From the NCBI RefSeq assembly GCF_963921235.1, contig NC_086097.1:44394001-44458000 (forward strand): a DNA stretch of 64,000 nucleotides, given 5' to 3'. Shown here piece by piece: positions 1 to 64,000 of this stretch. Each line of letters opens with the position of its first letter. Within the stretch, counting starts at the first letter, position 1. The notes under the pieces were generated by a model that worked only from the letters and a program-made list of their open reading frames with translations, ran no database searches and was not told the DNA's origin. Made by a program: the position numbers and the translations under genes. The stretch is from Mobula hypostoma. Lineage: Eukaryota.

Positions 1-657
1 ACAAATGACTTGGATGAGAAAGTGGAATCATGGATTAGTAAATCTGCAGATGACATGAAGGCTGGTGGAGTTGTGAATAGTGAAGAAGGTTGTTTCAGAT
101 TATAATGGAATTGAGACAGGACACAGAGCTGGGTGGAGAAGTTGTAGATGGAGATCGATCTAGAAAAGTGCCAAGTGATACACTTTGGAAGATCAAACCT
201 GAAGGCAGAGTACAAGGTCATAGCAGGATTCTTAGTAGTGTGGAGGTACAGAGGGATCTTAGGCTCCAAGTCCAGAGATTCCTCTAAGATGCCATGCAAG
301 GTGGTTAAGATGGTGTATGGAGTGCTGGCCTTCATTAGTTGGGTGATTATGTTCAAGAGCCTTTAGGTAATGTTTCAGTTCTATAAAACTCTGGTTAGAA
401 ATGTTATAGCTACTTTGAAATATTGTGTTCAGCTATGGTTGCTTCATTATAGGGTATATATGGAAGCTTTAAAGAGGATGCAGAGGAGAATTACCAGGAT
501 GCTGCCTGATTTAAAGAGCAAGTCTTATGCAGAAAGCTTAGGCTTTTTGCTTTGGAGGGAAGGATGAGTGGAGACTTAATAGAGGTAGATAATATTATGG
601 GAGGCAAAGATAGAGTGGACAGCCACCATCTTTTTCCCAGTATGACAATGGCCACCT
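1..657 (+). mobile_element. CR1 LINE 3' fragment (decayed RT C-terminus); continues at ~4706-4975 after nested insertions
   Basis: ORFs 148-366 and 370-567 carry CR1 ORF2 motifs (KCQVIHFGRSN; YKTLVR...YCVQLW). The CR1 3' end resumes after 4718. A 13-bp direct repeat ACAATGGCCA(C/T)CT at 645-657 and 4706-4718 brackets the interruption. Confidence 0.85.
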
Positions 658-700
658 GAGGCCCTGTGTTGGTCAGGGTCAACCATGGATATTGTGTCTT

Positions 701-3700
701 CACAAGATCACAAGACAAAGGAGCAGAAGTAGGCCATTCGGCCCATCGAGTCTGCTCCACCACTCCACCATGAGCTAAACTATTCTCCCATCTAGTTCCA
801 ATTTCCAGCTTTTTCCCCATATCCCTTGATACCCTGACTAATTAGATACCTATCAATCTCCTCCTTAAACACCCTCAATGATCAGGCCTCCACAGCTGTA
901 TGTGGCAATGAATTCCATAAATCCACATCCCTCTGGCTAAAAAAATTTCTCCTCATCTCTGCTTTAAATGGGTACCCTCTAATTCTAAGACTGTGGTCTC
1001 TTGTCCTGGACTCACCCACCAAGGGATACAGCCTTTCCACATCTACTCTGTCCAACCCTTTCAACATTCAAAATGTTTCTATGAGATTCCCTCTCATTCT
1101 TCTATACTCTAATGAATACAGTCCAAGAGCCGACAAACGCTCCTCATATGTTAGCCCCTGCATTCCAGGAATCATCCTCGTAAATCTTCTCTGAACTCTC
1201 TCCAACATCAGAACATCCCTTCTAAGATAGGGGGCCCAAAACTGCACACTGTATTCCAAATGAGGTCTCACCAGTGCCCCATACAGCCTCATCAACACCT
1301 CCTTACTCTTATACACTATTCCTCTTGAAAGCATTTGCTTTCCTTACTGTCAATCCAACCTGGTGGTTAACCTTTAGGGTATCCTGCATGAGAACCCCCA
1401 AGTCCCTTTGCACTTTCGATTTTTGAATTTTCTCCCCATCTAAATAATAATCTGCCTGATTATTTCTTCTTCCAAAATGTACAACCGTACATTTCTCAAC
1501 ATTGTATCTCGTCTGCCATTTCTTTGCCCACTCTCCGAAACTGACCAAGTCTCTCTGCAACCTTTCCATTTCTTCAACACTTCCCGCTCTTCCACCTATC
1601 TTGGTGTCATCCGCAAATTTAGCAACAAAACCATTTAATCCATAATCTAAATCATCGATATACATTGTAAAAAGAAGCGGCCCCAACACCGACCCCTGCG
1701 GAACACCACTAGTAACCGGCAACCAATCGGAATAGGATCCCTTTATTCCCACTCCTTGCTCTTTGCCCATCAGCCAATGCTCCACCCATTCCAATACCTT
1801 TTCTGTAATTCCACGGGCTCTCATCTTATTAAGCAGCCTTTTATGCAGCACCTTATCAAAAACCTTTTGAAAATCCAAATACACAACATCCACAACCTCT
1901 CCCTTGTCAATCTTATTTGAGATTACCTCAAAAAATTCCAATAGATTGGTGAGACAGGATCTTCCCTTCATGAAACCATGCTGGCTTGGGCCTATCTTGT
2001 TATGCAACTCGAGGTATTTCATAACCTCGTCCTTGAGGATTGACTCCAATAACTTTCCAACTACCGATGTCAGACTAATTGGTCCATAATTTTCTTTTTG
2101 CTGCCTCCCTCCTTTCTTAAACAGCAGAACTACATTTGAAACCTTCCAGTCCTCTGGAACCATGCCAGAGTCTATTGATTCCTGGAAGGTCATTTCCAAT
2201 GCTTCCACGATCTCCAAAGTCACCTCCTTCAGAACCCGTGGGTGCACCTCATCTGGTCCGGGAGGCTTAATCTTTTCTTAGTCCATTTAGCTTCCCAAGC
2301 ACTTTTTCTTTAGTAATCTTGACTGTACCTAATTCTATTCCCTGAGACCTCTGGCTATCAGGTATGTTGCTAATGCCTTCCACTGTGAAGACTGATGCAA
2401 AATACCCATTTAGTTCCTCTGCCATCTCTTTGTTACCCATTATAATTTCTCCAGCATCATTTTCAGTTGGTCCTATATCTACCCGTGTCACTCTTTTATT
2501 CTTCATATATTTTTTAAAAACTCTTAGTATCCTTTTTTATGTTAATTGCCAACTTCCTTTCATAATTCATCTTTTCTTTCCTATTGACTTTCTTAGTTTC
2601 CTTCTGTAAGTTTTTAAAAGTCATCCAGTCCTCAGTTTCCCACTAATTTTTGCTTCCTTGCACACTGTCTCTTTTGCTTTTATTTTAACCTTAACCTCTC
2701 TCGTTAGCCACATTTGTGCCATTTTTCCATTCATGACTTTTTTTCTTGGAATATATTTGTCCTGCACTTTCCTTATTTCTTGTAGGAATTTCATCCAATT
2801 CTGCTCTACCATCCCTCCATCTAGCTTACTTTTCCAATCGACTTGGGCCAGTTCCTCTCTCATACCACTGTAATTTCCTTTGTTCCACTGAAATATCGAT
2901 ACACCTGATACCAGCTTCTCCTTTTCAAATTTGAAACTGAACTCAATCATATTATGATCACTACTTCCAAGGGGTTCCATTACCTCCAGCTCCCTAATCG
3001 CCTCCGGTTCATTACACAACACCCAATCCAAAACGGCCAATCCCCTGGTGAGCTTTTGGACAAGCTGCTCCAAAAAGCCATCCTGTAGGCATTCTACAAA
3101 CTCCGTCTCCTGAGATCCAGTACCTTCCTGACTCTCCCAATCCACTTTCATATTAAAATCCCCCATAATTATCTTGATATTTTCCTTCTGACACGCTTTT
3201 TCTATTTCCAGCTGCAACTTGTAGTCCACATCCCGGCTGCTGTTTGTAGGCCTGTATATAACTGCTATCTTTTTACCCTTGGCATTTCTTAACTCGACCC
3301 AGAAGGATTCTACCTCTTCTGATCCTATGTCCCTCCTTTCTAGTGATTTGATATCGTTGCTTACCATCAGGGCCACGCCACCTCCTTTACCTATCTTCCT
3401 ATCTTTCCTATTGTTACGTACCCCGTAACTGGGTTGCCAAACCAGCAGAAATGGATCACTCAGTTGGAGTCTGGATTACTAGAACTAAGAAAGTTTTATT
3501 AAAGAAACAAGCAACACAGTAATCGAAAGGATAATAAATGCAACAGTTCAGCAATGATAAACACGCATGTGCACAGAATTAAGATAACAGCATCAATCAA
3601 GCTCTATCGTTGTCTAGGGGTAAATGACCAAATTTCAAAGTGACACAAAAGTTCAGTCCAATTTAGTTCAGTTCGCAGTAATCGTTGCCATGGCGATGGA

Positions 3701-4401
3701 CAACATGGGGGGAGGGAGAGAGAGAACGGGAACGACTAATCATTCAGAAACGGCTTCCACTCGCAGACCGGCGATATTGCTCACAAGCAGCTTTTGGGCG
3801 GGTCCTTGGTGATGTCACCTGAGGTCACCGACTGTGACCCCTCCTCCAGCTGCGGTCGATCCTCTGCAGTGAACCCGGCACCCAAGCGAGGGTGGATACA
3901 CACCGGGTTCCCGCTGATCGTACCTTTCCACCCTGTGTGTTTAAGGTCCGGTACGTCCCACCGACTCGTGAGAGGCGCACCGCTTCTAGGGTCTTGTTAC
4001 CTCGGGTGTCGTGTGTGTCCTGCCTTAGCGAACCTGTCCCTTTTTATCCCCCTGCTGGGGTATCGCCTGTCCGTCACTTCAAACAGTTCAGGGTTCAAAG
4101 GGGGAGCCGCTCCAGACAGCTCTCCCTCTCCCGTCCCTTCATTACACATCTCCAGAGGCTGCTTCATTGTTCCTTATCTCTCCTCCCCCTGAGGACAGGT
4201 GGCAGACCAACTGCTGATGCCACTGATGCTAACCCAGGCCAGCAAACGTCTTAATTTTATGTGTATTCTCGTCACACTATACACTGTGTATCCTTGAACA
4301 TTCAGCTCCCAATCACATCCATCATTTAGCCATGACTCGGTGATGGCCACAATGTCATATCTTTTAACCCTTAGCTGTACAACAAAGTCATCCACTTTAT
4401 T
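701..4401 (-). mobile_element. CR1 LINE, near-complete ORF2 (APE endonuclease + RT) with frameshifts
   Basis: ORF 1309-2247 has RT motifs (YLDFQKVFD, GVPQGSVLGPLLF, FADD). ORF 2621-3376 has endonuclease motifs (MGDFN, LDWVL, SDHNMI). The EN N-terminus (IVAITESW) lies at 4277-4401. An 8-bp tail repeat (CACAAGAT) starts at 701. Confidence 0.95.
3412..4276 (-). mobile_element. Solo LTR (865 bp) related to the Gmr1-type LTR at 26713
   Basis: TG...CA termini and a 4-bp TSD CTAT (3408-3411, 4277-4280). It interrupts the CR1 EN frame. Its minus-strand end TCCATTTCTGCTGG...ACGGGGTACGTAACA resembles the U5 end of the 26713 LTR. AATAAA on the minus strand at 3495-3500. Confidence 0.9.
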
Positions 4402-6085
4402 TCTTAGCTGTCTATGTGATACGCAAGCCAAAATATGGAGAGCAAGTTGTTGCCCATGCAGCAGGCTCCCCCTCTCCACTCTGCTGATGAATCCCAAGGA
4501 ACGGCAGAGACCAATACTATATGGCACCAGCCTTTGCTCCTTCTCCTATCAGTAAAAGTGGTTCCACTGGGCTTAGTAGCTAAGCCACACATGAAGCTGG
4601 ACTTGGTTGTCAGAGGCTGATTGAGAAGCACACCATTAGGAGCAGTTAATAAATAGCGGGAGCTTTTCTCCACTACCAGCTCCAGCTATAACAACCTTAA
4701 GGAACACAATGGCCATCTATCAGGTTAGTGTGAGTGGGGGAAAGTTTAGGAGAGATATCAGAGGTAGGATCTTTCACAGAGAGTGTTGGGTGCCTTTTAC
4801 AATAGGGACATTTAAGAGACTCCTAGATACGCACAGGGATGTAAGAAAAATGGAGGGTTATGGGTTATGTAGAAAGGAAGGGTTAGATTGATCAGGGAGT
4901 AGGTTTATATAGGTTGGCACAACATTGTAGGATAAAAGGCCCATAATGTCCTGTACTGTTCTCTGTTCTAGTTCTATAATTTATGCATTTTCACATTCTT
5001 AAATATGTGAATTTATCATAACCTGAAAAGCTCACTAGCTTTGGGGATTTTCCACTGAACAAGGAGTGGGAATCAAAAAAATTAAGCCCAGCACTTTCTT
5101 TGTCTGTTTATTATCAACTCTAGAGTCAAAGGAAATATCAGGTGGCTAGAATCGACCTATTGGATGCTTGTAGCTAATTAGGTGGCAATGTGAGATACAA
5201 AGGCTACTTTTTATTCAGGTTGGAACTCTTTAGACCAGCATCCTTAGGACTTCACGGATGCCAGACCACAGATATTGACCACGAGCATCTTCCTCTGAGA
5301 AGGCAAACTGTTCCAAATATAGGCACTGCTTCCAGCAACTGGTAGTAACCTGAAGCTTCTGTAAACTGGCTATCTATTAGATCACTGTCAGCGGCACTGC
5401 TAGATTAGTTAGCTAAAGGTTAGTACAGACCTCAGTCAATTTTAGATTTTAGTTAGTTCTGACTTAGAATTTATTAATTGGCACAGATCTGTACTACAGA
5501 TTCAAAACACGCTGGATTACGGGAATTGACAGATCACAGAATGCCAAACTAGAGAGTTTCAACCTGTATTAAAAACTGAGCACATCACAAGTTTTCAGTA
5601 GCGAACAATTGCTCAAATTGTTTCTCTTTATATCAGTCAAGCCAAGAGCACTGCTTGTCAGTTTGATATCCAAACTATATTAAATATGCTGCAATACAGC
5701 ACACAGTGATTTCAGATTACATTAATCTAAACATTATAAAACATTCCAAAACAGGTTAAAATTCTTCTCACATTTTTATATCAGTTGTGTATTGTGTTAT
5801 CAGGTCTTGAAATTTAATATCTCCCTTCCCTTTAATCTCTAGATACTATTTGCACATCCTTGATATATTTATTAAAATGATGCTTGCTATCAATTTTGAA
5901 ATGGTTAGATGCCAAAGAAACATTCTGACAACAGCGTGACAACATGCATTGCAAAAATGTGATCAGAATTTAGGATGAAATTATAGTTCACTTGACTAGA
6001 CAGGTTCTGTGAATGGTTATTTCCCAAGACAACTCACTTATTAGTACTCGAGTATATACCTAAAATGGTCCAACCTAGAGGTATA

Positions 6086-6440
6086 GTAGGAAGCCATCGA
6101 TCCCAGGGGATCATGGGTTTGTGCCTCTGGTGGACTGTGTCCTCTCCTGGGCGCAAGCCTGGGCGGGAAGATTTGAAGAACCAGCTGTTGTCCATGCAGT
6201 GGGTTCCCCCTCTCTATGTCACTGATGTAGTCCAAGGGAAAGGCAACCACCGATACAGCTCGACACCAGTATCGTCGCAGAGGTTGCCAGAGTGAAGTTG
6301 TAAATGACATCAAACTGCCTTAGGGACACCGGCTCCAGATTTCTTCCTCAGGGTTACTCCCGAAGGCTTTCCCATGGGTGGGTAAAGCCGCAAGGCAGCA
6401 GAGGTTTGAAATCAGGGTTTTCCTTCTCCTAGGCGGGCTG
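6086..6440 (-). mobile_element. RTE-type SINE-like element
   Basis: 12-bp TSD CCTAG(A/G)GGTATA at 6074-6085 and 6441-6452. The minus strand begins with CTAGGAGAAGGAAAACCCTGATTTCAAACC, resembling RTE-clade 5' ends. Homologous to 4402-4705. Confidence 0.65.
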
Positions 6441-7621
6441 CCTAGGGGTATACAATACATTAAAAAATTGAACACACATTCACCTACATTAGAAAAAGCA
6501 AAGAAAAACTGCTGACAGGTTTCTCCTCAAATACTACTGCTCAGTTTATATATTGAAAGCAGAAATTGTTTTGCTTAGTTATGATAATGACTCAACAATT
6601 GCTGCCAATTACCGCATCTCACCAGATTTATTAAATTCTAAATGTGACTAGTTTTGATAGCTTCTATTGCTGCTTTTGAAATTAAAAATAATGTGGTTAG
6701 TTGCTCCATCAGGAATTGGCACAGTCGTAAAACAATAAAGATCCATCAGATTTAAGACAGAACATAAATGTTATTTGAGGAAAGAAGTTAAACAGATGAT
6801 TAACCAAATGTTCAATACTTCTCACTGGATTAGTCATTGGGTTAGTGTTTCCTTTGAGAATCTAGAGTTCTGCACAACACATACTGCTCAGTTGATTTAT
6901 CATTTTGGTGTCCAATTAAAAACCTTCATTTAAAAAAAAATCTAAATAATGAAACAGTTCAGCATGGAAGGCTAAAACTACAAAAAAAAACATTAAGGGG
7001 ACTGGGAAGCACTTGATGGTTAAGATATAGCTTGCTATCATATCAAGGTTGCTATCAGTATTAACTACAGTCGATCACAAAGAATAGCAAGTGACAACCA
7101 GTAATTTAAAGATTCAAACTACATTTATTATCAAAGTTATGTAGGTAATATTCAACCCTGAGATTCGTCTTCCCACAGACAGTCTCGAAACAAAGAAAAT
7201 CCACTGAACCCACTCAAAGGAAAACATCAAACCCACATCATACTAAAAAAAACATAAATCATGCAAACAAAAATAAAAAAAAGAACGAAAACCACAGAAT
7301 ATAAAACACCAAACCCTAAGGTCATCGAAAGAATCCAGTCACATACAATTTAGCTCAGTTTAGTACAATCTAGCACTGTCGTTCATTAACTCAGGCCACA
7401 GATTCAGTCCACCCAGATCAAAATTGCACAAAATAACAACAGAAAAAGGAGAGATCAGAAACCAGAAACTCATCATATCATGAACTACAGAGTCCAATCC
7501 ACAAACCGCATCAATTAAATCTTGCCCAAGATCAAGGATTCCAGCAGTCACTCCCTGAACAACAGGAACAGAGAGATCGGACACACGCATACACCTTCAT
7601 CTGGGAGCAGTGAGCGAGTGG

Positions 7622-7646
7622 GAGAGAGAGAGAGAGAGAGAGAGAC
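7622..7646. repeat. (GA)n microsatellite
   Basis: Run of GA dinucleotides seen directly. Confidence 0.9.
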
Positions 7647-8240
7647 AGACCATTGGAACGTAGGTAGGTGGCACTGAACACCCATCTACCTTCTGCTGTC
7701 ATCCTTGATGATTTTCAGTCTTCCTCGACACTTTAATCAGCAAACTCTGAGAAAACTGGAGGCTTCTTGCCCGTGAGGCCACACACTTTTCTTGAAGCCG
7801 CTCCAAACTCCCACAGAGAAAGCAAAGCACCAGATTGCTCAATTGACCCAAAAACACACCAACAGAGTATAGACCATAGGCTCCAACAGGAACGGAACTA
7901 TATTTAAGTAACAGAAGTGAAAGAAGTAATTTCGAGAACCGTCTGAAGGATGTTGCCCTTGGTTGCGGTGTTCTCTGGCCCCATGTTCTTCTGGAAGAAA
8001 ATCTGGAAGGATTAATGATTTTGCAACTGTTTTAAGAGGGTGATGGCACCACAGAGTGGTAAGTTTTTGTGTGCAGCTCCCAAGAGAATTAAAACTTTCT
8101 CCCATTTACAACTACTACAGCTGAAATCTACAGTCACAGTCTCTGCAGCATTGGTTTAAGTCATTTAAATCTACTATCGTTTTTTTTTCAGAACCTGCAG
8201 ATTTGGGACTCCTGTCCACCCAGCAGACGAGTCCTAATAA

Positions 8241-9085
8241 ATTATAGCCGCTGTCTTGCCTTCTTTATAACTACATCGATACGTTGGGACCAGGTTAGAT
8301 CCTCAGAGATCTTGACACCCAGGAACTTGAAGCTGCTCACTCTCTCCACTTCTGATCCCTCTATGAGGATTGGTATGTGTTCCTTTGTCTTACCCTTCCT
8401 GAAGTCCACAACCAGCTCTTTTGTCTTACTGACGTTGAGTGCCAGGTTGTTGCTGCAACACCACACCACTAGTTAGCATATCCCACTCCTGTGTGCCCTC
8501 TCATCACCACCTGAGATTCTACCAACAATGGTTGTATTGTCAGCAAATTTATAGATGGCATTTGAGCTATGGCTAGCCACACAGTCATGTGTATATAGAG
8601 AGTAGAGCCGTGGGCTAAGCACACACCCCTGAGGTGCGCCAGTGATGATTGTCAGTGAGAAGGATAAGTTATCACCAATCCACACAGACTACGGTCTACC
8701 GGCTAGGAAGTCGAGGATCCAATTGCAGAGGAAGGTACAGAGGCCCAGGTTCTGCAACTTCTCAATCAGGATTGTGGAAATGATGGTATTAAATGCTCAG
8801 CTATAGTCAATGAACAGCATCCTGGCATAGGTGTTTGTGTTGTCCTGGTGGTCTAAAGCCATATGGAGAGCCATTGAGATTACATCTGCTGTTGGCCTAT
8901 TGTGGCGATAGGCAAATCGCAATGGGTCCCGGTCCTTGCTGAGACAGGAGTTCAGTTTGGTCATAACCAACCTCTCAAAGCATCTCATCACTGTCGATGT
9001 GAGTGCTACCAAGCAATAGTCATTAAGGCAGCCCATGTTAATCTTCTTAGGCACTGGTATAATTGTTACCTTTTTGTAGCAACTG
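8241..9085 (-). mobile_element. Rex1/Babar-type LINE RT fragment
   Basis: ORFs 8797-9138, 8473-8685 and 8242-8469 carry VALTSTVMRCFERLV, MLFIDYS, GAPQGCVLSP, KFADNT and LNVSKTKELVVDFRK. Confidence 0.85.
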
Positions 9086-9139
9086 GAGGTCCTTAATAAT
9101 GGATGCCAGGTATCCAGGTATATCCTACAGAAGGTCATC

Positions 9140-10810
9140 GAGTGAGCACAAAGGCAATTCTGTGTGAAGTTAGAGACACAAATGAACGCATGTCAACTGT
9201 GACAGAGTTTACATGCCATTACTCCCCACAAGGCAAAACCGTTCAGGATAAATGGCTGTGATGCTTCACTCTCCGATGAGTTCAATGCCTTTTCGTTTTG
9301 AAAACTTTGAAAGAGAGAATAACACTAAGCCTGGGCAAATCCCCTCAGTATCTGGCAATCCTGTGATCTCTGTCTCATAGTTGGACATCAGAATATCCTT
9401 CAAGAGACTGAATCCTTGCGACATGGTATACCTGGCAAGGTACTGCATATCTGCACTGATCAACCAACTGGAACATTCAAGGACATTTGAGATTGCCACT
9501 TGCTTCAGAAAGGCATCAATCATCTTGACGCCCAAGAAGAGCGGGTCTGTTCTACAATTATTGCCTGGTACAATGAAGTGCATTGAGAGGTTGGTCATGG
9601 CTAGAATTAACTCCTGCCTAATCAAGGACCTGGACCCGGACCCGGACCCGCTACAATCTGCCTCCTGCCACAGAAGATCTACAGCAATGCAATTTTACTG
9701 GCTCTCCACTTGGCCTTGGAGCATCTAGACATCAGTAAAGCATATTGATTACAGCTCAGCGTTCAACACCATTATCCTCTTGCTACTGATCAACAAGCTT
9801 CAAAACCTGGGCCTCCCTTTGCAACTGCATGTTCATCTTTCTTATTGGGAAACCACAGTGTGGTTTGTAATCACATCATCGCCTCAATGACAATCAACAC
9901 AGGCGTGTATGCTTAGCCCTCTGTTCTACTCTTGCTACACTTATGAATGTGGCTTGGCACAGCTCAAATGGCATCTGAAAATCGGTGATAACACCAGTTA
10001 TTGGCAGAATTTCAGATGGTGGGGAAGCATACAGGAGTGAGACAGATTGGCTGGTTGAGTGATATTACAACATTCATGCACTCAGTGTCAGCAAGATCAA
10101 GGAATTGTTTGTGGACTTCAGGAAGGGGAAGTCAGAATCAGAACCAGGTTTATTATCACTGGCATGTGACATGAAATGTGTTAACTTAGCAGTAGCTATT
10201 CAATGCAATACACAATATGAAAGAAAAAAAACAATAAATCAACTGCAGTATACGCCTACCGAACAGACCAAAAACAGTGCAAAAAAACAGAAACTCTAGA
10301 TATTGAAAAAAATATAGAAGTCAGGAGAACACACACCAATCATCATTAAGAGGTCAGCAGTAGAAAATAGGAGCAGCTTCAAGCTCCTGGGCTTCAGCAT
10401 CTCAGAGGACCTATCCTGGGCCCAACATGTTGATGCAATAATGAAAAAGGCACACTGGCAACTCTCTTTTACTAGGAGTTTAAAGAGATTTGGTCTGTCA
10501 CCAAAGACCCTTGAAAATTTCAACAGTACAGTGGAGAGGTTCTGACTGGTTGTATCATGGCCTGGTATGGAGCCTCCAATGCTTGAGATTGCAAGAAGCT
10601 GCAGTGGGTTGCACATTCAGCCAGTCCTATCACGGGCACCAAGGACATCTTCAAGAGGCGGGTCCTCAAGAAGGCAGTATCCATTATTACAGATCTTCAC
10701 CATGAGGGACATGCCTTCTTCAGTTTACTACCATCTTGAAGGAGGTACAGGAGCCTGGTACATATTTGATAATATAAGTCAGTGATAACAAACATGATTC
10801 TAATTCTGAA
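9140..10810 (+). mobile_element. Rex1/Babar-type LINE, decayed
   Basis: ORF 9381-9728 has MKCIERLVMARINS and ORF 10105 has FVDFRKGK. A short tail repeat (TGATTCTAATTCTGA) lies near 10795-10810. Confidence 0.7.
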
Positions 10811-13800
10811 CTGCTTCAGGCCCAATTGATATTAAAGTAAATCAAGAATGTGACTTCAAAGTCAAAATAAGATTATTGTCAAAGCACGAATACACTCAGT
10901 GCCTATATTATTCAAGAGTCAGGATTGTTTAATGTTGTAATATCCCCTGTTCCGGTTTAAGATGGTGCTAGTGAGATACAGCGATGCCTTACTAGCAGCA
11001 AATAAATCTTCTAACTTCTCTGTTAATCACCCTTTTTCTGCACAACAATCACTGCAATCAATAGCCTATAACTTCCCCTTTGGAGTTGTGCTTTTGAACT
11101 ACCTGTATGACCTGCCGTTTTTGCAGTGTGAAATGGAGTTTCAAACATGCTGTAGGTTGCGGCATAGTGGGTACAGGCCAAACCAAGGCAGTAGGGTCCA
11201 CGCCCAAGAGTGACGAATGAACTGATGACTGTCCATTGCTGGAGTGGACCGGGGCTGAATCAAAGCAGCAGGACCCGGGCAAAGAGTGAGGAATGAGCTG
11301 ATGTCTATCCATTGCAGGAGTGGACCGGGGAAAAGAGGGAGGAACGAGCCAATGTTTGGCTGATTTAAGCACCAGGCCAGATTGAAAAGGTCAGAGTGTT
11401 GGAGCCAAAGGCAAAGGATGGGCTGGTGTTTAGCTTGCTGCTCTCCAAGGTTTACTCATCTCTGCGCTGAACTGAGGCTGTGGCCTGTAACTAATGGGCT
11501 CCTGGAATGACTGCAGAGATGAACTGGCTGTTGATTCACTTTTGTTAACTTTAGTTCTGAGTGTTATTTATTTACTTTTTATAAGTAGAACACTTTGATT
11601 AGTCCCTACAAAACCAGAGGATGATTTTATAAACATGTTTGGTGAATAAAGTGGCAATTCTGCAAGTGGAGCATGTGGACACCCACAAATCTACAAGTCT
11701 TGAAGGGGTCTTCTCAGTTAAAAAAACTCAGTTATCCTTAGTCACCCGAGCTAGGGCTTTGGCATTTCTCCTTTCTTGTTTTAAATCCCTAGCCTTTGTC
11801 CTTGCTATTCGTCTGGACTGCCAGCTCTACCCTTTTTCAAATGGCTCATACATCTAGGCTAAACCATACTTTTTGTTTGTCAACAGCAGACAATGGTGGG
11901 GCAAGACTGCAGATAGTGTGACCCACATGATTAAATCATTCAGTACCAGTTATTAAAGCTTTTTTTGCTATGGTGTATATCAAGATAAAGGAGATCTATC
12001 AACTTGTTCTACTGTACAACTGTGCAACTTTGCCCTCTGACAATGTCTCCCAATCTCCGCATTTACTAAACCACATGCATGTTCTCCCAAATCTTTTTCA
12101 TACTTGAACTTAGTTCCTCACAGCTGCTCTTCTCCATTCGATTTCACAGAACAGTTGTTCCTGCACAAAAGTGTGAGCTGTTCGGGTCATCTCTATTTGA
12201 AGCAGTGGTGAATTGTTACAGTTCGGAGATCGGCTGCTGGGCTCTGTCAGGAAACACCAGCTAACATCTGGTTAAAGACTTCTATGTTCCCAAAAATGTA
12301 CATGCCAGTCTTTAATTTGCTGACACCTATGCTGGGTAATGTTGGTAGTTCTGCACATAAATGCCAGCTTCTCGCAGCAACAACTGGGCTGCTACGACTT
12401 TAAGGTGGTCCTCATCAAACTTCAAGGTATACGGTAGTAAAGCAGTCAGAAATTCAAGTTATGAAATGGGTCATGTTGGAGAGCTTTTTCAAAGTATTAG
12501 CAGAAGAATGAAAGCCTGAAGAGCCAGCTTCTCCAATATATGACACACTAAAGACAATTAAAATCTTGATAGAGATACCAAAAATCTTTTTTTCTTAAAT
12601 TGAGTGACAGTTTCAAAATGAGAAAGAGAGTGAAACTCGAGGATGATGACAAAATTATCAGCCAGGGAGTTATCCAGATTGGAATGGCACTTTAAGCCCT
12701 TCACATTATCCATAATGCAGACTTCATTACAGGCAAATTTAACACCACTGATGAAGCTTTATGCTGCAAGCACTGAAGCTAATTTTCCAATCAGTCAAGC
12801 CACAGTGCTTAGACAAATCACAGATCATTTATAGCCATTATGATAAAAACAAATCCTTTATAATCAAAGTTATGCTGTTTTACAGTCATCACTCATTATA
12901 TAGATCATGCATTTAGAAAAATACATGATCTATATCAATACATAATAATGATTATAAAGATCAACACGAGGGCAAATTTCTTGGCCATGAAATATTTGAT
13001 GTATCACTGGTTAAAAAGTTTTGTGATAGAAGATTAGTCTTTCTGCAGAAGTGCCAATACAATATACATATTATTTTTAGTGATCACACACTTTACATCG
13101 GTGTTGCAATGAATAAGGGTACAATTCTCACAACAGAATAATGTTAAGATAACACTATGGCTCTTAAGGAACTATCTTGAAGAAGTGATGGCTGATCCTA
13201 AGGAACTGCTGTCCCTTGACAGCAAATGGAAAATATAAGATTTTAGGAAAACAAAGCACCAAATGGGGGAAATGCAGTTACATTAAAATAAATTCTTCAT
13301 AAATGATATCGAGTAGGAAATCAAATCTGCATTTGTTCTTATACATGAACAGCAGGTTTTGGCATGACTTCTATTTACATATCTTTCTCTTAAATCACTG
13401 ACCAGCAAAAAAAGTGAACTTTTATGTAGTATAAATGAGCTATGCTTTTGCTTTTTTATTCTTCTCCTTATGCAATCACTCATGGTCAAAGATGACTTAC
13501 CCGTATTCCAGTTCTAGATGACATAAGATCTGCAGACTCTACCACATGCAACAGAAAATACTTAATTAGATGGGTGAATAGATAATATGGGGTGCAGAGT
13601 TACATCTACCCCTTGCGTTGGACTTCATTGTGAAACTGATTAAGATTCTTTAAGGTTCTTTACTGCCATATCAGCTATCCTTTCCCTAATTTGATTGGAC
13701 ATGGGACAGGAATACTCTCAAGTTAGTGAAGCTACTTATTTTCAGTGAAGTTTCGAGAACACCCTTGAAGCATTCCTCTGTTCTGATGATTTTTTGTTCT

Positions 13801-14109
13801 AAGTATCTGTACTGAGTCTGCTGCTGAGCACGCAAACAAAATGCTTTTGAGAGTACTTCTCCATGTGTTCAGCTGCCTGGTGTAGGTGGCTCAGCATTCA
13901 AGAGAGCAGGGACCATTGCCACCTAGTGGAATCTACAGTTCTGTGCTCAATTTGAGGTCTAAATCTGCAACTGTTTCCACAGATGGCCAAAGGACGTGCA
14001 CTGGACATGGTGGTAAATTTCATTAGCAATGTCTGGCGTGCCTCATAGGTGGCTCCCAGGGTATGTAACAAGTTACTTTGTAGAGTCTTCGATATCTTGT
14101 GGTATTATA

Positions 14110-14995
14110 TAGGACATAGGAACAGAATTAGGCCATTTAGCCCATTGAGTCTACTCTGCCATTTCAGCATGACTGATCCATTTTGCCTCTCAGTCCCAAT
14201 CTCCTGCCTTCTCCCCATATCCCTTTATACTCTGCATAATCAATAATCTATTAACCTATGTCTTAAATATAACCAATGACTTGCCCTCCACAGCCACCTA
14301 CTGCAACAAATTCCACAGGTTCACCACTCCCTGGCTAAAAAAATTATGCCACTCTATTCTAAGACTGTGTCCTCTTGTCTTAGACTCCCCACCATAGGAA
14401 ACATCCTCTCCACATCCACTCTACTCAGCTCTTACAACATTCCTTAAGTTTCAATGAAGTCACCCCTCATTCATCTGAATTCCAGTAAATACAGGCCCAG
14501 AGTCATCAAACGCTGTTCATATGACAAGCTATTCAATACTGGAATGATTTTTGTGAACCTCCTTTGAACCTTCTCCCATGTCAGCACATCCTTTCTAAGA
14601 TAAAGGGTCCAAAATTGCTCACAATATTCCAAGTGAGGCCTCACCAGTGCTTTATAAAGCCTCAACATGACATCCTTGCTTTTATATTCTAGTCCTCTTG
14701 AAATGAATGTTAGCATCGCATTTGCCTTCTTGACCACTGACTCAAGCTGCAAATAATCTTTAGGGAATCCTGCAAGTCCTCCCAAGTCCCAAGTCCTTTT
14801 GCACCTCAGATTATTGAATTTTCTCTCCATTTAGAAAATAGTCAACCCTTTTATTCCTTCTACCAAAGTGCATGACCATACACTTCCCGACACAGTTCTC
14901 CATCTGCCACTTCGCTGCTTATTCTCCTAAACTGTCTCTACCCTTCTGTAGCTTCTTTACTTTCTCAAAACTACCTGTCCCTCCATCTATCTTCA
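14110..14995 (-). mobile_element. CR1 LINE 3' fragment
   Basis: ORF 14471-14830 has KKANAMLTFISRGLEYKSKDVMLRLYKALVRPHLEYC. The CR1 3' tail is at ~14110. Confidence 0.9.
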
Positions 14996-15869
14996 TATAT
15001 GTTAATAGTGTCACCTTTATTTTGACAGTATTTAATATAAGACTCGTTTTCTTGATCAGTTTGATGAATGAGCCCAGCTTGCCAAGAAACAAGAATGTTG
15101 TGGGATATCATAGGAGTACCTTCACTAAAGGACTGCGGTGGTTTAAAGTAGCAACTGCCATCAGCTTCTCAAGGGCAATTGTTGATAGGTAATAAATACT
15201 GGTCTTCCCTGAGGCAACTTAATCCTGAAAAATGAATACATAGAACGTTATAATTACACAAAGAAAAATGTCTATGTTTGTGGGGGCAAACCATCTCATT
15301 GCTAGGAAATTTTTGTGGGGGTTCTACAAGACACTGGACTAAGCCTAAATCTTGTCACATTCAGTGTTTACTCCTTCACCATAAATTAAAATGGGGATAT
15401 TTGCTGATATTTGTCCAGTGTTCAGTTCTATTCCCTACTCCTCAGGCAAGAACCTTCATACTTGGGCCAATATAACATTGGGCAAGTAACATTAGCAGCA
15501 CATTGGTGACAAGCAAAGGCATGAACAATTTACCCCCTCTCCTTGACATCCAGCAGTACTACCATCACCAAATTTCTCAACATTATGACAGTATCACAAG
15601 CCAGACACTTAAATTTGACTACAATACTGTGACAATAAAACAAGTCAGAGGCTGGGAATTTTAAGATGTGTCTAATCACCAAACATTTCTAGTGTCTTCA
15701 AGGCATTTCATTACTGTGATGGAACATTGGTCATCTGCCCAAATGGGTACAGCTACAAAAACATAAGAAACTCAAAAGGATCCAGGATAAAGTAGCTGTT
15801 TAAACAGTTCCCACTCCACCATTTTAAACACCAGAGCATGCAAAGCACCAATAGCAAAATACTAATACG

Positions 15870-17130
15870 AGAAAATCACACACACAAATATAAAGAGGAA
15901 CTCAGCAGGCCAGGCAGCATCTATGGAAAAGAGTAAACAGTCAACACTTCGGGCCAAGACCCTTCTTCAAAACTGAAAAGATAGGGGAGAAGTCAGAATA
16001 AAAAGGTGGTTGGAGGGGTGGAAGAAGTACAAGGCAGTAGGAGATAGGTGAAACCAGGAGGGCAGGAAGGGGTGAAGTTAAGAGCTGGTAAATTGATTGG
16101 TGAAATAGATACAGGGTTGGAGAAGGGGGAATGTGATAAGAGGGAACAGAAGACCATGTAAGAAAGGGAAGGGGGAGGAGCACCAGGAAGAGAAAGTGTG
16201 AGAGGTAAACAAGAATGGAAACGGTAGGGGGGGGGGGCGGCAATTACCGGAAGTTCATGCCACCAGGTTCAAAGCTAACCAGATGGAATATAAGGTGTTG
16301 CTCCTCCAACCTTAGTGTGGCCTCATCTTGGCAGTAGAGGAGGCCATGGACTGACATGTCAGAATACGAATGGGAAGTAGAATTGAAATGGGTTGCTATC
16401 GGGAAATTCCACTTTTTGTGACGTAGAGCACCAGATACGGTAGATGGCCCCAACAGATTCACAGGTGAAGTTGGAAGGACTGTTTGCGGTCCTGAATGGT
16501 GGTGAGAGAGGAGATGTAGGAGCAGCTGTGGTATTTGTTCTGTTTGCCAGGATAAGTGCCAGGAGAGAGATCAGTGGGGAGGGATGAGTGGACAAGGGTG
16601 CGAACCTTGTGGAAAGCAGAAAGTGGGGGGGCAAGAGAGAAGGAAGGATGTGCTTGGTAGTGGAATCTCGATGGAAATGGCAGAAGTCATGGAAAATTAC
16701 GCGCTGGATGCGGAGGTTTGTGGGGTGGTGGGAGGACAAGAGGAACCCTATCCCTAGTGTTGTGGTCGGAGGATGGGGTGAGCGCAGATGTACAAAATGG
16801 AAGAGATGCAGGTGAGGACAGCATTAATGGTGGAGGATGGCAGGTCCCCTCCTTTGAAGAAGGAACACATCTCAGTTGCTCTGGAATGAAAAGCCTCATC
16901 CTGACAGCAGATGTGGCAGAGACAGAGGAACTGAGAAAAGGGAATGGCATTTTTGCAAGTGACAGGTTGTGAAGAGGTATAGTCCAGATAGATGTGAGAG
17001 TTAGTTGGTTTATAAAAGGTATCATTAGATAGGCTGTCTCCAGAGATGAAGACAGGGAGCTCGAGAAAGGGGAGAGAGGTGTCAGAAATGGACCAAGTAA
17101 ATTTGACAGCCAGGTGGATGTTACCAAGGG
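15870..17130 (-). mobile_element. Penelope-like element fragment (RT C-terminus, GIY-YIG remnant, 3' region)
   Basis: Translations include FTCESVGAIYRIWCS and PIATHFNSTSHS...HLIFHL. A degenerate hammerhead-like motif lies at ~15938-15975. Confidence 0.8.
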
Positions 17131-17214
17131 GTTACAATTGGTTACCAATTGGTGTTACAAATCACCAATGTTTTTGACACCGCTCATCAAGTCTGTAATC
17201 TCTATCATCTAGAC

Positions 17215-17259
17215 CAGGGATTGGTCCATGGCATAAAAAAAGATGGTTGGGAACCCCTG
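17215..17259. mobile_element. Very short hAT (Charlie-like) MITE remnant
   Basis: CAGGG...CCCTG termini and a degenerate 8-bp TSD ATCTAGAC/ACCTAGAA. Same family as 51697-51780. Confidence 0.6.
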
Positions 17260-17956
17260 ACCTAGAAAGATAAGGAAAGCAGACATGAGAGGGCTTTCTG
17301 TAAATTCCTCTTCAATTTGAACACCATCTTGTCTTGGAAATGTTTTGTTGTTCCTTCATTATCATTAGAACAAAAATTCTGGAACTTCTTATCAAGGTAG
17401 ATGTGCCTTTGTCAGTCATCAAGGGACCATTTACCACTACAATCTCAATATACAGTGGCTGTGTCAGTGAAATACTTACTTCATGAATTAATTTTTTAAA
17501 ACATATTGAACCCATTTCTACCTGCTCATTCAAATCCTAGCTACTTGCTGCATGGATATTGTGTGAATTTGTGTGAAATCAAAATACTGCAGATGCTAGA
17601 AAAACGAAATAAAAACAGAAAATAATAGAAGTAATCAGGAATTCAGGAACATCTCTAGAGTGGAAAAAAAATCGAAGTAACATTTTAGTCTGATGACCAT
17701 TCATCAGCATCTCCAGTATGTTTTGTTTCTAAAAGCATGTGGTTATTAACCTTTTGCTTAATGGAAACAAGCAATTTATGATAAAGCACACTGATAATTT
17801 CCCTCCATCTCTGATTCACATGAAAGGAAACCACTGATGAATAATGTCAGCACTGGGTATCAAAAAGTCTCAGGTGAAACTGATCAATGAAATTGCATGA
17901 AACTGATCAATGAAATACAATGCTACTAAGCTTATTTCATCTTTACTGTATACTAA

Positions 17957-18789
17957 GGCTATGTCCACACTAGACCGGATAATTTTGAAAACGCCGGTTT
18001 TGTGTAAAAAGGATAGGCATCCACACCAGGCGTTTTTGAAAATACCTCCGTCGACATTAAAACGGATATTTGGGCAAATCTCCTCCTACTGGGCATGCGC
18101 AGGACACAGAAAACAAGCGAAGAGGAAATGGTATACTTGGTGCACGTTTGTCCAGTTAGACTAGAAAAACTTAAAAGGAAATTTGTCCAGAAACATTTCC
18201 TACAGCCATAGTCTCTTCACTGACGAAAGGGACGACAGCTACAACTAAGTGCAATAAGGCTTGTTACTGGGCAAAAGTGAAATTTGCTGTTACCTCATTT
18301 GTTTGCCTTTACTTTTGCCACGTCGTTGTGCATTATTTTGCTGTATTTAACATGTACAATAAAACAAGTTACTGGGCAAAAGTGACAATTGCATCTATTG
18401 AATGCTTGCACAAGCAATGCATTAATAAAGCACCTTGTTAAATGTACAAAACATGTCTGCATCAGTGTTATCTTGTATTTCTATACAATGTTACACTAGG
18501 CTGTTACACATCTATTGTCAGATATTGTTGTTGTGGTGTTGGAGGTTGCGTTCAAGAAAACAATGAAATGCCACACTGCTGCCACCATTTGTTCCGGCAC
18601 GTCATGACAGCGTTTTAAAAATTAGCTGGTTACCCCGTACACACTACAATGGCCAACCGGCATTTTCAGATTTAAACACTCTGGAGAGTGTTTTAGGGGA
18701 GGAAAACGCTGTTTCAGTGTGGACGCAGGGTCAAAACAAAGAGAAAAGGCTTTGGTTATGGATTTATCCGGTCTAGTGTGGACGTAGCC
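17957..18789. mobile_element. PIF/Harbinger-type MITE (833 bp)
   Basis: 26-bp TIRs GGCTATGTCCACACTAGACCGGATAA / TTATCCGGTCTAGTGTGGACGTAGCC with one mismatch. Flanked by TAA and TGA (TWA-type TSD). No coding capacity. Confidence 0.88.
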
Positions 18790-20456
18790 TGACGGAGATA
18801 ATGTCATTAGGCAAGAGCAAATATAAAATGTTTACCTTCCCTCTCATCCTATGCTTACCCATTCACCTCGTCCCTCATTGCCAGTCAAGGGCCGCAAATA
18901 GTCCTTCCATTTGAGGCAACTCTTCACCAGAGAGTCTATCAGATTTATATACCGTATCTGGTGCTCCCAGTGCAGCAACAAGCAGAAGCTTTTTTTTTTA
19001 AAAAGTTCCAATATCTTTTGGGATTTTAGTAAGTTAACTAATTAATCAATTTTATTGCACAGCCAGGTGATAAATGTATGTCTATGTACATGAAATCTGC
19101 TGAACGATCTCAAAATTTGTACCACAGAGACATCTGGTGACAAGAAACCATAACTGATACAGGTATTGATGCTCAGAAATGAGGACAGAACAAATACCTA
19201 CAACCCAACATGAACAATGCATAAACTTGCAGGAGTTCCTTTGTAAAACAAAGTGCAACAGTAACTACTATTAACCCTTACCTAGCAACTTTACAAAGCC
19301 AACATATGAAGATGCTTTACAGGACTCATAACAAACTGACACTATACTATTTACAGAAGATATTCAAAAGTTTGGTGAATGTCTTAAGGACTGCCTTAAA
19401 GATGGAGAAGGCTGAGCAAGGTAAAAATGAATAATGGGGAAATTCCAAAACTTAAGGCCAAGACAGCTGCCAATAGGGAAGCAATGAAATAAAGGAGAAT
19501 AAAAAGACCAGAATAAGTTTGCAGCTGTTTTGATGCTAGAGAGATGGACAAGATTACAAGAGAAGGGAAAGGTGATCATAGACAGATTTGAAAACATGGA
19601 CAAGAATTTTAAATTCAAGGTTCTGCATAAGGGTGGCAATAAGTGAAACCAGGTGCAAGTCTGGCCATTCAAAGATGGGCAGGAAAATGGTGGACCGAAT
19701 TTAGTACAGATGGTGTGAAGTGATGTACATTGACCAAGGAGATACAATATAGACCACATGCTACAGTAGGTGCATAGGAACAAAGCCAGCTTAATGTTAT
19801 GTGAATTGGTCTTTGATACTTACTTAGACATGTTGGGAGAGATTTCAGTTGAAAAAAAATAGGACACAGGATTTCACGGCTAGAAACAGGTAGAAGAAGG
19901 GAGGTTGTTTTGAACCTCTATAAAACATCGGTTAGATCTCAGCTGGAGCAGTGCCCAATTCTGATCAATTTAGGAAAGAGGTGAAGTTGCAGAGGTTTAT
20001 TACAAAGGTTTTTGGGATGAAGGATTTCAGATACAAGGTTAGAATTGAAGCAAGAATTTGAAACAAAGACTGAGGAAATTTCAATAGATGATAGTTTTAG
20101 AAAGAATAAATAGAAAGCAAATAGGTTAAGAGTTACAGATTTAATGTAATGAGGAAAACATTCTGGACAAATTTGAGAAAAACAAATTTTGCTTTTGGAA
20201 ACTCACTGCTTGCAGAGTTCTGGAGAACAAAGTCATCCAGGACTTTCTATAGTTGGATCGGCACTTGAGGGAAATTTGCAAGCCCAATAGGAAAGAAAGA
20301 GATTGGAACTGACTGGACCATTTTATAAAAATCCCACACGGACAAGATTACCAAAAGGACTCCTTTTGTGCCACATCAAATCTATGATTCTAAAAAGTTC
20401 GCAAGATAAATGGTGAAAATGCAGTTCCAAGCACACTAAACTGTGGATTAAGAGTA

Positions 20457-20820
20457 AATGACCTCCAGCACCCAGGGCATGCCTTTTTCTCACTGTTACC
20501 ATCAGGTAGGAGGTACAGAAGCCTGAAGGCACACACTCAGCGATTCAGGAACAGCTTCTTCCCCTCTGCCATCCGATTCCTAAATGGACATTGAATCCTT
20601 GGGACATTTTAATATATTATTTCTGTTTTTTTGCACATTTTTTTAATCTATTCAATATACTTACACTGTAATTGATTTACTTGTTTATTATTTTTAATTT
20701 ATTTATTACTTTTTTTTTCTCTTCTAGATTATGTATTGCACTGAACTGTTGCTGCTAAATTAACAAATTTTATGTCACATGCCGGTGATAATAAACCTGA
20801 TTCAGATTCTGATTCTGATA
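20457..20820 (+). mobile_element. Rex1-type LINE 3' end
   Basis: CCATCAGGTAGGAGGTACAGAAGCCTGAAG...AACAGCTTCTTCCCCTCTGCCATC, followed by AATAAA and a (GATTCT)n tail. Confidence 0.7.
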
Positions 20821-21039
20821 CTGGTTTTCAAACACCAGAAGTTTGAAAGGCATTTTCTTCTGGCAGTTTTAGTCTTTCATCAGAATCTTTTAATGCTGGG
20901 AGACTGTAATATTTTATATAATTACTTCGAGCAATTGACAAATATGATTGATGTGTGAAATCCAATTATAATGCATAAGTCAGTGGGGCTCACCCCTGGA
21001 TACAGAAGCCCCTTTGGAGAAGCACAAAGGATTCCAGAT

Positions 21040-21340
21040 GGTGGGTAGAAGGTGGCATTCGTTAGTCTTGTGAAGGTCTCCAGGGCGCAGGCCTGGGCAA
21101 GGTTGTATGGAACCCTGACAGTTGCCCATGCTGCAAGTCTCCCCTCTTCACGCCACCAATGTTGTCCAAGGGAAGGGCACTAGGGCCGATACAGCTTGGC
21201 ACCAGTGTCATCGCAGAGCAATGTGTGGTTAAGTGCCTTGCTCAAGGACACAACATGCTGCCTCAGCTGACGCTCGAACTAGTAACCTTCAGATCACTAG
21301 ACCAACGCCTTAACCACTTGGCCACGCACCAACACACACG
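21040..21340. mobile_element. RTE-type SINE-like copy
   Basis: Shares GGGCGCAGGCCTGGGCAAGG...GTTGCCCATGC...TCCAAGGGAAGGGCA...CCGATACAGCTTGGCACCAGTGTC with 6086-6440. Confidence 0.55.
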
Positions 21341-23322
21341 CCAATACTATTTATTAAATATTTATCTAACTAGAAAGTTTGCAAAAGTTAAAAAACAAAA
21401 TAAATATACTGGTCATCTCATATTGCTAGAAGTGCCCAACAATTTCCAATGTTCTTAAAAGCAGCAGCTCATCTCAACATCAGATGTGTCTGATTGGAAC
21501 ACGTGTTTTAATGATTAAATAGAGTTTTCCTTCAAAAAATGGTTGGACATAGATAAATCTAAAGAAACTTAAGGGGCATGACATGGAAAGTGAAGCAAGT
21601 TGGAATGCGAATGGCTTAAAAAGGAAGGAACAGAACAAAAGTAAGAGGCAGTTTCTCAGGGAGATTGTAAATGAGTGTGATGTCTCACAAGTGTAACCTT
21701 TCTATGATAGGTGAAGTTCATTGTGTCAATTGATTCAGTTGTCTCTGATAAATGCCTAGAAAAAATAGTTCCAAGGTTTTCATATAATATTGTACAAAAT
21801 CCTGAAACGCAATAGAGATTGAAAAATGCAAGAATTCAATGCCAGTAAATACGAGCTAGTTCATTTTGAGGGGTTGGAATCTATAATTGAAAGGTGGCTG
21901 GTACAGAAAAAACAGGATGGGATGTCACTGAATTATCATGTGGACTACATGGCAGCACTCTAGGGTGGAGAGATAGCCTCTGCCTCCTGCTCAGGCAGTG
22001 GCAGGTATCAGTTAACCACAGCATCACACTGGCATGTTCTATCCAGGACAATCCAATTGTTATAGTTTCTGTTACACAGAAACATTTTTTCCCCAGAAGT
22101 TCCTAATTCTTAAAACTTACTTTAAATGATATTGCATTCCAATGAAACCAATGGGTGTATCACCTGCAACAAGTCTAAGCTGAATTATTCGAGGACATTC
22201 CCAATGTATATCCTGGGGAACTGCAGGAAAAAAACTGTACAGCCTCTCTAGGTTCCAGAAGGGTTCCAGCCCCACAGTGCATTCCAAGCAACATGTGGAG
22301 ATATGGTTCAAAGGTATATTTAATGTCAGAGAATTGTTAATAATATGTCAAGTAACTGTTAATGTTTCCCTGCAAAATCTAGTAGCATACTAATAGGTTT
22401 AATAAACACTGGCAAGCATACTGTCCTTCTTTTTATAAAAATGAGCTCGATATTGAAATAAAATTTTGATGATATGAGACCATAGATAAAATAGAATTGA
22501 TTCAATAATTTTAAAATTCACATCAAATATAATTAACATAAATGAAAAATTAGTACTCATTGAAGTTCATGGCAATAAATATTTAAAAAGTCATCCAAAA
22601 CTAAAGTGTGGAAATATAAAAGTGAATAAAGTCAGAATATACTGGAAATCTTCAACAGATTAGTCTCTAGAGGGAAAACTGAGCTGATAAAGAGACATTT
22701 TATAGGCTGTGTCAGAACTAGTCAGTTCTGATGAAAAATCACCATCTTGTAGCTTGAAGTTTTTCTCTCTCCACAATGTGGCCTACCTGCCTGAATATCA
22801 TCAGCACATCCTGCTTACAGTATTTTAGATTGTCATTATTGTCAGGGTTTTGCTTTTAAGTTTATCACAGCCCATTTCAATTCTTGAGAGTTCAACAACT
22901 TTTAAACAAGTCTATATTGCAAACTAAAAGTGCAGCTTTAAATGTATCAGGGATTAGGAAGACAATTAACATCATTTGCATCCCTTCAAATAGAAAGTTA
23001 TCTGCCTCATAGCAACACACACTAAATGCTGGAGGAACTCAGCAGGTCAGACAGCATCTATGGAAATGATGTTTCGGACTGAGACTCTTCATCAGGACTG
23101 GAAAGGAAGACATCAGAATAAAAAGGGTGGAGGAGGGGAATGAGGACAACTAGAAAGTGATAACTAAAGCCAGGTGGGTGAAAAAGATAAAGGGCTGGAG
23201 ATGAAGGAATCTGATAGGAGAGGAGAATGGACCATGGGAGAACAGGATGAAGGAGGAGCACTGGGGGAAGTGACAGGCAGCTGAAGAGAAGATGTACGTG
23301 GCCAGAGTGGGAAAAGAAACAC

Positions 23323-23370
23323 GGGGAAGGGGAAGGGGAAGGGGAAGGGGAAGGGGAAGGGGAAGGGGAA
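23323..23370. repeat. (GGGGAA)8 hexamer tandem repeat
   Basis: Eight perfect units seen directly. Confidence 0.95.
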
Positions 23371-24273
23371 GGGAGAAAAAAAAATACGGACAACCCCAAC
23401 AGATTTGCAGGTGAAATGTTGCCTCTCCTGCCAGGATTGTTTGGGGACCTGAGTGGAGGTAAGATGAATGAGTAGGTGTGGCATTTCTGTTGCTTGCTGC
23501 GATATGTTTCAGGAGGGAGATTAGTGGGTAGGGACGAATGGTTCAGGGAATCTCGGAGGAAGCAATCCCTGTGGGAAGCGGATGGGGAGGGGTTAAAGGT
23601 GTGTTTGGTGGTTGGATCCCGTTGAAGGTGGTGGAAGTTGCAGAGAGAGATGCACTGGATGCGGAGGTTCATGGGGTGAGGACAAGAGAAACTCTATCAC
23701 CGTTAAGGTAGCGGTAAGATGGGGTGAGCACAGATGTCCAGGAAAGTGGGGTTGTCCATTGTAACCAGTGCTCCCAATATGGTTTCCCTTACATTAGGGA
23801 TACACTCGACGTAAACTGGGGGACCACTTTGTCGAGCACCTCCTCTCTATTTGCCAAGTGTTTCTCAGTGGCCAACCTTTTAATTCCTATCCCCATTCTC
23901 CTTCTGACATGCCAGTCCATGGCATCCTCTTTTGCCACGATGAGACTGCTCTCAGGATGGAGGAGAAACACTTCATATTCCTTCTAGGAAGCCTCCTACT
24001 TGATGAATATTGATTTCTTCTTCTGATAATTTTTTCCTCTCCTCCTTCCCTCTGCTTCTATTCTGGCCTCTTACCTCTTCTCCTCACCTGCCTATCCCTT
24101 CCCCCTGGTGACCCTCATCCTTCCCTTTCTCCCATGTCCACTCTCCTCTCTAATAAGATTCCTTCTTCTCCAGCCCTTTAGCTTTCACATCCACCTGGCT
24201 TCACCTATCACCTTCTGGATAGTCCTCTTTCCCTCCTCCACCATTTCATTCTGGTATTTTCCCCCTTCAGTGC

Positions 24274-24311
24274 CAGTCCTGAAGACAGATCTCGGCCTGA
24301 AACGTCGACTG
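24274..24311 (+). ncRNA. Minimal type I hammerhead ribozyme motif (PLE-associated)
   Basis: CAGTC-CTGAAGA-cagatctcggcct-GAAA-CGTC-GACTG: helix I is CAGTC/GACTG and both core boxes are intact; helix II is weakened. Confidence 0.65.
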
Positions 24312-25235
24312 TTTATTAATTTCCATAGACGCTGCCTGACCTGATGAGTTCCTCCAACATATGGTGCTCAGGATTTGTAGCATCTGGGGAATCCTGTGTT
24401 TATTGTCTGGTTTATTTCAACTGTACACAGAAATCTTCAAACTTTGTAGCTGACCAATTTCATTATATTTTCATTATACTTTCTTTAATCAATCTAGTGT
24501 TCACTTTCAGCTAAAGAGCAAAATGCTAAGGGCCAGCTATTGTTTAATGTGACAAGTAGTCAATATTTTAAGAGCTCTAAATTATACCTTAATTATAGCA
24601 GAATAGCCTTAATTTGCATTTTATTGAAACTCAGTTCCATTTAATTGAGACAAATTAATGTAATATAGTGTATTTCTTCCCCTCTATACTTATGCAGTCT
24701 AAGTTAGGAATTTAGAGAATAATTTGCAAACCTTTACCGAGCCAAACCCACTTGGTTATCAACACTAATCCTTATAATGCTAAATCATTGTAAATAGAGT
24801 CCATGAGTGACTTTTTTCCCCTCTTATGAATCAGCCAGCATCAGCTCTGCCTATAAATTGTGCTTATTTTGGGAAAATACCTCCAAGTACTGTGAAAGGG
24901 GCTTTACTTTAGTCATGTAATTAATAGATTTGTGAGAAGCAATGTCTGTACCATAACCAGGAACAATTAAAACATCTGCTTTAACAATTATACTGGTGAA
25001 TAGTCAACAAATACTATAACTGTCACTCAACAAAAGAACATTTGATAGGATCTTGAAAGCAGTGCAAAGAGATTCAAAAGAGAAAAACAATCAAATCCCA
25101 TATTTCAATTCCTATTAGCTAGCAATTACACAAAAAAATTTAACAACTTTTACTCAATAAAAAGATGTAAACAACTTTTTAAATCACCTAATAATACCAG
25201 CATTTATTCCCTAAATACATCAGAAGGTGCACTAC

Positions 25236-25970
25236 CTTTATTGACTTATCCATGGAGGCAGAGAGCAGTAAATGGCTGTGTTGTTCCACCGGACACCACT
25301 GTATTGTGGTAACTGGTCCACTATGCTGAGACATCTGAAACACCAAGTGTTTAGGGATTTTTGAGGTCTTGTGTTGGCTCTCCAAATAGGGCTTTATGAA
25401 GTCTGAAACTTTGCTTAGCAGACCTAACTGGTATTCTGCTGGTGCAGTACAATCTATCCCAGTGTCCAAAATGTCTCTGCTTTCTTGAAGTTTGTTGCTT
25501 TTATTACATGCAGCTTCTTTCTCCCTCAATCGCTTGGGTACATAAGGTTTAATATTTTGAGTTCCAGTCATTGAATCTTGAAGTAATCTTTTCTGAGCTG
25601 AAGGGATCATCTTTCCAGTTCTGCCAGATTTCTGCACCAGAGGCAGTGAATTTTCATGGACACCTTTAGAAACCTGGAAGCAAGACTCATCATTTAGAGT
25701 CATCACTGCTGGTCTGGAAGTTACACCAAAGTGTCGCTGTGCAAAATTCTGTGTACTATTCAAACTGCAATCCACATTGCTACCAGTTGAGGCCATTTTT
25801 ACCTGATGACCACATCCTGATGTTTCCATTCTTGAGGTAGTTGGAAATACAGATTGAAGTTCAAAGTTAGAATGAGCAAAATTATCTTTGTCCCGAGTGT
25901 ACTTGATTTCTTCACTTTTGTCATTCTCTGACTCTGAATCTGAGGAGTCATAAGCAACCAGCGAATTCAT
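25236..25970 (-). CDS. WDR25: WD repeat-containing protein 25, first coding exon (245 codons; exon probably starts at 26031)
   Basis: N-terminus MNSLVAYDSSDSE and C-terminal HSGPVTTIQWCPVEQHSHLLLSASMDKSIK match vertebrate WDR25. Phase-0 donor AAG|GTAGT at 25236/25235; acceptor TTTCACCTGCAG|G at 26032/26031. Head-to-head synteny with WARS1. Confidence 0.92.
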
Positions 25971-26712
25971 GTCACATTATGCAATGGAAAGAATCTGCAC
26001 ACAGTTCTGTCTGCGAGGACGTTGGATGTTCCTGCAGGTGAAACATTTTCATAAATTGAAAGAAGTAAATTACACCCTTAGATAGTATAATGTAAATTTC
26101 AACTTTTATTTACTTTTCAAAAGTATGTGGCACTTATTCTCCAAAAGGTTATCATATATTTTTAAAACATGGATTCTCTCCCTTTTGTAAATATGCAATT
26201 GGAAGTTCATCGAGATGATTTCAGGTAATTGTGGTTCAGTATTCCTACTGGAACAACATCTAAAAGTTGTATCGTGACAGGGTCATATACAAAGATGGGC
26301 TATATTCTCTTGGCACCAAGATAAAATCAAAAGTAGATGTCAACTGAATGTATGTGAAAATAATGAAGGTGAGAAGATTGGAATCTATTTAAATATATTC
26401 CAAAAAGGGAGAATGGAATAAGCCACATGAAAATAGACTTACATGTCCAGCATCATTCCAGGGAAAACAAACAATCTGCTGGAAGAACTCAAGATGGTTG
26501 TGCAGCAATTGTGGGAGGAGAGGAATCTATTTGCTGCTTCAGATCCCAGCACCAGCAATCTTTAGTTCCTTCATCTAGAGGAAGTTTTTTTAGGGCCAAA
26601 AATGCAGGATAAAATTTAAATCACCTAGAAGCATATGGTTTTGTAAATTAGAAAAGTATGTGATTAATATTTCTGGACATTCATGCATATGAATGAGCTT
26701 CCATAAAAATTA

Positions 26713-27685
26713 TGTGAGGGGATCCTGCAGTGCCCCTATTAACTGTTTGAAGAGAGACGGAGAGAGACATTCATCATTGATAGTTTGTTTCGAAAGGAGA
26801 GAGAGAGACAGAGTTATTTACCACCGCTATGTTGCTTCTGAAAAGAGAGAGAGAGAGACGAAGATTAACGGTTGGACTGTCACTTTAAGGCATTGGAAGT
26901 AACTTTGGATTTTTACTGAGTTTGGAGTTGGAGACAGCACCGAGCAGCTCGAAGGTTGCTATGGTGACCAAAGGCTGGTTGTTGATGTTACTTTCAAGGA
27001 CATGTTGCCTGCTTGCACTCCTTTACAGACAAAGGAGAGAGGGACTCTTTGAATGACAGGCGATGCTCAGCCTGGTGAAATAAATGAGAGGTCGGATTAT
27101 ACAGACCTCAGGACACATGATCTGGACACTGAATGAGCATTGTGGTGCCCGCACAGAAAGTGGGTTTTGGAGGATCGATCAGGCGGATCGATCCAAATTG
27201 CCATTCCAACGGTAAAGAAGGGGTTGACTGGTGGGGAGTTGTCTATGTGTCCACCCTTGCCGGGGTGATAGCTCCACCACAGGAAGACCGGTCCCCCGGT
27301 TAAAGTCACAGTCGGTGACTTGTAAAGGATTTCGGAGGACGACGAGAAGATCGACGGCATCAGCTCACCCGAGGGCTCAACTCACTCTCTCTCTCTCTCT
27401 CTCTCCATCACTACTCAACTAAATACCACGAACTGAACTGAACTTTACTCAACATCGTAAAACTGTATCTTTTTACCTCTAGACTTAAAGAAGCTTGGTT
27501 TTTTCATACATATATATTCCACACTTACTTTTATATATAATCATTGCTAACCTGTTTGATTTATCTACATTTATATTACTGTATTGTGTAGTTACTAATA
27601 AATATTATTAGTTTATAGCAATATGAGACTCCAAAGTGTTTTCCATCTCTGCTGGTTCTTTATCCCCGTCACGGGGTACGTGACA
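26713..27685 (+). repeat. 5' LTR (973 bp)
   Basis: TGTGAGGGGATCC...GGGGTACGTGACA; direct repeat of 31404-32380. Confidence 0.97.
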
Positions 27686-27692
27686 TAGCAAT

Positions 27693-27711
27693 TGGGGCCT
27701 GCGTCCGCGAT
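27693..27711 (+). promoter_or_regulatory. Primer binding site, tRNA-Pro-like (degenerate)
   Basis: TGGGGCCTGCGTCCGCGAT versus the canonical tRNA-Pro complement TGGGGGCTCGTCCGGGAT, 7 nt after the 5' LTR. Confidence 0.6.
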
Positions 27712-27806
27712 ATGAACAAATTGGTCGGGAGGCTGGTTTGAATTGATTGGGGAAAATCCCTTTTGAATTTGGACTTTTGATTTGGTTGTGTGGAAAAACA
27801 GCAGAA

Positions 27807-28151
27807 ATGGATGTTAGAGACTTTCTGAAATCACCAGACCTGGTGACTTTGAAGTTTGCTAAAAAGTATGAGTTGCGGGACATTGCTAAAGAATTGAGAA
27901 TTGAGAAGGGTGTGAGTAAGGTAGAAATTCAAAGAAAAATAGTTGAATATTATATAGATAAGGGAACATTTAATGAGGAGGTGTTAGAGGTGTTCGTGGA
28001 AGATGAACCTACTGAGGATGAGCTTCAGCTTCTGTTGGAAATATTGAAGAGGGAGCATGAATTGAAATTAAAACAGCTCGAGAGAGAGGCCAGAGAGGCA
28101 GAGAAACAGAGAGAAGAGGCAGAAAGACAGAGACAGCTCGAGAGGGAGTGA
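27807..28151 (+). pseudogene. gag N-terminal remnant
   Basis: MDVRDFLKSPDLVTLKFAKKYELRDIAKEL... followed by an E/R-rich coiled coil, directly downstream of the PBS. Confidence 0.75.
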
Positions 28152-29199
28152 AGAGCAATGTGAAGATCACGTGGCAGAAAGGCAGAGACAGTTTAAAAGG
28201 GAGAGGTTGCAGCAAAGAGGTTTAGAGTCGGACCCTGATGATTCTTACAGCTCGGAAGGGCTAGTTTTGTGTGATGAATTTAAAAGTTGAGCTCCTGATG
28301 AGGTAAGGGCATACCCAGTGGCAGAGGATGCCCCTATCCTGAAGGGGTTTGATAAGAAAGCAGACGAAGAAGTTTTAACCCACGAGGTTGAGTTTACTCC
28401 AGAAGGAAGTTGGCCAGAGAATAGCTGGGAGGTTCGAGATGACCTTGAATTTGAAACTGGGACAAGTGATGAAGGCCTAGAAGAGGCAGCTGTCCCGATT
28501 GCCTGTGTTCAGGTTGTTGAAGTACCTGTGGATTCACAGGGTACTGAACCTTATGTTGAGGCTCAGATAAGGTCTAAGGTGCCTGACTTGGTTGAAAGGG
28601 AATGCAGTCCTTTTGTGTCAGATGGACTTGGTACCAGTGGAATGTGAGGATTCTCAGTCATTTGTAGTAGACTGTGTTTTAAAACCTGGTGAGGTCAGTG
28701 TTGTTGAAAATAATGGCAAAAGTGCTGTTCCTGGACTTTTGGATAAAGTGCTGGAAAAGGTTGGATTGGTTGCGCAACCTTTGACCCTGCTTACAGGACA
28801 AAGGCCTGCTGTGACAGGATGCGCTAGTTTGTTGGATTTTGTTTGGACATTTGGAAGTATGCACTTGCAAGGTCATGCTGTTATTCAGTGTACTGTGATG
28901 GAAGCAAGGCATAGTGAAAGTCAGAGAAAGTTGATAAAAAGATTGTTTGGCCTCTTTCATATTCTCACCAGCCTGATTATGATGCAGAATTTGGTAAACA
29001 ATGGAGGCATGTTGACAGCTCTCCAAGATAAGAGTGTTTCAGCAATTCAGCTGATGTGCAAAGTTTCTGTTGAGGCCTATAGCAAGACCAAAGGTTTAAA
29101 TTATGATGTGTCAGAGACCTTTCTACCTTCCAGATTTCAGCAGGACAGAAGGTAGTACAGCTGATAAGGGTAAGGTGTATAAGAAAAGTTTGTCTTTGT

Positions 29200-29650
29200 T
29201 GAGAAAGGAATGTATCAAGGAACAGAAGCAAGATTCTGAAATGGTGACTTTAGGGGAGATGGCTCTCACAGGAGAGGAGGTTCAGAGAGAGTCAGTGGGA
29301 TATTACCTTAAAGATGGGGTGTTGATGAAGGAGGTGGAGACCAGCCACAGTGCCTGCAAGTCACGTGGTGGTTTTGAAAGGTTACAAGGCTGAAATTTTA
29401 AACATGGCTTACAGTATGCCTTTAGGTGGATGTCATTGTGTAAGAAATGAGGAAAATTGGAACGAGGGGGTTCCCCTCTTCTTATTTAGTGGTGGAGATG
29501 CGATTCAGAAGGCAGTGAAGGGTAATTTGTTGGAACCTGTGTTCAGTTACAGGCCAAAAGGACCTTTGACCTACTCAGAGAATTCTGGAAGGGGTTTAGC
29601 AAGTTTTGTGACTTCGCTAAGGAAAGTTTACAAAACGGTCGAGTCAAAAT
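29200..29650 (+). pseudogene. Integrase remnant with the catalytic core deleted
   Basis: IKEQKQD...YYLKDGVLM and VVVLKGYKAEILNMAYSMPLGGCH (zinc-binding region) run directly into ENWNEGVPLFLF...EPVFSYRPKGPL (end of the core). Confidence 0.7.
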
Positions 29651-30002
29651 AAGACACTTGTTTACTGAAATTGCAGCTGTGAGAATTATTGGAGTACAAA
29701 ATGGAATCGTGAAATCTGATAATGGAATGGAAAAACATGTTTACTCATTGAATCTAGACGCACCAAGATGTCAGAAATCCATTGTTTTGAAAAATATTAC
29801 TTATAAGGTCCACCAGTTGGACCCAAAGCCGAAAAAACAAGTAAAAGTACTAATTGGTGTTTTGAAATGGTACACAGGTGCAATGCATGACATCATTATG
29901 AATTTAGTCCAGCCTATGAAATGGCATCTTCACAGAGTGAACTTTGAGAAAAGTAAAATGGTTGAACAAGAAATTAGAAACAAGAAAGAATAAAGAAAGA
30001 AA

Positions 30003-31278
30003 ATGGATGACGGTATTGATAGAGTGGGGAAGGCCAAATACCTTATTAAGATTGATTTGTTAAAAGGATACCGGGGTGTTCCTTTAACAGAGAGAGTTAA
30101 AGAGATATCAACATTTGTGACACCGTCTAGACTGTATGAATACAATGCTTTACACCTTGGGATGAAAAATCCTCTAGAAACATTTCAAAGAATAATGATC
30201 AATTCTGTGATTGGAGGGTTAGAAAGCACAGGAGTTCATATCACTGATTTAGTGGTCTGGAATGACACATGGGAGGAGCATATTGCAGCTGTAGAGAAAC
30301 TGTTTGATAGACTTTCTAAGGCCAATCTTACTGTGAACCTCGCTAAAAGTAAGTTTGGCCATGCCACAGTCACATATCTGGGTTATGTGGTGGACCAAGG
30401 CCAAATGGCTCCTGTACAGGCAAAGGTTCAAGGGATTGCTGAAGTTCCTGTTCTGACCGACAAGAAAGCTTTAAGAAGGGTTTTAGGAATGGTTGGGTAT
30501 TATAGAAAATTATGTAAGAACTTTGCTGACATTGCTCTCCCCCTAACAAAACTCCTAGGGAAGAGTGAAAGATTTGAATGGAGTGACCCTTGCCAGGAGG
30601 CATTCGAACGTTTGAAAACCATCCTGTGCTCAAAGCACCGGATTTCTCGAAGCCATTTTCTACAACAACAGGTGTTAGTGACGAAGCTGCTGGGGCAGTA
30701 CTGTTACAGAAGGGAGTGAATGACATTGAACACCCAGTAGCTTATTTCTCAAAGAACTTTAATATATACCAGATACACCTAAAAAGCAACTTGGTCTCCG
30801 GACCGGTCACGATCGGGGTGAGGCCCGAACTACCGATGGGAGGTCTTACTCGGTAATGACCTCGCCGGCGGAGAGGTGTACCCAGCAGTAAGATTGACAA
30901 GCCAGGCTGCCAGCATTGAGGCCCCGCCCATGGACTCACAGGTTTATCCCATTTGCGCAGTGACTCGGCGCATGTCCAGAAAGGCTGCCGAAGCAAAAAT
31001 AGATTTAGCATTATTCAACTGTTGAAAAGGAATTACTAGCACTTATTCTGGCTTTACAACATTTTAAGGCCTATGATCAGAGACCTCAAAACCTTTCTGT
31101 TGCTCAGAGACCACTTGTGGTTTGCATGGGTTATAATCCGTTGGTGTTTCTAAATAAAATGAAGGATAAGAATAGAAGGTTGTTAAATTGGAGTCTAGTA
31201 TTGCAGGAAGGTGACTTAAAAATCAAACATGTAAAAGGTACTGACAATGTTATAGCTGATTAGTTATCCAGATATTAA
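30003..31278 (+). pseudogene. RT / RNase H remnant
   Basis: KIDLLKGY, FVTPSRLYEY, HITD in place of YIDD, VTYLGYVV, HPVAYFSK, then YSTVEKELLALILALQHF from 31012 and IKHVKGTDNVIAD near 31222-31260. Confidence 0.9.
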
Positions 31279-31391
31279 GTTGAAAACTGTAACCATTTTT
31301 GCTTTGTCATCTGATGTTTTTTTTCCCTGTATTGTTTAAAACCCTGTGATGGACATTTTAAAAAAATCGTCTTCGACAATTCTTTTTCCTT

Positions 31392-31403
31392 GAGGAAGGG
31401 GAG
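31392..31403 (+). promoter_or_regulatory. Polypurine tract
   Basis: GAGGAAGGGGAG abuts the 3' LTR. Confidence 0.85.
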
Positions 31404-32380
31404 TGTGAGGGGATCCAGGAGTGCCCATATTAACTGTTTGAAGAGAGACGGAGAGAGACATTCATCATTGATAGTTTGTTTCGAAAGGAGAGAGAGAGAC
31501 AGAGTTATTTACCACCGCTATGTTGCTTCTGAAAAGAGAGAGAGAGAGAGAGACGAAGATTAACGGTTGGACTGTCACTTTAAGGCATTGGAAGTAACTT
31601 TGGATTTCTACTGAGTTTGGAGTTGGAGACAGCACCGAGCAGCTCGAAGGTTGCTATGGTGACCAAAGGCAGATCGTTGATGTTACTTTCAAGGACATGT
31701 TGCCTGCTTGCACTCCTTTACAGACAAAGGAGAGAGGGACTCTTTGAATGACAGGTGATGCTCAGCCTGGTGAAATAAATGAGAGGTCAGATGATACAGA
31801 CCTCAGGACACATGATCTGGACACTGAATGAGCATTGTGGTGCCCGCAGAGAAAGTGGATTTTGGAGATCGATCAGGCGGATCGATCCAAATTGCCATTC
31901 CAACGGTAAAGAAGGGGTTGACTGGTGGGGAGTTGTCTATGTGTCCACCCTTGCCGGGGTGATAGCTCCACCACAGGAAGACCAGTCCCCCTGGTTAAAG
32001 TCACAGTCGGTGACTTGTAAAGGATTTCGGAGGACGACGAGAAGATCGACGGCATCAGCTCACCTGAGGGCTCAACTCACTCTCTCTCTCTCTCTCTCTC
32101 CATCACTACTCAACTAAATACCACGAACTGAACTGAACTTTACTCAACATCGTAAAACTGTATCTTTTTACCTCTAGACTTAAAGAAGCTTGGTTTTTTC
32201 ATATATATATATTCCACACTTATTTTTATATATAATCATTGCTAACCTGTTTGGTTTATCTACATTTATATTACTTTATTGCGTAGTTACTAATAAATAT
32301 TATTAGTTTATAGCAATACGAGACTCCAAAGTGTTCTCCATCTCTGCTGGTTCTTTATCCCCGTCACGGGGTACGTGACA
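31404..32380 (+). repeat. 3' LTR (977 bp)
   Basis: Direct repeat of 26713-27685. Confidence 0.97.
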
Positions 32381-32669
32381 ATTATTATACTCAAATAAGA
32401 ACCAGATAGAAAAAAAATAGTTTACATGTTTTTTTTCCACTGTAATCAGGCACTATCATCTCACCGTTGCCAATGAACAGTGTTGACAAGAGCCAATTGA
32501 CATTTAGATTTGTTTATTGTCTCCCTCTGCCTAGTTATCACGTCCCACACACAGTGGCTGGTTTTGATGTATGTTATGTTATTTAGTAGGGTATCACAGA
32601 AGAGTGCAGCATAGCAATATACACAAAACACAGGTCAGGCAGCATCTACGAAGGGAAACAAACAGTTGT

Positions 32670-33700
32670 CAGAATTCACCATGGGAAGCCACTTAAAAGA
32701 ATTGCTTTGGAAATTGACAAGAGTTGTTTTCATTGATGCTTGTGCAATAGTCAGTATGGACTTGTGCAGGAGAGGTCATGCCTTACAAACCAGATGAGTT
32801 TTTTTGAGGAGGTGACAAACATGATTGACGAGAGTAGGGTAGCAGATTTTGTATATGTGGACGTTAGTAAAGTTTTCAATGAGGTCCCTCATGTTGGTTG
32901 ATCCAAAAAATTAAGGCACATGGAATCCTTGGAGGCTTGATAAATTGCATTCAGAATTAGTGGGGACGAGGACTGTCACTAACTGGAGATCTGCGACTAG
33001 TTGTACTCCACAAAGATCAGTGATCAGACCTGTGTTGTTTGAGTTATATCAATGATCTGGATGAACATGCAGGTGGGCTGACTCCAACACAAAAATTAGT
33101 GGAACTATAAATAGCTTGTTAAAGGATTCAGCAGCATATAGAGCAGATGGCATGTAGGCAGGGATGGTGTTTATTCTGAAGCAGTGTGAGGTGTTGCACT
33201 TTGTGAGGTCAAATAGAAGGGGAATGTGCAGAGGAAAGAGCAGGACCCTACAATTGATACACAGAGGGATCTTGGGGTACAACTTCAAGGTTCTGTAAAA
33301 GTGGCAACACTGCTAAATAGAATGAGAAAGAAGGATTATGATATACTTGTCTTCATCAATCAGGGTATAAAAGAAGGGAAAGTCATGTTGTAGTTATATA
33401 AAACTTTAGTTTGGGCACATTTGGAGTGCTGTGTGCCCCTTCACATGGAAGGTGTGGAGTCTTTGAAGAGGGAGCTGAAGAGCTTCCCCAGATGCTGCCT
33501 GGAATACAGTTTATTAACTATTTAATAAGATACTGGACAAACATTAATATTTTCTCTGTAGCATTGGATGCTAAGGGATGACCTGATAAAAGAATGTAAA
33601 ACCATGAGAAGCGTTGATAGGGTAGATACAGCCTACTTCCCAGCACATAAATGCCAAATTATAGAAGGCATAGGATTAGGATGCAATGGAGAAAAGTTAA
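32670..33700 (+). mobile_element. Old CR1 LINE fragment
   Basis: Degenerate CR1 RT-like segments (GGTCATGCCTTACAAAC; AAGTGGCAACAC; TATAAAACTTTAGTTTGGGCACATTTGGAG). Confidence 0.7.
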
Positions 33701-33704
33701 TAGC

Positions 33705-34327
33705 ATCTCTTGATGACCACCCATTTTAATTCTACTCTGAATTCCCACACCTACATGGCTGTATATGGCCTCCTCTACAGCCATGATGAGGCCAAATGTA
33801 GGATGGAGGAGCAACACATCATATTCCTGATGACATGAACATAAATTTCTCTAACTTCCAGCAACCATTCCCTCTGTTTCCCCCACTCACCCACCTGCAC
33901 TTGGCTTTCCCTCATTCTAGTGGCTCTCTCACCTCTTCTCTTCCCCTCCCTTGCCCTCATGCGTGACCTGCCCATCACCTCCTGGCGGTTCCCCACCTCC
34001 TTCCATTTATTCCATGGTCCATTGTCCTCTCCTTTCAGATTCCTTCTTCTTCACCCCTTTACCTCTTCTACCTATCACCTTCTAGCTTCTTACATCATTC
34101 CCTTTCTTCACACCTGCCCCAGCCACCTACCTTTCCCATCATCAGTGCTCATTTACCACCTGCCAGCTTGTCGTCCTCTCCCTCTCCCCACCTTTTTATT
34201 CTGGCTTCTGCCCCCTTCCTTTCCAATCCTGATGAAGGGCCCTAACCCAAAATGACAACTGTTTATTTCCTTCCATAGGTGCTGATTGACCTGCTGAGTT
34301 CCTCCAGCACTTCGTGTGTATTGCTCA
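33705..34327 (+). mobile_element. Penelope-like 3' fragment
   Basis: CATTTTAATTC...GGCCTCCTCTAC...GGAGGAGCAACAC, a pyrimidine-rich 3' region, a degenerate hammerhead at ~34224-34261 and the shared tail. Confidence 0.75.
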
Positions 34328-35451
34328 TGCTGTACGGTTTTGAGTTCGATGATGCCCTGTTAAATAAAGTTACAAATATCAGAGCCAGCAGCTGAGTGTG
34401 GGACATCCTGATTCCACACTATTGTAACTAGGCAGGGGGAGACAACAAATACACTCTCATGTTAATTCTTTCTCATCAGCACAATTCATTAACCTTACCT
34501 CCATATTAACAAGGGATTTTGCTTATGGATGTCTGTGAAACTGGAACCTGCTTGTAACTGGGGGGGGGGGAGGGGAGGGGCGGGAAGAGAAAGAGGTACA
34601 AGAGGTACATTGAAAAAGTACTATGGTTATTACTATGGTTATTGCAAATGCAGATTTCTAAAATGTGTCCTAATAAAATGCTACAAAAAACATTTCAAAA
34701 GTATTGAAACGTAAATATTTTGAGTTTTACATGATAAAGTTTGGGACATGATTAAAGATAGATTAGTGTGTCTGATTGTGTCAAGAAATAACAACTCAAT
34801 GATCATATAATTCATGCATTATAATCCCCGGCAGGAAATGTAATGATATTCAAACAGGTTAAATGCACACACACTGTCAATTTTTTACTGTCAAGTTACC
34901 GTATATTTTTTACTTGACCTAGTAAATAGCTTTTTATATTGAAAATCCCACAATTGCACCCTTTTGCTACTGCAACAGAACTTTAAATTTACATCTATAT
35001 TCTTGGTAATTATTCTCTTTGTCTACTTTATCTGAAGGTTATAATCAGCTCTGCCTTATCATATTCAAAACAACAGAAGTGTGTTAAATATATGTAAGTA
35101 TATAGATGTGATTTGGATTTGGGAAAGGGGTTCAAAATTATGCAGAAGAGATTAAAAGTATGTGAATTTGATTTAATATGGAGGGAGATCTGCATATCAA
35201 ATAACATTAAATGACAAAAAAGATTGTATGCTTTGAGCCAAAAGAGAAGGAGAATTACAGATCAGTAGGGTTGCAGGGACACCTCCTTTTTAAAAATTAA
35301 TGATCTTACATAAATACTAAATTTATATGATTTATTGGATAGGCCACATCTGTATCATAATTTGACCAGCTTGCTTACAGAAAGAGCATCGTCCATGGGG
35401 TCAATACATGAAATTCAAATGCATGGATATTCCAATACATCAATACATATA

Positions 35452-36362
35452 TCAGCAAATTTGCAGATGACACCAAGATCGGAGGTGTAGTGGACAGCAA
35501 GATAGGATATCATGGTTTGCAGAGGGATCTGGATCAACTGGAAAAATCGGTTGAAAATGGCAGATGGAATTTAACACAGACAAGTGTAAGGTTTGCACTT
35601 TGGTAGAACCAACCAGGGTAGGTCTTACACAGTGAATGGTTGGGCACTGTGGAATGTGGTAGAACAAAGGGATCTGGGAATAGACATCCATAATTCATTG
35701 AAAGTGACATCAGGGTTGTAAGGAAAGCTTTTGGCATAGTGGCCTTCATAAATCAATGTATTGAGTACAGGGGATGGGATGTTATGTTGAAGTTGTATAA
35801 CACGTTGGTGATGCCTAATTTGGAGTACTGTATGCAGTTTTGGTCACCTACCTGCAGGAAAGATGCACATAAGGTTGAAAGTGTACATAGAAAATTTACA
35901 AGGATGTTGCCGGGTCTGGAGGAGCTGAGTTATAAGTAAAGATCAATTAAGTTAGGACTTTATTCCTTGGAACATAGAAGATTGAGAGGATATTTGACAA
36001 AGGTATACAAAATTATGAGAGGTATAGATACGGTAAATGCAAGCAGGCTTTTGCCACTGGGTAGATGGGGATGACACCAGACATCATGGGCTAGAGGTGA
36101 AAGGTGAAAAGTTTAAGGGGAACATAAGGGGAAAGTTCTTCATTCAGAGGGTTACTGAGAGTGTGGAATGAGTTGCCAGAACAAGTGACACATGTGAGCT
36201 CAAATTCAATGTTGTAGCAAAGTTTGGACAGGTACATGGATGGCAGGTGCAAGAGAGATATAGTTCTGGTACAGGTCAATGGGAGCAGGCAGTTTAAATG
36301 TTTTGACATGAACTAGATGGGCCGAAGTGCCTGTTTCTGTGCTATACTCTTCTGTGACTCTA
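35452..36362 (+). mobile_element. CR1 LINE 3' fragment
   Basis: Begins at KFADDTKIGG (AAATTTGCAGATGACACCAAG). ORF 35739-35939 has LYNTLVMPNLEYCMQFW. Confidence 0.9.
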
Positions 36363-37029
36363 AAGTCAAATCAGTAATGAGAGTCCTCTTAACATTTTCC
36401 AAGAGCTCTTTACACTCAGCAAAGCAGCTAATTACATAAAATTGGTAATGTATACATAGATACATTCCCAAGATGAAGAAAATAAGGAATTTATTTTTAA
36501 ACTGTGAGGACTTCTGGGACTCAGATCCCTACTAGAAACAATGGTTGAAACTGAACATAAAGAGCTTTAAGAATATCAGTAACGATAAGAAACACTCAGG
36601 GATCAGTCAATCACAATGGAAAGAAACTCGGTTAAGATTGATTAATCAAACTTACAAGTTTGTTTTAGTTAAGTCCAGAGTCCATAAACTTAAAAAAAAT
36701 CTTAAAGGACAGAGAACTAGTTCCAGTCAACAAGTAAAGGTACAACAATTTTATAACATGAAAAGCTATAGAAACATTTTTGAATGAAATACTGTAGTCC
36801 ACAACAACGAATCGCTTGCTCGCTGACAGTGGGGACCTACTCATGCTGACACTTGTCACTTTGAAACTGAATAGAACACTTACCGGATAATTCTTCTTAA
36901 AATGGATAACTATGAATAAAAGGACTTCCTTTCTTCCATTTCTTCCTACCCTGAGAAATATATATCGAGCCGATTAACACGTACAACAACACTAAAAAGA
37001 CAATTTGAGTTGGAAACCCCACTAGAATA

Positions 37030-37670
37030 AGGCCCCGCCTTTAGTCCGTACCATTCATGATTCCCCCGTCACAACGCACTTTCATTTCGTTCCGGCGCTG
37101 GTTAAGCAGCCTTACTCTTCTGAGCTCCTCCAGCATTTTTGTGTGTGTCGCTTACCCCGTGTTCCCGGCTGTAGCTGAAGGAAGGGGAGAAGCGTTTCGC
37201 GAAGCCTGAGCGTGGTGGAAAGACAGGAAGGGAGGAAGAGCCGCAGAGACAAGCCCGGGAGCGCTGCAGCTGCTGTGGAGACGGAACACCGTGTGGGCGT
37301 CGGGGCGTCAGCTCATTGCTGATGCAACCGACGGGGAGGGAAGGTGAGGGCCGGGAATTGGGCTGCATGGGGTCCGGGCAAGGGGGAATGAGGGAGAGGA
37401 TCGGATGAGGACCCTGGACTTGGACTGCGGGAGGGCCACAGGAGAGGAGGAGGAGAAGAAGGAAAGATCGCCTGTCCGAGATCCCGGGAGGGAAAAGAGA
37501 GAAGAGAAAGTGGCGAGGGTGGGCTGTGTGCCCGGGAGAGTGAGAGACGAAGGATAAGAGGAAGGGGCGAGGGCAGACGATCATCTTCTTTATAGCTGTG
37601 GATGAGGGCACAGAGATCCGAGAACCAGCTTGAACCTGGACGTAGGTAAAGGCCGTGAACCTGGCTACTC
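37030..37670. promoter_or_regulatory. CpG/GC-rich bidirectional promoter of WDR25 and WARS1
   Basis: The main non-repeat CpG-rich stretch, lying between the two divergent genes. GC box GGCCCCGCCT at 37031-37040 and ETS core TTCCGG at 37090-37095. Divergent donor candidates at 36884 and 37156 (-) and at 37343 (+). Confidence 0.8.
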
Positions 37671-37770
37671 ATGTGGGTGTAGAGCTCTGGGTATGGGTAA
37701 TCTTGCAGGCGTTTATAATCTGGCTTTTTTTACAGGTGCACAGGCCATTAAGTAACCAGTTTTAGAGAAA

Positions 37771-37878
37771 ATGTCAGCTAATAACTGTGAAATATCCACA
37801 ACCCCGATGGATTTGTATATGAAAGTGGCCGAACAGGGGGACACTGTCCGTTTGCTGAAGTCAAACAAGGCACCAAAG
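37771..37878 (+). CDS. WARS1: Tryptophanyl-tRNA synthetase, coding exon 1 (WHEP helix 1; exon starts at 37736)
   Basis: MSANNCEISTTPMDLYMKVAEQGDTVRLLKSNKAPK. Acceptor TTTTTTTACAG|G at 37735 and phase-0 donor AAG|GTAAAG. Too short to appear in the ORF track. Confidence 0.92.
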
Positions 37879-40800
37879 GTAAAGTTTCTGGATAATATAT
37901 AACATAACATTAAGTATGTGTAAACATGCTAAGTACTTTTCAGATGGCCACATTTTCAAGCCATTTCACTGGCTCTGGATAATTTGGACAATGAAAATGC
38001 ATATATCAGGATGCTCTTCATTGAATACAGCTCGGCATTCAACACTATCACTCCTCAAAACTAATCACTAAGCTCCAAGACCTGGGCCCTCATACCTCTT
38101 TGTGCAACTGGATCCTCAATTTTCTCACTTGCAGACTCGTCAAAACTGATTGGCAACAACGTCTCCACAATCACCATCAGCACAGCTGCAATAGAAGGCT
38201 GTGTGCTTAGCCCCCTGCTCTATTCGCTTTATACTTATGACTGGCTAAGCACAACTCCAATGCCATAATTTCATGTGCTGATGACACCACTGTGGTTGAC
38301 TGAATCAAAGGTGATGACTAATCAGCATATAGAAAAAAAGATTGAAAAATGGTTGAATGGTACCACAACAATAACCCATAAGACCATAAGATATAGGAGC
38401 AGAATTAGGCCATTTTGCCTCTCGAGTCTGCTCTGCTATTTCATCATGGCTGATCCGTTTTCTCTGTCGGCCCCATCTCTTTCCTTATCCCCATAACCCT
38501 TCATGCCCTGATCAATCAAGACTCCTGTCAACCTCTGCCCTGAATATATGTAAAGTCTTGGTGTCCACAGCCACCTTTGGCAATGAAATCCACAGGTTCC
38601 CTGCTCTCTGGCAAAAGAAATTCCTCCTAATGTCCATTCTAAAAGTACACTCCTCTATTCTGACGTATCATCCTCTGGTCCTAGATTCTCTCACCATAGG
38701 AAACATTCTCTCCACATCCACTCTATCGAGGCCTTTCAACAATCAATAGGTTTCATTTAGTTCACACCTCATTCTTCTGAATTCCAGTGAGTACAGGCCC
38801 AGAGCCATCAAATGCTCTTCAGGTGACGAGTTGTTCAATCCTGGAATCATTTTCGTGAACCTCCTTTGAACCTTCTCTTTTCTAAGATGAGGGTCCCAAA
38901 ACTGCTCACAATACTCCAAGTGAGGATTCAACAGTGCCTTATAAAGTCTCAAGATTACATCCTTGCTCTTACATTCTAGCCCTCTTGAAATGAATGCTAA
39001 CATCGTATTTATCTTCCTTACCACCAACTCAGCCTGTAAATTAGCCTTTAAGGAATCCTGCAGAAGGACTCAGAAGTCCCTTTGTACCTCCGATTTTTGA
39101 ATTTTCTCTCCATTTAGAAAATAGTCTACCCGTTTATTTCTTCTACCAATGTGTATGACTGTACACTTCCTGACACTATTCCATCTGCCTATTCCTTGCC
39201 CATTCTCCTAATCAGTTTAGGTTCTTCTATAGCGCCTCTACTTTCTCAAAACTGCCTTCCCCTCTGCCTATCTTCGTACCATCAACAACCTTTGCAACAA
39301 AGCTTTTGGTACTGTCATCCAAGTCACTGACATATAACTTAAAAAGAAGTGGTCCCAACACAGACCCCTTTGGAACACCACTAGTCATGGTAGCCGACCA
39401 GAAAAGGCTCCCCTTATTCCCAACCTTGGCCTCCTGCCAACTAGCCACTGCTGTATTCATCCTTGTATTTTTGGGCTGTTAAGCAGCCTCATGTATGGCA
39501 CCTTGTCAAAGGCCTTCTGAAAATCCAAGTACACAACATCCACTGATTCTCTTTTGTTTCTCCTGCTTATTATTTCTTCAAAGAATTCCAGCAGATTTGT
39601 CAGGCAAATTTTCCCTTGAGGAAACCATGCTGACTATGGCCTATTTTATCATGTGCCTCCAAGTATCCCAAAACCACATCGTAAACAATCAACTCCAACA
39701 TCTTCCCAACCACTGAGGTCAGACTAACTGGCCTATCATTTCCTTTCTTTTGCTTCTGTCCCTTCTTGAAGAGTGGAGTGGACTGACATTTGCAATTTTC
39801 GAGTCTTTTGGAACCATTCCAGAATTTAGTGATTCTTGAAAGATCATTACTAATGCCTCCACAATATCTTCAGCCACCTCTTTCAGAACCCTGGGATGCA
39901 CTCCATCTGATCCAGGTGACTTATCTATCTGCAGAACTTTCAGTTTTCCAAGAGCCTTCTCCCTAGTAATGGCAACTTCACACACTTAATTCCCCCAGCA
40001 CCTGGAACTTCCACCATACTGCTAGTATCTTCCACAGTGATGACTGCTCCAAAATACTTACTCAGTTCAACGACTATTTTGTTGTCCCCCATTACTACCT
40101 CTCCAGCATTGTTTTCCAAAGGTCTGATATCCACTTTTGCCTCTCTTTTACACTTTATGTATCTAAAGAAACTTTTGGTATCTTCTTTATATTATTGGCT
40201 AGCTTACTTTTGTATTCCATCTTCACCTTAATGACTTTTTTGTTGCCTTCTGTTGAATTTTAAAAGCTTCCCAATTCTCAACTTCCCACTAATTTTTTCT
40301 CTACTATATGCCCTCTCTTTGGCTTTAATGTTGGCTTTGACTTCCCTTGCCCAAGCTACACACTCTCCCTGCCCCTGAAGCCTTCTCCCTTCTCTCTGCT
40401 GAGTGTGTGTGCTCCAAGTCCCCCAGCTTTGGAGTATCCTGCCTCCATGTGGATGACCACCCTCCCCTGCCTGTCTGTGACTGCAGGTCGTGTTACATCA
40501 AGGCAAAGTTGCTGGACCGGACAGTATCAGCCCCAGGGTACGGAAGGCCCGTGCAAACCAGCTGTCTGGTATTTTGCAGCACCTTTACAATCTGAGTCTG
40601 AGTCAGGAAAAGATACTGGTGCTATGGAAGACTTTGTGCTTGGTTCTTGTACCCAAGAAGGCAACCCTATCTGAACTTAATGACTACAGACCAGTTGCCT
40701 TTACGTCTCATAATAAAGGTACTGGAGAGGCTGGTCCTGACTTAACTTGGGCCGCAGGTGAGATCTTCATTGGACCCTCTACAGTTTGCCTGTCCATCTC

Positions 40801-41518
40801 GTGGGAGTGGATGATGCCATCATCTACCTTGCAGAGAGCTCACTCCCACCAGGATGATGCTGCTGGCATTGTGAGAATCATATTTTTTGATTTCTCTAGT
40901 GCTTTCAATACAATTTACCCACTTCTTCTGAGTGAGAAGCTACAAAGGATTGGAGTAGACAAGTGCACTGTCTACTGGATTACTGACTACCTGACAGATA
41001 GACCCCAGTTTGTACGGCTGGGTAGTTCTCTGTCTGAGATGGTGGTGAGTGGCTATGAAGTGCCACAAAGGACTGTCCTGTCTCCGTTTCTGTTCACACT
41101 GAACACCTCAGTCTTTCAGTACAAATCTGAGTCTTGTCACTTGCAGAAGTTCTCTGATGACTCTGCGGTGGTTGGGTGTATCAGGGATGGGTAGGAGTTG
41201 GAGTACAGAGGATTGAAGGACACGTTTGTGGAGTGGTGCAGGAGGAATCACCTGCTCGTGAATGTGGCCAAAACCAGGGGGATGGTGATTGATTTTAGGA
41301 GGAAGAGGACTGTGACGAGTCCTGTATACATTCTGGGAGAAGAAGTTGCGGTGCTGGAGGAGTACAAATACTTGGGTGTTCACCTCGACAACGAACTTGA
41401 CTGGAAAACCAACACCAGGGCCGTTTACAATAAGGGGAGAGCAGACTCTATTTTCTAAGGAAGCTGAAATCCTTCGATGTGTGCAGCAGGATGTTGGAGA
41501 TCCTTTACCAGTTTGTTC

Positions 41519-41556
41519 TAGTCCTGACGAAGGGTCTCGGCCTGAAACGTCGACTG
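41519..41556 (+). ncRNA. Minimal type I hammerhead ribozyme motif, intact core
   Basis: TAGTC-CTGACGA-agggtctcggcct-GAAA-CGTC-GACTG; the predicted cleavage is after GUC at 41551. Confidence 0.75.
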
Positions 41557-41654
41557 CACCTCTTCCTACAGATGCTGCCTGGCCTGCTGCGTTCACCAGC
41601 AACTTTGATGTGTGTTGCTTGAATTTCCAGCATCTGCAGAATTCCTGTTGTTTG
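41523..41654 (+). mobile_element. 132-bp Penelope-derived short element beginning at a hammerhead motif
   Basis: 9-bp TSD TGTTCTAGT at 41514-41522 and 41655-41663. Nearly identical to the reverse complements of 54129-54260 and 54769-54901. Confidence 0.9.
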
Positions 41655-42389
41655 TGTTCTAGTGAGTGCAGTTTTTGCAGGTTTATATTGGGGAGCAGCA
41701 TCAGCCCTGGAGATGCAAAAAGGCTAAATAACTCATTAAAGAGGATGGATCCGTCCTTGGCTACAACCCAGAATCTCTTAAGTTAGTGGTGGAGAGGAGG
41801 TCACTAAACAAACTGTTATCATCATGGACAATCAGGCACATCCTCTCCATGACCTACTGAATAGGTAGCAGAGTACCCTTTCAAACAGGCTCATTCAGCT
41901 CCACTGTCACAAGGATCGTTACGGAAAATCTTTCCTAGCAAACGCAGTAAGCATATACAGCAGTTCATCTCTGTGCGACAGGAGAGTACACATTTATAGT
42001 ACAATATATTTTATTATTTTGTACATTATTATTGCACATTAAATTATAAGTATATATTTTTATTATCTTTAGTATTAATTAATATTATATTAATTATCAT
42101 TTATTATTATTGCTAAGTGTGTTTTTAAATGTTGCTGTTATAACAAAATAATTTCCCACTCGGGATCAATAAAGTACTTTATTATTGTTAGCCAAGGTTG
42201 TGTCATTTTGCTTTTAGAATACTTCTTCCTCTTTGGGATGTATATATCCTGTGCCTTTCAAATTGCTTCAGAAATTCCAGCCATTGCTGCTCTGCCATTA
42301 TCCGTACCAGTGTTCTTTTCCAATCAATTTTGGCTACCTCCTCTCTCATGCCTCTGTAATTCCCTTTTCTCCACTGTAATACTGATATA

Positions 42390-44303
42390 GAAACAAAAAA
42401 TATACAGCACAATACAGGCCCTTCGGCCCAGAAAGTTGTGCCGAACATGTTCCTACCTTAGAACTGCTTAAGCTTTACCCATAGCCCTCTATTTTTCTAA
42501 GCTCCATGTAGCCATCCAGGAGTCTCTTAAAAGACCCTATCGTTTCCGCCTCCACCACCGCCGCCGGCAGCCCTTTCCACGTACTCACCACTCTCTGTAA
42601 AAAAACTTACCTCTGACATCTCCTCTATACCTGCTTCTAAGCACCTTAAAACTATGCCCTCTCATGCCAGCCATTTCAGTCCTGGGGAAAAGCCTCTGAC
42701 TATCCACATGATCAATGCCTCTCAGTATCTTGCACACGTTTATCAGGTCACCTCTCATCTTCTGTTGCTCCAAGGGGAAAAGGCTGAGTTTACTCAACCT
42801 ATTCTCATAAGGCATGCTCCCCAAACCAGGCAACATCCTTATAAATCTCCTCTGCACCCTTTCTGTGGTTTCCACGTCCTTCCTATAGTGAGGCAACCAG
42901 AAATGAGCACAGTACTCCAAGTGGGGTCCGACCAGGGTCCTATCTTGCTGCAACATTACCTCTTGGCTCTTAAACTCAATCCCACGATTGATGAAGGCCA
43001 ATGCACCGAATGCCTTCTTAACCACAGCATCAACCTGCGCAGCAGCTTTCAGTGTCCTATGGTCTTGGACCCCAAGATCCTCTGATCCTCCACACTGCCA
43101 CGAGTCTTACCATTAATACTATATTCTGCCATCATATTTGACCTACCAAAATGAACCACCTCACGCTTTTCTGGGTTGAACTCCATCTGCCACTTCTCAG
43201 CCCAGTTTTGCATCCTATCAATGTCCTGTTGTAACCTCTGACAGCCCTCCACACTATCCACAACACCCCCAACCTTTGTGTTATCAGCAAATTTACTAAG
43301 CCATCCTCCACTTCCTCATCCAGGTCATTTCTAAAAATCACAAAGAGTGAGAATCCCAGAACAGATCCCTGAGGCACACTACCGGTCACTGACCTCCATG
43401 CAGAAAGTGACCCATCTACAACCACTCTTTGCCTTCTGTGGGCAAGCCAGTTCTGGATCCACAAAGCAATGTCCCCTTGGATCCCATGCCTCCTTACTTT
43501 CTCAATAAGCCTTGCATGGGGTACCTTATCAAATGCCTTGCGAAAATCCGTATACACTACATCTACAGCTCTACCTTCGTCAGTGTGCTTAGTCACATCC
43601 TCAAAAAATTCAATCAGGCTCGTAAGGCACGACTTGCCTTTGACAAGGCCATGCTGACTATTCCTAATCATATTATGCCTCTCCAAATGTTCATAAATCC
43701 TGCCTCTCAGGATCTTCATCAACTTACCAACCACTGAAGTAAGACTCACTGGCCTATAATTTCCTGAGCTATCCCTACTCCCTTTCTTGAATAAGGGAAT
43801 AACACCCGCAACCCTCCAATCCTCCGGAACCTACCTCTCCCATCCTCATTGATGATGCAGAGATCATTGCCAGAGGCTCAGCAATCTCCACCCTCGCTTC
43901 TCACAGTAGCCTGGGGTACATCCTGTCCGGCCCCGGTGACTTATCCAACTTGATGCTTTCCAAAAGCTCCAGCACATCCTCTTCCTTAATATCTACATGC
44001 TCAAGCTTTTCAGTCCACTGCAAGTCATCCCTACAATGGCCAACATCCTTTTCCATAGCGAATACTGAAGCAAAGTATTCATTAAGTACCTCTGCTATTT
44101 CCTCCGGTTCCATACACACTTTTCCATTGTCACACTTGATTGGTCGTATTCTCTCACATCTTATCCTCTTGCTCTTCACATACTTATAGAATGCCTTGGG
44201 GTTTTCCTTAATCCTGTCCGCCATCGCCTTCTCATGGCCCCTTCTGGCTCTCTTAATTTCATTCTTAAGCTTCTTCCTGCTAGCCTGACTTTTTTATTTA
44301 TAT
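42390..44303 (-). mobile_element. Younger CR1 LINE, 5'-truncated, inserted in the older CR1
   Basis: 11-bp TSD ATACTGATATA at 42379-42389 and 44304-44314. RT ORFs at 42585-43025, 43132-43749 and 43901-44224. Confidence 0.92.
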
Positions 44304-46117
44304 ATACTGATATATCTGACTTTTGCTTCTCCTCCTTAAATTTCAGGGTGAAATCGATCATATTATGATCACTTTCCCCTAAGGGTTCTTTTACCTTAAG
44401 CTTTCTAATCAATTCCGGTTCATTGCCCAACACCCAAGTGACTGTTGCAACATTGCCCTTCTGGCATGCATTTTCAATGTCCAGTTTTAGTTTGTATATC
44501 ACATCCTTACTACTGTTTGGGGGTCTGTATATAACTCCCTTCAGGACCTTGCAGTTCCTTAGCTCTACCCACAATGCTTCAACACCTTCTGACTCTATGT
44601 CACCTCTTTCTAATGATTTGATTTCATTTTACCAGCAGCCACGCCACCCCCTCTGCCTGCCTGTCTATCTTTTTGACATTAAGCTCCCAGCTCTAACCTA
44701 CTTTAGGCCATGATTTACTGATCATGACTATCAGCAAAATCAAAGAACTAATTATTGAAGACAAGAGGAAGTAGCCAGAGGTCAATGAGACAGTTCTCAT
44801 TAGCGGATTGGAGGTGGAGAGGGGCAGTGACTTTAAATTTCTTGGCATTATCTTATCAGAGAATCTGTCCTGGGACCAGTCATAAATACCATCACAAAGA
44901 AAGCATGGCAGAGCCTCTAGTAGAAGTTTCCACAGATTTGAAATGTCATCTAAAACATTAACAAACTTCTGTAGATGCACATTGGAGAATATCCTTACTG
45001 GTTGCATCATGGCCTGATATGGAAACACCAATGCCCAAGAATGGAAAAGCCTACAAAAAGTGGGGGACACAATTCAGTCCATCACAGGTAAAGCCCTCTC
45101 CGACATTGTGCACATCTACAAGTAGCGCAGCCACAAGAAAGCAGAATCCATCGTCGAAGACACCCACCAGCTATTACCCTTCAACCAATAGACTCCTGAA
45201 CTAGGATGGATAACTTTAGTCACCTCAACTCTGAACTTATTCCTTAGTCTATGGGCTCATTTTCAAGAACTCGAGAACTCATGTTCTCCATAGTATTTAT
45301 TACTTACATTTTTAAAAAATATATATCATTTGCATATTGTTTGTCAGTCTTTGTGTGTAGTTTTTCTCTCTTCTACAGTGAATGCCTGCAAGAATGTCAA
45401 TGTGACAAATACGTACAATGATAATAAATTTACTTTGAACTTTAAATTTTTACAAAATCTTCCTCTAGTTTTAGAGAGAGATTTAGTTTCAATATCTTTA
45501 ATGCTTTTGTAATCCCTTTTCTCCACTGATTAAATAAGCAAGGTAAATTTATTATAAAACTACATATATACCACCATATGGTACCTATTCATTTTCTTGC
45601 AGGAAAATAAAGAAATACAGTAGAATCTGTGAAAACTATGCATAAACAAAAACTGACAAACAACCAATGTGCAAAAGAAGACAAGTTTATTTGAATCCAG
45701 GGAATATTATTAATCACTCTTGTTTACCTTATTCAATTCCAAATCCTTAAATTATTTGTACACTTTAAAGACTTTTAACATTAGAAAGATGTGGGGTAAC
45801 CTTATTTTGCTTCAGACTTTTCTGTTCAATTTAACAAATAGCAGTATACAATAGTCTGTATTGGTATGCAGAAAAGTAATAGCATTTTATCCAATAATAA
45901 AGTTCTATAATATATATAACTTCACCTTGAATAGTAGAACTGAATGTAAAATTGTTGCTATCGCACTTTTGCTCAATGCTTGAGGTGCTTCTTACTATAG
46001 ATTAGTATGAGCTTTAAAAGGAAAGCTTTTGCCGTTTTCTAAATTTGTATCTTTATTATACCAGGGTAATTTGATCACTTTGTGATACAGAGTGATCTGA
46101 AGTTGGGTCCCAATTTA

Positions 46118-46749
46118 CGAGGGGTGATTGATAAGTTCGTGGCCTAAGCTAGAAGAAGTCAATTTTAGAAAACCTAGCACATTTATTTTTCCTACATTTA
46201 CACACTTAGTCCATTGGCTGTGGAGCATATGGATCCCCTCTTTGTAGAAGCTGGCATCTTGGACCTCCAGAAGTGGTCCACAGCAGGGGTGATTGATAAG
46301 TTTGTGGCCTAGGGTAGAAGGAGATGAGTTATTAACTTAAAACTTTCTGCATTTTCACTCAAAGGATTGAACTGCATGTGCATGTAACAAGAGCTGTATA
46401 ACTCATCTCCTTCTACCTTAGGCTACGGACTTATCAATCACCCCTGCTGTGGACCACCTGGAGGTCCAGGACGCTCTCGTTACAAGCACGTGCAGTTCAA
46501 CTCTTTGAGTGAAAATGCAGAAAGTTTGAAGTTAATAACTCATCTCTTTCTACTTTAGGCCACAAACTTATCAATCACCTCTACTGTGGACCACTTCTGG
46601 AGGTCCAAGATGCCGACTTCTACAAGGAAGGGATCCGTATGCCCCATGACCACTGGACTAAGTCTGTAAATGTAGGAAAAATAAATGTACTAGGTTTTCT
46701 AAAATTGACTCCTTCTACCTTAGGCCACGAACTTATCAATCACCCCTTG
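46118..46749. mobile_element. Palindromic mariner-derived MITE (632 bp)
   Basis: TA dinucleotides at 46116-46117 and 46750-46751. TIR CGAGGGGTGATTGATAAGTTCGTGGCCTAAG at both ends. Inverted arms of ~275 bp. Mariner transposase C-terminus DFYKEGIRMPHDHWTKSVNVG at ~46615-46677. Confidence 0.92.
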
Positions 46750-47127
46750 TAAGTTTGTTTTACCTTGCATGACAAGATTTATAAGTTAGTTTTATAGCAA
46801 GAATGTCAGGGAGTGCAGCGGTTTAGATTGGAGGGTGAACTGATTTCCACAATTTTGACAATCTTTTAAGAGTCAAATCATAGAGTTATACAGCACATTA
46901 TAGGTTTTTACAATAGCATCACCGCTAATTTGAAGATTTATTAGCTATCTGTTTTAAAATTAATTTTATTTCATTTCTATTAAAATTACTTTATAACATT
47001 CTATAAGCTGTAGAGTCACCACTTAATGGACTGGAAGATCGTGTGCAATACCAGAGAGGGGAAAATGGCAAAAATCATCAATGAAATATATATAACTATT
47101 TACAAGCTCCTACTTTTTTTAATTCAG

Positions 47128-47341
47128 GAAGAAATTGATGCTGCTGTAAAGGAATTGCTGGCACTGAAGCTGAATTATAAAACATTGACAGGTCAAGAGT
47201 ATAAGGTTGGCATCCCACCTACTAACTGCACACCAGTTAACAGTAATTGCCCAGCCACTGAAGAAGATGATGGCGACTACGTCGATCCATGGACAGTACA
47301 GACATCCAGTGCCAAAGGCGTGGACTATGACAAGTTGATAG
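47128..47341 (+). CDS. WARS1: WARS1 coding exon 2 (214 bp)
   Basis: EEIDAAVKELLALK...DYVDPWTVQTSSAKGVDYDKLI; AG/GT boundaries with consistent phase. Confidence 0.97.
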
Positions 47342-47979
47342 GTAAATATCAATTTATTTTTCATAAATAATATATAATTTTCCCTATTTTATTATAGTGA
47401 AATGTATATTATGCTCTAGTTGGAAATAAAAATATAACAAAAAAATAAGGCTTTTATATTACATTAATATTTACTGAAATTTTGACAGTAAAGGCAGCAG
47501 TGAAACTGTTGATAATTGTAAAATTGCAGGTGGCTCTCTGCTGTACATTTTTGAGAGGAACCTGCCATCCCTACTGGGTTGAACTGAGTTTTTGATTCTT
47601 AACTGGCCAAACAAACCATTGAATTATATCAAACTATTACAGTTGCAAACAGCATTGCAGAGCATCTCTACCACAAGACAACTGTGGTACAGAAAGGTGT
47701 CCCCCAACTAATTTGTCAGGATAGCAAGGAATTGTCCATAATGCTGACTTCAAGTGGCAGTCACAACCCAAGAATGAATGTTTGAAAAAGTACCTGATGA
47801 CTTCGACCAATTATATGTAGGAACAACTGAATAGGATTTAGTACGTATAAATTCATTGGTGAGCTTAGAATGCAAAATGGTGTGTAACATGGACAAGTTG
47901 CTTTCATGGGAAATTTGCTCTGATGAGTGGACTGTATTCCATGGAAAAAAACCATACGTGACAGTTTGGAAATGGGTTA

Positions 47980-48558
47980 CCATAAGACATAGGAGCAGAA
48001 TTAGGCCATCTGGCCCATCGACTCTGCTCCGCCATTCAATCATGGCTGATCCTTTTTTCCTATCTCCTCCTCAACCCCAGTTCCCAGCCTTCTCCCCGTA
48101 ACCTTTGATGCCATGTCCAATCAAGAATCTATCAATCTCTGCCTTAAATACACCCAACGGCCTGACCTCTTCAGCTGCATGTGGCAACAAATTCCACAAA
48201 TTCACCACCCTCTAGCTAAAGAAATTTCACCGCAACTCTGTTTTGAAAGGGCGTACCTCTATCCTGAGGCTGCGCCCTCTTGTCCAAGACTCTCCCACCA
48301 TGGGAAACATCCTTTCCATATCGTCTAGGCCTTTCAACATTCGAAAGGTTTCAATGAGATCTCCCCTCATCCTTCTGAATTCCAGCAGGTACAGACCCAG
48401 AGCTATCAAATGTTCCTCGTATGGTAACCCTTTCATTCCTGGAATCATCCTCGAGAACCTCCTCTGGACCCTCTCTAATGCCAGCATATCTTTTTTAAGA
48501 TGAGGGTCCAAAACTGTTCACAATACTCAAGGTGAGGCCTCACCAGTGCCTTATAAAG
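47980..48558 (-). mobile_element. CR1 LINE 3' fragment
   Basis: ORF 48227-48511 has LERVQRRFSRMIPGMKGLPYEE; CR1 tail at ~47980. Confidence 0.9.
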
Positions 48559-48829
48559 TAGAAAACTGTTTCAAGGCACTTAAAATTCTCAGAATACAGT
48601 AGTTTGTTATCATATACAGGCATTTCTCCCTTACTGAGCATTGGCAATTGCCTTTGGGCATTATTATTGATGACAATGGAACTTAATTGTAGCAATTTGC
48701 TATACAGAGCAAGAAAATAACTTTAGTCTTATCATTTAACTATTATTTGGGTTATTTAATATCTGTATCATGATACTGTAATGTTGCATTGCTTTAGCAT
48801 AATAATTGTGAAAACTTCATTATTTTCAG

Positions 48830-48938
48830 TTCGGTTTGGAAGCAGCAAAATTGATCAGGCATTGATTGAACGGTTAGAACAACTCACTGGTCAAAAAGCT
48901 CATTACTTTCTCCGAAGAGGAATCTTCTTTTCTCATCG
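48830..48938 (+). CDS. WARS1: WARS1 coding exon 3 (109 bp)
   Basis: [41 protein letters not shown] boundaries. Confidence 0.97.
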
Positions 48939-49734
48939 GTTGGCAAGTTTTTTTAAATCTCTATTCAGTGAAAAATCAATGATGAGAATCATTCTATAAA
49001 ATGTATGTTTTAGTCACAACCAGGGAACAGTCTATTTAAGTTATTACAATGACAAGTGACATTTTCTAAATTTGTCCATGCAGTAGATTTTCTTTAATTT
49101 TGAGCTACTTTTCCAGTTCCAAGCAAATTGCTTCAAATGTTGGAAATCTGAATTAAAAACAGGAAATGCTGGAAGTACATGACACATTAAGCAGTATTGT
49201 GATAAGAGAAATAACTGGATTTGTTTAGATGGAAGATTACTCTATTTCCTTCTCCATATATTATACTTGATCTTAGTATTTCTACATTGTTTCTTTTTGC
49301 AGATTGTGCACATTTTTGTGGGGAATTTTTCAATATCTTTTGATTCTGCTTTATGTTACTGTGTTTGCTTTATACTTTATCCCTGCATTCTGTTTGGAGG
49401 GGAAAGCCACATGCTATCATAATATACATCTTTTGTGTTGGTAATTGCTATAAACTGTCACTTTAGTAAAAAATAATTAGTGTATTCTTAAAAACTCTTT
49501 TACCATTACTGGAGACATACATTTAGCCGTTATACTTCAATGTACCTGAAAAAGAACAGGTTTTGCTTTGTAGTGAATATTTATGTCAATATATTAAGGT
49601 ATGGAATGCAATGTAGACTTCAGATAATTGTGATGAATCAATATAATTGCTTCTCAACTCTTTCTAAATAGTTTTTGAGTTGTAAAGCTGTTTTAGTTGT
49701 ATTTTTGAACTTATGAGTTGATCATGTTTTAAAG

Positions 49735-49854
49735 GGATATGCAGCAGATCCTTGATGCTTTTGAAACAAAGAAATCCTTTTACCTGTATACAGGGCGTGG
49801 CCCTTCATCAGAGGCCATGCACGTGGGTCATCTTACCCCATTCATCTTCACAAA
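49735..49854 (+). CDS. WARS1: WARS1 coding exon 4 (120 bp; HIGH motif as HVGH)
   Basis: [40 protein letters not shown]; donor AA|GTAAGT. Confidence 0.97.
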
Positions 49855-50629
49855 GTAAGTACGTCTGCTGAGATAATAACCCCAGAACATGCATCTTATA
49901 CTTAATTGCAGTTATTTTAATATGCATTTGGGAACAGCCATCTAAACTGCTCTATTAATGTCAGCGCATATCTGTGTGACAGAACTACAGATACCATTGA
50001 ACATCTGAATGTTTGCCATAACACTTTACGACGAATTATTGAGAAAATCCATTCTGTATTTTATAACCAGTTTTATAGAGATAGGATATAAAGATTTGCA
50101 TTTATATTGTGCCAATCAAAACCCTTTTAAAACCAACTACAGTTTCTTTTTACAGTCAACTCAGTAATTTGAAAGTGAAATCACTGTTGTAATATAGGAA
50201 TTGCACTTGCCAGTTTGTCCACAGCAAGAACTTTCAAGGAGCAATATGATAATGATTAGAAATATATTTCAGAAATGTGGAGTGAAGGATAGTTATTGGC
50301 TATGACACTACTCTTCAAACTGGGTTTTCTTGTATCCATCTTATTGTGATGTTTCTTATTTAACATCTGAAATATAGAATATAGTTCCTCTGCCATTACC
50401 GTGTGCTGTCGTCACTGCACTGGAGTATTAGCCTACATTTTTGAACTCAAGACTCCTGAATAAATTTAGATAAAACCGTAAGACATAGGAGCCATTCAGC
50501 TCATCAAGTCTATTCCTCCGTTCTATTATGGCTGTTTTGTTACCCCACTCAACTCCTTTTTCCATCATTTCCCTGTAATATTTGACACCCTTACTAATCA
50601 AGAATCTATCAACCTCTGCTTTACATATC

Positions 50630-51508
50630 TTTGCTGATGATACAAAAGTTGGGGGTGTTGTGGATTGTTTGGAGGGTTGTCAGGTTACAACGGGACATCG
50701 ATAGATGCAGAACTGGGCTGAGAAGTGGCAGATGGAGTTCAACCCAGTTAAGTGTGAGGTGGTTCATTTTGGTAGGTCAAATATGATGGCAGAATATAGT
50801 ATTAATGATAAGAATCTTGGTAGTGCGGAGGTTCAAAGGGATCTTGGGGTCCGAGTCCATAGGACACTCAAAGCTGCTGCGCAGGTTGACCCTGTGGCAT
50901 ACCGTGTATTGGCCTTCATCAACCGTGGGATTGAGTTCGATCCGAGAGGTAATGCTACAGCTATATAAGACCCTGGTCAGACCCCACTTGGAGTACTGTT
51001 CCCAGTTCTGGTCACCTCACTACAGGAAGGATGTAGAAACTATAGAAAGGGGGATGTTGCCTGGATTGGGGAGCCTGCCTTATGAGAATAGGTTGAGTGA
51101 ACTTGGCCTTTTCTCCTTGGAGAGATGGAGGATGAGAGGTGACCTTATAGAGGTGTATAAGATGATGAGAGGCATTGATCGTGTGGATAACTAGAGGGTT
51201 TTTCCTAGGGCTTAAATGGCTAAGACAAGTGGGGCATAGTTTTAAGATGCTTGGAAGTAGGTACAAAAGGGATGTCAGAGGCAAATTTTTCACAGAGTGG
51301 TGGGTGCGTGGAATGCACTGCTGGCGAAGGTGGTAAAGGTGGATACAATAGGGTCTTTTAAGAGACTCTTAGATAGGTACATGGAGCTTAGAAAAATAGA
51401 GGGCAATGCAGTAGGGAAATTCTAGGCAGCTTCTAGAGTAGGTTACATGGTTGGCACAACATTGTGGGCCGAAGGGCCTGTAATGCACTGTAGGTTTTCT
51501 ATGTTCTA
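50630..51508 (+). mobile_element. CR1 LINE 3' fragment, same subfamily as 42390-44303
   Basis: MQNWAEKWQMEFNP..EVVHFGRSNMMAEYSIN is shared with ORF 43049-43261. Ends in a TTCTATG repeat tail. Confidence 0.9.
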
Positions 51509-51696
51509 TATACCCAATGACCTAGCCTCCACAGGCTTCTGTGGCAATGAATTCCACAGATTAACTACGCTCTGACTAAAAAAATTACTCCTTATTTCCG
51601 TTCTAAAGGGAAACCTGTCTATCCTGAGGCTGTGCCCTCTGCTCCTAGACTCCCCCACCATAGGAAACATCCTCTCCATGTCCACTCTGTCTAGGC

Positions 51697-51780
51697 CAGG
51701 GGTTCCCAACTTGGGGTCCATGGACCCTCCTGGTTAATGGTAGGGCTCCAAGGCATTAAAAAAAGGCATAAAAACTCCTG
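51697..51780. mobile_element. Short hAT (Charlie-like) MITE
   Basis: CAGGGGTTCCCAAC...AAAACTCCTG inserted at a TCTAG-centred site (GTCTAGGC/ATCTAAGT) within the CR1. Confidence 0.7.
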
Positions 51781-52909
51781 ATCTAAGTCTTTCAACCTTC
51801 AATAGGTTTCAATGAGATTCCCTCTTCATTCTTCTAAACTCAAGTGACTACAGGCCCAGAGCCATAAAATGCTTCTCATATGTTAACTCTTTCATTCCCA
51901 GGATTCTTGTAAAACTCTGAACCCTCTCCAAAACTGCTCATAGTACTCCAAGTACAATCTGACCAATGCCTTATAAAGCCTCAGTATTACATCCTTGCTT
52001 TTATATTCTAGTCCTCTGGAAATGAATGCTAACTTTGTATTGGCTTCCTTACTACCTGCATCATTTTGCAAGTAAGCCATTAGGGAATCCTGCATTAGGA
52101 CTCCCAAGTCCTTTTGCACCTCTAATTTCTGAATTTCATCCTTGTTTAGAAAATAGTCTGTGTCTTTATTCCTTCTACCAACTGGCATGACCATACTCTT
52201 CTCTATACTGTATTCCATCTACCATTTCTTTGACCATTGTCCTAATTTGCCTACATCCTTCTGTAGACTCCCTGCTTCTTCAACAATACATGTCCCTCCA
52301 CCTATCATTGTATCGTCCGCAAACCTGGTCACAAAGATCTGAAACCTTGTGACTCAGCAAGACTAGACATAATTTCAAAGAGCTGTATTTAAAAATAAAT
52401 GTGCATTTACATTATTTTAGTGGAATCAGAGAGACATATCATGTTGTATGGCCTGAATATGGTTAGCCACACAGGAAATCTAGATGTCATTGCTACATAT
52501 CTTCTAATTATCTTATTCCAATTAAGTCAGGACTTCAAGGTAACTCTCTTGTTATTAGGACTTGTGTGACATTGCTCGATAATGTTCTGACTCAAAAGAA
52601 ATCAAATGCAGCATTACAGCTATTGACCTTATCCATTAATATGCACATGTTGGGTCAGTAACATCATTTTATTAAAAAAAAACCTGTGCCCTAAAAGCAT
52701 GATGCAATATTTCACCATTTTGATCTGCAGAGAATGCTGTAACTTCAACATGGCTTTTAAAATTTGAAATGTGTTTAATTTGTTCTTTTGAAAGTATTTC
52801 CAAACTGTTTAAAAATATATATAATGGAAGTTATAATCCATTGCATTTTCAATTTGTAGATTTTCATTTTGTAAAAGCTTGTTTATTTTGAGATATTTCT
52901 ATTATATAG

Positions 52910-53092
52910 GTGGCTGCAAGATGTTTTCAATGTACCTCTTGTAATTCAGTTGACTGATGATGAGAAATACCTGTGGAAAGACATAACACTAGAGCAAGCC
53001 TATAAATATAGTATTGAGAATGCTAAAGACATCATTGCTTGTGGCTTTGATCTGAATAAAACCTTTATCTTCTCCGATCTGGATTATATGGG
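52910..53092 (+). CDS. WARS1: WARS1 coding exon 5 (183 bp)
   Basis: [24 protein letters not shown]...[14 protein letters not shown] boundaries. Confidence 0.97.
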
Positions 53093-54119
53093 GTATGTTC
53101 ATAGTTCTATTACAAATGTATTTTCATTAGAGTTTTTCTTTAGAATAATAGTTTTTATGTAAATGTGAGGAGCAGTAGTGATGTCTTGGCTTTGATTTTA
53201 ATAAAAAGTCTTAACACAGAAATATAATGAGAACAAACAGATAATGGGGATTGTACTTGTTGTTTCAGCTGGGGAGTTACTTCCCAAAAAAATTGTTGAA
53301 TTAGTAGCTGATTGCATTTCTTACTCTAATGGCTAGAAGATCAATTTTGCTGAATTGGAAAGCGATTAACCCTCCTACGGTATTTAATTGGTTTTCACAA
53401 ACTATGGTATGTTTGAATTTGGAAAAAAATTAGAAGTGCGGTTTATGACCCTTCCATTAGATTTGAAAAAACTTGGAGGCCATTCATTCAGCATTTTCAT
53501 TTGATGTAATTTGACCATTTCCAAACTTGTTTTATTTCTCTGTACTGTTGGTTGAGAGGAATGGAGTCGTCGACACTAAGGTTTTCTTCTTTCCCATTTT
53601 CAAGTTGTTAGTATTGCCCAAGTCTTTTAGTTTAGTTGACTAATTCTGTTTAGTTTTTTTGGGGGGATGGGGTTTGTTTTTTTCTTCTTTTTCATGATTC
53701 TTCTTCAGTTTTTTTTTTGCTTTGTATTATTCACTATTATTCTGCACGATTGGGAGCTTTGTTAATTTTCACTATTTGGTTTTACAATTACTCATCTTAA
53801 ATGTAACAATGCATCTCCTACTACTTGTATTTTTGCTTTGTTATGTTTTCATTCTATGAAATTAACAAAAAGATTGAAAGAGAGAGAGTTAGTAGATTAC
53901 GCAATAGTTTGCCTGCAGCAGAGAGGAAAGTCACTGCAGAGGGGGAATTTGTTCAGCAAAAAATGTTATGGTATATGTAAATTTGTAAAATGAAAAATTA
54001 TGAAGATGTTTAACTCAAAAATAATGCCACTGAAGTGAATTAAATTAGTGTGCTTATCACTAAATTATTAATACTTGCACATCTCCTAATCTTGCAAAAT
54101 GAGGATGAGCTTCCATATT

Positions 54120-54311
54120 TAAAAATGTAAACACGAGGAATTCTGCAGATGCTGGAAATTCAAGCAACACACATCAAAGTTGCTGGTGAACGCAGCAGGC
54201 CAGGCAGCATCTCTAGGAAGAGGTACAGTCGATGTTTCAGGCCAAGACTGTTCATCAGGACTAGGGTCTCGAGGCCTTCTGCGTTCACCAGCAACTTTGA
54301 TGTGTGTTGCT
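54120..54311 (-). mobile_element. Penelope-derived short insertion with an internal inversion
   Basis: 14-bp TSD TGAGCTTCCATATT at 54106-54119 and 54312-54325. A - strand copy (54129-54264) is followed by a short + strand piece of the same unit. Confidence 0.88.
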
Positions 54312-54768
54312 TGAGCTTCCATATTGATTGAATTGCTCGTCCACACAGCCAGTACTGATTCTATGGACCAAATGTATCCTCCTGCACTGTTAACCATGAT
54401 ACATGTGATAGATCATTTATGAAGCATAGAAGTGATTCATCACTGAATAAACTTTCCTTTTGTGATTTTGTTAGTTAATTTAAAAGCCTCTATTTCCATT
54501 AAATATAAGGAGCTCTTTTTAAAAAACAAAGATTAAGATTAGCTTTATTTGTCACATGTACATCAAAACATTGGGTGAAGTTTGTGTCAAATCAAATCAG
54601 CAAGGATTATGCTGGGCACAAATGTGGCCACATTTCTACCACCAACCTAGCATGCCCACAACTCACTAAGCCTAGCCGTACAGTTTTGGAGTGTGGGAGG
54701 AAACTAGAGTACCCAGAGGAAACCCACCTGGTCGGTCATGGGAAGAAAATGCTAACTCCTTACAGTTA

Positions 54769-55398
54769 CACAAACAACAGGAATTCTGCAGATGCTGGAA
54801 ATTCAAGCAACACACATCAAAGTTGCTGGTTACGCAGCAGGCCAGGAGGCATCTCTAGAAAGAGGTACAGTCGACGTTTCAGGCCGAGACCCTTTGTCAG
54901 GACTAACTGAAGGAAGAGTTAGTAAGAGATTTGAAAGTTGGAGGGGGAGGGGGAGATCCAAAATGATAGGAGAAGACAGTAGGGGGAGGGATGGAGCCAA
55001 GAGCTGGACAGGTGATTGGCAAAGGGGATATGAGAGGATCATGGGACAGGAGGTCCGGGAAGAAAGACAAGGGGGGGGGGAACCCAGAGGATGGGCAAGG
55101 GGTATATTCAGAGGGACAGAGGGAGAAAAAGGAGAGTGAGAGAAAGAATGTGTGTATAAAAATAAGTAACAGATGGGGTATGAGGGGGAGGTGGGGCATT
55201 AGCGTAAGTTAGAGAAGTCGATGTTCATGCCATCAGGTTGGAGGCTACCCAGACGGAATATAAGGTGTTGCTCCTCCAACCTGAGTGTGGCTTCACCTTT
55301 ACAGTAGAGGAGGCCGTGGATAGACATGTCAGAATGGGAATGGGATGTGGAATTAAAATGTGTGGCCACTGGGAGATCCTGCTTTCTCTGGCGGACAG
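54769..55398 (-). mobile_element. Penelope-like element, 5'-truncated (630 bp)
   Basis: 15-bp TSD AACTC(C/T)TTACAGTTA at 54754-54768 and 55399-55413. ORF 55199-55459 has DLPVATHFNSTSHSHSDMSIHGL...EEQHLIFRLGSLQPDGMNIDF (C-terminus of the GIY-YIG domain). Confidence 0.9.
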
Positions 55399-57052
55399 AA
55401 CTCTTTACAGTTAGCAGCTTGAATTGAGCGCTGATCTTGCAGCCAGTGCTATGAAACATGGGCTAACCACTCCACCCCACTTCATCTACTTTTTATAATT
55501 CATTGACCAAAGAGGGGAAATACGATGGGAAACATAAGGCTACTTGCTTGTGGAACTTATGCCTTTATAAATCTCATATTTCATATTTTGTTATGCAATC
55601 AACCCCCTAACTCTATGATTTCAGTGCAAACCAATTACTCCCAATTATTTTCCCTGTAATATACTGTATGCTTTCTCACAAACTCATCGATTCTCTCCTC
55701 CCTGATTCTTCAAACACCCATCTACTTTTGGAGTAATTTTCAGAACCCATTGAACTTGATCATCAGCACATTTGGGACAACACACCATCTACTGGAAGGA
55801 CATCACAGCACAACATCATGGGCCAAATGACTTGTATTGTGCTGTACCATTCTATGTTTTAACTCAGCAGGTCAAGCAGCATTGTTGGGAGGAGAAATAC
55901 TGTCAACATTTCAGGCCAAAACCTTGCATTAAGGCAAAGAATGGAGAGGCGAGTTAGCCAGCATTGAGAAGAGAAGGGCAGTGGCAAGAAAGGAATCCAA
56001 GGTGAACTGAGAAGGAGTGTAAGGTGACAGGCAGAGAGGGGAGGTGTGTGGGGGTGGAGTTGGGAGACGGTGGCAGTGAATGGTAGATGGAAGCAGATGG
56101 AGAGAGGAAAAACAGATTGAGCATGGTGGGAGTATATCTGGGATATGGGGGGCTTGGGTTGTGATGGGGAAAACCGGAGCCCTTGAGTAAAACCCACACG
56201 GTCACAGGGAGAATGTACAAATTCCACACAGTCGGGATCTAAGATTAAGGTTGAAGCCTTGTCATTAGAACTGTAAGACAACAGCACTACCTAATATACC
56301 ATAGTGCCTTTTCGTTTGTCTTGTGAACCAGCTATCCCATACTTGCAAAATTGCTGGAATGGACCTGGTTCCAAGCCTCCCTTCTGCCCAAATCATACCA
56401 TACAACTGGCTACTGGAGGTAGCTGAGGTCAACAGGACATGGCCTTCCCTTTCTGTGCATCCTCACCATGATATTAAAATGAACGGTACATGGGAGCTCC
56501 GGTACGTTACCAGAGAATATTACGTAGGAAATAGGTGTAGGAGTGAGCTATTTAGTCCTTCTTTCCTGCATACTATTTAGTACATTCGAGGCTGATCATC
56601 CACTTCAGTACATGTTCATCATGAGTATCCTCCCTGTATCTAGTCTGTCTTATACTGTTATAATTTTATAGATTCTATGAGATCTTCATTCATTCTTCCA
56701 TACTCCAGTGAATAAGGACTCAACATATCCAATTTATCTTCATATATCAATCCTGCCATCTCAAGAAATTAATATAATAAACATTATTTTTTATTGTTAT
56801 TGAGCCAGTACATTCCAACTCAGATAAAGACGCCAAAAACTTTACCAGAAACTAGATTGGTTTTCAGCAAGGCCCTGTATAGCTGTTACAAGATATACTT
56901 GTGCTCTAAATGTAAGTGTACCATTCACCTTATCAGCAACTTATTGCATTTGAGATACATGGCTATTAAGAAATCTGCTAAACCACCATTTTATATATAA
57001 GCTTTTACCCAAAGAGACTGCATTTAATATCTTAATTCTTGTTTTGTTATAG

Positions 57053-57153
57053 GCAGAGCCCAGGTTTCTATCATAATGTGGTTAAAGTCCAGAAACATGT
57101 TACTTTCAATCAAGTGAAGGGAATCTTCGGATTTGGGGATAGTGATTGTATAG
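57053..57153 (+). CDS. WARS1: WARS1 coding exon 6 (101 bp)
   Basis: [34 protein letters not shown]; donor AG|GTAAGA. Confidence 0.97.
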
Positions 57154-58179
57154 GTAAGATTGGCATTGCTTATTTTCCAAGTTAAGATGTTTATCAGTTG
57201 GTGAACCTACCATTGTACTTTAATGTTTAATTTACATATTGGACATCCTGTGCTCATAAAAGGGGCAATCTTACTGTGTCTTATATTCTTTTTATAATGG
57301 AAACTGCTGCCAATCCTTGGAGTTTCAAAGATAGGAGCTTCATTTCACCATGCAAATATACCTTGAGAATTTTTTTTATATTTGTGCAAGAGCCTTTGCT
57401 GTCACAATTAATGGTACTTGAGAATCCTCACATCCCATTTATCAATACTAAGACTCAGCTAATTTAAACTGAAAATGCAAATATTAGATTGTATCTGGGG
57501 AAAATCTTTTCACTGTGCAACAACAGAGCTTCTGAAGTGGCAAGAGCATGTCAGGATAGTTGACAAGAGTATTATTAAAATTGATAATGGATCACATAAC
57601 CAGATGTTAGGGCAGGTGAATAATGCCTATAGCAAATTGTTAGGTTTTAAGGAGCCATTTAGAGAAGGAAAGAGAGGTGGAGAGGACATAGGGCCATTGC
57701 AACTCAAAGGCATAGCCTTCAATAATATAGGAGTTAAATATGTGTGTTCTCAATAAACCTGAATGGGAGAGGCATATGTATTTTACAGGATTATTCTGTA
57801 TGGCCATGTGAAACATGTGATCACATTGACAGTATGGATAAAGTCATTGGAAGAATTCGAAAACTAATATGAGAACTTGCAGCTTCACTTAATTGGAACC
57901 ATTCCAGTTTGACAAAGTGAGGGAAGATTTGGTGAAACATAGCGCCTGAGCAGTCGGGTTTTGGATAGCCTTAGGTTTATAGAGAATTAAATGAGGAAAA
58001 CTAGCCAGGAATTCATTTGAAAGTACCAGAAGAAGTAACATTATGAAGGAGGAGGCATTAATGATCTTTAAGTGCATAAGGATAGATTAATCCCAGGGAC
58101 CTGATCTGGTATATACTAGGACATTGTGGAAAGCAAATGAGGAGCTTGCTGATGCCCGAGCAGAGATTTTGCATCTTTG

Positions 58180-59830
58180 ATTGACCATTGATGCTTTCCT
58201 CACCTGTATTTCCTTCATTTCCCAAACATCCGCGCTCACCCCAGCTTCCTGTTGCTTCAACAGTGATAGAGTTCCTCTTGTCCTTACTTACCACCCCATG
58301 AGCCTCCGCATCCAACACATCACTCTCTTCAATTTCCACCTTCTCCAAAGGGATTCTACCATCAAACATATTTCTATCTTCCCCCCTGCATCCCATCTTC
58401 TGCAGGATTGCTCTTTTCATGATTCCCTTGTCCTTTCATCCCTCCTCAATAATCTTCTTCCTGGCAGTTATCCCTGCATGTGGCCAAAGTGCTAGGCCTG
58501 CCTGTACACCTCCTCCCTCCCATTCATTCAGTGCCCCAAACAGTCCTTACAGGTGAGGCAATGCTTCACCTGCGAATCTGCTGGGGTCGTCTATTGTGTC
58601 CAGTGCTCCTGATGTGGCCTCCTCTACATTGAAGAGACCCGTCATAAATTGGGGGGAATGGGTTCGTCAAGTACCACTGCTCCAACCACCAAAAGCAGAA
58701 CTTCCCAGTGGGCAAGCATTTTAATTCCAATTCCCATTCCCATGGCAAAATGTCAGTCTATGGCCACCTCTTGTGCTAATAAGAGGCTACCTTCAGGATA
58801 AAGGTGCAACACCTTATATTCTATCTGGGTAGCCTCCAATCTGATGGCATGAATATTGATTTACCCTCCCCCTCCACTCTCCTATTCCCCAGTCTGGTCC
58901 CTCACCTCTACTCACTTCTGTCACCTCCCCCGGGTCCCCTCCTCCTTCCCTTTCTCCTATGGTCCACTTGTTAAAGTCGAATCTGAATAAGACTCAGGAG
59001 ACCAGCTTCTTATAGTTACAACAGTTTATTGTGCATCCTACTGCAGGAGTTTGAGACCCAGTAGTCAGAGGGAAGGCACGTAAGTACTGCCACCATCCAA
59101 CAAGTAGACCCACTTAGTCAGGTTACAGCCATATATTTATACATAGTAAGCCCCATACATTACTGTTGCAAGGTGTTATTAGAACTGGTACTCACACCAA
59201 GTCTGTTGGAGCAAAACTTAATTACTTAGATGAGAGAGTCCACTAAATCAAGGTTTTAATTACAGATGGATGTACTGTCTATTCCTTATCAGTTATTCCC
59301 TTTGCTAGGCCCTGACTTAATTACAGACAGATATCATTCCTGTCCTTATCGGTGAGTCCTCCTCCCCCTACTTAACCGAGGGTACAATGTTATCAAACTC
59401 TCAATGTCTCTCTGCAAACCAAGGAGAACTGGTAATGAGCTTGTTTTAGCTAACTGCTGAAGACAGAGTTTAGTTCAAAAATTCCTATTCCGTCCCAATT
59501 ATTCTTTTAGCCAGAGGTATTTTAGGTTCAAAATGATTTTTTTATATTCTCAATTCCTCACACTTTGCTGTCCTATCAGATTCCTTCCTCTCCAACACTT
59601 TACCTTTCCCACCCACCTGGCTTTACCTTTCACTTTTTAACTGTCCTCCTTCCCCTCACCTCACCTTTTTATTTTGGCGCCTTTCCCCTTCCTTTCCAGT
59701 CCTGAAGAAGGGTCTCAGCTCAGCTCGACTGTTTATTCATTTCCGTAGATGCTGCCTGATCTTCTGAATTTCTCCAGCATTGTGTGTGAGTTGTTTTAGA
59801 TTTTCAGCATCTGCAAAATTTCTCGTATTT
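58180..59830 (+). mobile_element. Penelope-like element fragment interrupted by a solo LTR
   Basis: DRVPLVLTYHP and QVRQCFTCESAGVVYCVQCS*CGLLYIEET (GIY-YIG). The 3' region resumes at 59565. Confidence 0.85.
58969..59560 (-). mobile_element. Solo LTR (592 bp) of a second, unrelated family
   Basis: TG...CA termini and a 4-bp TSD CACT (58965-58968, 59561-59564). On the minus strand, TATAAA (~59136-59141) precedes AATAAA (59025-59030). Confidence 0.85.
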
Positions 59831-59834
59831 ATAA

Positions 59835-60670
59835 TTTTGTATCTTCATCAGCCGTAGGTGAGGTATTGGATGTCTGAGAAATACCTAATGTTTTGGCTTT
59901 AAGAAGGGCTGCACGCACAAGCAGGAAAATGTAGGCCAGGAATCTAAATTCAGTGGTGCGAAGATTAGTGAAAGGCATTCTGAGGAACAGGATATATTTG
60001 GAAAGGCAAGGACTGATCAGGGGTAGTCAGCATGGCTTTGTTCACGGGAGATCATATCTCAAAAAATTTTAGTTTTTCCACGGGGTGAACATGATAATTG
60101 ACAAGCAGGACAGTAGACATTGTCTACTTAGCCTTTGATAAGGTCTCACCTAGTAGGCTGGTCCAGAAAGGTAGAATACATGGGATCCTTGGTCAGATGG
60201 CAAATTGGCTACAAAGCTGGCTTGGTCTAATAAGCAGACAGTGGTAGCAGAGGGTTTATTTTTAAATTAGAAATCTGAATCACTGGTTTGCCACAGGGAT
60301 CGGTGCTAGATCCTTTATTGTTTGTCATATATATTAATGATTGAAGGAGGCATAAAGGAGTGAGATAGATCAGCTGGTTGAGTGGTGTCACAACAACAAC
60401 CTTGCACTCAATGTCAGTAAGACCAAGGAATTGATTGTGGACTTCAGAAAGAGGAGGTAGAAAGAACACACACCAATCCTCATCAAGGAGTCAGTGGTGG
60501 AAAGGATGAGCAGCTTCAGGTTGCTGGGCATCAACATCCCACAGGATCTATCCTGGGCCCCATGTACTGAGGAATCACAAAGAAGGTATGTTAGTGGCTA
60601 TAAGTCATTTGGAGTTTGAGGAGATTTGGCATTGTCACCAAAGACTAGCAAATTTTGACAGATGTACCAT
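59835..60670 (+). mobile_element. Decayed CR1 RT fragment followed by a Rex1-type fragment
   Basis: AGTCAGCATGGCTTTG...CCACAGGGATCGGTGCTAG is CR1-like. From ~60345, GAGTGGTGTCACAACAACAACCTTGCACTCAATGTCAGTAAGACCAAGG is Rex1-like. Confidence 0.7.
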
Positions 60671-61310
60671 TGTGACCATTTATCTTACACCCAACTGTGA
60701 TTGTGGAACCTTCCTACATACTGGTTGACACTTTTTTACATCTTTGACTACTTTTGAAAAATAATTAATTGTCCATAAAGTATTGCTGGAGTACCACATG
60801 GACCACCAGGGATTAAACAGGAGATTTTAGAAGTACAAGCATCTGTGAGTTCAGAGAGAGCTTATTCCAGGGGCAGACAGGCAGACACAAACAGTGGTAA
60901 TTAGGGATTTGGATGACAAACAATGGAAGTAAGTGAACAGAGAACATCAGCCTGTGATTGGGATGAGACCACATGAGAATGGATGACTCAAGTTTCTGTA
61001 TTGTGAAATTTACTTGGAGGGAGGGAGTAAGAAAGGATGCAAGAACAATGATTTTAAGTAGAGTGCTAGAAAAATTGAGTAGCCTTTCAAATCAGTCAAT
61101 AATAAATTTCTTAGAGCAGAGTCTGAAGGAGAAATGCTGTGAGGTTATCTCTGAGAAAATGTTTATATTTGGGTGGCAATGAAAAACAACTGTTTTAATC
61201 GGGGCTATAAGATTTTTTGTGGCATATATTGTTTTTAATTCTTTTAAGTATTTGATTGCTGTCATTAAGAAACATATTTAAAACTCTTCATTTTTTTTTT
61301 AAATTGGCAG

Positions 61311-61423
61311 GAAAGATCAGTTTCCCTGCAATACAGGCTGCTCCGTCGTTCAGCTCCTCATTTCCACAAATCTTTAATGGCCGAAAGGATATTCAGTGTC
61401 TTATTCCATGTGCCATCGATCAG
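61311..61423 (+). CDS. WARS1: WARS1 coding exon 7 (113 bp; AIDQ motif)
   Basis: [41 protein letters not shown] boundaries. Confidence 0.97.
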
Positions 61424-62361
61424 GTCAGTGCTTAATATCAAAATAAATCGTGTTTGAAAAGTGCCAATGCTTTTTATTATAAGATTGCAGAGATTGCATT
61501 ATTTTTTCCACAGTATTTCAGCTTCAAGTGCACAGAATGAGATTATATTTTCTCTACAAGTCGTTATTATATACTACTGTCAGCCAAAGAGAACGGAGGC
61601 AGGCTTGATTCGTTGTCTGTGTGAAAGTGACGATTTGAAGGGGAGAAAAAAAATTTCCCTTTTTTCCGGGTTTAGTTATCTCTGAGCCAACACAATTAAA
61701 AGAGAACTATTTAGCCATTTGTCATACTACCAGTTGAGAGATCTTTTTTATTTACAAATTGGCTGCCATACTTTATTGCATCATTAACCACATTTCAGAA
61801 ATAATAACCGTGCAATATGCTGGAATGTCAAAAGACCATGTAAAACTGCGCCTCTAAATAGAGAAAATATTTGTACTATTACTCTTAATAGATGCCCTTC
61901 AAGATGTTTAGAAGGTCAGTTTGGCAAAGGCTCTGTTTTGGGTAGCTTTTCACATTGGAGAACCTGCCACTTCCTTAACAAACCTAAAGAAGCACATGCC
62001 TGAGCTTGGAAGTTCAGTATGGTTTGGTATCAGCAAATGAATTGTCATCTCACCATTTGGAAGGAACACATAATAGTGCAACAAAGGTTTAGTTACATCT
62101 CTGGGTGTAGGTAATTCAGTGTAGCAAGTTTGAGTATGTTATAATTTTCAATTTGCACTTAATAAATATCGCTACATCTACGTCAGATTAGGGATTGTAA
62201 ATAAGGTATGTTAAATCAAAGATTTTACTGGTCATTTCTCTTACTGCATTGATAAACTTCTAAGTGCTTAAATTAGACTCAGTAATTATTTATTAGCTCA
62301 AGAATCAGTTTTTGAGAAACAAGCTGAAGTCTTATTATTTGTGCATATGCTTTTTCCATAG

Positions 62362-62583
<222 letters not shown>

Positions 62584-62681
62584 TGAGGAATCGAAGATGT
62601 TTTGCATTACTATTCTTTGAAATTAAAATTTCAAATTATACAACGTCAATGTACTTAATTCTTATTTTTTGTTTCACTCAG

Positions 62682-62822
62682 ATCAACAAGCATGCATTTT
62701 CAGGAGGTAAAGATACTATTGAAGAGCATCAGCGTCTTGGTGGCAATTGTGAAGTGGATGTATCTTATTTGTACTTGAGGTTTTTCCTGGAAGATGATGA
62801 GAGATTGGACAAGATAAAGCAG
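62682..62822 (+). CDS. WARS1: WARS1 coding exon 9 (141 bp; anticodon-binding domain); last exon is outside the window
   Basis: [47 protein letters not shown]; donor CAG|GTCAGC. Confidence 0.97.
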
Positions 62823-63429
62823 GTCAGCAGAGTTTATTAAAAACTTAATTTTATTCATTTCAGTCCCCTAAAATGATAATGTTACATAACAACTTTGTCA
62901 TGTAAAGGGTGGTTGATGGTCAGTGCAAACTCTCTGGGTCTAAGGGCCTGTTTTTGGGCCCGCTCTCTGATTCTTTGATGAACTTATTTTCACCAAAATA
63001 CAATACAAAAATCACAAGTAAACAGGAACTGAAGTAGGCTGCCTGCCTGCCATTCAATGTGATCATGACAGATCTGTCCCAGGCCTACATAGCCCTCAAT
63101 TCCTTAATCTTAAAACAAAATCTACCTGCTCTTTAAATACATTCAGTGATCTACTTCCACACGTGCAGTATTCCAGAGATTCAGCACCTTCTGTGGCAGC
63201 TCACATCCCTTCACTTGAGACTCTACCACAGGTTAGGGCAACTCAACATTTGCTCTGTCATGCCCTCATAGAAAAAAGGTGATGCAACTGAAACATACAT
63301 ATATAGGATTTCATATGTTTCATTTAGATCAGCTGTCGTCTCAACTTTAAAGAATACCATCTAATCTTTTAGCCATTATGACAGGACAACCCAGGAGTTA
63401 GCCTCATGAATTGCATTTGAACGGCAGCC

Positions 63430-64000
63430 AATCAGAAATCGGGAGCGAGCAACCCAGCACTTTGTGTGAGTTTTGGTATTTGAACAATGACAGTCAGAGG
63501 TCAGGATTCATTAGCAAAACCAAATAAAAATAAGGCAAGGGGAAGTGGAGTGGCCTTTGTCAGAGTAGACAGTGTTAGAGTGGGGATTTTAGGCTTTAGA
63601 TCTTTGAGGCTCGATTGTGAGAAGGCAAAAAGCTGTAGGTAGATTTTTTTCCAGTTTATTTATTGTTTCCTTCTTTATAACTGCACAGTTAGAGCAGTAG
63701 GGATGCCAGGCAGGATAGTTGAATGATCCTCTTGCGGGATGTGGGAAGGCAGAGAGATCTCCGGTGTCCAGAACAACTATAACTGGTGAGGTACTGGAGG
63801 ATTAAAGGATAGCTAATGTTGTTGGCTGTTTAAGAAAAGCTTGAAGAATAAACCAGGAAATTATAGGCCAGTGAGCCTGACATAAGTAGTGGGAAGGTTA
63901 TTGGAAGGTATCCCAAGGGACCAGATATATATGAGTATTTGAATATACAGGGACTGATTAGGGATAATCAGAATGGCTTTGTGCATGGTAGATCTTATTT
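63430..64000 (+). mobile_element. CR1 5' region (ORF1 start) fused by deletion to an ORF2 RT segment
   Basis: MPGRIVE*SSCGMWE (ORF1 zinc-finger-like) at ~63703, then PGNYRPVSLT*VVGRLLE at ~63853. Confidence 0.65.

Follow-up and report, generated by a model that had tools for sequence, protein, structure and literature searches.

A short Penelope-like insert in a WARS1-like intron of Mobula hypostoma begins in a family-wide hotspot of 5' ends at the edge of a minimal hammerhead motif

The window analysed here is a 64,000-nucleotide stretch of the Mobula hypostoma genome, and positions refer to it throughout. WARS1-like coding exons lie on the + strand at 37771-37878 and from 47128, and the gene extends beyond the window end; its exons are presumed to be those of WARS1 from what we take to be tryptophanyl-tRNA synthetase (TrpRS) motifs. 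The first coding exon is followed by a 9.25-kb intron (37879..47127, +), which contains a decayed LINE reverse-transcriptase region on the same strand (40481..41900; RVT_1 at E 3e-6, below the curated cut-off, and PF09004 at E 1.1e-5). Within this LINE lies a 132-bp insert body (41523..41654, +), between the left and right copies of a 9-bp target-site duplication (TSD; 41514..41522 and 41655..41663, +). The initial annotation had placed such an insert in the sense strand of a WARS1 intron, and both the location and the duplication are confirmed, since the two 9-mers are identical (the match breaks at 10 nt in a direct-repeat check) and excision of the insert plus one repeat makes the host LINE reading frame continuous again.

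In what follows, the T at 41519 is position 0, so that A+1 is 41520, +135 is the last base of the insert, and the predicted ribozyme cut separates +32 from +33. The last four nucleotides of the left repeat (41519-41522) match the element's own sequence and form a junction microhomology. These bases, TAGT, had been read as target-site sequence recruited into the ribozyme. They are indeed present in the target, but they are element sequence as well (the parent reads CAGT-TAGTCC); as TAGT is common to element and target, the 5' end of the insert may be anywhere within 41519-41523.

Several other features share the window. Two 978-bp direct repeats, 97% identical, surround broken gag-like and RT-like frames at 26713-32380; together they make up an LTR retrotransposon, about 5.7 kb long, which lies upstream of the coding exons of WARS1. 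A 262-codon frame starting MNSLVAY (25188-25976, -), presumably WDR25-like, is head to head with WARS1. There is a CpG-rich stretch at about 37,000-37,500, and a cluster of 39- to 79-bp direct and inverted repeats occupies 46285-46747 of the same WARS1-like intron.

The insert carries a minimal type I hammerhead (41519..41556, +). Helix I is formed by 41519-41523 and 41552-41556 (GACTG), the core CUGACGA is at 41524-41530 and is followed by an extra A (41531), helix II pairs 41532-41535 with 41540-41543, and GAAA (41544-41547) overlaps the palindrome ACGU (41547-41550) ahead of the predicted cut after 41551, the C of GUC. The intact type I core that had been claimed is therefore present. Helix II had been drawn with a 2-nt loop, which is a forbidden fold; folding predicts a workable helix of four pairs around a CUCG loop, after the unpaired A. 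The motif has most of the traits of the minimal hammerheads (min-HHR) described in PMC4209133 (this and the other sources are cited from accessible parts of their text): core CUGANGA, GAAA and NUH are intact, there is an extra base between 9 and 10.1, helix III is a loopless palindrome and helix I has 4-5 bp. The exception is pair 10.1-11.1, G-U in the window copy where the min-HHR definition has G10.1-C11.1. C replaces T at this pair in 23 of 68 sampled copies, and among 41 distinct variants the pair is G-C in 14 and G-U in 22. Helices I and II have only one-sided changes among these variants, all of which are very close to each other. The hammerhead-model search that had been recommended gave no Rfam hammerhead match at gathering score within the window, and the single Rfam match near the insert (E 3.3) is an unrelated chance match.

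Copy numbers were obtained as pattern counts over the 3.48-Gb genome. Exact matches to a 40-mer from the insert number 38,504, against none to its reversed control, so the insert is not a chance occurrence. A degenerate 33-mer of the insert matches 73,253 times, and the window copy's own 52-mer 4,440 times. Family density is about one copy per 50 kb; one copy in a 9.25-kb intron is thus expected.

The insert belongs to an autonomous Penelope-like element (PLE). At one sampled locus (L017) an open 380-codon frame has the arrangement RT-linker-GIY-YIG, with YIDD and LYIGET motifs. Pfam assigned no family to the 374-aa piece of L017 itself; 91 homologues (up to E 1e-149) carry RVT_1, some of them GIY-YIG also. 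The linker between reverse transcriptase (RT) and endonuclease (EN) contains CKRNKCYTC, a zinc-finger-like Cys motif of the kind reported in the RT-EN linker of Neptune and Nematis (PMC8557442), from which the parent appears Neptune-like. A search with the N-terminus of a homologue gave 123 matches, nine of them with a 1043-codon frame. In each of three full-length copies examined (3/3), hammerhead and tail lie directly upstream of the open 1043-codon frame, whose ATG is at +171; the unit thus serves an autonomous PLE as 3' tip and as 5' leader alike, and the insert body matches both the PLE 3' end and the first 135 nt upstream of the coding frame. It is 99% identical to the family majority sequence. 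Partial tandems that form pLTRs were present in 3/3 full-length copies and in 40/40 of the best junction-query matches, a set biased to long matches. The best 40 matches to a query running from hammerhead to ORF were all 99-100% identical. The parent family is young, autonomous and present in tens of thousands of copies. On contig C40, two N-terminal matches on one strand (578350 and 581860) are separated by 3,510 bp, which suggests a full head-to-tail dimer and the length of its unit.

Further copies are found in the window. One of the same family is longer (54768..55402, -, antisense to WARS1) and comprises the endonuclease C-terminus, stop, a pyrimidine-rich 3' UTR, hammerhead and tail. A head-to-head PLE insertion (54129..54321, -) consists of a second copy starting at the same edge as the insert (54264-54129) and an inverted arm (54273-54321); such inverted head-to-head arms also occur at many sampled loci. 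Copies of older subfamilies, 70-80% identical and with CCAG-TCC in place of CAG-TTAG-TCC before the core, lie at 59694, 23103, 24275, 34169-34318, 15898-15969 and 55861-55923. A few older-subfamily copies elsewhere also start at the edge (L050:8636, L049:1252). Two loci 2.8 Mb apart (L001 and L029) have the same 5' flank and a junction at +41, with different 3' flanks.

The Penelope origin, the minimal, dimer-type hammerhead and the mobilisation by PLE protein proposed in the initial annotation are supported. The insert is a terminal piece of an autonomous PLE; it is almost certainly a short non-coding cDNA of the Neptune-like element, inserted by target-primed reverse transcription with a 9-bp duplication and 4-nt microhomology at the 5' end. 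At this locus it is one of tens of thousands of dead copies, an ordinary, non-coding end-piece.

The 3' end of the insert includes an optional 38-nt PLE tail (41617..41654, +), which lies between two preferred 3' ends at about +97 and +135 (cf. PMC11167929). Of the 82 3' ends scored, 42 cluster at +89..+105 and 39 at +126..+135; because the local sample was chosen through +52..+91, it under-represents shorter 3' ends. Two groups of 3' ends are linked in PMC11167929 to two internal RT start sites at the tail.

The 5' ends are more unusual in position. Fifty loci from the first 4.2 Mb of contig C1, picked by the 40-mer, together with the window gave 85 segments; three were dropped (identity < 90%) and one was cut by a locus edge, leaving 81. 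In this local sample 17/81 5' ends are at -2..+5 and 3/81 at +30..+37. The genome-wide count used anchors before which four places were left free and three bases had to be non-parental. The edge window -1..+3, centred on A+1 (41520, +), took 3,698/42,530 (8.7%), a figure in which two-armed insertions may be counted twice and about five of 100 listed junctions look like indels or older-type copies. Four control windows took 0.7-2.1%: 728/54,019 (1.35%) at -16..-12, 782/37,839 (2.1%) at -6..-2, 175/23,749 (0.74%) at -501..-497 and, at the cleavage site (+32..+36), 761 of at least 73,253 (at most 1.04%, with a denominator anchor 5 nt longer). Family 5' ends are therefore clustered at the motif, as the initial annotation had proposed to check. 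Corrected for passage of random flanks through the filter, the edge rate becomes about 20%, against about 3.5% at -16..-12, 2.4% for the cut site and 2.6% at -501..-497; the -6..-2 window rises to about 7%, an upstream shoulder which shows that the edge is not absolute. We are highly confident that the window copy begins within a family-wide hotspot, located at the 5' edge of helix I and used by about one in five copies after detection correction as against 2-4% per 5 nt elsewhere. A first edge pattern (9,621/77,662) was set aside as contaminated by the older subfamily. A second hotspot near -497, suggested by 5 of 15 at risk locally, was also rejected on its background frequency genome-wide; the five local ends concerned (in L010, L019 and L039, and at 55399 in the window) adjoin a small hairpin.

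The insert had been described as bounded by its ribozyme. The boundary is in fact 29-33 nt upstream of the cleavage site, and since the cleavage site itself is only at background, the 5' ends are not made by ribozyme cleavage. A+1 is the A of parental TTAGTCC and also that of the AG that follows a pyrimidine tract. The parental TTAGTCC and the older CCAGTCC presumably both fit the initiator consensus. Two contig joints in sequencing runs, putatively of RNA, also land on A+1; such joints at L018 (1087->1450 and 1126->1450) link endonuclease-coding sequence directly to A+1 and could be nested insertions or template jumps. By hand tally, 27 of 100 listed junctions have TAG before the anchor, and the preceding base is C in 16, G in 4, A in 4 and the parental T in 3 (p 2e-5). 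This excess of C fits palindromic head-to-head joints between cDNAs whose end is A+1, or 0 if they overlap by 2 nt. Among the same 100, six two-armed insertions have both of their arms at the edge.

The hotspot may be the 5' end of the RNA itself, at which reverse transcription runs off, to which we give a little less than even odds; the best explanation overall, a PLE cDNA produced by run-off at A+1 and inert in WARS1, has a probability of roughly 0.5. On this model, the tail (+135 or +97) would be the internal site of the RNA at which PLE protein begins reverse transcription. Where the transcript is linear, uncleaved and begins at A+1, the enzyme would run off after at most 135 nt and leave a cDNA resembling strong-stop DNA, which could be integrated unaltered or after head-to-head joining to another cDNA of the same kind. 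Longer copies would come from templates without an end at A+1, whether circular, tandem read-through or strand-transferred. The hammerhead would mark the position of the edge but would not cut there. Run-off is favoured because the end is pinned and blunt-joined and the sequence at it is initiator-like. It is also favoured by analogy with the anole element, in which RT initiates internally at two tail sites and requires RNA downstream of them (PMC11167929): only the 5'-proximal site would have such RNA. In the same work uncleaved RNA is the main substrate and no reads end at the cut site. The promoter of Penelope is inside the pLTR, with no known route to pLTR regeneration (PMC2377424), and RNA circles made by the hammerhead have been proposed in PMC4209133.

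Against run-off is the structure of the full-length copies. Upstream of long open frames, 23 regions were examined, 12 with a sense hammerhead region, one with an inverted arm and 10 without a match. Ten of the 12 extend at least 100 nt upstream, one starts at -20 and one at +16, and none at the edge. Among the full-length copies that reach +3, 0/11 start at the edge (p about 0.09 at a 20% rate). The best 40 junction-query matches, a biased set, all cover -149, and 8/12 of these extend beyond -530. A second type of template must therefore be assumed, which argues against a single mRNA from +1 as universal template. The shoulder at -6..-2 and the absence of any excess of cap-derived G before A+1 or G+2 in the 100 listed junctions (hand tally) also count against run-off. 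So, by analogy, would the Drosophila Penelope, whose start is upstream of the hammerhead and whose intron ends at helix I (PMC4209133, PMC2377424).

Splicing onto the edge was considered as well. The parent (L051:413-436; window 54905-54925, -) has a branch-point-like motif, a pyrimidine tract and an AG ending at +2, which is also where the intron of Drosophila Penelope ends. No good splice donor was found in the 130 nt upstream, and the 81 local segments contained no spliced copies with a shared first exon. The 15 joints listed of 153 include no GT..AG joint onto +3; the edge pattern is blind to spliced copies whose exon end resembles CAG.

The strongest alternative, possible although behind run-off, is a stop on a longer RNA, with RT falling off or being captured after copying the 5' strand of helix I. 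The cause could be refolding of RNA or cDNA, or a protein bound to the hammerhead or to the upstream pyrimidine tract and AG. The peak coincides with the helix I edge and the acceptor-like AG, and the motif is predicted to fold as a single long inactive hairpin (41519-41556). Pass-through in full-length copies is compatible with a stop confined to early synthesis, a phase in which the background end rate is likewise 5-9 times higher. A stop explains this pass-through and the missing cap G more simply than run-off does, and it accommodates the upstream shoulder. However, the other hairpin edge, at -498, shows no such accumulation genome-wide despite its five local ends, the cDNA hairpin is predicted to be weak (-2.6 kcal/mol), 1 of 100 listed junctions is a self-primed fold-back through helix I, and the branch-point-like A has no pile-up. 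A lariat branch-point stop (at -14) in particular is not reflected in the -16..-12 window, which is at background genome-wide.

Random 5' truncation, by which the window copy would start at the motif by chance, aided by the 4-nt microhomology with its target, is improbable. Most copies do end elsewhere (64/81 local segments), corrected background is 2-4% per 5 nt, and the target offered TAGT. The edge window nevertheless has 6-8 times the raw rate of the -16..-12 and cleavage-site windows, and background alone would be expected to give about one in seven edge copies. Chance is refuted for the family as a whole; a single copy could still be due to it.

The initial annotation had regarded the insert as a SINE/retrozyme-like derivative mobilised by PLE proteins; as a separate lineage it would be an independent non-autonomous unit starting at the hammerhead and copied from short masters of its own. 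Sharp 5' clustering and uniform size agree with this, as do 9- to 15-bp duplications in 7/17 edge segments and the three copies identical to the window copy, all of which start at the edge. Locally, 5/7 copies with C at +50 start at the edge (Fisher p 0.03). A separate C+50 lineage was nevertheless rejected, the excess being lost in a wider check: of the first 100 copies of the window copy's own haplotype, eight start at the edge, as in the family overall (8.7%). Edge copies occur in six haplotypes, each of which is also found in longer copies; no main haplotype of the long copies is missing among edge copies, which have no private change. With haplotypes shared in this way and no C+50 excess, the short copies must be made repeatedly from the parent. 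No tandem hammerhead monomers were found, the window unit being single, with one head-to-tail partial repeat in the 50 loci (L025), and the ends of the copies differ from the cut site, which would bound a retrozyme unit. There is no head derived from tRNA, 5S or 7SL with a Pol III promoter, the whole unit aligning to the PLE at 99% with no Rfam match. An independent lineage is accordingly very unlikely.

Cutting of the nascent WARS1 intron had also been suggested. All core bases are intact, the strand is sense, and dimers in trans with other transcripts are conceivable given tens of thousands of copies. Folding energies, which are nearest-neighbour figures without Mg or protein, point the other way. 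The best predicted fold of the monomer pairs the core (-11.0 kcal/mol), an active dimer is put at -11.5 kcal/mol against -22.0 for two inactive monomers, and the modelled probability of helix I, about 0.67 in 61 nt, is close to 0 in contexts of 221 and 401 nt. A single min-HHR did not cleave and dimers cleaved only weakly (PMC4209133), the anole motif required PLE protein for cleavage (PMC11167929), and 1/9 frog dimers cleaved (bioRxiv 10.64898/2026.07.22.740005). An active ribozyme cutting WARS1 pre-mRNA, alone or as a dimer, would be compatible with the other explanations but is most improbable, given a single intact sense core in 37,700-64,000, the G-U at 10.1-11.1 and the disfavoured dimer fold, and the copy in WARS1 is probably an inert passenger.

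Returning to run-off at A+1, the thousands of 100- to 135-bp inserts could be integrated strong-stop cDNAs. All PLE reverse transcription would then start at the tail near the transcript 5' end, and longer products would need strand transfer or a circle made by the hammerhead. This wider proposal is speculative, with perhaps one chance in four of being right. If true, it would explain pLTR regeneration, the lack of edge-starting full-length copies and the purpose of the hammerhead; rebuilding of the pLTR and the role of the hammerhead are stated as open questions in PMC2377424 and PMC4209133. Three constraints bear on these questions: the sharp pile-up at the edge, the lack of one at the cut site and pass-through in every full-length copy checked. 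The family is very young and has intact frames, and could be assayed as the anole element was.

PLEs and their minimal hammerheads are a known kind of element; the new part is the edge pile-up, a family-wide end pattern which is real and apparently unreported. No published pile-up of PLE 5' ends at the hammerhead edge was found, although one may exist in Repbase, in subscription papers or in supplements such as Fig. S2 of PMC11167929, and Lunse et al. 2017, on PLE hammerhead dimers, may already describe short PLE copies bounded by hammerheads.

The closest relatives of the motif are the min-HHR in metazoan PLE pLTRs (PMC4209133), which are likewise of type I with no helix III loop and a palindromic 15.2-16.2, have an unpaired base between 9 and 10.1 and a short helix I, and mostly occur as single dispersed copies from truncated PLEs. 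Helix II has 4 bp here and 7-8 in the Schistosoma families (PMC4209133). This subfamily also differs in its G-U at 10.1-11.1, and no pile-up of 5' ends is reported in the accessible text of that paper. The Anolis Poseidon element PAc (PMC11167929) is similar in that its hammerhead lies where pLTR and ORF meet, a tail separates its two preferred 3' ends, and there is no sign of ends at the cut site. It differs in that its ATG is in stem II, whereas here it is downstream of the tail at +171, and the protein here has a Cys-rich, Neptune-like RT-EN linker; a map of insertion 5' ends is absent from the accessible text on PAc. The Drosophila virilis Penelope (PMC2377424) shares partial tandems, one copy continuing from its 3' UTR into the next, and an acceptor-like sequence at the 5' end of helix I. 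Its start is 46 nt before a 75-nt intron, whereas no good donor or spliced copy was seen here.

Non-LTR retrozymes (PMC7229834; bioRxiv 10.64898/2026.07.22.740005) are similarly non-coding, have a type I hammerhead, are related to PLE pLTRs and are proposed to be moved by PLE proteins. They are tandem monomers of about 170-400 nt, cut to unit length and circularised, whereas the insert is one 135-nt piece, bounded by the tail and the helix I edge instead of cut sites.

In retroviruses and LTR retrotransposons, minus-strand strong-stop DNA results from priming near the RNA 5' end followed by run-off, and a terminal repeat then allows strand transfer. The likeness of the short PLE copies to this product holds if reverse transcription runs off at A+1; the primer here would be nicked genomic DNA rather than a tRNA, and the short product is integrated.
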